Positions 1 through 63,354 are shown, numbered from the whole stretch's first letter. The stretch is 63,354 nt of DNA, filler included, from Phoronis australis (GCA_002633005.1; 4 parts of 4 records of this genome joined end to end with filler, not necessarily neighbours in it), one strand, 5' to 3'. Numbers and translations are program-made. Notes: a model not told the origin generated them from the letters alone.

Positions 1-344
1 AGGGAATTCAGGATCATTTTGTCTATGAATAGTTTTGACTTGTACTGTATTTAAATGCATCTGGAGATTTGGGTCAGCAAAAGATGATTCCAACCACAAC
101 TCGTACCAACACACCTGAGCCATCTCTGAGTGAATTATACGGATGACTGAAGCTTTGAATACATGATGATAATACACAGTGGAAATCTTGGCCAAGTGTT
201 GTGAATAATTGATATTGTCCTTCCTGTAACACTGGATTTACTCAGAACAATTGTTTAGGATTCAGTTACAGACATATGTACAAAACACACAAAACATACA
301 ATCACAATGAATGCCGTTGTCCAACAAATTGTGATTCAGATTAC

Positions 345-517
345 CTTGGCCAGATTGGTCGACTTGCCCACCCCATTGACCCCACAGAATGTGATGGTGA
401 AAGGTCGACCATTCTGTTTGGCATCCATAGCATCACGCAGGATGTCGATACGTCGTTTGGGAGAGAGCAGTTGGAGGCACGCCTCATGGAGGGTCTGCTT
501 CACAGTGGATGCAATGC
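345..517 (-). CDS. SRPRA: SRPRA exon (GTPase P-loop)
   Basis: ttag|GCATT...GCCAAG|gtaat; RPFTITFCGVNGVGKSTNLAK. Confidence 0.96.
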
Positions 518-3500
518 CTAACAACACAACAGTGGCATTAATTTATTTTCCAACAATATAAAACACAAAAAATCACTAGCTTACATGCCTGTAAGTAGCT
601 CTTCGGAAGGTGAGTAAAAAACAAAGGTCACCATAGACCAGCATGCTCAAACAGAAGAAAAAGGAGAGAAAAAGGGAATCAGATATAATGACTCATGTGT
701 CCCATGTTAATGTTGAGACCATTGTGCTTGGCATGAGATTTGCCTGTAGGCAACATCATCTTCACTAAACTGGCATAGAGATGAATGCAAACTATTTCAT
801 CTTCATAAAACCTCTCCAGTCTCGACCCATAAATATTTTTTTAATAATAGACAAGATGCATCCTTGAGAGTCCTCAAGTAACAACTCCATCTAGTGTTTA
901 ATCATGGAACTAACCTGTTTCCAGACATAGTGCATTCAGTGCAATGTATGATGGGCTTGTTAATTTGAACATATTTAATTCAGTCTTCACAATCTTTCAG
1001 GTCACTAAATGGCATTAGAGGTCAGAGGCCCATGAAAGGTCACTAAATGTCATTAGGGGGCCAGAAGCCCATGAAACCAACATTGACCTCCTTGACTAAT
1101 ATAAATTCTCACTCTGTTCATTTGTGACTTACCACTGAATGTCCCAAGAACTTTGCCTTCCAGTTTGGTGGCAACGGATTCACATAGTTTCTCAGCAATG
1201 TCTGCAGCAACATTCTTGGCTACAGACAAATACAAAATCATATCAGACAGGCAGGAAAGCCCCAGGTAATTATGTCAAGGCCATTGCAACAATACACAAA
1301 TGCTACACAGGATGTAAACTAAGGCCCTCTTGTGACAATGTATCTCCAAATGTAAAATCCAAAACATAGGTAATAAGAAAAGCAATTAAAAAGTAGACGT
1401 TTTGCCACAACCTGGCATCTCATGGACCTAGCGATGTAATATCTATAGCATTTTTACATCATTCTACTCCTGGACCAGTAAAATTTTCCTTCAACATGAG
1501 TCTACTTAAAGACCTCCCACAAACATCCTAGCAGCTTTTTGATGGGAAACTAGACACAACCCATGAATCTGATGTTAGGGTCTTTACTCAGCTACAATGT
1601 AACCACGTTCAACTATGGATGCCTTACCTACAAGATGGTCCTTCATCTTGGCTAGTGCTGGCTCTATGTCCTCTCTGGTCAATGACTTGGAACCAACCAA
1701 GCCCTTGAACATGTTAAACACACCAAATCCGCTCGACTTGGACTGGCTGTGAAAACACAACAATGGCACAAAATGTTTCCCTCCGCTTTTTAAACAAAAT
1801 TTTTCGTAACACTTGTCCATAAAAATTAGTTTTTAAACCATGCGCGTGTGATAAGAAACACAAGGTGATTTTGACCAATAGTTAATTCACACCAGGTGGC
1901 ACTGTACTTCAGACCCTGCTACATCAAGCCCCTTATGAAAATGATGAGATCTCTTAACATTTCGACATGTGAAAACTTTGATCAAAACCTTACGGTGGCC
2001 CGAAAGTATCATAGCTATTTTAGTTTATTAATTTTTTAATTTTTCCTTTTCCACCCAGGAGGAAATATTTCAACCTAGGTGGAAACTATTTTCACCCGGG
2101 TGGAAACTATTTCAACCTAGGTGGAAATTATTTTCACCCGGGTGGAAATTATTTCAACCTAGGTGGAAATTATTTTCACCCGGGTGGAAAATATTTCAAC
2201 CTAGGTGGAAATTATTTTCACCCGGGTGGAAATTATTTCAACCTACGTGGAAATTATTTCAACCTAGGTGGAAATTATTTTCACCCGGGTGGAAACTATT
2301 TCAACCTAGGTGGAAATTATTTTCACACGGGTGGAAATTATTTCAACCTAGGTTGAAATATTTCCTCCTAGGTGGAAAAGGAAAAATAAAAAAATAATAA
2401 ACTAAAATAGCGATGATACTTTCGGGCCACCGTAATCCTCAAATGTGACACTATTCACCCAGTTCTTACTACTTTAGTACAATGCTCAGTTTGTCCTAGC
2501 TCAGCTTTTCCCTGGTCTTACTGAGAACTACCTCGGTATGCTACAGATTAACACACTGCTTGTAGACACATTGAAGGATGTCCAAACACAGGAGTGTTAA
2601 ACAGCAGCAATGCCATGATTACCTCTTGTTCTGGGAGGTGGAGCTAGTGTCTTGCACTTCTTCCTCGTCACTAGACTCTGGCTCCATGTCGCGAAGATTA
2701 CCTCCCATGGTGCCGACCAATGACAGCTGCAGGGAGAAGAAAGCCAACATCATAATGAAACTGGTTATTACCACACTAACATGAATGACGTGAAAAGGTT
2801 TCTGTCTCTAGTTGGTACACTAGGGTAGTTTGATCTCAATATTTACAGTTTATTATTTTCATGTACTTTGGAGCATCTTACTGAATTTTTTCCGTCTGAA
2901 ATTGTCAAGCCAATGATCTTGGGTGCAGCAGATTCCAAAGAGTTTACAAAATCTATTCTTTTTACCAATTAATCAAATGATGGAGCAATAACTTTTTGCC
3001 ATAGATTTGGCAAAGCCAGTTGAATTTTTTTATGTAATGAGTTTACAAAACCTGTTCTCATTAGCCACAATTCGGGAAATCTTCACAGCAATAATTTGAA
3101 GTCTAGGGATTTGCCATAATTTTGACAAAGCCAGTTGATTTTTCTATGAAATGAGTCATTTTTAGAAATTACTATACCCAAGGACAATGATTTTGAAGAA
3201 ATCAAATGCGAAAAAATGGTAAAATGCTCCTGAGTACAATACTACATACTGTAAACACCCAGTTTCAGGTGAACTACTTCACAATATGAGCTATGTAAAG
3301 AAATACATCCGTCTATCATGTCATAAAAACAAAAAGCATGGATTAACACATTTTTGTCAGGAATCAAATGATGGTTTACATTCACTGTACTCAGAACATA
3401 ACACACGGTTGTAGCGCAACATAACCAAGTTACATACAGTTATGGGCTGGGCTACAACAGCAACATTCATAACTACACATTCTGAGTTGCCTGTTGCTCA

Positions 3501-6500
3501 GCCCAATACTAGACAATCATGTCACTGTGACAGCTCCATACCGATGCCTCATCTGCCAGTTCTTCACCGTTCTGTGCCTCAGAGCCCACTATTACAGGTG
3601 AGCTGAAGTCGAGTGTCGCACGGTCCTTTGTGCTGCCCGCATTGTCCCACTGGCGGTCCTGTTTTCCCTTTTTCTTGGTCGACTCTTCGCGTTTTGGGCT
3701 GAAACATGAAATCTTGACATAATCTGTGCATCTTGGTCTAGAACCATATTAGCATCCACTGGACAACAGTTGAAGTGAAGCTCCACCATTAGTTCAGAGA
3801 AAAAGTCAAAATCATTTCTGGTCCAACATTTAAAAGCACCTGTTTTTTCAGATGATTTCAAAAGAGTTTTAGCATTGAATGATTTTCTGCCATTACGTAT
3901 TACCAAGCTAAAACAAATTTCTGAAAAATCTGTCCACTTTTTTCATAAACTACTGAACACAGCACAAAATGGTTAATGCTTTTTCTAAAGACATGTGCAA
4001 AACAAGCCATAAGTATTCAGTAAAATGACCTGGACTTGCCCGGCATGCCGGCTGGGTCGGATGCCAAATTCATTGAAAATGTTGTCTCCCCTGACGACTC
4101 ACAATGAAGGAGAATTAACAGGTTAGAACAGGTAGCTAAATCATCCTGCAATTTTGCTACTATAATATTTATCATCAGTTTGTTTTGCATAACTAGACGA
4201 CATGACGAGAAGACAGTATTTTGTCCAATTCCTTTTGTCTTGTACTGTAATGACAACGACTAACTCTGCCTACATCGCCCTCATCTTACCTGGCAGTGAT
4301 GGCCTTTGACTTCTTCCCCCCTCCCATCTGCTTCCTGAAGAACGCCTCCCGGTTCTTACGCACTGTCTCCTCATCCAGCTCTCCGTTCACCGAGACTTCG
4401 CTCACTTTCGTCTCCAGCTTTGCCTTATCAATGTTTTCTTTATTAGCTGGAATAATATATGGAGTTACAGTACAAGCCAAAAGTATTCACACAAAAACTA
4501 CCCAAAATTCCCCCATCGTCACGGCTACACGAATGCCAAATTCATCGTCAAAGAAGTCTACCATGACACAAAATGAAGAGGAATAACAGAACAGCGAGTA
4601 AGGTGGCTAAACCATTCTGTCGTCCTTACAGTTAGTGCTTGTCATTCTTGATGTATACAGAATTGGCTGTTATGACAGGAAAACGGTATTTTGTCTGATT
4701 ATTTTTGTTATATACTTAAAATCAAAACAAACCTGAACATAATCACAGCCACCAACAGCTTCATACTTAATGCACAAATTTCTCAACTACTTTTTTATAC
4801 CTTTTCAAGCACACAAATTCCTAAGGAAAAAAGGTCGGAGATGGAAGATGTTTTAGAGAAGGAACATCGTGGAGTAAAAATATAGGTGTCCCCACCGTCA
4901 GACATAGCCTCAACTGGCACAAGTTATGGGCAATAGTCACTTGCAAGTCTTCTACATTTTAGGAACCAGTTTGATGCCTGATATTCAGTGGAGGTATTAC
5001 TAGTTCTCAAAATGAAGGGACTCCTGTAAGTAACGATTACTACTTTACTGATGAAGGTGCACACACTTGCAATCACATTTTCTGTAGCAACTTTATCTCT
5101 ATTTTGATGTCCCCATTATTTGTACACAAAAATTTAATGGATAAAACAAGTGTAGCTTAAATAAGAAGCTGTTTATAGCTTTTTGAAGAAACAAGATCTG
5201 CAGCATCAGCATGGTAGTGACACAAATATCATAGCTAATTTTAAAAACTACATTGTATGAATTATCCAAACCAAACTTAACTATCATCATCTGTTATAAT
5301 TGTTATTTCATAATCACACAGAAATCTTTATTATTTCAAATCTTCCTCAAACAAATAGCAAAATTAACGAAATCTACACTTTGCTAGGACCTGTAAATAA
5401 GCTTGTGTCTCCCATAATCCTCAACCATGGACATTGAATGACAGTAAGGGACAACGTTGAAGAAATGCGTTGCCGTGACAGCAAGGCAGTTAGCTTGGAA
5501 ATTTCTATGGAATTTGAACAAAATGCAACAAGAGTGGCTAGACCTAAGTGAACACGATTAGCTCACACCAGGTGTTGACAATACCTTTATTATTCTTCTC
5601 TGCTTTGTTTGGTTTCTTCTCTTCATTTTTCTTATTTTCAATCATAGAACTCACAGTTTTTTTGGATTTGTGAGAATCTTCAAACGTGCGCATTTTCCTG
5701 CAACAGCAACTCTTGTGTTAACAAACAATGACATTCCATCAGATGTCCACAGCATGCTAACAATTGCAAAAACAAACAAAAATAGTGATCCATAATCAGG
5801 GTGGAGAAAAATCAGGCTAGTCAGATTAATAAATACACCACCAGTCATTTGCGATTCAGATTTGGTTTAGGCATAGTACTTGTACTCCAGCTGGTGAGTT
5901 TAAAGTGTTCAGCCAAGGAGACTCCATCTGGAAATGAGGGTTTCGTAATAAAATTGATCCAAATTGTTGCCCCTTCAGATTAAACCATAAAAGCATAGTT
6001 GGTTATTGCATATGTGTGCCAGCATCAGTCTGAGACCTGCACCTCTCTACTAAAAGACAAATGCCATGTCTGCATCAATTTTAGCCTGGTTCTCAAACTG
6101 TTCAAACATCACACAATGCATGCAATCAAGGTTATTTAACGTCGTGGTTTACCAACTCAGTCACAATCACCTCCTGACTGATGGCCGTCGATGAATAAAA
6201 ATAAGTTACGACCACTGCCTGACATGGACCAATCAGAGCAAGGAACAAGCCGAGACCAGTTTATAAACATATGCGGTCTAAATCAAAAGTGGCAGAAGGA
6301 TGGCTCAGTACGCTTTGCATGAGATACATGTAACAAGTGACATAGTCCTACTTTTTAAAGCGTAATTTATCATTCTGATGCATTGTATCATTATAGGAGT
6401 GTCCTAAAGATCGATGTCCACAGAAATAAAGTAAAACTGTGCAACGACCATTTGGTCTGTCAGCTATATATGCTTTTATGAAGAACAATACATCTCATGG

Positions 6501-9500
6501 ATAGACGACAAAATAAATGGAGGAAAAAGGTTTCACATTTCATATCATACTTAAAGTGACATTATTAGTGAGAAAAGTTATTTTTTGAAATTAGTCATAG
6601 CGCGGATTTGAACTGGGAACCTTTGAGTTTGCAGACAAATATTATGCCAATGAGTTAATCACACTTGATAAATGACAATGTTTCTAACGGGCTAAGTCAC
6701 CAGCCTCGATTTCAGTCAATGTCTGGAAGATACCGGCGAGAATTTACTATTGGTAATAAATTCACAAAACACAAGGGATCTAAATATTTTATACTTTTGG
6801 TCAAAGCTACCAACTTCAAAATGTCTCTCCCATCTAACAATAACCCCAAGAATGTATTTTTTCGGCCATAGAACAATACTTTCCACTTAAACCAGCTGGT
6901 TCACTTTTTTTGAAAAATCAAACTTTGCATTAGATGCAGAGAAGGGAAACAGTACCTTCCAAATACTGGTTATTTTAATAAATACGTTAAAACTCCTCAA
7001 CCTCACCTCTAAGTCAGTTCTCTGTTAGTATATAAATGAAACATAACATTGAATAAGTCAGCTGGAAATAGGCTTCCATTCCAACAGCATTTGAAAAAGA
7101 TCAAAAACTCCATTTAGATGGTAACCTTACAAATAAGCATCCATGTTTGGGACTCTTATGTGCAACCGGGAAATTGATTTGAATCCTTGTTAACACTGGC
7201 ATACAATAGAGTATTGCACAGAAGTTGTCTCCTGCTCTTTTGAGCTTTTTCTTAGCAGTGGCTGGATACAAGAGAATGAATGAGAACTGGATACAAGAGA
7301 ATGAATGAGAACCCTGATACAATGTGAACAACACGTTCATAAGTGAGAAAAACAAACAACTGAGCTTTCATAATATGTTCTTTTTGCACAACTATTATTG
7401 ATTAGTTATCACAGTATCACTGTGTAACTTGTTGCTATTTTCAAACTAAACGTGGAAGAGTTTTCTCTCATTTGTCTTCATGATGTAACAGTACAAGATT
7501 GCAATAACGCATAATGGAAGAATTTTATTAAATAAATAAAAAAGTAATAAAACTGTGCTATAAAACTATTTTAATTATACAGTGCTAACAAAACAACTTA
7601 ATCAATCAATCAGCCACACAAAGTGTCAATCACAGTAATGAGATGCAGATATTAAACTCATTTGAGGATCAAAAGTCACAGGTCACTTCACTAAATGATT
7701 TGATTGGTGCTTCCATGCCAGGAACTCCTTTGGATGACCCAGTTTGCCAAATGGTGATTCGTGCATTAGGGCACAACCGTTTCAATTCCAGAATAACAGC
7801 AGCTGCCTTTGTGTCAACAGCCATGTTGTAATTCATTCCCATGCCAGACTTAGATTTGCAAAGGCTTGCACTGGTTTCTAAAGTGAGATTCATGAGAAGA
7901 ACTGATACGACACGTGATTTGTTTTTGATCGAATCAAGGCACTTACGGAAACTTGTTAAGCCACCAAAGCACCATAATGCAATGTTACTGTTATGTGAAT
8001 TCACATAGTCTACAGCCTTTGTGAAATTTGGATGCAGCTCAGATTCTGCAAGATCGCTGAAGAAAGTCAATCGCTGGTTAACATCAAGTTGAAAATGTTC
8101 CACATGTCTGCGCAGAGTGTCTGTAGGACTGCTGGGTCGACACGCTCCAGGTTCGTAGAACATCCAGTCTCTCCAGTAGATGCAGCTCGATACACCTGCC
8201 GACTGATACAGACAACCACAGTTAAACTCCACACTGTCACCAAGGCCAATAGAATCAAGCATGGCTTGCCAATTTCGAATAACAGCATTACAGGCTTTCA
8301 TCTGCATCGTCTCGTCACAAACTCCACTTTCCCACTCCTCAACGCTAATGAAGTCTAAAACTTTATCTGACGGAATCGTTTTATGTACAAACTCTCCATT
8401 TTCTAACACAACTGAGGTTAAATTTCCATGGCCATCCTTGACAGCATGAGGTATGCGAGGGTCACCGGGAGGATAATCCAGAATAAGTCTGGGTTTATGT
8501 TTGGCCTTTCGAAATGCGCTCGCAATCACAGATGCCGCTGCCTGGCAGTCGTAATCAGTCGGAGAAAAGAACGCCAACAGAGAAATCTCCACATAATCAC
8601 CGCTGACACGCAAACCATCCAATAACAAATCGCGTCCGCTAGATGCGAACATTTCTGCATTCACACAACCAGACACGTACAACTCCTTCGAAACAGCATC
8701 ATGCCAGGTCGTCTTCGTCAGAGCTTGAAAAACGCTCCACTGACTCAGACAGTCCACTACATCTGAGGCTAACTTGTTTTGGCTAAACATCTCATTGAGC
8801 AGGTTTCCAAAGCTTTCAATTTCCCACTTGTCCACGCGTAGATTCCTCGCTCTTGCTGCCTGGCTAATGCAAGCCACTAGCTTCACATGACTACCAGACA
8901 CCCTGTTGACTGTCCACAAGGGATGCTTCTTTGCTGTGAACATCAGCTCTGCAAGGGGCAGAACAATCGCCTCACCGTCATGCACCATCCAGGGGTCCAC
9001 ATACCACTCCACCTGTTGGCGAGCATGAGGACAGAGTTCTGCAGTGATGGCGTCTAGGTTGAAAGCAGGAGAGGTGAAGTTTGGTTGAAAGTCTCTGTTA
9101 ATTCCCCACCAGTGTCGGTTCAAGTCATGCACAAGGTCTCGTAGGGAGTATTCTGGGATGATACTTGATCTAGAAATGAGTTTTTGGTAACTTGTCCATA
9201 TTTAAAGTCACCATGTCCTGACGCAAGAAGATGCGGAAGTAAACAGTCACAGATTTTAGGATCATGACAAAGAAAGCACAGATATCAAGGGTGGCACTTA
9301 CAAATATATTGGACACCTTCACACAAGGATTGTATTACTCGTTTCCATAGTCTTGAAAGAAAGGGACTTGATGACAACAACTTACTAAAACTGAAAGACC
9401 GTCCAAAGTCTATCTTACAACTTTTTAATCTTTCAGTCGGGAAATTTATTTTTTGCACTCTATGAAAGTTGTGTATGTTTATAATAATATCATTTGGGTT

Positions 9501-10187
9501 AATCATGCATCTCACTGTAACAATGTATTGTAAAGCACATAAAATGTTATCCACTATATAAATATCGATTCGAATAAAAAAGTCATAATAATAAAAATAC
9601 ACATAGTCATAACAATCATAAAAATAAGAAGTCATAATAATTATTATAAAAATACAACAGTAAATAATAATAATAATAATAATAATATTAATAATAATAA
9701 TAATACCCACACTTTAAATTTTAAACTGCAAGTAATCAACTTTGCAGCAGTGAGTTTTCATGTTGAAGCAATCAATGAACCCTATTCACTCCATGGATTT
9801 ATCACCCTTAATTACCAACACAAACTTGCCCTATAAAAAAGTTAATAACCAAAACAACCCCAAACACTAATCAAAACAGTGGTTTTAAAAGGCAACCGTG
9901 AATGGACTTTAATAATAATAACAATAATGATGATAACAATTAATGATAATACATAAAACTTCTACCTAACACTAGATGTCACTGAATACTTACTTTGGTG
10001 CTTTCTCCTGCTGATGACTCAAGTCTTCATTGGTCTTGAGTATCCGTTGAAAATCCTCAGTGAAGTTGAAATTACGCGATATCTTGCCCAACTGCAGGTC
10101 GTCTTTGTACTTGTTCTTGAACTCTCGCTGGATGTCGTCCAATAGCTTGTCTATATACGACAACTGCAGTATTTTTTGATACGCCAC
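345..10187 (-). CDS. SRPRA: Signal recognition particle receptor subunit alpha, partial; exons 10187-9994, 5697-5585, 4446-4290, 3698-3542, 2726-2623, 1746-1628, 1219-1133, 517-345
   Basis: All exons are AG/GT bounded and phases join (0-2-1-2-0-2-1-1-0). Translation: VAYQKILQLSYIDKLLDDIQREF (end of SRX/longin domain), K/E-rich linker, FNMFKGLVGSKSLTREDIEPALAKMKDHLVAKNVAADIAEKLCESVATKLEGKVLGTF (N domain) and P-loop ITFCGVNGVGKSTNLAK (SRP GTPase G1). N-terminal exons not found (possibly in gap 10209-10308); the C-terminal part lies beyond position 1. Confidence 0.96.
1133..1219 (-). CDS. SRPRA: SRPRA exon (N domain)
   Basis: tgtag|CCAAG...AGTG|gtaag; AKNVAADIAEKLCESVATKLEGKVLGTFS. Confidence 0.95.
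1628..1746 (-). CDS. SRPRA: SRPRA exon (N domain)
   Basis: acag|CCAG...GTAG|gtaag; FNMFKGLVGSKSLTREDIEPALAKMKDHLV. Confidence 0.95.
1993..2432. mobile_element. MITE/foldback element with ~90-bp TIRs, TA flanks and internal 21-bp tandem array
   Basis: TA|CGGTGGCCCGAAAGTATCAT...ATGATACTTTCGGGCCACCG|TA; interior made of GGTGGAAATTATTTCAACCTA and GGTGGAAATTATTTTCACCCG units. Confidence 0.9.
2623..2726 (-). CDS. SRPRA: SRPRA exon (acidic linker)
   Basis: ctgcag|CTGTCA...AAGAG|gtaat; LSLVGTMGGNLRDMEPESSDEEE. Confidence 0.88.
3542..3698 (-). CDS. SRPRA: SRPRA exon (linker)
   Basis: ttcag|CCCAAAA...GCATCG|gtatg; PKREESTKKKGKQDRQWDNAGSTKDRATLDFS resembles KGKKAPRVWELGG...LDYS. Confidence 0.9.
4020..4250 (+). 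mobile_element. ~250-bp interspersed repeat (TACAGTACAAG...CTTGTACTGTA MITE family), degraded copy
   Basis: Similar to 4466-4710 and to the reverse complement of 58047-58305; ends TTTTGTCTTGTACTGTA. Confidence 0.6.
4290..4446 (-). CDS. SRPRA: SRPRA exon (linker)
   Basis: ttccag|CT...GCCAG|gtaag; NGELDEETVRKNREAFFRKQMGGG. Confidence 0.9.
4466..4710 (+). mobile_element. Same ~250-bp MITE family
   Basis: Starts TACAGTACAAGCCAAAAG; ACAGAATTGGCTGTTATGACAGGAAAACGGTATTTTGTCTGATT matches the reverse complement of 58063-58111. Confidence 0.7.
5585..5697 (-). CDS. SRPRA: SRPRA exon (linker), not called in the ORF track
   Basis: ttgcag|GAAAATG...AAAG|gtatt; KMRTFEDSHKSKKTVSSMIENKK resembles SRPRA MKKFEDSEKAKKPVRSMIE. 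Confidence 0.92.
6595..6665 (-). mobile_element. Degenerate tRNA-derived SINE head
   Basis: Minus strand TAACTCATTGG (A-box-like) ... AGTTCAAATCC (B-box-like); no good acceptor stem. Confidence 0.4.
7669..9169 (-). CDS. Large nested ORF/exon in SRPRA intron; divergent nucleoside hydrolase (IU-NH)-like fold, apparently permuted
   Basis: About 500 stop-free codons in otherwise ORF-poor DNA. NH-like motifs: PTDYDCQAAA, IRNWQAMLDSIG, ALWCFGGLTSF, VLLMN, NYNMAVDTKAAAVIL, and N-terminal VHDGEA. Track start 9132 is GTG; first ATG is at 8988; candidate acceptor tttctag| at 9170; minus-strand AATAAA at 7524-7529. Confidence 0.75.
9560..9705. repeat. AT-rich low complexity / (AAT)n microsatellite
   Basis: (aat)n run at 9663-9704. 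Confidence 0.9.
9994..10187 (-). CDS. SRPRA: SRPRA exon (C-terminal part of SRX domain)
   Basis: cag|GTGGCG...CCAAA|gtaagt; VAYQKILQLSYIDKLLDDIQREFKNKYKDDL...; ends in phase 2. Confidence 0.95.
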
Positions 10188-10208
10188 CTGACACAAGACA
10201 CAGGAATA

Positions 10209-10308
10209 NNNNNNNNNNNNNNNNNNNNNNNNNNNNNNNNNNNNNNNNNNNNTTAATTAATTAANNNNNNNNNNNNNNNNNNNNNNNNNNNNNNNNNNNN
10301 NNNNNNNN
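10209..10308. other. Assembly gap with TTAATTAATTAA linker (same at 36937-37036 and 60455-60554)
   Basis: N-run, ttaattaattaa, N-run, 100 bp each. Confidence 0.97.
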
Positions 10309-10477
10309 AGTGAAGAAAAGGTTACAAATCAAGTGATGTGTGTTTTGCTAGGCAAAACCCAGTGAGAACTGTTCTGTGCCTCCCTATCTATAGTCTATGA
10401 TTCCAGTAGGGAGCGATGAATCAGCGCGGCTTTGCGTGATTTTGTATTTCACATCATAAAGAGTTCCATAGCAAATC

Positions 10478-10670
10478 GAGTATGAGTGTCAGATTGGAGT
10501 ACGTTTGGAGTCTACTCGAAATACGACATTAGATACGCTTTTTTGAGTACGACTCCAGTGAGCACGATTTTGAGTATGAAATCTCGAGTATGAGTATGAG
10601 TCTGAGTACGGAGATTGGAGACCGGGCCCAGAAGTTCTCGTGTATGACTCGAAGTCTGCGTGTGACTCGG
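10478..10670. repeat. Degenerate GAGTAT/GAGTAC short-unit repeat with partial self-complementarity
   Basis: gagtatgagtatgagtctgagtacgg; cgagt/actcg motifs. Confidence 0.6.
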
Positions 10671-11555
10671 GGTTTGTATAAATGACTTTTAGGTGCCCTT
10701 GTGCTATAGTTGCTGATAAATGTTGAACATAAGGCAACCGTCTTTTTTACTTAAATGTGATTGTGGCCATGGTGTATTTTTCAGTGGATCTGAACTTTCG
10801 GGTATTAATGCTATATCAAGTGATTCTGCCTGTAACAACACACCTTTGAGGTATGTATCCAGGTTATTCATTACATAGGTGATGTGAATGTACTGATCTT
10901 TAGAATTTGAGAGAACTTGTCAGTAATTGGGTGCTCATAAAGTAAATCAGCAACAAATTGTTTGCAAAAACATTAATAGTATTATAACTGATCATTGAAT
11001 AATTTTGTAAAATGTTATGAGCGTGTAATATGCATGGTGTATTTTCGTAAAATGAATTTTTCTACATGTCTGAAATGTTCAGAAATGGTGTGCAGATGGT
11101 TCTCTTCTTAGCATGACTGAATTTTGCATACTCTGTATATATGTTTTGTACACTTTTGTGAATTGTAGAGATATACCAAAAGAAATACCGTCGAAACGCA
11201 AATGGGCACCAGTTTTGTTGATCCTTTTGAGTACTACTAATTTTACCATATTTGTGTTTTTAACATCACAAGTTGACATTTCTAACATTCGAACACAGTG
11301 TGGACAATTCACATATTGCATTCTTTGATACTGATTGCTGTACAATTCAAAAGTTTACATTTGATGACGAAGTTGAAGTCATTGGGATTTTAAGGAGTTT
11401 TTATAAATGAGTTATCATACACAATCCATAAAATTTGTCATGGTATTTCATTCGACATCAAGTCGTAAATGTGTGCTCCGGATAGAATTTCCTAAGTCTG
11501 TATTCTGAGTTGTAAGAGTAGAGATCACGTCGTATAAGGTTCAGTTTCTAGACTA

Positions 11556-11735
11556 CGGTGACCTAAAGTCGTGAATATAAGCATTAAAAGCAGCTGATTG
11601 TCATACTACCCGATGTCCGTTAACAACTGATCATGTGATGTCATGGACATATATCAGCCTTCAGAAATCGACGTGTTTGACAAATCTTAACCCTTGTTTG
11701 TCTCAGTAAGCAGAGTTTTGAATCTGTCGCTCAAT
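11556..11735 (+). mobile_element. Terminal fragment of a TIR element, related to 31412-32210
   Basis: CGGTGACCTAAAGTCGTGAATATAAGCAT...GTAAGCAGAGTTTTGAA aligns by eye with 31412-31580. Confidence 0.7.
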
Positions 11736-14700
11736 GAGATAAACATAGACCTAACTCTAGCGGCGGACATTAAAATCCAAAGCGGGGCTCATTGCGATAA
11801 ACAAAGCGGAAATTTACATTGCGTGAGTTAAATGGCAGGTCTTTCGTGTCCAACCTGGATATTAAAAATGTGTCGATAATTAACCACAGAGGCGTAAAAA
11901 TACATTAGAGAAAAAGTCAATGCACCAAAGAGTTGTCTGACGAAAGGATATATATTTTTTCGGAAACCTAGGTTCGAAACATGAAAAGTAAATATGACCA
12001 AACCGCGGCGATCGTCACGGTAGTGTTACTTACGGATTAGGTATTATGCAGAATGCAGGGTTACGTTTATCCTTGTAAACTGTTGATAAAAATGCTTTCT
12101 ACACGAACAAGGTCATCTGCTTGTATTGTTGACGAGATGAAGATATATTCGACAGTGGTGGCTAATCGCAATTTTGCTGTCATGTGCAATTAGTCACATC
12201 TGGTTTAATTTGTTGATCAAAAGTATTAACATCAAGCATATAGCCTATGCCCTGGTGATTTGTCATTGATCTGAAAGAATAACTGATGTTGTTAAAGATA
12301 TTTTTGATTAAAATAAAAAACATCCTCGTAATTGAAAATAAAAATTATTTGACCATTTTTTTTAAATTTTGAAAAAACAAAATAAAAAACGAGCCCAGCC
12401 TCAGAAATCGCTTTCGCATTATATCCAGGTTCTCATTCACTCCATTGCGCACATTCACAAGAAATTATTTGACCATCAATTCTGCTTTCTTGGTTTTAAT
12501 AATTCTTATATACGTCTAGTTCATGTGTAAGGTTTCAAATATCAATCTGGACCAAGTTGAATTTTAAAATTAAATCACCTAACTCGTTCGTCCAAAGCAT
12601 AACCTTGTTTTTAGCTCAATTTCAGTTAACTGCACAGAGCAAGCATAAATATCATGTTTCTTCTGGGGCCTCGTTCATCCGCGGAAAGGTGCTTGTGTGC
12701 CTTCCTGAGAGGGGCATTTTTTCGACGAGTGAGGGGAAAATCTACCTCCCGATCATCATCAATACCACACCCGCACTGTGCTCTTTCAAATTGTCACCTA
12801 TGTGGATACAGGTGATTTGAACTTCGGAGAGAACTTTTCAATCATTAGGGGAATTTATAGGGCCTCGTGGGGGGAATTTCAGGGGATTTTTGAGAGAGGA
12901 ATAGGGCCGATATTCCGCCCCAAAATCGAGGGATTGAAGGCCCTGTCTTTTTTGGAAAGAAACATGCATCATCTTTCAACCCGTAGTCATGAAAACACAG
13001 CCTGGCTGACCGAAGATTCTCCGGTCGTTGCTATGACGCTCGGCAAACGTGATGGCAAAACATCTTTCTCACCGAGCTCACAGAAAACTCCAGATGTGTC
13101 AAGACCAGTGACGTCACTGGATATGTCAACATTTTCCCGACAATGCGAGATGTATTCTTTGCCCGGAACCGCCCAAACTACGCCAGATGGGAAATATTGT
13201 TTTACCAAAAGTTGAAATTCACAGACTTAACATTACATATATGTGAAGTGTTGAAAAACGATACGACTGGAACAGTCCGTATTTTTTATGTTTGATATGG
13301 TGTTCTATAAAAAGGTTGAAAACACCTCTGCGGCACCTGATATTGGGTCTGTATGCCGAGTGGTCGTGTTAGATTGCGTGGAAACTATCAAAGCTGTAAC
13401 GTAGACAAAAATTCTATTCATGTTGCGAACTTGTTATTCGAAATTCGTGGACAGAGCGAGTCCTGGCAGTTTTTCAGGTTAGTTTGATTGACATTTGCAC
13501 GATACAGATACATGTATGCGAACAATGGAACTGTTCGCTTCTTGTCTTCACAGTGAACATAAAACACGTTCAAATTAATTATTCATGTTGTATATGGTGC
13601 TCAGTCATCGTGGCGACGGCGCCAGGCATCCACATTGGAGGAGGGGGTATCCAACCACTGTGTGTAATCTTTTTGGAAATAGTGACTGATTTGCAGTTGA
13701 ATTAAATCAAGATTATAGTTTGTGTTTCACCTTTTCACTTTTAGTATTAATTTAACTTTTTTATTAATAGTACAGGCCCGTAGCCGTAGCCAGGGGAGTT
13801 CAGGGGGTTCAATCGAACTCCTCCCCCGCTGAAAAGGTACAGCCCAGCATTTTCGTTAAAGACAGGATATAAATGGACAACAACAACAACAATAACAAAA
13901 TTGTTGCAGCTACTGGCACTACTGACTACAATGATAATTAATTTAGCAATAATTTTGAATTTTCTTCTCATTAAAAGCGCTTCACGTGCATCGTGGTGTA
14001 CTCGGCCAACTTCGCCCTAGTGCCGCTGTTTGTGTAGATGACAGGAACGTGCATACGTTAAGAGGAGGCTTTATGTTATTCATAAACCACGTGCGTGGTG
14101 GCTACACCAAAGGGTAACAATGGAGTCTAGAAGTAAATGTCTATACCTGAGCACAAAAGTCTAGCCCCACGACCTACGTAAGCTACATGTCAGGGCAGTA
14201 GGAAGCGGGGGGCCAGTTCAGGGTTACACCGTGGCAACAGACATAGACGTGGGGCCGGTGACAGTCGAGAAAAGAAAGGTGGATAAGAGAGAAAATTCAA
14301 GAGAACATTTAACAACTCTGCATTAATGCATGGTTTACCTTTTGTGGACCCTGGCCAGAACATTGTCGTTAGGGTCTCCGTTTTTGCAGCGCAGGTCGTC
14401 TAAACGCACACATATGTTTCGAAAAATAGAGAAAATTTGTAAAGCGGAGCATTTGCGGAGCGTACTAATTTACGGGATGTTTAAATTCAATAAGTCAATT
14501 TTGCAAATGCAAAACTATATTTTTCCAGAAGCCCCTCTCTAGCAAGGGATAACGGACACAAATTTGGCTTTATTTTTTTCTCGAAACTGTATATCACTTG
14601 AGAAAAATTGATGACCTGACAGATTAAATCAATTGCTGCGCATTTCCTGATATTTGGATATATAGATATCTTCATTTTTAGGGGCCCCGGCATTGAAGGA

Positions 14701-15989
14701 GGCCATTGAGGACATTCAAGTGGCCACCTTTTTGTGTTTTTATTAAGAAATTCTTAAGGTACCGCTCACGGAGAAAGGGCCAAATGTTGAAATCGTTTAC
14801 CTCTATTTTCCTGTTTTTTTTTGAAATTGTGCAACCGGCTTTCGTGTTGAAGGAGATCACTCCCTGCATTGTTTTGGGACCACACGACAGTGGAATGAAA
14901 TGTCCCTCTATATATGTAAATCCGACACTGACAAGTATTCACGAGGAAAGTTAAGATTCCAAATTCATCAAAACACACTAAACATTCAAGCACAGCAAAG
15001 CCATTCGAGCCAAACAACCAAAAATGTGAAAAAAATACAGTGCGATTGCCGCCATCAAAGGGATGGAATTTTGAAGAGCGTGAAGATCACTACTTGTGAT
15101 TTACACAAAAAGACTATTTCCTATTGTTAGTTGTAAAACAATGATACTGTTTCCCGTAGTATCACAAGAATAGTATCTCTTTTGAGGATGGTTACTTTGA
15201 GTTGTTTGTAAGGAATTCCCACATGTGGAAAACACTGCTGTCTAGGCTACTATTTGTAATGAGCGCACACATGCCGACAGGGGTAGGCCTATTCAAAGGA
15301 CTCTTGCAATCATAAACAAAGATTTCAGCGTTTTTTGTCAGTGGAGTTCACGTTAACATCGTAAACCGTTATAGGTACCTCTGAAATGAGCCAGTATACA
15401 CCTTAATAGGAATGCCCCATCTCCCGTGTTCCATGGGTTACCCACCAAAAGTTTGAGCATGCTTGTGGAAATTGCTTATAAAATTCCGTTTTGATAAACA
15501 AATTCTTTGGTTTCTGATTTACTTGTTTATGTATCGACAACAATCGATGGATTCATAGATGATTTTTGACAATTAAGAGCAAATCTTGTAAGAACTGATG
15601 ATGTTTCAGTGAATTTAATAGCAGCCTGATGTTGGAAAAACCCTATAATTCGATAAAATAAGTCACAAAGACATTGATGAGATTCAGACACACAAACCGT
15701 AGACAGAAAAATCTTTTTAAAAATCCTTAAATAAACAAAATTAAACTCATTGCTTGGAAAGGTTGTCTTTGCACATCCTTGGTGTTTTTAGTTTTCAGTA
15801 GTATTGAGTAATGAATTTTTGTTCTTCAAAACTGAATTGATTGCTTGCCCTAATCCGCGTGCATGTCATGACTGACGTACCTACGTTAAAAAAGATGTCA
15901 ACATGCAGTAGGCCTGCGCAGAATGTCAGTGATCCACGAGAACTGAAATTGAACTCCAGGTGTTCAAGACATTTCGTTGCATGCAGAAT

Positions 15990-16672
15990 GTTGCTCGGCA
16001 TTATGCAAATGGTGGGTAAATCTGGCCCAACTCAGATATTTGATCGCGTGTGGAGGGGCTAATCCACCACTAGACTTGTCTCGCAGTGTTTGATCATGAT
16101 ACATGGGCTCACGTAGAATAATTTTCAACTTTGTTCATGCGGTTACCTCTTTTGTTGATTTACCTCAAAATTTGGCCTTTTCTTTAGTCGTCTGGTGGGG
16201 ACACCCCACCACTGAAATTGTCAGGCTTCTTACTTCTGTGCCATGTGCAGTGATGCTGAGTATCGTGCAATTGGTTTTAAACGGTTACCTAGTAGGTTAA
16301 TCTAGCTCAACTCAGAAATTTGGGCGTGTCTGGCGGGCTAACCCATCCCTAGATTTGTTTGGCAGTGTTTATTCGTGGTACCTGGGCTTACGGTGAATAT
16401 TTTGCAACTGGTTTTAAGCGGTCACCTCTTGGGTTGATCTAGCTCAAATTTTAACCCTTTTTGATAATTGTCTGGAAGGAGCACCCCACCACTGAAATTG
16501 TCACGCATCTAAATGTTGTGTTATGCACAGTGATGCTGAACATCGTGCAATTGGTTTCAAACGGTTACCTGTTGGGTTGATCTAGCTCTACTCGGGTATT
16601 TGGGCTTGTCTGGCGGGGCTAACCCACCACCAGATTTGCCTGGCAGTGTTCATTCGTAATACCTGGACTCAC
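15990..16672. repeat. Diverged tandem repeat, ~280-bp period (two ~140-bp subunits)
   Basis: TCT(G/A)GC(C/T)C.ACTC recurs at 16021, 16301 and 16581; ACCCCACCACTGAAATTGTCA at ~16203 and ~16483. Confidence 0.85.
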
Positions 16673-19026
16673 AGAAATATTATAATACTCAAGACTTACA
16701 TTTGCAAGTCACTGTATACTTTTTCACACTCCTAGAATCATCAGTAAAACTAAAATACCCTGTTCTGTTCTAGATGCGATAAACACCCACGGCTTCTCAC
16801 TAGCTTGAATTTCAAGATATTACAGGAACAAAGTATTAGATGCTTACTATTCAGTGACTCAATCGTCTTCTATATCCTCCGTGAATAACAGCATACAAAT
16901 AGTATCATGACACAGAAACACTGCTCATTCTTACACACACACGTGCATGGAAATACAAATGTATTTATCATTTACACATGTTGTATTTTAGTAATTCTTA
17001 TGTGAGTGAATAAAACGTTTTCTCTCTCTCCCTCTCCCTCTCCCTCTCCCCCTTCCCCCCNATCAATTTAATGCCGAATTCTTTTTCAAATTTCCGTTCA
17101 AATGGTCTGTTATCTCTGCTCATCATTTCCAAAATCGACAGTTTTGCAAGACAATTTTCACTAAAAAGTAAAGTTGGGGAAAGATATTTTTTGCTCAGTC
17201 ATCAAGATTAACTCCTTAGCTGTATGTTCAAAAATTTACATAAAGCTACAAGGTGCAATATGGTGGTAAGTGGGTCACAAAAACATCTGTGGATTATCGC
17301 CCCTGTCTATCACAAAGCTGTCAATTTGAATAAATGTCAAATAATTTTGCATGGTATACATAGGTTATTTAAGCCAAGAAAGCACAACTTTCAGTTTATT
17401 TCTTAAGTTACTTATTTTCGTTGCTGAAAACGTACAATTTTCGAGACGGCCAATATGACAAATCGTGGTCTAATGCTCCAGCGGCGAAATTAGGGGTCAT
17501 TGAGTGCACTAAATGTGGCATTTAGATTTTTGTGAGGCTACCTATCCATATACAATAAATGAAGTATTTTTAAATTTTGACGTATAGACTGATTTTTGAT
17601 ATCTGCTGGTTTTTATATAAACTGCCTCTTAATAACGTAATCTCGACCGTACGTTCATACGTCTACTCAAACAAAACATCATCAAGTTCAAGGTCAAAAG
17701 TAGAGCTCGTCACATGGCAATCTTGAGAACGGATTTGAGGACGAGGTTATCATCCATAGGTGACCCTTGTTTTGACGGAGGGTGGTGTTATTTTTCCTGG
17801 TAGTGCAAAGTCTGTAACTAGAACTGTTACTGGCAGAAAGGTTTGGTCTATGAGCTAGCGTAGGGGCAAGGAGAATTATGAACCGGATCCTCATAGAATT
17901 ATTCGTTAATACGTCGGTAGATGTCGGCCTATGTCGCGGCATACCGCGAAGTACATGGAAACTGACAAACACTTTGTATGGAATGACAATGTACAAAACC
18001 GCGACAAATCACGCATTTGCACAATCCTTCGGGTCCTTTTGTGAAAACCAGGATTTAATTGGGGACATAAAAAGTACACAAAGTGACTGATTTGTGGCCC
18101 ACTTCATACTATTCAGGAGAGTTAAACACAGTAAAAATGCTAGGCACCGTCGCTTTCAAGGCACATCAAAATCAAAACATGTAAAATGACTGGGGTAAAT
18201 CCTTTTTTTCTGTTTGTTATCGTGCAATTTCTAAGATTACTTCAATTTAACTGCACCTTTCAGAAACCGTGCAACATCATTTGTCGCTGGGGAAACGACA
18301 GCATAATTCCTAAAACGGCAGGCTGCCAGTGTTTGTGGACCTGTTCCTAGGATCGAGGGTTGAGCGGGCCCCTCTGCATGTGGAAGTTGGTTGCCGTTTT
18401 GTTGTTATTTAAACAATGTTAGCAGAATGCCGACTTGAGGGGGTATAGGTACACATCTCAACTATAATGAAACGCAAGTCTTGGACCACCCGGAAGGCCT
18501 ATCAATTTTGGAGTGAATTGAATCATTTCAACTGGACTTGGCAAAAAGGCCTAGCATAAGCTAGTGCCCGAACGCAGTTGCCATCTTCCATTTGAAATGG
18601 ACGGGAGGTCATCGATGACCTAAGACATTTTCATTAGTAAATCCAGTTGAAATGATTCAATTCACTCCACACATCTCAACTATCTATCTTTGACTTTATT
18701 TATGATGTCCCCAGTTTACAGTCCAGTTAAATTACTAATACTTTTGAGCTTGCCTCTTCAGTGGTATTACGAGTTAGTTTGTAGCTGACGAAAGCTCGCT
18801 TAAACTCTTCACACCATGGACATTAATGCTTGAATTCGGTTACCAACAATTTTAGTATGGTATCTTAAGTATTTCTTTTTCAATTTGCGCACTTGTAGTC
18901 AAGAAATAAAGGCAAAAACCTCAATTAAGTTGGACGTCATCAGTAGAAGTCCGTTTTCCGCCGTTGTGTTGTTCTACAACAGCCGTGAATAGATGTGGTA
19001 TCGAAAAGAGTTCAATGTTACCTGAG

Positions 19027-19260
19027 ATGAGCATTACGAAAAGGTGCGCGTGTAGAGGATGCAATAATAGCAATGCGACAGACAACATTCAAGTTTTTGT
19101 GTTATCAAAAGACCCTAAGGTAGCCCAGAAATGGCACAAACTAGTGTGTCGGACATGGGTATGGCAGTACACGATAGAGCAAGCGATCAGTTCAGGGGCC
19201 ACGTTGTGCCAGTTTTGAAGAATCGTGCTTCGACCTGTCACAGAAACTAAGAACTGGTGA
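19027..19260 (+). pseudogene. THAP (C2CH) DNA-binding domain remnant, transposon-derived
   Basis: MSITKRCACRGCNN...VFVLSKDPKVAQKW...R.W...TLC, then after a frameshift FEESCFD; matches the THAP pattern C-x4-C...(FP)KD...W...CS.HF...F. Confidence 0.7.
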
Positions 19261-20133
19261 AAGTTTCTCCAGCGTGTAAATGTGTTTGATGGACAAAAGA
19301 AGTGTATTGTGTTGATCCCCTGCTGGAACCGTGCTTGTCAGTCGAACATGTTACCTCGACATCAAATTGTGACTGAAAAAATGCATGGATTGCAGTAAGA
19401 AAGTTCTCATCATGCTATTCCTGGTAAAGATTTTTGGACATGCATGCTTTTCACGTACACTTAACTGATCAGAAGTAGAAAGTGGAATGTAGATCACAGC
19501 CAACTAGTGAAGGGGTCACGTCTGTAGGCGCAACAAACGGACATTGGTCCGAAATAATGGATGAATCAGAACGGCACAAAGTTTTCATAAGTGTGGAGCA
19601 GGCGAGACAGAAACGAGTATGACTTACTAGAAATAAAATCCCTTTAGCATCTCAATTATTGGATATGATTGTTCCTGACAAACGCCTTTTGCATTTGAAG
19701 AAACGAAATCAAAGTGACCGTTATTTGAGATTGGGCTTTGATTGTCGAGACACAAACTTCAACTATAAATTTACATGCATATTACTCGACCCTAAATTGG
19801 TTAGAAAATTAAATCATATCTTAATGAAAGGCTATAATTACCGGTCTGTCGATGTTTTTTTTTTACCTATTGCCCAGTGTCGTTTTCTCCCCCCCCCCCC
19901 CATGCCCGTACCTTTCTTTCTAATACTCGTCAACTTCTCTCTCTAAATTTACAAAATAATCTCACAGACGTCTTCCACTCACTCTAGTACAACACGCCAA
20001 TTCTTCTTTACTGACGAATACACCCCGACATCATGAGGTTGGGTCACGTGGGTACTGTTCGGGAGTACGCATTCTGCGATGACATCCTTACTCAGATGTG
20101 ATGGTAGTTTTTCTTCCATTAGAACCTTTCTTG

Positions 20134-22040
20134 CTGCGTTTTTCCGCGCCCAAAGAACTGTGATATTACGAAACTAGGATTGGAACGTTATAGCGTCGAA
20201 CCACCCCGGATTTGACCTGTTGTAGTGGGGTTTCTGTGGCCCACCCCTGAGGAACTCTACATAACAAGATAAATCAAAAACAAACAAAACGTAAAGTGGC
20301 CAGCCTACTTTGTCTGGTGCAGAAGAAGCAGCCTTCTCCGACTGTTTCGTTAATGGCAGACTGATTTTCTTAAACCTGAGGTTGCACTGGCGAGAACATT
20401 CCCTCCTTACGCTGTGTATGTCCAAACACCTGCGGAACACTTGGACTGAAGGTGGGTATATCCATTTTTTATTGCAACAAATACCTTTTTAGTCAAAATC
20501 CGTGTTCGGGATTCTAATTTATGTTCCCTTTGTAACAATGCTCCAGGGACGCTGTCACACCTTTTGGGGAATGTCGCTTTGTACAAGATATTCGGAAAGC
20601 TAATGCAAAGGTCTCGCATTCAGCTTGCCAACAGTCTCTTACGAACGAGTTATTCTAGGACTTTATGAGACGCATGATTTTCCATTTAAAAATTTTGCCT
20701 CTAATAGCCAAACAGTGCATTTACACGGAGAGATGTCACAAAAATATTCCTAATTTTAAGAGGTATATTACGTATACTTATGAGTACTGTAATGCTGAAA
20801 AATAATTGCATATAAAAACTCTGTATTGTATATGACAGCTTCTCTGCGAAATGGGAAAATTTCATTGTTCATGTAGAAGTTGTTTACTTTATACGATATA
20901 CGAGAATGGTCTTTCCTGAGGTGCACCAGCGTGAATGAATAGATGTACTTATTTGTTCGTTTGTTTGTTTTTGTACTGTTTTATAAATGATAGTAAATAC
21001 CTGAAAAAATTTATGCTTCATTTTGGCTCATCGTTCCTTCATTGGCGGAGTTGCACAACATCCCACAGGTCGTCCAGGGAATATTTGNCTGCGTTTTTCC
21101 GCGCCCAAAGAACTGTGATATTACGAAACTAGGATTGGAACGTTATAGCGTCGAACCACCCCGGTTTTGACCTGTTGTAGTGGGGTTTCTGTGGCCCACC
21201 CCTGAGGAACTCCACATAACAGGATAAATCAAAAACAAACAAAACGTAAAGTGGCCAGCCTACTTTGTCTGGTGCAGAAGAAGCAGCCTTCTCCGACTGT
21301 TTCGTCAATGGCAGACTGATTTTCTTAAACCTGAGGTTGCAGTGGCGAGAACATTCCCTCCTTACGCTGTGTATGTCCAAACACCTGCGGAACACTTGGA
21401 CTGAAGGTGGGTATATCCATTTTTATTGCAACAAATACCTTTTTAGTTAAAATCCGTGTTCGGGATTCTAATTTATGTTCCCTTTGTAACAATGCTCCAG
21501 GGACGCTGTCACACCTTTTTGGGAATGTCGCTTTGTACAAGAAATTCGGAAAGCTAATGCAAAGGTCTCGCATTCAGCTTGCCAACAGTCTCTTACGAAC
21601 GAGTTATTCTAGGACTTTATGAGACGCATGATTTTCCATTTAACATTTTGCCTCTAATAGCCAAACAGTGCATTTACACGGAGAGATGTCACAAAAATAT
21701 TCCTAATTTTAACAGGTATATTACGTATACTTATGAGTACTGTAATGCTGAAAAATAATTGCATATAAAAACTCTGTATTGTATATGACAGCTTCTCTGC
21801 GAAATGGGAAAATTTCATTGTTCCTGTAGAAGTTGTTTACTTTATACGATATACGAGAATGGTCTTTCCTGAGGTGCACCAGCGTGAATGAATAGATGTA
21901 CTTATTTGTTCGTTTGTTTGTTTTTGTACTGTTTTATAAATGATAGTAAATACCTGAAAAAAATTATGCTTCATTTTGGCTCATCGTTCCTTCATTGGCG
22001 GAGTTGCACAACATCCCACAGGTCGTCCAGGGAATATTTG
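20134..22040. repeat. ~953-bp tandem duplication joined by a single N (21088); probable haplotype/contig-overlap artefact
   Basis: 20134-21087 is nearly identical to 21089-22040, with scattered substitutions and small indels. Confidence 0.85.
20462..20880 (+). mobile_element. L1/Tx1-like LINE ORF2 3' remnant (zinc-binding region); second copy ~21415-21835
   Basis: IATNTFLVKIRVRDSNLCSLCNNAPGTLSHLFGECRFVQ (C-x2-C-x7-H-x4-C), then AKQCIY..RC...PNF...EKIIA; frameshifted. Confidence 0.75.
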
Positions 22041-25000
22041 AGATTGACATTCTTATTAACGTATTGGCGTCTCATACTGAAGAACAAATGAGTTGAAAAT
22101 ATTAAAAAATTAGCCCAAAACAAAAATCAACGGGGTGAACTCGGCAGCCCATGTCAACTTCACCCGGCATACTTGCTAACTTCACCCCGTCCTCGTAAAA
22201 TAAATGTGTCGTCTATATTTGTTAACGGGAAGGCTAAATAACATATATGTGGCTGTGGCTAATATCAATGAATGTACCTTGTATCAAAAGTAGTTCTTTC
22301 CTGTCTCCAGAGTTTATCAACCGTACAGTAGTAACCAATTTTAAAATTCACACATTTTGGGGTTAAAAAAATCGAGGTATACTATACGTCAAACACTCCT
22401 AGCACACCACTTCAAAATGGCAAATGAAGTACAGCTACTGCTCTTCGTCGCAAACTGTAAAACTTCGTTACAAAACACCAGGTGTCTCTGCTATAAGAGA
22501 TTACAAGAAACACTTTCACTTGGCCAACTCCCCCCACCCCCTCCCTCGCCAACCAACTTCCCCCCATTTTACGGTAAGTTTTGGACCGGTTCACTTCAAT
22601 AGCATGATTCTGTAAGGGCACAACGAGTTCTCCAGCCCTCTGCCGTCATGATCGGAATTTCAGTTTCCGAGTAATTTGACTTTTCATAGGAACATAGAAA
22701 CTTCTGGCAGGATTTGAACTAACTCACCATAAGTCATGGAGTCTCGTTCAGGTGGCGCACACTTGTTCAACAGCCCTCAAAAGCTTTAACGGTTGCTCCT
22801 ATCAAGCATAGAGACACGTTAACTAAGTCTTCACCATCCATTTTATTTGCTTTGAAGTAAATGTTCACACATCGCCAATAGAAATTCTATTTCTCAGTGT
22901 TGGGGATAAATATGGCCAACTGGTCTACCTGAATGTGCGAATTCGATCTCGCTTGTTCTATATACTCTGGTTCTAAGAGGGCCACTGTCTAATTTTCAAA
23001 AAAATGACCAGGTTTTCTACCGGAAAATTGACGTTTGGCTTACCGGAAGGTTTTAATCTGAATGCGTACGCCAACTTCCTGGTAAAAATTGTCAGCTGAC
23101 AGTCAATCAAAACCGTCGTTACAATGCCAAGGGCCTCTATCCCTGACGTCAGAGTGTGAGCTGGGAACCAAGTTAACCTTGACCATTATCACATGAGTGA
23201 CTCTCTGGTGATAGATAGCTTCGATGCACACCGACGTTGAGCATTCTCACTTGTGGTGGAACGATATACAACTTTTAGAATTTCGATTCGATTCTTTTTA
23301 GGAGGAATTTGATTAATTTCGATTCGATTGTTGTTTCTACAAATGAATTCAACTAACGAAACATCTTAAGCTGCTTGTTTGTTCAATGTCACAAGAGCAA
23401 TCCGCAAAAGATGGGAGTAACTCGTAACTGTCGAGTAATTAAGTCTCATTCTGCCGTACTATCCCTTTCAGAGATTAGTTTCAAGTCACTCGATAGATGT
23501 CGCTAGGAGTTTTCTAGTGATGACGCTGTGTGTTCGACAGTATTCTTTTTATCGGATTTGTTGAGGGATTGGCAGCCATTGGCCGTGTTAGGGAGGGTAG
23601 TTTGTAAGTAGGTGACATGATTAAAATGTATTTTTCCATTTAGTAACCCTTTAAAAGTTCTGCAAAATTTGAATAGTTGGTTGCATTGTGTGCATATGAC
23701 CTTAGTTCCAATCACTGACACTCGCGATTCTTGAATCCAAGACAACTCATTCTGAAGCAGAGACAATATCTGGGACTGGGGGATATTTTATTTCAGGGCT
23801 ACGGCGACTAACGGGATTGGGAAAACTGAATGCAACTCTCTGACTAATAGGATAACGTACTACATTAATGTTTAGTGTTGACCCGGCCATACACGTGGTG
23901 TGTGAGGTTGAAGCGCTGTGGATAACTTTTCAATCGCGCATTGAAATGGTACGAATGTTTGGTGGTTCACGATTCTTGGTTAAAGTGCTTGGATGAAACC
24001 TTGATCTTGGGGGTATACGATGGCACACAGCAGTAGACTCAGGGCAGACATTTGCGACAAGATCTAAAATCTTTTTCTGATGAAGAAAATCTTCCCTCCC
24101 AGAACTGATCCGAGAATTAAAAAAATCAATGTTATAGAGAACACGAAAATTGGAGCCAAATCAGGTCAACGTAAGCAGTAGACTTGGAGAGATATTGATG
24201 CCCATTGGAAGCACAGCTGACACAATCGGAGAAATGCAGCGACAAAAAATTAAAGGGTACCTCTAAAAATGAAGGCCAGAGAGAACGTTTTATCAGTGAA
24301 AAAATTGCAAAGTAAAACAGTGAGGGTCCCATTGGCTGACGTAGGATATCACGAGGGGACATTTTCATTTCGTAATTGATTCGCCCAACACACGTTCACA
24401 CATTAAAGTACATGCTCACGATTAGCCGCAACATAATAAATGTCCAAATTTATTTTCGTGTCAGTTTAGTGTCGATTCTTGCGGCGATGAGTGGGGCAGG
24501 ATCCCTGCCCGGCATCATTAGATTGGGGACCAATTGAGGTGGAAATTAGGCAGAAGAATCAGAGGAATACCTCTTCAGTCAAATCCGGAGCGCTTATGAC
24601 CACCCCGGCCAACCCGCGATCGAGAACGACCGGAAAGCGATCGAGAATGAAACCGGTTGCGAGAAGCGAAGCCAGGCAAGGTGAGTAACTTTAATTTGAT
24701 GAATTTACGTTGTTTTTACTTCCAATGTGAAAACAGAGACATGTGAGTTCAAGGCGTAACAGAATGAGGAAGGGCAAGTAGAGGTTTGGGCTGGTGTCTG
24801 TTCCAATTATTGGAGATAAGTTACGTTGAACGAGGCATCGGCTGAGTCAAAGGTGATTCGTATGTCATTTTGGCAAATTGCGGTTATTTTTGGCACTAAA
24901 TCAATAAATTGACCATGAAGTTATGAAGAAGTGACTTGTGAAAATATAACACAATGCTTGTTTTTCGTAGTTTTGCTAGGATCTATAATTTTTCAACACT

Positions 25001-25524
25001 TTTCTGTTGAAAGATGCGATCGAGAACGCAAAGATAAGCTATCGGAAACGCAAATTTTCGTTTGTTTATGCGATCGAGAACGCATCGTGGTGTGCCGAAC
25101 AGTTATGTACTTTTTACTTATAAAACGTGAAAAGGGTTACAAAATAAATGTGGTGCAATGAATTAATCACATTTTGAGTCATTACTGTTACTTTCGTTTC
25201 CAAAGTAAACAACATCATAGCATTACCATTAAATTAAAATGAGCGACTACATGTACATCAAGCCCTATTTTAATTATAGATATTTTCACAAATGAATTTA
25301 TTTTCATTTGAGGAAACACGTTCATTGTTATTATTGTGAGGCGAGATTCAACGAACAGATTAATCAGGGGGTGAAAGCACACCCTACCAGGGATTTGAAA
25401 TACAGAAATATACTTTTAGACGAAACCAAGTGGAACAAGTGTTTCTAAACTAAGACTCACCCAGCAATTGTCCCATGTGGCGTGTAAGCCAGGAGTAAAC
25501 AAATTGTTGATGCAGATGAAAGCA

Positions 25525-25828
25525 GTGGAGGGGGTGTCAAGGGGGCCATGCACCCTGAAATTCTCTCAGATACCATTTGGCAGTCCGGGGTGCGAATTGC
25601 CGACTAGCATATGCGCGCACCCAAGTGGGCTCGAGGGGTTAATGCTCAATTCATAGGCCTTGAACAAACCCCGTGTACCTTTTTTAGTAATAAGGTCCAC
25701 AAACCCAAAAATTCGAGGCCCCTGCATCCCTACATTTTAGGCTGGGCGCGCGCATGTGGCAAAATTCTGACTATTCCTTTGTCCTGCCCCCCCACCCCCT
25801 CTAACTCAAAATCCTGGATCCGCCCCTG
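25525..25828 (-). mobile_element. GGGGCGGATCCAGGATTT-terminated MITE family (relatives at 28048-28196, 33433-33610, 33816-34086, 34086-34228, 39500-39618, 54176-55158, 60555-60582)
   Basis: Shared terminus AAATCCTGGATCCGCCCCTG; interior of 25550-25828 aligns with 33850-34086. Confidence 0.75.
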
Positions 25829-26929
25829 GAAAGCGAGTGCCGAATCTTCTTGCAAGCTTGTGACAGCAAAAGAAAAAAAAAACAAATATGCCAGTGAAGT
25901 TAAAGAATGATGATGATCGTGCCTGTGGGGAGCGAGAAGAGCGCGGCAACACCATTCGTGAGGTGATTCAAAGATTACCGCTCATGGACGTCCGGGATTT
26001 AAAGAAAAATACCAGAAATAGTGCTAACTGTTTTGCTGATAAAACGGGTGATATTTTGTTGGATTTTTTACTGATAATATCGATACAGAGATGAAAAGAT
26101 TGACTTGTGGAACTTGTGTGGCTTGAATATACAACATATGTTTGACTCTTCTGTTTTGTAGTATTGGTCCTGAGTGCATCTTCCGCAGTTCATGATCTCC
26201 AGTTTAATGTGACATTGAAAAAGAGTGAGACGACATATAATACACCTACTATATTGCGATTTTCTCAAAAACGTACTAGTTAAAATGTTGTCTTTAACAT
26301 CACTTCAAGACACAATGTAGTGATTACACGGGAAATCAACAACAATATTAAAGCATTTCTATAATATCATTAATCTTTTATCACACATACCTCAAAATTG
26401 GTCATAAGGAAAAAATATATAAAACATTGCTTTAGAGAAATCAACATAACACATTCAGTGTACATTTCCTGCGAATTATTTTTGGAGTGTATTAGACTAA
26501 ATCATCACTGAATCATAGACAATCCATTTCGGACCGGTTCATAGTATAGAATTCTCTCACAGGGAATCAACAATAATATGAAAACAGTTTCTACAGTTAT
26601 AGCAGACATATAGTTTTCTTTTAAAATACTAATTGGTCATAACACTTGTATGTAAGAATCACCCAATGACACATAGAGTGGCCATTTAAATGTACCCAAA
26701 CACAACAAAAATACACTGGTTCTGTTAAAGATGCTGCTGAAATAACACAAATAGGAAAAAGGTTCAAAACAAAACGTCAAAATACACATCAGACAACTAC
26801 TACATGTAAACATAAACTCTGTAAATCTGAATAAAGTTTCGTGACTTAACAACTTTCACTACTGGGCTGAATAATTTTATTCATCGTTTTTCTGATTCTC
26901 ATGTCTGTAGAAGGAGGCATACTCTTTGC

Positions 26930-27210
26930 ATGACACATTCACAACAACAAGAAGTGTCCTCAGGCTTACTCTTTCTGTGAAACATTGATCGCAGATAGGG
27001 CACTGAAACAACTTGGTTCCTGAGCACTATGCTTAGTATTGTGTTTTCTTATGCGGTAAAAAAAATCTTGCTCCATGCCACACGGGACTGGTAAAGGTCT
27101 TGCTTGCAGCTAGTGAGTGACACTGTGTTTTATTGTCATGTGGTTATACAAAAAAGGTTTCTTCCTGAACGAAGCTCCACAACATATATGCATGCACAGC
27201 CCTTTGTCAA
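26930..27210 (-). pseudogene. Degenerate C2H2 zinc-finger coding remnant
   Basis: Minus-strand CMHICCGASFRKKPFLYNHMTIKH and, in another frame, LFQCPICDQCFTERVSLRT; interrupted by stops and frameshifts. Confidence 0.6.
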
Positions 27211-30200
27211 ATGCAGCAGTTGTGCTACCGGTACTCTTTTTTGAAGGCGTGTATGTTAACACACACTCTGAAGGACTCATCATGCGGCTACAGTTCAACT
27301 GAAAAATCAAACGCATTTAAACATATTTGTGAGGCAAAATCTCACACAGGAATCATACAAAACGGTGAAAATATAACAAAAAAATGACCTGTCAACTAAT
27401 TCATGGTCGTATTATTCTAAAATTACTGATATAACACCGTAACTTGAACAGTTATTCAGGAAAATGCAAAGGAAAAAATGTGCATTCACGATCGCATTTT
27501 TTTGCGTTCACGATGGCCATGGAGAATTAACAGCTTCGTTCCCGACCGCCGTCTCACACAAGGACCTGCTTGTATCGGTAGATAGCTCGAATTGTTTCAC
27601 AAATTATAACTAAGAAAGGTGTCACCAGGGACGAGTTAACTATAAACGTCACACGTGTCAACTGAAGAACCCAGGAATTGCTAATAACAAGTAGAAATTG
27701 ACGAATATACTAGACGCAAGTCATTTTACCGAAAGCCATTGCATTCTGCTGTCTCTACTTCAAAAAATAGCAAAAGCCAAGTATTATTTCAGATCCACAA
27801 CAAAGGCTAAGCTCTGACGCTTTTCGGTGTGTCGCATTGGAACCAAAGTAGCTTCTATTTAAGAAGAAAATGACACTTAAACTCACCGGGTACTTCACTG
27901 TCCTCTGACATTTTTGGTGTAAGGTCTCGTTCTCGATCGCCTTCCGGGCGTTCTTGATCGCAGGTTGGCCGGGGTGATGACGATGAAACCTTGCTCGTAT
28001 TCTGAGGAATCCGAAGGACACCCTGCAACATGTACTGGTCTACGCATAGGTGGATGCAGGGGTCAAGGGGTCCGTTCCCCCTTTTTTCCTTGATTTTAGT
28101 GATATCAAATCTACCATTTTCAAATAGACAACTTGGATATCCCTTTTAAAAGAATTCTTGATCCGACCCCCTTTAAAAAATCTGGATCCGCCCCTGCTAC
28201 GTTTGATGTTATGTCGTTGCAAACCTGAACATTGAAAATAGTCCATTCTCGCTCTAAAACGGGGTCGTAAATGCACACCGCCGCATCATCCCGTTGCACC
28301 TATATCGTGCAAGTCTCCCATATTTAACAGTATTAAAGCTGGGTCTGAACAAGTCTAAAGTTAAATCTCGTTTAAGTTCATAACACAGGTCTAAGGAATA
28401 TAGACCTCGTCGGTAAAATGAAAACTGACGTAGACCAGGTCTAAACTGTTGTTAAACCACGGATATAAAAGTTAAATCACCTTGATGAAATGCAGATTAT
28501 CTTTAAACCTGGTCTAAGTCCAGTTTAAACTAGGTTTAACTTTAAACCTTTTTATGAAATGGGCTTCTACGTGTTTATTTTTCGTACCCGTTTGTTTTGC
28601 TCAAAATCGGCAATTTGTTCGGCCATTTTGTTTGAGCACGGGTTAACCCATTTTAGGTCCGGGCAACCATTTTTTGGGTGCGGCCATCTGGTTTTTAAGT
28701 ACCGGCCAAAGCCTTTTGAGTTACGACCACCAAGTTAGAACACCAGCCATTGGGGTTTTGCAGTCCAGCCGACCGGTTTTGAAGTCCGGCACACGGTTTT
28801 GAAGTCCCACCAATTTTTTAGTTCCGCTTGATTCTCCGACTGAATAATTCCGTTCGAGTATGTGATGGAGTATAATTACTCGTTTAAACACGCATGTTTC
28901 GAAAGTTTGACAGAAGGTAACGTTAAGTAAACCAGAAAGAAAGTTACATATCCAAATTTGGGTCCCTTTTTTCATGTAACCGTCATGTTATCCCCATTTA
29001 TGGGATTAGGTCAACGGATTCCGTCTCATAGCAGGAAAATGGAGCCGATAGCCATCGTCGTGTAAGCAGATTCCCCTTCCGCCGACTTAAGCTAGTTAAG
29101 GGCGCTACCAAAAAGTTTACTGTGCCGATGTTTGCGAAAGGGGATCAAAATGTGTACNTGTGTATCTATTGGGAGATAGTTATTCATTTTTGATCCACTT
29201 TCCTTTCCGCGTCTTGTGTACAACTCAATTTTGAAATAAATCGACAATTCTATACATATTGGCATGAACAGCAAAAATCAGGTGGGTATTGTCGCGCCTT
29301 TAGGTCAGTAGCCTTTGTCCGAAACAATGCCCTTTTTCACGGTCTTCTTTTATCCAAATGGTTTACATATTGGTGCATGCGCCTAAGTGTAGCGTATAAG
29401 CCCAGGTAATGCTCCCTGCATAGGCCCGTACATTAATAGGCAAACAGACGCACACATTTTGACTTCTGCTGTGCTTCCTGGTGACAATTTTTTGAATTTG
29501 TTTCTATATGTTTGGAGTTCCTTTGTCTATTTTCAAGAAATTTGGTTTATAGTTTTGTATTACCATATTGCCGCGCCTTTAGGACTATATCGGAAATAAT
29601 TCCAATTTTCGCGGCCGCGTGGTTCGCATATTGGCGCATGCGTCTATGTTTTGCGTATAAGCGCAGTTCCGCACAGACATCCGCAGTACGGTAGTATATC
29701 AATGGAAATTACCACTCGTCCCGTAACGAAGTACGATGTTGACAATTTTTAACTCTTCGGGTTTCCTGGACTCTCTTGAGAAGAGCTAGATCTATAACAT
29801 AGGTGTGTTTAAAGTTTCCATACGTTTGCTTCAGAATCAGCGGGAAACATTAGGTATCGCAGAGCTTTGAAAAAGTCGACAGTGGTCAACAAAATTTTAC
29901 TTTTAATTGTCCAGTAAGAGGCTGGCTTAATCTTTGCTTTGTTTCTTTAATTTCTACATGTGTATTTCTCATCATTTTGGAAAAGGACAAATCACTGTTT
30001 AGTGATTATACAGATACATGCCCATCTTTACACAAAAGTGTTTTTCGTATTATGACACTTATCATACTTATACATGTGTGTCATTAATTAACTACTTTAA
30101 TAAATAATTAACCTAATTAATTAGTGAACCTATTAAATAATGCATGTTCTTCGAACACCAAATAATTATCTGCAATCACATATATCAAAAAAGTTACTCT

Positions 30201-31275
30201 TCAAATTTGCATTTCTATGTTTTTTCTCGTCCATAAAGGCTAAATGATAACAGAATTTGTTGACTTTTGTGCATAAACCGAGCTTTAATTTTATTCAAAT
30301 TTTTTGTATGTGTGAATTTTATTTAAAATAAAGCTTGATAATAAAATGCTGAGCCGGAAATAGAGGCGGCCATCTTTGAATTCAATACCTTCCCATTGAG
30401 GTAGTGTTAGGTACATGACCTTACTTGATTCGAAACGTTTTCACAAATTTCTTTAATCGTTGGTTTACCGATTAATTTGCAGTATGCTTGTAACTGATTG
30501 TGTACAATAGTTAGTGCAACGTGGGTATATTTCGTGCATTTATATGTTTTTATTAGAAAGCGTTGAGCGCCTTGCATCGAATCAATTTAGCATTACCTTT
30601 GCTCGCTTATCTATTTCTTACTTTTGTCACAGTGGTGGTGCAGTCGAGACGTTTTTTTAGTCTATCCAATCCTTAGCCTCGACTGGGACTACAATACTTT
30701 ATCTCACGCGCGTTGAATCTGTCGAGGGAAACACGGTCATAAAATAAAATTTTCCGTATTCACCTCCCGCACTACTTTAACAGCGACCTCTGACATGGAA
30801 AGTTAAAAAGGTAGGTCAATGCCGACTCGACGACTTCTGAGCCGGTTCCATCATCAAACTTTCCGAATATAGTTTAAAGTAAGACAGTTGCAACAGTGTA
30901 ACTAACACTCGACATGCAACCAGGCCCTAAACGTAAAATCTGGAACAAAACACGTGTATGTCTCAGTTTTCAATTGCTGAATAGTATATCGTCTGCAACT
31001 CAGGCGCCGATTCCTAGGAAATTAAAATGTCAAACATTGTTGTTGTTTTTTAACTATTCCAGGAGATGTTACAAGTTCACTGCTCAGTTGCCGTTGTTTT
31101 CATCTTTGCTACCTCTTTTCAAGACATAAATCGTTACTTTTAAAACTGTTTCTTTTACAAGGGAAAACTTGCAAACTAACGCGCAAATACATACATATAG
31201 GATGTGATCCGCCATGTGAACAGTCTGAATGAAGTAGCTGAAAAATCTGTGAAAAAATTCGAAGCGCATGGGATA

Positions 31276-31408
31276 AATACAAAACGTACCTCGATTGGCG
31301 AGACATTATTTCGCGTATCGACCGAGACCGAAGGTTGAGGTCGATACGCGGAATAAGGTCGAGTGGGATATTACTTCATGTACGCCACTCTCGATACGTT
31401 TTGTATTG
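31276..31408. mobile_element. Small foldback element
   Basis: AATACAAAACGTA...TACGTTTTGTATT outer stem; TATTTCGCGTATCGACC/GGTCGATACGCGGAATA inner stem. Confidence 0.7.
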
Positions 31409-31411
31409 ACT

Positions 31412-32210
31412 CCGGTAACCTAAAGTCGTGAATATAAGCATAGAATGCAGCTGATTGTACTACTACCCAATGTCCGTTAGAAAGTACTCATGTGGTATCA
31501 TGGAAATGTATCAGCCTTCACAAATATACGTGTTTGTCCAGTCTTGACCCGTGTTTGTCTCCGTAAGCAAAGTTTTGAAATGGTCACTCATAGCGCCGGT
31601 CATTTTAAATGAGGCCCTAACGTCGGGATCGTTTCGTTTAGACTGAAATGCACGAACTAAGGCCACGCAAATTAACTACAGTGCTTACAGTTACTCTAGA
31701 CGACATAAAAACGCATTGCATTGTTTATTAATAAGTTTCAATTGAAATAAATTGTTATGTGTTTTGCACCCAACTCCGATGTGCACAGACGTTTTCAATG
31801 AAGATGTTTACGTAAAACACTAAGAACCCAGCATCAGTTATCTCTTTGTATTTTATTTCTTTGGCTTTACAAAACTTGATCGACCCTGGGACATTTTGAT
31901 ACATTGTTCAAGATACCCTTGGAGCGCTTGTTTGAGCAAAGCTGAACGATGTATGTGTTCGAAAATATATTCTGAAAATGCACAAAAAAGCGGGTTAGTG
32001 AAATATGTTGTTTTTAAGATACATTTGAAAAATGAAGCCACTCACTCACTGTTTATTATCATATTGTGGTTATCAACACGTCCGGGTATTCGTTTGACGT
32101 TCGTAAGCAGACGAACGCTGGAAACTTCAACGCTAGATGTCGCGGGACCGCTCAGAAGAGGAAATAAGATCGTTCACGACATTACGGCACTCACGACTTT
32201 AGGACCTCGG
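31412..32210 (+). mobile_element. Non-autonomous TIR element (~800 bp)
   Basis: Left CCTAAAGTCGTGA and right TCACGACTTTAGG (~32191-32203) are inverted; left arm repeated at 11556. Confidence 0.55.
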
Positions 32211-33228
32211 CATGTAACTCACTTTTAACTTCACTTCGAGATTACATGAGATGAGCGCGCAGATCGATGAGTCATCAGCGTGTGGATTCTGATGGTGCAA
32301 TATATATAGATAATAATAATAATATAGAATGTCACTATGTAAAAACTCTGCCTTAACACGTCCGCCTGAGCACGTAAACAACAAGAAAGAAAATGGAATC
32401 GCTCAAGTTCATGAAAATTGAGAATGTTAATTTGAATTAGAACAGCATGTTGATTTTGATAAATGGCTATCTTTGAGTTTAACTTTTAGATTCGACACCG
32501 TTTTTACGACTACAGCAAATGCATTCCGGTTACTTGAATTGAGAAAAATAGCAATTGCATGTTCCAATTGAATACTTATTAACCAGTACATATATGACAA
32601 TTGAACCAAATTTATAAATTGTACTTTAAAGTCATATGATCCGTTTTGACGTTTTAAAAACATCGTGAAGCTGCATAAAAACCATTGAAACATACTCTCT
32701 GACACTTAATTAGAACTTTTCGTAAGTATGGGGTCGATCTGCTGTCTGTACATATTTTTTCTTTTAGCTTTTATTTTCTTAAAATCTGCGTGATCAAAAC
32801 AAACGAATGTTGCCCATAATGCTGTACGGTTTGACCTTTCGGCAACTTGAGACAAATAGTCAGCTGTTTCCGATACTGCTTCGAAGAAGAGAAGTTCGCC
32901 TTAACCAGGTAATTTATTCGTTTCTTGAACATTTCGATGACGATAGTGCTCCCTGTATGAGTTGAAAAGTCTAACTATTACGCTTAGAATTAGATGAAAC
33001 CATTACCTGAGGGAAACTTACAGTACGTACTGAATTCGATAGTAATCGTTGTGCTCGAGTCGAGTCCGCAGTGGTACCCTAGCCAGCCAGCTAGCGGTAT
33101 CAAAATACAGCTAGGTACCACTATGTGTTTTTCTTCAATAGAGCCCGAAATTCACACAGCCAAGTAGTATATTTAGTATACAGATTTGTACCAAGGTTAG
33201 CCCTAGCTCTAGGCCTATCAATGCTGTG

Positions 33229-33993
33229 ACTAAAAAGAGTGTAATGTTATTGTGGTTGGATAGACCCTGTTTGTCACTCGATGGTCGTGAGTTGAATTTC
33301 TACCTGCTGGCAGTTTTCAGACTTTGAACTTGAATTGCAAAACTATTCGTGGTTTTTCATTGCCATAAGAAAAGCATCGTCTGTCATCAGGGACTCTATA
33401 CTCTACTTGTATGTTGTATTAGCAAGGGCACATTGGAGGATTTAAAGGGGGGCCAAGGGAGCCATGGTCCCCCTAAAATTCTCCCAAATACCATCTGGCA
33501 GTTCGGGGTGCGAATTGCTGACTAGCACATGCCCCTTGAACAAACCCTGTTTACCGTTTATGTTTTTTTTTAGTAATAAGATCCACAAACCCAAAAATTC
33601 GACAGCCCCGNACTGAAAAAGAGTGTAATGTTATTGTGGTTGGATAGACCCTGTTTGTCACTCGATGGTCGTGAGTTGAATTTCTACCTGCTGGCAGTTT
33701 TCAGACTTTGGACTTGAATTGCAAAACTATTCGTGGTTTTTCATTGCCATAAGAAAAGCATCGTCTATCATCAGGGACTCTATACTCTACTTGTATGTTG
33801 TATTAGCAAGGGCACATTGGAGGATTTAAAGGGGGGCCAAGGGGGCCATGGTCCCCCTAAAATTCTCCCAGATACCATCTGGCAGTTCGGGGTGCGAATT
33901 GCTGACTAGCACATGCCCCTTGAACAAACCCTGTTTACCGTTTATGTTTTTTTTAGTAATAAGATCCACAAACCCAAAAATTCGACAGCCCCG
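33229..33993. repeat. ~382-bp tandem duplication joined by a single N (33611); probable assembly artefact
   Basis: 33229-33610 is nearly identical to 33612-33993. Confidence 0.85.
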
Positions 33994-36239
33994 CATACCT
34001 ACATCAGGCTGGGCGCGCGCATGTCACAACATTCTGGTTATTCCTGTGCACTGGCCCCCCTAACTCAAAATCCTGGATCCGCCCCTGGGGCGGATCCAGG
34101 ATTTTTAGTTGGGGGAACAGGGCAGAGTATTAGCCAGGATTTAGTTCGCCAAACATTTGCACCCCCGAACTGCCAAATGGGAGATGGGAGAATTTTAGGG
34201 AGGCCATAGCCCCCTCTAAATCCACCACAGACTAGTCAGCTAGCTAGTCCACTTGAACACATACCACTGGATCAGCGATGAAGCCTCGGACTGAATGCAA
34301 GCAAACTTGGGAAGTGCCGGTAGGCTGAAGCTTGTTGCGAGAAAAGTGAGATCATACAAATTACAAAACCATGGTTGGGAATGGGATGCAACAAATTTGA
34401 TGCCTGTTATTCAGTGAAGAAGGTTCTCAAACTGCAGGACACTGGGAGTGGTCATATCATTACAGGACAATATACTATGTATGGGACCGCCTCAAAGGCA
34501 AAAGGGTATAAGCCAAAGGCAGATATTAAGTAGGAGTATTAATAAAGGTCGAGCAGGTTACATCTTGTATTATCAGTGGTATGATCTCGATTGGGTAAAT
34601 AAAGGGCTAGGGACAGGGGAAGGTTAATGACAGTGCTTGCTTTTAACTAATGTACTCTTTCTTGGACTTTGAGTGTGCGACTTAGCCCTTGCAGACTCAC
34701 TTTATCAAGAACACAATCCATCAGTTTACATGGCAGAGGGCCTAAAGGGTGCTTCAAAAATCATCTATTCTCCTTGAATGTCAGCTGTTACAGACTTCTA
34801 GCATCGGTATTGGCAAGTTAACACAGGAACTAAACTTAATTAGTCTGGAAACAGGTAGAACACTGAAGTTTCAATTTCAGGTACACTCACACTTTTGCGA
34901 AAATGTGTATCCTATGGAATGTATTGATCAATGTTATCTATGTACTGCTCAGATTGGCATTTCATGTGATTACCATGTTTTAAAGGTTCATCGTAATGTG
35001 CATCACCACTTCACCAACAATAACAATACTCAAGCAACATAGACAACATGATTGGAGTACTGAGCCATGTGCAGAGGAATAGGCTTAGGTGGCAATTGAT
35101 GTTCAGTCTCTTCACATGCAGGTACATGTATGCTTGGAACTCTCGTTTCTTAACGCAATAGAACCGATTCTACACAACTTTTGTGTTATCAAGTCATTCT
35201 TATTGTTTTCTTTGATCTGTAATCACACAAGCTTTATAGGTAACAAAACTGAAAACCTGTAATAAAATACATATGCTATGTATCACTAAAATAGGCCACA
35301 TAAAATGCTGAAAATTATACTTTCTTAAAACTTCATTAATAATGGACCACTGGCTTTTTGAAGAACAACAACCAGTTTGCAGCTATGAAAACAACATTCC
35401 CCTTCATGTTGAGGTCATGTTTAAACTACAACTCAAAATTAATGTGGTTTGATTTTTTTCAGCCTCACATAAGTATGTCTGAGGATGAGGGTATTGTATT
35501 CAACTTGCTGTGTCCATACTCACTGGTGTGGTGGGTATCACCAGCTGTGGTTGTCATCAGGGTGTACCTGTGGCAGATGCTGAGGAGTGTCCACTACACT
35601 GAAAAGACCTATAAGAAACAACCTGTCACCTGCATTTTGCTTATGCCTGTGAGTATTTCTTATCAAGACAGTTTTGGAAATCCAGTTAAGCACCCTCATT
35701 ATGCACACATGTGACTCTGTGAAAGAAAACACTGCTGACATGACACTTGCAATAACCTTTTACCATTTTCCTTCCAAAGCTCTGGCTACAGAGATTTGGT
35801 CTTGCACTCAACATAAATGTTTAAGACAAATATCCAAAAGTCAATTTAACAAATAAATTATCTGAAAATATGCTCATAATTGTTACTTATTGAGAAAATG
35901 TGAACAAATTATTTCCAGGCTATTAGGTATTAATGATAACTGTACTAAACCTTTACTTGGCAATTGTGAAGTGAAAACATTATTATGGCCCTGACAGTAC
36001 GCCTGTGACATGAATATTCATTAAAGGTTATCTATGGATTATTGGCAGGTTCATGATGAGGTCCGGTTTTAGTCAAACTAAACAAAACACAATAAAACAA
36101 ACTCCTTATTTGAGTTTTGTTTATTGTTTATCTGAAATTTAAGTATAAATACCAAAATAGCCATAACAATGGATTGCCAACAGTACATTCTACAAGGTAT
36201 GTATAAATAAATCTTTTTCAATAAGGCATGCAAAAATGT

Positions 36240-36420
36240 TGCAAACAGCTTGTCCCGTCAGCACGCCATGTTTTTGGTCACATCACGTGACCTATTGAAT
36301 ATCAATCCAAAAAGATTTCTGCCCCGTCCCTGTCTAGGGTAGAAATTTTTTCGGACATACATTCATTAGGTCACGTGATGTGACCAAAAAGATGTGTGCT
36401 GACGGGACAAACTGTTTGCA
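36240..36420. mobile_element. Foldback/MITE (~180 bp hairpin)
   Basis: TGCAAACAG.TTGTCCCGTCAGCAC...TTTTTGGTCACATCACGTGACCTA is inverted in TAGGTCACGTGATGTGACCAAAAA...GTGCTGACGGGACAAACTGTTTGCA. Confidence 0.85.
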
Positions 36421-37479
36421 TTCTATAAGGTATTCAGCTTTTGAAGTACACTAGTTAATGAAGATTTTTTTTCTTTTATACATGGCTATGAAGAAAATTT
36501 TATTTTTATTTTTGATTCAGGACTTTTGGTTTCTTCGTCATAAATGAGAAACTGGCAAGAGTCTACTGTAATGATGTGCTGGCTTTCGACAAAGGTACCA
36601 ACTACAACAAAAGGCGCCTACCCCAACATATTTTCGCAATGCAAGGGTTATGTCAAAAATCGTACTGCTTTATCTACTTTCCTTGCAGTCAAACAAATTA
36701 TGTTATTTACTCGGGCACCATATTTCATGTGTCTAATGAATATTTGTTTTGTCTACTACTTAGTACTCAGATAAATGTGATTTCTTTGTGGTACTAATAA
36801 ACAAAATTTATGCCCAATACCATTTCTTAGTTTCATACTAAAATCGGATGAAGACTTAAATGTAATGAAACAGAACTGGTAAAGTTGCTACAAACCAACA
36901 TTCCATCCACAATAAAGTAACTTTTAATTTATACCANNNNNNNNNNNNNNNNNNNNNNNNNNNNNNNNNNNNNNNNNNNNTTAATTAATTAANNNNNNNN
37001 NNNNNNNNNNNNNNNNNNNNNNNNNNNNNNNNNNNNGGGGGTTCAATCTGAAAATATATTTTTTGCATTGTGAATTGCTGTTATGAAAATCAACGCGTTT
37101 CGAGTCTTTGTGGCTCATTGGCAAAAGCCCGGAGATCAATTGTGCGCGCGCTTCCGTCGACACTTCTGAAGGAGCCAAGCCTTTTAGAAAGATCCACCGC
37201 TGAACGAGCAGCTCTATAGCTGATTTCTTTAGGTAACTAGCTTCTTTAGTCTAAGGTATGTTTTGGTTTGATTAGGGGAAATACTGTGGTGCCGCAACTC
37301 TGATATTCAGGCGAATTGACGTGCAACGTTTTTACCTCATCTGTCATGCCGTGTCATCCTATTACACCCCACACGTTCGTAACTCGAATTTGACTGGTGT
37401 ATAGTAAAATTGTCTTGCGCAATATCATACAGTGTACTTGTACATGTAATACTTTTGAAAAAACTCGTTTTCCGAAGAA

Positions 37480-38540
37480 TTGCTTGTGGTGGGTGCCGTG
37501 GTCTGGTCGCGAGTCAATCTGTTTGAAGATGCACTCTAACAAGTTATGTCTATACAAGGAATGACCAAGGGGGCACTCACATTGACGAAATGATCGCATT
37601 CGCGAACAGTGTACAGTACCAGAAATTGTGGGGAGGCTGCGTTTTCACAACAAAGTCTTGCGAGACTCGTGCGATGTTCAATGGATCCCCTAAGGGCCCT
37701 AGTGCCGACCTCAACACCTACCGTCTCTCTACCTGCAATAAGCACCACTGCCGTTTTCTATACTGGGAATTTCCGCAGAAAGGCCCACCCGAAGAAACGC
37801 CCATGCCCATGGGCATATATTTGATGTTAGTACTTCGAGTTTCAAGCGTTAAGACATTGGGACGTTTATTTCGAAAATTGCAAGAGATATAAATGGGTCC
37901 TGGGATACATCGTCAAGGTTTGAAGTAGTCCATGATGAACGAATCAAATTTAGTTGCGCAAGCTGTAAGTCTTTTGAATGGACTTGGTAACCTCAGGGGG
38001 CTTAGTGCCAACTGTGTTGTGAAACGAGATGCTGACATTGTGGAGGCGTACAAGTTCATTGACACAGCAGTTGACGAAGTGCAAGCGTTGGGAACAAACG
38101 TGGAAGATGTCTGGGTAGAATGGTTCCAAGAGCAGCAAATCATTAGATCCGATGTACAGATTCCTGGGCAGTTTAGACAACGGAAAGATAGGACCAACAT
38201 TCCTGGAGAAACACCCAGGTAATAAGTTATAATTATACACAGTTTGTAATAATGTCGGTTTTTTATGCTTGTGTACAATGAAAACGAAACAGAAATTATT
38301 TTTGGACATGCCAAATTTGCCCAGTACATCAGAGGGTCTACGAGCGCACAGAAACTGATTCTGGTTTGTATTTCCACTTGAGTCTATATGTTTCATTTCC
38401 AAAATCTTATTTCACGTAGTGCGTAGTTAAATCTGTTCTCAATACTTGTTTCTTCCAGTTAATACTACAGAACGGTATGAAAACCCTTCCTAGAAAACCT
38501 CTCGCAGCAGTTGACCACCAGATAAGTGAACTACACGTAT
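37480..38540 (+). mobile_element. Decayed hAT-superfamily transposase (THAP12/ZMYM1-like type)
   Basis: ORF 37932-38222 has RDADIVEAYKFIDTAVDEVQAL..NVED...WF...RQRKDRTNIPGETP, like the hAT segment before the dimerisation domain; upstream FNGSPK; downstream LFLPVNTTER resembles LPVT...ERSFS; many stops and frameshifts. Confidence 0.65.
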
Positions 38541-38599
38541 GAGCAACCACTGGGGATTAAAAGGAGTCTAGAGAGAGTTTTCAATTCAAAGTTTTTTGC

Positions 38600-38935
38600 G
38601 AAGTACGCTTTAGGTCTCGCGACGGACAACGCCAGCTTGATTTGTGTAGATATCGAGTTTTAATGTACTTCTGGTCCCTCGGCGAACTAGTCTTGTGATG
38701 TTTTTTAACAAAGTGTGCTTTGTAAATCTATTTATCTCTGCCAGTACTGTTTGGTCCCGCGACAGATCGACTACTTTTATAGGGATAATAAGCACAGGTG
38801 TACTTTTGGTCTCGTGACGGACCAGGCCAGAGTTTTTGTGTACTCTCAGTGTACATCTGGTGCCTCTGCGAACTGCTCCTGTATATCTTTTCACCACGGT
38901 GTAGGCCTACAGAGTGCTTTGGTTTCGTGAAACTG
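38600..38935. repeat. Diverged short tandem repeat (GTAC.T.TGGTC.C motif)
   Basis: Motif recurs at ~38603, 38665, 38744, 38800 and 38851. Confidence 0.55.
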
Positions 38936-39654
38936 TTTTCAGATGATTTGTTTCCTGATACATTTGACGTTTTTCAATTGTTGTCAACATGATTCAGCTT
39001 AATAAAGTGATACTTAATTGTTTATTGTCGCTTTTAATAATAGACTATGAGCTGAGAGCACCATCGTTCGCCAGTTTTTCTCGTAACGAGACAGAACACA
39101 TGTTTATTTCCGGACTAACAATACAAGTCTTCGTTCTTAAACAGCTTGAGGCTGTTGCGATCATCTGATATTCAAGTTTTTATGCCCCGTCGGTGCTCCT
39201 TATGCTCTTGAATATTTGGTAGTTGTCTAAACCCCTGTATACACACCACACTTTTTCGTATGCCGCTAAAAGGTGTGTGTAAGCAGATGTTCCAACAAAA
39301 ATTTTTGCTGGTGGTGCGACTCATACCCAGATGTGCACAAATATGGTTTCACGAAACTTATGAGCCAAGTTCATGTGACGAAATCGAGAAGGGTTTTTAA
39401 TTATCTTAAGAAAAACTCCAGGGACATTTTAAGTGTCAGAAATGTACCAGGATGCATGGAAATTTCACTATTTGGCTACAAAAACAAAAGTTGTCTTACA
39501 CGGGAAGGGGGTGTACCCCTCCCGACCTCCCCCCCCCTCGGTCGGCGCCACGCGCCTCGGATTCGACCTTTGCGGGAATCCTAAACCCCCCCTTACTGAA
39601 AACGTAGATCCGCCACTGTACCTATCTTTGAATCTGTATCTATATCCAGAATTA

Positions 39655-40050
39655 GACATAAGAACTAAATGTACAGGCCACTGTAACCTAGCCTGACACA
39701 GACACATTAGTGGGCATATGGGGAGCCCTGTGTGTCCCGAGTGTGGTACTGAGTAGACATAGAATTCTTCTAAACACCTGGTAGAGTCTTGCCCAGCTTT
39801 TTATAGGCTAAGGAGCAACTTACTGGATGGCACTGTTACATGCCTACAACATATAGTGCATGGCAACAAATGGCAACGTCTGTCTGTTTTCTTAAAGGAG
39901 ACTGGCAGACTTGAAATATTCCTTCACGAAGAACCATTATGGGGCTCTCGTGCTGTAGCTCAGGTGTTTTGTGCAATGGGCCCAACCATGAGGCCTGCGC
40001 ACGTATGATGCACCGCAAATGACATCAGGCCACCTGCACTGTCTTTTTGT
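39655..40050 (+). mobile_element. Non-LTR retrotransposon 3' end (I/Nimb/LOA-group-like CCHC region plus 3' UTR)
   Basis: TGHCNLA*HRHISGHMGSPVCPECG...HLVESCPAFYRLRSNLL...LSVFLKETGRL, followed by a GTGCAATGGGCC...GGCCTGCGCAC stem-loop. Confidence 0.75.
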
Positions 40051-40182
40051 AATGTACGTGACACACTTGAGTGAAAAAGGAGCAATCCATGTTGTGTGTC
40101 ACTGTTGACGTATCTCAATCTGCTACATAATGGCAAACGTGTACACAATTTAATAGCAGTATTACATGAAAGTTCAAAGTTC

Positions 40183-40572
40183 ACAAACATTTTAAGTGTG
40201 GTCTGCACGCTACCTATTGGCCACAAAACGTGACCTAATGAAAATAAATCCGAAAAGATTTCTGCCCCTGACCAGGGCTCGAACCCAGGACCTTTTCCTA
40301 TCCGTGCACACACTCTAGCCACTGAGCCATAGGGACCACCGGTCAAACACAGAAATCCACTCAGACTTAGCAATGGAATCCCGGTTATGAAATCGTGATT
40401 GTAAATATATAAAATCTTAAACCGGCGAGGAAATATAGATGGCATGGATAGCAAAAGATCCTAGGTTCGAGTCCCGGTCGGGGGTAGAAACCTTTTCCGA
40501 CTCATGTTCATTAGGGCACATGATATGATATGGCCAACAGGTGGCGTGCAGACCAGACTTAAAAGTGTTTGT
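40183..40572. mobile_element. TIR element with tRNA-like segments in both arms
   Basis: ACAAACATTTTAAGT.TGGTCTGCACGC / GCGTGCAGACCA.ACTTAAAAGTGTTTGT termini; minus-strand A box TGGCTCAGTGG and B box GGTTCGAGCCC at 40262-40335; plus-strand GGTTCGAGTCC at ~40463. Confidence 0.8.
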
Positions 40573-41110
40573 GGTCTATATTTCCACACCAACTTAAGAT
40601 TTACACACATATATATATATCATAGTAAAAAGCATAAGAAACAGCGACAATAGCCAGTTCAAGACAATCACATACAGAAGAAATATTGCTACCTGAACGT
40701 ATGAGTGAAGCACTGGTGTAGCCGTCTATATGAGATACATTTTATTGTCAATGAGTAAAACACTTTCTTTGAAAAACCCATTATTTCAGAATATAAACCC
40801 ACAAGCCTCCATATGCACAAAAAACATTGATTACCACATGAAACAACTCTGACTTACTACACATTAATAACCTATTACCATGATTTTATGAGCCATTCCA
40901 CCAGAAAATCAAAAAAAATCAAAAAATCCCTGTAGGGGTGACATCATCCAGATTCAGGTTAAACTTTGCGTATATGATCATGGTGTGGCTCTGTTACAAA
41001 AATTACCAATTATGCACTTATTGACCTCTTAGTTTTTTTACATATAGGCATTCAAAGGTTTACAAAGAAAATGACACATTTTTGCATACTGAAAACAGCA
41101 AATTTCCAAT

Positions 41111-43985
41111 ATAAACAAGAGCAATGCGGAGTGTTGAAATGCGTTCACGAGTGCACCGCAAACGGGGTACTTCTGGGGTTGTTTATTTGTATCATAAAAA
41201 TGGCCATTAGATGGTGCAAAAACGTCCAATCCATCCAAAAACGGGAAAACGCCATCACTTTTTTAATAGAAAGCTATTTACCAAATTTCATAAGAACAAC
41301 GGGGGGCGTTGAAATGTGCCCACGAATGCACTGCTAACGGTGTGCTTCTAGGAACATAAAAATGGCCACTAGATGGCGCAAAATACGTCCAATCCATCCA
41401 AAAACTTGTATGTGTCATCAAAGCTCTTTACCAAATTTCAGAAAAAGCCATCAAGGAACTTCTGTGAGACAGAAGAAAAAGAAAAAATGAAACTGCCACT
41501 AAGAGGCTACAGGCGCAAAAAAACATAAATACCACTAAGAGGCGCCACAGCAGATCAAGTCGTAGGAAAATCATCATCAGACTTCCTCTTCACATTAGGA
41601 ACAGACATGCCAATTTCCACAACCATCCTTAGAGTGGTCTGGTTGACAGAGGGGCAGATTCGAAAAGAGTAAAAATGGCCACTAGATGGTGCAAAATATC
41701 ATGAATAAAACCAAAATCCGGATAATAGCGTCAAATTACAAATAGCTACTTATCTGCCAAATTTTATGAAAATCCGCCGAGGACCTTTGAAGATAGAAGT
41801 AAAATTAGAAAAACTAAAATTGCCACTAGGGGGCACACTGGAAGTGGGATCCATCCGAAAGTCATCGTCATTTGTTGTCAAGCTCATATAAATACACTTG
41901 TTAAATTTAATAACTATCCTGCAGAGGGTTTCGCAGAAACAGGCTTAAAAAACTGCCACTAGGAGATGCCACAGTTATTGAGGATGTCAGAAAATCATCG
42001 GCAGCCCTCCTCTTCATATAAGGAACATACATACCAATTTCCGCAATCATCCTTGTGGTTTGATTGACATAGGGGCAGACACCAAATAACAAGACTCGAA
42101 AACAGTAAAAATGGCCACAAGGTGGCGCAAAATGCCTCAAATTTACCCAACACCGGATGATAGCATCAACTCACTAATAGATGCCTATCTGCCAAATTTT
42201 ATGAAAATCCCTTGTCGACCTTTTAAGATACAGAGGTTAATGTGAAAACTAAAATTGCCACTGGGGGGCACACTGCTAGCCCGATCTGTCCGAAAGTCAT
42301 CATCCTCTGTTGTCAACCTCATGTAAATACGCCAGCAAAATTCAATAAACATCCTGTAGAGCAGTTAGGAGATACAGCCATGGGCGCAAAAACAAACAAA
42401 ACTGTCGCTAGGAGGTGCCATAGCAGTCGAAAAGATCAGAAAATCGTCATCAGCTGGCCTCCTCACAGTAATAACATATATGTCAATTTTCAAAATCATC
42501 CCTAGAGCGGCTTGGTTGATAGAATGGCGAATGCCGAAAACAGACTCGAAAACAGTAAAAGCAGCCACTAGGTGAAGCAAAGTACCTCGAATCTGTCCGA
42601 AAACAAGAGGACGCCTAACTGTCAAATTGAGGAGGCAGTGTGGCCTGGTTGATAAGTGCCCGCTTTCTTTACTCGAGGTCGTGGGTTCAAGTCCCACCAG
42701 TTCACACTGCTAAACCCTTGAGCCAGGTTTCTAGCTCCTCAGCTCGGTTTTAACCATATATTAATAAAGCATAAAAATATTTCCAGGTGATCAGTGCAAT
42801 GGGCCCACATGCGAGGCCTGCGCACGTCTGGTACAACGTGTATCAGACAGCCTGCAATTATTTTTTTTTTAACTGTCAAATTTTATGAAAATGCCTTGAG
42901 GACTTCCGAAGATACAGAGGTAAGCGTAAAAAAATAAAATTGCCACTAGGGGGCACACCGGTAGTTAAAGAGGCCCGAAATTCGTCACCGTTCGCCGTCA
43001 GCTTCATAGGAGCACATCTGCCAAATTTCATTATTCATTATGATCCTGTGAGGGGTTTAGGAGATACAGCTGAAGACGCCGGACGCCCAGACAGAGATGA
43101 CGGCAATATGCAACCACATATAAATATTTGGATGCATACAAATCTGTAAAGGAACTTCACAGAAACGAAGGAAAACAGAAAAAATGCAGATCCCACAAGG
43201 GAGCACAGCGTTCGTTGGATCCGCCCTAAAGTCGTAGTCTGTTGTTATAACTAACTTAATTTAATAAAGCACCTGCAGTGGGTTTAGGAGATACAGTTAT
43301 GGGTGCAAAAGAAAACTACCCCTAGACGGCACCTCAGTAGTCGAAGTCATCATCGCCAACTGTCTTCTTCACACTGAGAACATTTATGTCAGTTTTCAAA
43401 ATCATCCTTAAAATGGTTGGGTTGGTAGAGGGTGGACTTGAAAACAGCAAAAATGGCCACTAGGTGGCATAAAATACCTCAATTTCATCCAAAATGAGAG
43501 GATAGTGTCATCTCACCAATAGATCCCTGTATTGCAAATTTTATGAAAATCTGTTGAGGACCTTTGAAAATAAAGAGGTAAACGTAAAAAACCAAAATTG
43601 CCACTAGGGGCACACTGATAGTCAGATTCCTTTGAAAGCCATCATCATCCGTTTTCAACATCATATAAATACCCTTGCTGAACTTAGTAGATCCTGCAAA
43701 CGGTTTAGGAGATACACCCATGGGTGCAAAAAACTGCCACTAGGAGGCGCCACAGTAGTCAAAGTTGTCGGAAAATCATCGTCAGCGGTCCTCTTAATAG
43801 TAGGAACATACAAGCCAATTCTCACAATCATCCTTAGAGCAGTTTGGTTGATACAGTGGTGGACGCCAAAAAACAGATTCGGAAACAACACCAGGTGGCA
43901 CAAACTATGTCGAATCCACCTGAAAACTGGAGGATAGCGTCATCTCACTAATAGATGTCTATTATGCCAAATTTTATGAAAATAC
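41111..43985 (+). repeat. Diverged tandem array (~145-bp subunits, ~435-bp trimer), partly inside a probable non-autonomous Helentron-like element (41111-43143)
   Basis: Recurrent CAAATTTTATGAAAAT, TGCCACTAGGGGGCAC and AAAATGGCCACTAG; starts ATAAACAAGAG; GGAC/AGAC-like tract and weak terminal hairpin at 43080-43143. Confidence 0.8.
42629..42870 (+). mobile_element. Full-length tRNA-derived SINE with 12-13 bp TSD
   Basis: TSD (T)AACTGTCAAATT at 42616-42628 and 42870-42882; A box TGGCCTGGTTG; B box GGTTCAAGTCC; T-rich tail. Confidence 0.85.
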
Positions 43986-44336
43986 GTTGACCAAAATTGA
44001 GCTGATTTACATCACGTGTGGTACACGTGTGCTATAATAATCATACAGACTTTCAGCCACGTACCTCAAAATTTTGCAGCCTCTATGAGTATTTTGAACC
44101 TGAATTCGAAAACAAAATGGCCACCACATCCAACATCTTGACAACAACAATAGGCTTCTAGCTATTTGGGAGCTAGAGCTTGTTCGTAAACTTTGAGAAA
44201 AATCTGATGAAAAATGTGACCTGTAGAGTGCAAATAAACACAAAAAACGTCAGAGCAACATACTTGGCGAAAAAATTTTCCCAAGTAATTACCTCCGTTT
44301 GCACATTATTTAAAATGATTTAGCAAGCATCCTTAC

Positions 44337-44498
44337 CTCCAACTTCTACATTGAAGTTGACAAAGTGTAGCAATACATGATGAAGGGGCTGTACCCCAAC
44401 TATGGTCCAGTCACACACCAGATTGGTTGTGTACTTGTCTGGGAAGGACGGACTTTCGATAACACCCCCGATGCCCCTGTCTAGCACTTCTGTGCAGG
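44337..44498 (-). CDS. CUB-gene exon (first half of last visible CUB)
   Basis: ttgcag|CCTG...GGAG|gtaag; CTEVLDRGIGGVIESPSFPDKYTTNLVCDWTI. Confidence 0.92.
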
Positions 44499-47400
44499 CT
44501 GCAATCATTAAAGGTGTACTCTCAAGTTTAAACATGTAAGTACAATTTGTGAAGTTGAATATAAGAAAGCAACTCTCTTCACACCAGCCAGCCGAAAGTG
44601 ACATGGAAAACTTTAACAGTACATTGTTGACTCAGCCTATGACATCATTACTAGACAGAGAACTAAATCTGTGTGTGGCATTCCAGTTGTACCTGGATTT
44701 GACTGTTGCCCAATGGGGCTCATATCAACAAGTGCCCTTTATGTCTATTATATTCATTATGCAAGCAATTCAATCAGTTCTTGAATTATATCTGTGGTCT
44801 GGGAATGATGCCTCGTATTTGGAAAAGAAATTATATTGTGGAAGAGTATTTAAGCGCAATATGCTTCCAACCCTATGACAATTTTGTGAACAAAGGGACA
44901 TATAAGGTTAGGAAAGGTTTCGGAATGTATCTTTAGTTGTTCTTGGTTTCAACGGACAGTGCTAATCAATTGTTATATGAAGCACAGCTTAGGAAGGTCA
45001 AACTTCAAAGTATGTTAAAATGAAAAATCGGTTTGTTTAAGCCAAAAATAACATCTATGAGTTCCATTTTCATTGCAGAAGAGTTAAACTGCCTGATTTC
45101 ACACGAAAATTTTTGTGAGGAGCTTAAAATTAATCAAACCATTAGACATCAGAAGGCAATTATCATATTACCAAGATAGCAACCTAATAACTTTAAATGA
45201 AATTTCTTCATAAGCACAAGTTAGTGAATAATCAGTCTACCATACTTTCAGAATACTAAAGACACATCAACGCTAAGCAGAACAATGTGTGATTTCTAGG
45301 TGTCAACAACCAATAGGAGAAATGACTTAAAGATAATTAAGACCTTCATTAAGACAAGTTTATTACATGGTCAGTTGTTAGAATTAGACAAATGGGACTT
45401 TTTATGAATTTTAAAAACATTGACAACTGTAGGACGGAACAGATTTTTATAATTAAGTACTGTCAAACCACAACAGACAATAATAGAAATTAACTTAGTC
45501 ATTGATATATAATTTTTTTTCTGTAATTAAGTAAAACTTTATTAATGATTAATCTGTTCAGTGTTTTTCATACTCAATGTTTTGTGAAATGCAGACAACG
45601 TTTATTTGGTTAATTGTTGACAGTAACTCATAAGCCTAAAGAGCTGGTTTTGTTTTTTAAATATGATTGTATAGTAAACCTGTTCAAATATTGTATAATA
45701 AACCCGTTCAATCATTTTCCTCAGACACTGAACTCACTTCACAAGGGTTAAGCCAATTAAGATGCAGGTGCCCAGTCTGTTAATTCATAATAAATGACAA
45801 AAATGCAGAAGTTGAAATAACCGAGTGCTCAGGCATATTCCAGTCTGTGTTTATCACTGCATGCATTCAAATGGAAGGCTAAAACATAAACGCATTATCA
45901 GAGACAATTGCATACTCGTAATGGCCGTGTGTAGTAAAGGTACCCCAACTTGAAGACGGATGAGTACATATCCTGAGTGGAACGTATTGGAGTGTCTACA
46001 GTTTTCTCAAACAATTCTATGATTATAGTTGCAATACAGAATGCAATGGAGTGTCTACAGTTTTCTCAAACTATCATTATAGCTGTAATACACAACTTGA
46101 TGCCATATTTCCTATATGAACAAAACCACAAGAAGGAAACATAGGGTGATTATCACAAAACATACCCTGAAACTTTTGCTAATACTTTTTTCCAAAAGAG
46201 GCAGGAATGTCAAATTTTGCAGACCGTCAACTTATGTTTTCAGCTCATGCTGATGTTGAACATTTTTTTAATGCAAGCACTTTTGGCAGTGTACCAGTGG
46301 TTTTCCTTGACGCTCGTTGCATTTAGTGTAGTGAAGCATCAGGAGGCGGGAAATGTTGGTAAAGATGGCCTCGTTGAGCTGAGACAAAGTTTTACAACTA
46401 TGAATTTAGGCACTTTTACAGTATCTAAGCACAACTCGATGCACCTTACCAAATTTAAAAATACACGCTGCTCAATCATCAAATACATCCACTGAGCACG
46501 CAACCAACAAGCTGAGAAAAGAAGGTGATAAGCAGCATTTAGCAACCTCTTTACAGCTCATGTTACAGCTTTTGTTCATATTGTGCAGGCTTATGCACAG
46601 TGTCAACTCCATAGCTCAAGCATAAAAAATATTAGCCAAAGTTTGGAGCTAGTTTTAAGAGAATCGCTCTACACTAGTCCTTGTCCAACATTCTACATCC
46701 AAAACTGGTGACACTTAAACATACATGAGGGCATTTCTCATACCTTTGTCTGTTTTGTGACTCATGAACATAAAGTAAGCCTTGAAGCCATTGTCGGAGT
46801 GCGTGTCATTATTGGAGTGAAACACCAACTTGAGCCCAACTGCACTATGATGGGCTGGAATAGGGCCTGGTGAGGCATCATCATTGCCACAATAACGCTG
46901 GTAAAACAAGTCACTGGTCAAACTGCTATTGGATGGATCCGGCATCAGGTGGTAAACTTCCAGCCAATCACCAGTGCAGCTGAAACATTAGATTTACATA
47001 AATTATGTAAAGCTCATTAAAAAATTGCTATTTGCAAAGGGTCCGAAAACTAGTGGCACTTCAGCACATTAAGGACAGCTTCCAATTTTTCAACAGAAGC
47101 CAAAAATTTTGGGTACTTTTCAATAAAAGTTTTACATCACTATGACTTGTAAAGGTGAGGGTTTAAACTGAAACGCTCACCATTACACAAAACTGAGTGA
47201 AATCATAAAACCTTTAAAACAACCATAAAACTGTTCATTTATCAATTTCTAAATTAAAATAATGATAGAAAGTACATTTTAGATAGCAAACCAGTTAGTC
47301 CCCAAGCAATTTTTACCAAACATTTTTTGGCCTGGCACTTATTCCAAACCAGCGCCTATTCAACACAGCCAGTTTTGCACTCACTGTGTAGACTGTTGTT

Positions 47401-50400
47401 ACCAACTGCATGGAATGTTTGATACCTTTATATAAATAAATATTGTTTTGAACAGTGTTCATTTCACTTGAAAATGATATCCAGATGTTATTAACAACTT
47501 TACAACAACCATTACATCACTCATGATTTCTAACGCTTGCAGTGCATCTATTCATCATTTCCACGCAGTAGACCCTAGAGAATTCTGCGAAACAGTGAAT
47601 TGTGGTAAGCATTGTTTTTTCAATTAGCATTCAATTAGCACCTTGGCGTTTATTTAGAGTAGTGTTTTTTCTGCTTTTGCCCGGAGCTTATTGGAGACCG
47701 AGGCTCAAAAGACTGCTCCACCTAAGAAACACTACAGTATACAGGAATGAAACAAGAGGATTTTTCAGACAACTAAAAATAAGAACAAGAATTTACTTTT
47801 TACAAAATTTCAGTGAGGACATTTTTTGAAAGTTTGCTAAAATCGCAGTACTTAAGCAGTCTCAATATCACACTCAACTGCACAATTTCCGCACCAGATT
47901 CTGATAATGCTTGAACAAAATCGACCTCTTAAAAATAATTACTGGCAGCAAATTAGGCAAGCAGGCCTGCCATTTCATGGAAAGTAGTCATCCAGGGAGT
48001 CATCATTAATTTCTCCAAATGATGACTGCCTTAAGATTACAATACTTCACACATTGTCCATTACCTGTCTCCAGTTTTTCCGAAACCAAAGAAACGGAAA
48101 GTACTAAATGACACCATTGTGCCTTCGCCAGGCAGAGCCCTGAACTCGTAAACACAATCCATATCACTGGGGTACGTCAAAGGATGGCGTGGTGAGTTGA
48201 ACACCCCCGACTTGTGCCGAGAGCTGAGGTAAACGAAGTGGCACTTGTTCTCTTGGATGGGAGTTCCTGGGATAGCGAAGTCTGCAAGTAGGAGGGCAGT
48301 GGGATTAACAACAGTGTTGGTCAAACTAATGTTGTAGGAGGGTAGTAAGAGTAACAACAGTGTTGGTCAAACTAATGTAGAAGGGGAGTGGGGAAATGGT
48401 ATCATAATTATCAATTATGGTATCATTAATTTGCTTCATTCACAAGTCCCAAGCCAACTCATTCTCACATGAACACACACACACACAAACTTCACAAATA
48501 TATAACGTTCCAGTGTTTACAACATTTGTTTCATTCCATAAGTCCAAGTCAACTCATTCTCATACGAGCACACGCACACAAACTTCACAAATATAGAACA
48601 TTCCAGTTTCAATGTTACAGTGAGTAGCTTCCCAAAATTTAGAGCAAACCTGGTGTTTTTAAAAATGATCAACTCAGTTATAACATGACAAGTACATAAC
48701 TGTAAAAAGCTCAGACTGTACTCTATTCTATACACTTACAGGGTGGAAAGAAGCAGACACCATATGAGAGGAACATTCACCATAGACTTACCTTTAATAA
48801 AAGTGTAGGACAAGTTGAACCCTGTGCCACTGATCTGTCCACCAGAGCTGTTGAACTCGACCACTAGGCGGGGATTGGACGAGAACATAGGGCGGGGTAG
48901 AGCCGAACCGCACAACACTCGGTTAGGGCTTGATGTGACAGGGCTCTGACCGTCCAGGTAAAACGACACCTTGGCACTGCTACACCTGGTCATGTGTAAA
49001 ACTCATTAGATCGAGATGTAGTCATACATAACACAATACATATCACTTAGTCGGCAATAATTATTTCTATGAACTAGACTTCCAGTGGACAGTGGTGATA
49101 GTGGGGAGGGGTCATCAGTCTTATTGCTCCCCGAGCTATAATTATATTCTAGTTACGCCACTGCCAATGAAGCATTCCAAATGCAGTTCAGATAAAATAA
49201 GCAAAGTTTAAGACAGTCATTTGACAAATCTTGAGAAAAGAGCAATGCATATGGAGGATTACATATGGACAATTATGGTGGTATGATGATCACATAAAAC
49301 TTAGGAAAATGGCGGAAAATATTAGATTGCATTAAGTGCATGCAGGATTGTAGAACACTGTCCATCAACTATAACCCTATCACTATCTTGCAACAATGCT
49401 GTCCATCAAGTACCCCATCACTATCTTGCAACAATACTGTCCATCAACTACCTCCTCACTATCTTGCAACAAGGCATATTGCATCATGTCCTCACTATAG
49501 AACAAAATGGCTATTACACGGTATGAAAACCGAGAAATTCAAGTGGAATTCACCATCACACGTCGCAGGTTCCGGCTATAGTGGGAAATACAGGTCAAGA
49601 CTCTAATTGAAGAAGAGCAAAATGATGGGAAACATTGAACTTTGTTCAATTTTTGTGGCGTGTGCAATACATGTACCTAGCAAACTTGGGCATGTCCAAC
49701 TTGTTCATAGTCACCTTGACCTTCTCCAGGCGTTGACTGTCTTTCAGGCCATCCAGGAAGTAGAAACAGCTGGTGTTCTGTGGGTACTGACCAGGAAAGT
49801 TGGGCGACGCCAGAGTACCATTTGACTCACCTTTACTACGGATGACCTGGTCGCACTCTGTGAAAATTTATAGATAGGAAATAACTGCCATCCTCGGGAA
49901 GCTCTTTAAGTTTCACAAAAGTAGAAATGATGTCAACTTTTTACCAAAAAAACCAGATACACAAGAAAAAATAGCATCCCTGACCCTATTTGCCTTGTGC
50001 GTGAAACTCTACCAATATTCGGAATTAGGTACATGTGTCTATATGAGACACTTGAGAAAACCAAATATAATGCATGCAAAATTGGACTTATCTGTTTACA
50101 AAATGATGTCAATGTGTATACAAAAACCTCTCGTTTCAGGTTTCAACTACAGACGACAGTGATTTCTAAATCAAGGCTACTCCAAATATCAGTCCAGTCC
50201 ATTGGAAAGTATTCTCGTGCACTTTTGTACACGACACGCAGGCCAATTATCAACCCCTGTCCAAAGAGATACTAAAACCATAATTCATCAACGCGTACCA
50301 GAAAACTGAAACCTCACACATCTACTTCAAAAACCACCAGCTCTAATCCACATCAGTTTATTTCAGCCTGTGTTTTATTGCCTTGAATCCAGCGCTAATA

Positions 50401-53400
50401 CCGCTAATGCTGTACTTGCTCTACCTCACACAAAACGACCTTAGATCAGATTCCCGGATAAACGAGCTTCTTGATGACGGGAAGGGCACAAACCTACTGA
50501 CACAGTACCACGTGCTATGAAACAGGCGGAGATTTTAATGTAGCAACAGTAAACCATCAGCCACTTATGAAATTAACAGATATAAAGGACAACTACCTGA
50601 CTGTCTATAGCTGAAGTTTAGGTGTCAGCACCGATGTGTGAAGCACTTGAGCAAAAAAGATTTCTTTGAAAAAATGCATTCGAATAATACACGCACACAC
50701 GCTCAATAAAAGTCGTAAGTCACTACTGCATTTTGGTAAATGAGCAGTACATTTTACAATGCTCACCAGCTCAATGCTCACCACCTAAATGGTCACCAGC
50801 TCAATGGTCACCAGCTCAATGCTCACCAGCTCAATGCTCACCAGCTCAATGCTCACCAGCTCAATGCACACCAGCTCAATGCTCACCAGCCCTGTGCTCA
50901 CCACTTAAATGGTCACCAGCTCAATGGTCACCAACTCAATGGTCACCAGCTCAATGCCCCCCAGCTCAATGCGCACCAGCTCAATGCTCACCAGCTCAAT
51001 GCTCACCAGCTCAATGCTCACTAGCTCAATGCTAACTGCAGCATTTTTAATCAAAAAGCTATTCAGATTTTGGAGAAACGAAATCACTAATAATTTCAAG
51101 AATATAGTAATTTACATTTTGTTTACTTTCCTTTTTAGTTATTATACTTATTGTGTAACCAATTCCTAAGGCAAGTCTGCCACCTAGTGGCAATAATTGT
51201 CACCCTGGGCACACCATAAATTCTTGCTTTCCACTCTTTAATAGTCAAGGCTTTACATTGCTTAAATTCCCTGCAACTGACTTAATCTTTGAATAACGCA
51301 CAGAACAGCAATAACTGCTCACTGACTCCGGATGCTTTAGGTCAGATTGTTATAATAACTTTGCGATCAATATTTGATGGTAGAGAAGACTACCGTACAG
51401 GAGCTACTTTGTGCAGAATTACAAGGCATGCGGACGAATTCATTAAAAATATTGTAATGACAGTAAATGTTTCATTAAACACACGCCTTGACATTGATTT
51501 TTTGCAAATTAATTGTCAATTTTTAATATAGATGAACTGTCTGTATTTCATATGGAGTAAGATGTCACAGGCGTTGTCCAAAGACATTAAGACAACAACA
51601 TTTAACAATCTACCATTATAACACAACATGTAACAATCTACTATAATAAGACAATGCACTCGTGGGCATTCATAACAATATAGAACCCATGATCAAACAA
51701 AGAGATCTGGCAATTACTTTTTTTCGTAAATTGTTGAGTTTTACTTATTTTCATCAATGATGAGTTAAGAACTAATCCAAGGTTACAGTACCATGAAAAT
51801 ACGATAACTTCATTCTCTCATTTTTTAAAAAAGTGAATATTTAGTTTCACATTACTGACTTATTCAATGTTTATACATAGACAAATAACACTTACCAGTG
51901 CCACGGATATGGAAAGCATTCTCACTATTGACAAAACGGCCTATAAATGAAGAGAAAAGTAGCCAACGAGTAGAAATGGCAGAGTAAACATACGTCAGCT
52001 TAGGTCATGAATATCACTGGCAATCCAGAGTAGACATCTGTACTTTGCTAGACTAGAAACCTGCTAAAAACCAGACATCTAGTAACAGTTGCAAGATGCC
52101 ATCAAATCAAGACAACCTAACATCATAAGAAGACCAAACAATATTTCATAAAATGACAACAAAACACTTCACGCTGAACTTGATACAATACGATTAAAAG
52201 AACATCCTCTACATATCACAAGTGTGTGTCTTCCTTAAGGTTAAGTACGATCTTATTGAAAAGACTACATATTTAGCTAAATATCTACAAAACTATAGAT
52301 TTTTGACTCGGCAAAAAACATATTTCATGAACGTAAAAATAGATAGTTTTCCAAATATCATTCCATTTTCATTTTATGCAACTTATTTTTTTCATAAAAA
52401 CCATATCAATCTTATTTTTTCATAGTCCTTCATCCTGAAGTGGATCATATAAAACTCCATCTTTAGGCAAATCTTATGCTATTAAACAGGATTTGCACGC
52501 AAGTGGACGAGAAAGCGTGCGTTGTTTACCCAGAGTATCCAGTCCTCAGCACATCAAAGGATTGATGGCGCTGTCACAGATTGAAGTGAGAGAGTCGCTA
52601 TTGGGATTGGCTGAACATGTTGGATGAGATAATTACGGTCGTAAACTAAGACGCCTGCTTAACGTAGGAATTTTAAAGTAAAAAAACTAACAATAAATAA
52701 GGCATACGACCAATATGAATAGTGAATAGCAGTCGTCTTTAAATTCTTAAAATCCAATTTATGCATTTAAGAGAAATTAGAGAATAGGTTTTCTTTAGCA
52801 TTGCGGCTGAGCAACGAGCATTAATTTGAGAATCGATTAGGATGGGTTAGTCACAGTCTGGCTTAGGCTCACCAAGTGTAGGAGTTGTCTCATGCAATTC
52901 CAAACATCATTTTGGAGACCAATATAGTATCTGAAATTTTATGTGAATCTAATGTGCAATTTCTGAGATACGATGTCCCAAAACCGAACATATTTCTAGA
53001 GTTCTACATAACCTTAAAGATGTATTTGCATGCTCCTAACTATGATAATGTATTGCAGGAACTAGAGGACAATGCTATTTGAAAATCATCTATGCTAAAC
53101 TAAGTGCAGTTCTATTCATTGACAACTTGTAAATGTGAAAAAAATCTGCAAACAGGTGACCCTTGCACTAATAACGTACCTCGTGGGCTCACATAGCCCG
53201 TGTCAAGTAGTATATTCTCCATCACCACGTCATGATACTTACTGGATAAGGTTCAGTGAATTGCGGTGGATCATTTTTGTCACAAACCTCATTCAATTTT
53301 CAACCTAATTAATATTCACATCGTCACTATATGTTGTTTCTAAGTAATTTGACCAAGTAATCACAGAAATAATGAATTGGCCTGCAATTTCCACCTTGAT

Positions 53401-56400
53401 GCTTCTAAGAACACTTCTAAATAACAACTTGAATTTTACTAATAACTATAAAAAGTTCGAAACGTCAATTATCTGCTTCTCACCTAAATTAACAAACTGA
53501 TCACTAAACTCGTAGAATGCTTTAAACCCCCTCCTTTTTATTTCGTATCCAGGCTCTAGTTCCCAGTAGGTGCGATACTCTTTCTTTTGTGATTTGGGAC
53601 GTCCACTCTTTGTCCTGAATTCTGTAATAAGAAATGGAAAGAGTAAGCCATAACGTTAGCAAACAAAGGCAGACAATCTCAACTGTTTTAAATTGCACAA
53701 CGGAAAGATCAAATGACTAAAAATGTGGTAAAAATTGCATAGCTATGAACAGAACTACAAACTTGTGCGTATATTATAACTTATCATTATTCACTTGTTT
53801 TTAGCAGGAATCCATATGGCATTCCGACCTCCGATTTTTAATTGGGGGCTGGTAAAAATCTCAAGTCGCTATGAAGTCAGAACAATTTGGCAAAACTTGT
53901 AAGGGCCCGTTTATGAACCATGCATAGGTAATGTGTGAGTCTTCAGGGGATATTGGGCCCGGTAGAAAAATTGGCAACTAGCGAGCACACAGGACAGTCC
54001 AAATTGTTTTATGTTGATCAGTCCTTCAATTCAGGTATCTTGCTTACACGATGCACTCCCGCATTCAAATTTCAGTTCATTCTTCGAGTTAATAAAATCA
54101 CTTTGATAAATGATTTGATATACTGGTGCACACAATTGCCACAATGCATTGCTCACACAGTTAACGCAATAGGTCATGGGCGAATTTAGGGAGGGCCCAG
54201 GGGCCCGGCCCCACCCCCCCTTGGATGCCGCAAAAAATAAAACAGAGAGCGTGAAAAATATTGAGTTTATTAATTAACCCCGGTAATTAATATTATACAG
54301 CTGAAACAAGATCTAACGTGTGCAGTTTTATTTTGTGTGTGCGTGTGTGTGTATGAGGGGGGGGGCTCAGCCCCAATTTCACGTGTCCAATTCGGACCAC
54401 CAGCGCAATGGTAACGGAACTATGGCTAAGTAATGTCTATGACGCTCCCGATAGATATGTGCGTGATATCCCAGGCGATCCACAGGCACTGCACACTACC
54501 AATCCGTGTCCGTCATCTGCTCCACTGTGCAATGAAGAAAATTACTTCATTTTTTTCAAAGTAAACGGAATGTGAGTGACGAAGAAACAGAAGCTACTGG
54601 CAAGATGTAAATTTTAATCACTCAGAAACTCATAATTCTCTCTTTTTCAAACATTAAAATTAAGACGATTTCCAAAGCAATTGCGTGGTTAATGCCAACA
54701 CGAAAAACGGATTTGGTCTTTTGTGCAACTGAGGACTATTTTAAACACAACTTTTGCTACGAACTGGTTGCACCAAATATAAAGCGCGTAATAAGCATAA
54801 TGGAAAGAAGAAGGTTAACGCGCAAACTTTATGGACCATAAACAAGTACATCTCTTAAAATAACGTTATAAGTGGAAGCGTGATGGCGAAGTAGTAGAGC
54901 AGACAGGTCGTGAATTGAAGTCCATGGCATTTAATTTTCAGTTTTACACTTTTTCAGTTTTTTTTCGTTGATAATACTTCAGAAATCAAGGAAAATGCTT
55001 GTTTTTAGAGGCAAAAACAATAAAATTTTCTCCTGGGCGGGAGGGGGGAACCCGACGTCCCCTAATTTGTCGTTATGCACCTATACAATCGTGCTTTATG
55101 CGATTGTTTACGAGACAAAATGTTGGGCCCCCCTTATGATATCCTAGATTCGCCACTGTCGGTTGGGGCATTACAACAACAGTTGCAGTGGGCTTTGTTT
55201 CAATTTTATTCTTAGTAGACGTTTGCTGTTCAAACAATGAAAAAGTTTAATTTTTAATACCACACCGAGTTCTTATACCTCGTAGTGTCTGAAATAACCG
55301 GAAAAAAGTGTTGCCATAAACAGGCAGTGGTTATCACTGACACCAATATCTTTTCCCTAATCCCCTAACAAAAGAAGCAAGGTAAAAAAGTCCAGCCGCT
55401 GTGGTGAGTGACTATTGTAATCCAAACCAGTGAATGCATTCACAGTTGTCCATTGGAAAATGAGATGTAACACCTCATGGTTCATTTTCAGTGCCAAATA
55501 CGCATCATTTGTAGGGGTCAGGACTTTCACAATGGCCCCCACACCGTGGAATTTTCTTGATTTATCCACCTCAGTTCCCACTAAACATACTGGAAATTTT
55601 ACCAGGTCGCATATGACAAATTGACATATGCTAAACATCAAGCCCTGTCAAATAGATATTTAATGAAAAATGTTATATGCATATGACCAAACAGATACAT
55701 CCACAAGGTAGTAACACAAGTTTCACATTTCCAGACAGCTCAATCACCTTTAACGCAATAATGAGAGAATGGACTAGTGCAAATAACCAAAAAAAATTCT
55801 GGAGTGTTTCCCAGATGCCAGAACCTTGTGAAAAACGTGAGATCATGCAAGAAAACCTTATGTACAGCAAGAAATACAGACTGTGGTGTTTTCTCTAATA
55901 GTTTGAGTGTACGAACCATGCGAGAAAACACCGTATCTTTTTAAGGAAGATTCTCGTGTCTACAGAACTCAGCCCTGTTCACTGTGCAGAATTTTGTCAT
56001 GACAGACAATACCACGGAATAGACAGCTCACCAGCTCCGGATAGTCCAAATTTTTGAGCTCCATGCCAGTCATTGTTCAGTAGACTACAAGCAAGTCATT
56101 GTTCAGCAGACTACATACAAGTCATTGTTCATCAGACTACAAGCAAGTCATTGTTCATCAGACTACATGCAAGTCATTGTTCATCAGACTACATGCAAGA
56201 CATTGCTCATCAGACTACATGCAAGTCATTGTTCAGCAGACTACGTGCAAGACATTGCTCATCAGACTACATGCAAGTCATTGTTCATCAGACTACACGA
56301 AAGTCATTGTTCATCAGACTACACGCAAGTCATTGTTCAGCAGACTACACGCAAGTCATTGTTCATCAGACTACACGCAAGTCATTGCTCATCAGACTAC

Positions 56401-59400
56401 ATGCAAGTCATTGTTCATCAGACTACGTGCAAGTCATTGTTCATCAGACTACGTGCAAATCATTGTTCATCAGACTACACGCAAGTCATTGTTCATCAGA
56501 CTACCTGCAAGTCATTGTTCATCAGACTACATGCAAGTCATTGTTCAGCAGACTACACACAAGTCGTTGTTCAGCAGACTACATGCAAGTCATTGTTCAT
56601 CAGACTACCTGCAAGTCATTCTTCATCAGACTACATGCAAGTCATTGTTCAGCAGACTAGTTCAGCAGACTACATGCAAGTCATTGTTCATCAGACTACA
56701 TGCAAGACAATGTTCAGCAGACTACACCCCATTTCACACCCACTGATACACATTTCAAAGTGTATGGGCTTAAATGCTGGATAGGCGATAAGATATGACA
56801 ATTGCTTTTACATTTTCGCTCTTTTGACAGACTGGTGCTCTCAAAAATCAATGATAATAGCACGTTCAGTTTCCATAAGCTCCTAAGATTGCATCACCAC
56901 GGCCATTTTCTCTTGTGTTACAATTGAGTGTGGTTATTTTTCACTTATTTAGAATGCAAGATGGCTCACAAGAGAAATTCTATTTTGTTGACATTTCTTC
57001 ACAAAAATAAAGATTAGGAGAAATTTGTCTATTGCTTACATGGTCTGTGCTTTGCAGACGATATAAACCAAGTAATCAGCTTTCGAAAAATGGAAAAATG
57101 ACAATTTTGGTGATAATTTGTGTGCAAAATAAGTGGGGGATTACCATGTGACAGTATTTGCAGCTGCACAACAGAACTTCTGCCAGGTCACAGTCAAAAA
57201 GGTCACCCTGTATGTAGGTCACCCTGTATGTTACTATCATTCACGACATACACTTCAACTCCACTCTGTAGTTAAGGCTGGCTAATTTGGTTTGACTGAG
57301 CGTGCAAAGGAGATTGAATATTGATTAAGTTCACTGTATATGATCAATTTATCAGGAATAAACAGAAACCGGACTTCGTACAGACTCCAGATGTTCGAGC
57401 ATGCCTTCGAGTGACTTTTTTCTGTACAAAGACTTCCTACCAAGAAATGAAAGATGTGTGAAGAGGATAACTGAGACGTTCGAGCGTCGTTACAACAACT
57501 CCACGTTAAGTACAAAGCAAATACACTCTGAATAACAATTAACTATTTTATATTATACAAAGTGTTATAAATGGTATTTTAATGACAAAAATATTTTACA
57601 ATCAATTTAAAAGAAGATGTACTTTCAATAATTTTGAAATGTAATAGTTTAACACTACAAATTTGTGTCCGTTGTCATTAGCATAAATGTTTTAAATAAT
57701 TACGTTAAATCTAAGCAACAAAATTTACACATTAAGTACAATTCAACTAACACTGGAGTTATTCACAAAGTACAGTTAGTTTTTGTGATTTAATGGCTCT
57801 TTTGAAGGAAGTGGAATTGGAAATTGGAGTTTGCCCAGCAAGCCTGGCAATTCAGAATTGAAAACATAACCGTATTACACATGTCATGGTGGGACTGTTT
57901 CTTATGTGTCATTTGTACGATCTTTGATACGGCACAAACCGTTATATGGTGCTAAATGGCATGGTACTAATTATACACATGAACGGACAGCACCACACTG
58001 TCACCCCACATGTTGGAGGCAGCGCAAGTTACACCCGACCATCTAAAGTACAAGACAAAAGCAATCAGACAAAATACCATTTCCCCGTCATGACAGCCAA
58101 TTCTGTTCACAGTAAAAATGACTAGTAATATCTAATAGGGTAACAAAATTATTATTACAGAATGGCTTAGTCACCATACTAACTTTCCTGTTGATACCCT
58201 TTATTCTAAATTTTGAGGGATGATGAATTCGGCTTCCACCACACAGCCGTCATGAAGGGTACAGAATTATGTCAATTTTTCTGAATGCTTTTGACTTGTA
58301 CTGTAGTTCTACATACACTTGCTGTCAAAACGTAAAAGCAACGTCACCAATAGCAATTTTCCAATATAGCAGTGAGCAGGTGAAAGGGTATAGTTGGTAA
58401 CTAGTGCAAGGGTAGTTTGTAGCTAGCGCAAGGGTAGTTTGAAGCTAGCGCAAGGGTACTTTGTAGCTAGCGCAAGGGTAGTTTGTAACTAGCGCAAGGG
58501 TTACAGTTTGTAGGTAGCGGAAGGGTAGTTTGTAGCTAGTGTTCTGCGTACGTGAATGGACTTAATGCAACGCGATAATTTCCAGCTTTTTAACTCTTTG
58601 TGATCACCATGCCATGACACTTCCTCTGCTGCATAGGTGGGACATTCGAAAGATTAACACAAAAATGTTTAAAGTTTCAGAATGTCCACGAAAGACAAAA
58701 ATTGCATCTCATGTCTTCAACTCAGCTTGTTTTATATACCAGAAATAGAAATTGGATCAACTGAATGGTGTTTTTGTGCTCTCACGACACCAAGTAGAAT
58801 GTTTCCAAATTAGGGTGTTCTTTCTGTAGCACGTTTCTATTAAGTGAAGTGGTTTTGATGGAACACAAGCACCCTGCAACAGTTCCTACTGACAACGATC
58901 AGCTAAAAAAGATAATTATAGACGGTTTGATGCCTGAATTGTATTGGAAGTGCCCAAGCCACTCTAGGCCGGGCCAATAGCACAAAACACCCCATTTGAA
59001 ACTCCCGAGAACCATCTCATGCATATATAGTCATTGGGTTCTTTCTCATGGGAGTTGTAGATGTAAAGGCTAATAATTAGTCTAAACACAGTATTCGAAG
59101 GTACCTGCAGCTTCATAGGTACCAGGGTTTTCCGCACATAAGCCCACCCGATGAAAAGCCCATCTGCGTTTATTCGGAAAACTATGCTGAATAAACGCCC
59201 ATGGGCATTTATTTGGTGTTACAACTTCTGGTGTCAAGTGTCCAGATAGTGGGACGTTTATTCGGAAAATTTCCTCTTAAAAATCTACTAAGCGTCAACT
59301 TTTAGTCACAAATTCAGTTTTGTGGAGCATTTATCACTTATCATTTATAAAAACGAACAAAGTGCTAGCAAACAAAGGATTTATTAACATAAAATTTAAA

Positions 59401-59723
59401 AACTCATTTTTAAGTAAAAAATGTCAATGTCAGGAAACTTATGCCTTTCCGTTTATATGCCCCCCCTTTTCCGAATAAACGCCCAACCAAATTTTTTCAT
59501 TTTTCGAATCCATGCCCATGGGCTTATTTACGAAAATCCCGGTAACTGTAACTCTGGACTTTGATGAATCAACCTTATGTTTTGGTGCAACAGTGGCTTA
59601 CCGATATGTAGTGATTCATATGTCGAAAAGATCTGCAGGTTTGAGTGTTTCCCACACAAGGTAGCCACAAGAGGCGCTTCATTAGTTTGACCATCGTATA
59701 TCTTCAGTGAGTCGTAAGGACAA
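44337..59723 (-). CDS. Multi-CUB-domain protein, SOL-1 (suppressor of lurcher)-like, partial; exons 59723-59602, 53621-53484, 51940-51896, 49857-49677, 48985-48792, 48281-48065, 46979-46744, 44498-44337
   Basis: All exons are AG/GT bounded with compatible phases. Joined product: CPYDSLKIYDG...LCG...EFRTK...RGFKAFYEFSDQFVNLGRFVNSENAFHIRGTECDQVIRSKGESNGTLASPNFPGQYP...C.Y.LDGLKDSQRLEKV...DFAIPGTP...CHFVYLS...GVFNSPRHPLTYP...GGVIESPSFPDKY. This gives parts of four CUB domains; the HIRGTECDQ.I.SK.ESNGT..SPN.P and D(F/Y).IPGT linkers are what I recall from invertebrate SOL-1 proteins. Confidence 0.85.
46744..46979 (-). CDS. CUB-gene exon
   Basis: tttcag|CTGC...AAAG|gtatg; CTGDWLEVY...RYCG...LKLVFHSN...GFKAYFMF. 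Confidence 0.92.
48065..48281 (-). CDS. CUB-gene exon
   Basis: ttgcag|ACTTC...GACAG|gtaat; CHFVYLSSRHKSGVFNSPRHPLTYPSDMDCVYEF. Confidence 0.92.
48792..48985 (-). CDS. CUB-gene exon
   Basis: ccag|GTGT...AAAG|gtaag; VLCGSALPRPMFSSNPRLVVEFNS...GFNLSYTF. Confidence 0.9.
49360..49471. repeat. ~38-bp tandem repeat x3
   Basis: CTGTCCATCAA.TA....TCACTATCTTGCAACAA. Confidence 0.85.
49677..49857 (-). CDS. CUB-gene exon, not in ORF track
   Basis: cacag|AGTGC...GCTAG|gtac; ECDQVIRSKGESNGTLASPNFPGQYPQNTSCFYFLDG. Confidence 0.9.
50757..51033. repeat. 15-bp minisatellite (CAATGCTCACCAGCT)n
   Basis: About 18 direct copies. Confidence 0.97.
51896..51940 (-). CDS. CUB-gene 45-nt exon
   Basis: ttatag|GCCG...ACTG|gtaag; GRFVNSENAFHIRGT, phase 1-1. 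Confidence 0.85.
53484..53621 (-). CDS. CUB-gene exon, not in ORF track
   Basis: ttacag|AATTC...TTAG|gtgag; EFRTKSGRP...RRGFKAFYEFSDQFVNL. Confidence 0.88.
56068..56727. repeat. 26-bp minisatellite (GCAAGTCATTGTTCATCAGACTACAT)n
   Basis: About 25 direct copies. Confidence 0.97.
58047..58305 (-). mobile_element. Same ~250-bp MITE family
   Basis: Termini AGTACAAGACAAAAGCA ... TGCTTTTGACTTGTACT form an inverted pair. Confidence 0.7.
58398..58541. repeat. 22-bp minisatellite (AGCTAGCGCAAGGGTAGTTTGT)n
   Basis: About 6 copies. Confidence 0.92.
59602..59723 (-). CDS. CUB-gene exon
   Basis: ttgcag|TTGT...ATCG|gtaag; CPYDSLKIYDGQTNEAPLVATLCGKHSNLQIFSTYESLHI. Confidence 0.9.
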
Positions 59724-60304
59724 CTGCAACAAACACAATAGATCTTTTTACGAGACAACTAGTATGGTAAATTTTTATCCCACCTTGGCTGACAGTATTG
59801 CGCTAACTGGGGACATCAATTCATTGCCTAAGGCAAGACATTAGTTAGACATTTGTGGCCAGATATCTTGTATTAGGATATGACAAGTGTGAGTTTAGTA
59901 ATTATTTTTGACGATGTTGGTTTTGGGCCAAATAAACAGTAGAAACCCTGCCACAATTGTTGTTAACATTCTGTTTTGTCATATACACACGTTGGACTCT
60001 CGTGTATATATGTAAATACAAAATGTTACGGTAACAACAATTGTGCTGGATTTTTGCTAATTATTTTTTCCTGCAGTTCAAAAATCCAGCCACTCCATGT
60101 CACAAACAGAAGTGGAAAAATATAGCTAAACCTTGCTAATTATCTTGTAAAAGAATTAGTAGCACTTAATATAGTGGCAGTGCAGTAAAATTGCACCAAT
60201 TTAGTATACAACATTACAGACAATGAAATGAAATTTTATTTTAATACTAGGTAGCAGTATTTATTAGTCCTTAACTTGCATACAAAATCCACCACTGGTA
60301 AGCA

Positions 60305-60454
60305 ATTGTGGCCATTCATAGTGGCCATTCATAGTGGCCATTCATTGTGGCCATTCATTGTGGTCATACATTGTGGCCATTCATTGTGGCCATACATTGT
60401 GGCCATTCATAGTGGCCATTCATTGTGGCCATTCATTGTGGTCATTCATTGTGG
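60305..60454. repeat. 13-bp minisatellite (TGTGGCCATTCAT)n running into a gap
   Basis: About 11 copies. Confidence 0.95.
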
Positions 60455-61309
60455 NNNNNNNNNNNNNNNNNNNNNNNNNNNNNNNNNNNNNNNNNNNNTT
60501 AATTAATTAANNNNNNNNNNNNNNNNNNNNNNNNNNNNNNNNNNNNNNNNNNNNCCCAACTCAAAATCCTGGATCCGCCCCTGGAGACGCCAGTGGTGGA
60601 ACGAAAACCGGCTTGGCCAGGTTTAAACTGGGGTTAAATCACGTTTTACTAGACCATTGGTCTGCAAGTATCATGAAATATAGGTTATCGTTAAACCTGA
60701 TCTAATTCCAATTTGAAGCACGTTTAAGTTTAAACCACTTTTATGATCTTGGTTGCTGGAGTCGTCAAGTAACCATCCCGACGGGGAACTAATAGATGCT
60801 GGTGATTTTTTGGTAAAATAGTTAACTATTTCCGTCAGATAAATATGCACTTAAGATTGTTCGTACGGATGACGTACTGTTACGGTGTTCCCAGTGTTTG
60901 AGTAATTTAATTAAAGATACGTTTCACCCAGATAGCTGCCTGAAAACTTCAAATCGCATAAGACCTTTTACTTTCACAAAATCAGTCTCATAAACTACTC
61001 CTTACCGTGATAAAATTCTACGTGTGTATCTCGATGATACTAATAAAAGAATCAGAACCATCAGCAACCCAATTGAAGCCTCCAGAGTTCATTGGGGCTT
61101 GCCAACGTACCCTAAAAGTGTGGATTAATTTTTAAAATGGTGCATAATACGCGTCGATTGTGACTTGCTTTGTCGGCTCATTCGGCAATAATTCATGACC
61201 GGATGAGTGCGGTAATGTTATTTAACCTCAAAGCGCTGTGGTTCAGAATTCAACATTGGCGTCTAAGCGGAGATATACAGCTTTAACAGATTGAAATTCC
61301 TGGCTAAGT

Positions 61310-61572
61310 TTCAATTTTTTTTTGGAATCTCTCCAGTCGGCATAATTATACAAAATCCGCTTTCCTAAGTGGACAAATCCACTTTGAAAACCAGATAACC
61401 AGATAATTATAAGTCCTAGTCTATGCAGTAACTATTATCANTTCAATTTTTTTTTGGAATCTCTCCAGTCGGCATAATTATACAAAATCCGCTTTCCTAA
61501 GTGGACAAATCCACTTTGAAAACCAGATAACCAGATAATTATAAGTCCTAGTCTATGCAGTAACTATTATCA
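61310..61572. repeat. 131-bp duplication joined by a single N (61441); probable assembly artefact
   Basis: 61310-61440 appears identical to 61442-61572. Confidence 0.9.
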
Positions 61573-63354
61573 GCGTATAGTGTTGTTGGGCATCATCCCT
61601 GGACTGTAAAATTACTTGTTGGACAATGTATAAGCTTACCAGTAAGGTAGTGCTGGAAGCTCGTGTTATTATGGGTGCATTGGACCATCCAGATAGTCCT
61701 AGCAATGTTTTAGCAAGAAAAGAAAATGACAATTAAACACTCAAACGCAGCTACATCGAATGATACGTACGTGAAGTAGCCCTTGCGATTGACAGATATC
61801 GGGTACCAGAGTATATCGAATGGAACACTAATGTGAGGAGGGGTTGGTCGTAGCTGTTTGAATATCAAGGTGATTCGACACAGACTTTATGTTTTTTTTT
61901 TTCATTTTCGATTTTGTAGTTTGGTGTTTGCTTACAAATCATGCAAAAATATGGAGGTCACCGAATTCGTATTTCTGTTAGTCACCTTCATATACGCATC
62001 CCCTATTGCAAAAATGTGAAATTTACTGAAGTTATAGCCATCTTCAATCAAATTAAGGTTAAAAATCTTTTTGAAAAGGAAACAATTTCGTTGCACGATT
62101 TCAGGTTTTTGTTTTAACGCTTTAATGATATTTCCCCTTTAACCGATTTTCTTAGGAGGGCGTAAGTAAACAGTTTTCCATATTTGGACATGGCCGGCGC
62201 ACGGGCCCCACTTTTTTCAGTGCTACGCCGCACGTGGTCTATAGGCGGTGCACCACAGGGGGGCTGAGGGGGTTTTAGCCCCCACTTTATTCAGTGCTGC
62301 GCCGCCCATGTTGGAGTACCTTGAATTTTAGCGTTTTGGATGTTACACAAAAATGCCGCGTATCCCGGTAAAATTTATTCTTTAGTGTCCTACTTTGATG
62401 TCTCGCGTATTTGCTGGCTATTTAGCTGAAACAGCGTCACATAAGAAAGCACGCCATTTTCATGATCACACTTGACGCACTGCATTTCACTAGATGGCAA
62501 TCATTATGTTTTGTTGGTGGGATTGTAAATTATGTTTTCTTGAGTTGAATGAATTGATTCCAGAACTTTCTTCTTTATTGAATTCAAATTTGCCGTTTTA
62601 CCACAATTTGAGACACATTATATCTACATTTCATGCATGTTTGTGCTTATTCTCATGTTTAGTGTGACGTCATTGTGAAATTTGATGTTGCGCGCTATGA
62701 TTATAGCGCTTTTACAGAGCTCAACGCAAAACGAACATTTCAAATATAACATTCTGTTGGCTTAAATGAAAAAAATATTCAAATGCTGTATAAATTAGCC
62801 AATGCTAAAAAACAGCTACTACCTTACCGTTTTGTGACAATTTATGTCGAACCCCTTTACCTGCATTTGTTTCGCAAGCTAACGCTGGCGCATTATTTTA
62901 CTGAGATCCGATCAGGCAACAAGACACGGTATTTTCAGACGAAAAAAGAAGACATCTTGAAACTATTGGGCAACAAAATCAATGCCAAGTGACTATGACT
63001 GCTTAGAGAACTTTTTATGCTTTCCTTCTAGTAAGTTGTTCCTTTACCGCACTATTTTTGGGCAGACTCGCGGCATGTATTCGATTTCCACAAAATGTGT
63101 GTTGGCAATTCTGGATGAGCCGACTGTTAGATGAGACGATCTCTCCACCATGATTGCCATTAACTGAAGACTCTAGCGAGACTCAGGTAATACAATAAAC
63201 TAGACCGCTCATTACATTTGGCAATATATAACTTCAGTAGGGTTAGAGTGATGTTTTTATACACTGCACATGCATGAACTAAACCTACATGTGTAGGTAG
63301 ACCAGGTAGGCTTTGAACGAATTGTAAAACCCAACCATGCTTCCAAATAAAACC

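Follow-up and report, generated by a model that had tools for sequence, protein, structure and literature searches.

The window, by which we mean the whole 63,354-nt stretch of Phoronis australis DNA analyzed here, carries part of the SRPRA gene on its minus strand. Within a 4296-nt SRPRA intron (5698-9993), and on the same strand, lies a stop-free frame of 510 codons (7669-9201), whose translation we denote P0001. Residues are numbered along P0001 throughout; the numbering of the initial annotation runs 23 lower. The frame is far longer than the longest frames in shuffles of the same DNA (mean 102, maximum 183 codons; n = 300), and none of 95 other 1497-nt windows reaches the three-base periodicity of the open reading frame (ORF). 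GC3 is 0.46 in the ORF and 0.53-0.79 in six out of seven stretches of SRPRA exon, and the CpG ratio of the ORF is 0.61, versus 0.64 in the host exons. It is present as a single copy within the window, where the intron matches nothing else. SRPRA exons upstream of 10188, one of which is indicated by reads, were not found in the window. The features of the locus are as follows.

9994-10188, minus strand: SRPRA exon encoding the second half of the SRX/longin domain (Pfam SRP-alpha_N, E 3.3e-17; aligned with human SR-alpha 69-128; ends defined by reads)
9170-9993, minus strand: minor-isoform intron, 824 nt, GT..AG (joint 9169/9994 in reads)
7669-9169, minus strand: alternative last exon, 499 codons plus stop, P0001 aa 12-510 (open frame, reads)
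9004-9165, minus strand: N-terminal conserved blocks, aa 13-66 (R.L.......W.G.N; SP.FNLDA), preceding the first Met (invariant columns)
8836-9003, minus strand: aa 67-122, without counterpart in both homologues, with the first Met (aa 72) inside (alignment)
8647-8679, minus strand: Y.SG..N.E.F block, aa 175-185, likely the last hydrolase strand and the start of the C-terminal helix (profile alignment)
8596-8628, minus strand: putative beta1 and degenerate DxDxxxDD, aa 192-202 (family and profile alignments)
8545-8556, minus strand: invariant D.DC, aa 216-219, corresponding to the beta2 end in IAG-type hydrolases (alignments)
7720-8037, minus strand: putative hydrolase core alpha3-beta4-alpha4-beta5-alpha5-beta6, aa 389-494 (profiles, weak Foldseek rows with the unseeded model)
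7524-7575, minus strand: candidate polyadenylation signals, ATTAAA at 7575-7570 and AATAAA at 7529-7524 (sequence; end of read coverage)
5585-5697, minus strand: next canonical SRPRA exon, major isoform (40 + 41 + 10 junction reads, one X4 contig)

Other parts of the window were annotated in passing. Three gaps (10209-10308, 36937-37036, and 60455-60554) each consist of 44 N, 12 nt, and 44 N; the first carries TTAATTAATTAA between its N runs and is probably an assembly spacer. A multi-CUB gene occupies 44323-59758 on the SRPRA strand (minus), with CUB matches in five exon-sized frames (E 2e-7 to 0.004). Weak THAP (18910-19215, plus strand; E 0.006) and DDE_1 (19982-20173, minus strand; E 0.0002) matches are likely transposon remnants, and 20177-21980 is a tandem duplicate of ~950 nt, with near-identical translations at 20177-21027 and 21132-21980 and a weak zf-RVT match within. 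Long open frames at 50688-51166 and 56023-56784 arise from tandem repeats and bear no coding sign, and two frames at 37527-38219 (plus strand), 121 and 97 codons long, look protein-like and have no Pfam match.

Transcripts joining the ORF to SRPRA

We sampled RNA reads from three same-species runs of one study (X1, X2, and X3), about a fifth of each. The canonical SRPRA junction across the 4296-nt intron was covered by 40, 41, and 10 reads, respectively. From the same donor a second joint, with GT-AG borders, leads from 9994 to 9169; it was seen in zero, one, and three reads, those in X3 having three different start places. The minor junction accounts for 4/95 reads at the shared donor (95% interval 1.2%-10.4%), in two of the three runs. 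The donor, GTAAGT at 9993, is in phase 2 and common to both isoforms, and joining preserves the frame (..EKAPK followed by SSIIPEY..), leaving a fused frame that is open for 564 codons from the SRPRA exon through the ORF stop.

Every read on the ORF is sense to SRPRA. Mean depth on the ORF was 1.0, 0.35, and 0.66 in the three runs versus 0.22, 0, and 0 in flanking bins, and depth was zero at 7170-7569 and 9270-9669 in all three. In X2 and X3 the depth has an edge at 9169; X1 has no minor-junction read and about two reads over 9170-9269. Coverage of the ORF is patchy, with no reads at 8370-8669 and nothing over aa ~245-310. At the 3' end coverage stops in the 7570-7669 bin, and ATTAAA (7575) and AATAAA (7529) lie downstream of the ORF stop, a pattern compatible with a poly(A) site of its own; no poly(A)-tailed read was listed there. 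The X4 contigs contain the canonical SRPRA form only.

The frame has its first Met at aa 72, and 17 of the 89 columns that are invariant in the protein family described below precede it (aa 13-66). The frame is therefore entered from an upstream exon, and only that of SRPRA is seen: The joints listed for the three runs include no other that leads into the ORF. A start at the ATGs at 9214 or 9200 would be in a frame that closes at the acceptor, and the SRPRA junction coincides with the start of family conservation (S13). We conclude that the ORF very probably serves SRPRA as an alternative last exon: In a few percent of transcripts the longin exon is spliced to it with the frame maintained. The initial annotation had described an intact ORF of ~500 codons on the SRPRA strand inside an SRPRA intron. 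The 510-codon frame and 91 canonical junction reads bear out this location, and all peptides that it quoted are present in the frame, but the ORF is not merely nested, because reads splice it to the SRPRA exon. The RNA-seq coverage that it had proposed as a check was found on the sense strand, together with the SRPRA junction.

We noted three further details of the locus. A second AG (9217-9220), which has a good pyrimidine tract, sits 48 nt upstream of the acceptor in use; splicing to it from the SRPRA donor would reach a stop three codons on and may explain the X1 reads over 9170-9269. Position 7672 is A>T in 3/3 X1 reads, changing the final ORF residue from Phe to Leu, as an allele or an assembly difference. 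Short intron islands at 9762-9794, 6698-6730, and 6554-6588 draw reads that are loose-ended on both sides, the pattern expected of repeats expressed elsewhere.

A sparse protein family and its likeness to nucleoside hydrolases

A full HMMER search over 1.84 billion protein representatives returned two homologues: P0004 (E 6.3e-21, 518 aa), a protein of the sponge Sycon ciliatum in EukProt, and P0005 (E 1.1e-16, 520 aa), an ENA record. Each is a single-member cluster. They align with the ORF from aa 13 to aa 493 at about 28%-31% identity, with 89 invariant columns, which places the ORF, by sequence, in an old and sparse protein family under long-term constraint. The feature is real, expressed as RNA, and conserved. 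Neither homologue has a Pfam match or a longin domain; the SRPRA fusion is therefore seen in the Phoronis australis genome only. Both carry Cys-containing inserts of ~25-50 aa between alpha5 and beta6 that are missing from the ORF (P0001 aa 467-478).

Word-indexed protein searches at near, longer, and shorter lengths found no relatives, nor did searches of viral, genome, and metagenome contigs, plasmids, and phages. Matches in 2/401 genomes of one bacterial phylum (E 0.004-0.01; one with stops) were taken as chance. Pfam, NCBIfam, PADLOC, and PDB sequence searches gave nothing above any threshold; a Pfam TIR_2 match (E 0.14), two PHROG rows, and the PDB rows Vps3 and neuroplastin were likewise rejected as chance.

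The likeness to nucleoside hydrolases is clearest in the C-terminal part of the ORF. Four bacterial-hydrolase profiles placed their positions 103-200 on aa 389-490 (z 3.6-5.5, 0/200 shuffles as high in each), with profiles and segment limits picked after the matches were seen, and the IAG-type profile reaches aa 494 with two short gaps. M437, N459, and D463 are invariant across 51 rows, and identity with hydrolases in this core is <22%. The GGLTS, LLMN, NYNMAVD, and ITI motifs, which the initial annotation had read in hydrolase order, align to this core, and the beta4-beta6 core motifs of PF01156 occur in order within aa 389-494. In a blind comparison of the three-member family profile with 177,635 PDB sequences, the T. 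vivax IAG hydrolase made up four of five rows, with both beta1 and core aligned, at nonsignificant E values of 1.2-1.3. The best 25 rows of the family HMM on 945 frames (290 hydrolases, many entered twice) were all hydrolases.

P0001 gave hmmsearch E values of only 0.004-0.02 per comparison and 0.3-7 bits with our own hydrolase profiles; a single value of 1.6e-4 came from a profile containing a frameshifted row. The hhalign probability was 0.3%-0.7% with the single sequence and 2%-16% with the family. Against PF01156 itself (cut-off 34.2 bits), the HMMER comparison suggested by the initial annotation gave no match over the cut-off in P0001 or its homologues, and PF01156 is unlisted for P0001, P0004, and P0005. 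We liken the ORF to PF01156 in its apparent working and do not assign it to that family, because its score, fingerprint, and third-aspartate position fail.

The AlphaFold model of the ORF from its single sequence had a pLDDT of 39. Hydrolases were the highest-probability Foldseek rows for this unseeded model (0.63 for 4i73 and 2c40; E 0.18-0.5, not significant); none of its Foldseek, BFVD, or VIA matches was significant, and VIA-align returned periplasmic-binding and helical folds, with no hydrolase among the 50 matches listed. A second model, built with the two homologues and 48 seeded hydrolase core fragments, reached a pLDDT of 47 and was confident in the seeded core only (under 50-60 in the unseeded part). 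Of the single eight-stranded alpha/beta domain typical of PF01156, the modeling delineates with confidence no more than this seeded core. Its hydrolase matches (best E 0.008, Z 6.3, rmsd 4.3, 111 aligned) were set aside as circular, since the core was seeded. The structural check proposed earlier thus yielded hydrolases as the top-probability rows, and reached neither significance nor packing of the C-terminal segment. Taken together, the Foldseek, profile, and family searches make a nucleoside-hydrolase fold highly likely for the ORF product, with no single search reaching a database-wide threshold.

Probable order of the fold and candidate metal site

All three family proteins end 10-17 residues past beta6, and the C-terminal third of the hydrolase is therefore absent from its normal place. 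This third comprises two helices, the third Ca2+ aspartate, the last strands, and the final helix. Directly before beta1, P0005 reads PSQ..PGVYLSGQVNREAF, matching the end of the IAG profile (psqG..Grkvqvvddvdrdaf), with VNREAF aligned to vdrdaf. Permuting the IAG profile raised the P0005 score from 21.4 bits in native order to 28.3 bits, and permuting a mixed profile from 24.3 to 27.2 bits (0/300 shuffles as high in both). Residues Y175, S177, G178, N181, E183, F185, and R190 of the block before beta1 are invariant.

At the family level, 24, 10, 23, and 6 of 300 shuffles scored as high with the permuted profiles (P 0.02-0.08). The same junction of C-part and beta1 was recovered in three of four profiles, with gains over native order of only 1.2, 0.1, 0, and 1.1 bits. 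P0004 gave little signal (8/300 and 136/300 shuffles as high) and the ORF alone none (27-151/300, also 53/300 and 157/300). Real hydrolases cut at 205 scored better on the family HMM in 24/44 cases and worse in 14/44, and the comparison of re-ordered with native queries brought no hmmsearch gain for P0001. In one tiling, chains of even-tile blocks reached 27.1, against a maximum of 23.6 under the null, and the other tiling gave nothing; hand-drawn motif blocks were post hoc and left uncounted.

Given the hydrolase fold, circular permutation is the best reading of these alignments, and a probable one. The proposed order is the C-terminal third (aa 13-186), beta1-beta3 (190-245), an insert (~250-385), and beta4-beta6 (389-494); the long insert would lie in the beta3-beta4 crossover, and the permutation cut just after beta6. 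The initial annotation had also proposed a permutation; the idea stands on motifs revealed by the homologues, and the N-terminal motifs on which it had been built probably do not hold. Its HD motif (VHDGEAIV..FT, P0001 aa 73-89; aa 50-66 in its numbering) falls inside aa 67-122, for which neither homologue has residues; scored in isolation against the HD block, it reaches 12.6 bits, with 7/500 shuffles as high. This motif, the helix that it had placed at 97-116, and SPTDYDC as the DxDxxxDD fingerprint (0.3 bits) were probably mis-assigned. In the family alignment the fingerprint falls at aa 195-202, so SPTDYDC is read as the beta2 end, and the invariant D.DC (aa 216-219) aligns with the (A)DC of IAG enzymes. 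Readings of WHD (166-168) as the HD motif, of LILDYPP as beta1, and of DYDCQAAA as the C-terminal helix did not survive comparison with the homologues.

The fingerprint is complete in P0005 (LLDCDGGLDD), at the place of LLD195GLRVSGD202 in P0001. The N-part comprising beta1 and the fingerprint was matched by 0/300 and 1/300 shuffles in P0005 and by 34, 4, 13, and 8 of 300 at the family level. P0001 keeps D195 and D202, with L197 and G201 in place of the two middle aspartates; in hydrolases the second of the four, at the L197 place, is a Ca2+ ligand. Two of the four aspartates are thus present in P0001, two plus a Glu in P0004, and all four in P0005, which may keep the metal site. A degenerate aspartate cluster in the ORF had been guessed correctly.

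In hydrolases the third Ca2+ aspartate follows ~230 residues downstream, after His, Trp, or Cys, according to a 2022 review of the fold (PMC8910321). The family proteins, ending shortly after beta6, have none at that place; D50, in SP.FNLDA, is a candidate upstream instead, preceded by Leu. SP.FNLDA resembles the W/H-D-A-L-T-A motif by eye, without significance, and "DAITA" ranks first among local matches to the hydrolase C-part with one of four profiles, also not significant. The same text describes two stacking tryptophans, Trp83 and Trp260, in group II (IAG) hydrolases (PMC8910321); the ORF has Leu at the inferred Trp260 place, the Trp83 place is uncertain, and the invariant W346 sits in the insert. 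Given L197 and G201 in the fingerprint and the Leu before D50, a standard Ca2+-dependent hydrolase is unlikely, and the ORF copy is probably not a canonical hydrolase.

Proposed product, alternatives, and meaning

Our overall reading, to which we give a probability of about 0.5, is that an alternative last exon of SRPRA encodes a likely permuted, hydrolase-fold domain that would be brought to the ER and is predicted to bind ribosides. The donor lies just past the longin domain, and the product would be ~635 aa long, with ~135 aa of SR-alpha (longin) followed by 499 aa that replace the SR-alpha linker and NG GTPase. The longin domain of SR-alpha binds SR-beta on the ER. It would bring the hydrolase-like domain to the cytosolic face of the ER, and the minor isoform would occupy SR-beta without ribosome targeting. 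By analogy with XopQ, the ORF domain is more likely a binder of ribosides or ADP-ribose, or an enzyme of changed chemistry, than a standard hydrolase.

A tandem gene is the usual intermediate for permutation through duplication and trimming. An IAG-like hydrolase may have been duplicated and trimmed at both ends, and an intronless copy later inserted in the SRPRA intron and captured by the phase-2 donor. For the viral or horizontal origin raised by the initial annotation, or for a bacterial source, the searched viral, genome, and metagenome contigs, phages, plasmids, and 401 genomes of one bacterial phylum offered no support, and the sole named relative is from a sponge.

The ORF family shares with IAG-type hydrolases (PF01156; T. 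vivax 1hoz/3epw, T. brucei 4i73, B. anthracis 2c40) the position of the beta1 fingerprint, D.DC after beta2, the core G(P/G)L(T/S), M, and N..D, and ST/SS..V at the beta6 end. In contrast to them, it lacks the C-terminal third after beta6, which is likely placed in front, and the ORF has a ~140-aa crossover insert, a longin fusion, two lost fingerprint aspartates, and Leu before the candidate third Asp, where theirs is preceded by His, Trp, or Cys. XopQ and Sde_0182 are described in that review as hydrolase-fold proteins without nucleosidase activity, XopQ binding ADP-ribose (PMC8910321). Likened by description only, they too are hydrolase scaffolds with additions; they have lost leaving-group residues and, unlike the ORF with its degenerate cluster, retain the Ca2+ site (PMC8910321). 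Plant NSH3/CPN1 has two whole hydrolase domains and is located in the cell wall (PMC10483608), a tandem arrangement that differs, by description only, from the single permuted domain proposed here. A full-text literature search, with most subscription journals outside its scope, found no permuted nucleoside hydrolase, and the available text of the 2022 review (PMC8910321) speaks of no permutation. As for the host gene, the ORF isoform shares the longin exons with SR-alpha, and it resembles alternative last exons of the intronic-polyadenylation type in that an intronic acceptor and a candidate poly(A) signal would make the isoform; unlike those, it would swap the NG GTPase for a 499-aa folded domain rather than a short tail. 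No comparable SRPRA isoform was among the literature matches listed.

Other explanations account for parts of these data. The protein could be hydrolase-derived but truncated, for instance as the remnant of a two-domain hydrolase, keeping beta1-beta6, having lost the C-terminal third, and bearing N-terminal blocks that are an unrelated cap. The C-part alone was never significant (18/300 and 115/300 shuffles as high in P0005, 55-192/300 for the family), and plants do have two-domain hydrolases (PMC10483608). We nevertheless consider truncation unlikely, given the VNREAF/vdrdaf and PSQ matches directly before beta1 (+6.9 bits in P0005), the junction common to three of four profiles, and the invariant Asp of FNLDA, which is available as a third ligand; under truncation the site would lack that ligand even though P0005 retains the fingerprint. 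A fold unrelated to nucleoside hydrolases, the motif likeness of a conserved alpha/beta protein being due to chance, would fit the lack of any search beyond a database-wide threshold and the 50 VIA-align rows listed without a hydrolase. It is very unlikely in view of the independent convergence of unseeded Foldseek, core profiles, family HMM, and PDB search on IAG-type hydrolases and the complete DxDxxxDD of P0005 (0/300 shuffles).

The remaining alternatives concern the locus. We judge it quite improbable that the ORF forms a separate nested gene with an unseen 5' exon of its own, its SRPRA junction reflecting functionless leaky splicing and intronic polyadenylation: The few junction reads (four, none in X1), the roughly two X1 reads over 9170-9269, the stand-alone homologues, and the canonical-only X4 contigs would suit such a gene, but no other joint into the ORF is listed, depth is zero at 9270-9669 in three runs, no in-frame ATG precedes aa 72, and the junction is in frame exactly where family conservation starts (S13). 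Cargo of a mobile element or virus, exonised in the intron and spread patchily by horizontal movement, is compatible with the SRPRA-exon reading and would account for 1.5 kb without introns, only two relatives, and the low GC3 (0.46). There is but a slim chance of it, with no match in viral contigs, phages, plasmids, PHROGs, or BFVD (the last searched with a low-confidence model), a single copy in the window, and a host-like CpG ratio (0.61 versus 0.64).

A more specific and doubtful extension is that the permuted family spans sponges to Phoronis and that one member, captured by SRPRA and kept by selection as its alternative last exon, provides an SR-beta-docked sensor of ribosides or ADP-ribose on the ER, competing with SR-alpha. 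If true, nucleotide metabolites would be tied to protein targeting via a second SRPRA product. Leaky splicing, if that is what the junction represents, would leave the family and its fold standing. The family offers a natural series that runs from the complete Ca2+ fingerprint of P0005 to the degenerate one of the ORF and, if permuted, would extend a well-studied enzyme class by a new topology. The SRPRA splice would be a testable exon-capture fusion, in which a core secretion gene supplies an unrelated domain with its own ER-docking domain.
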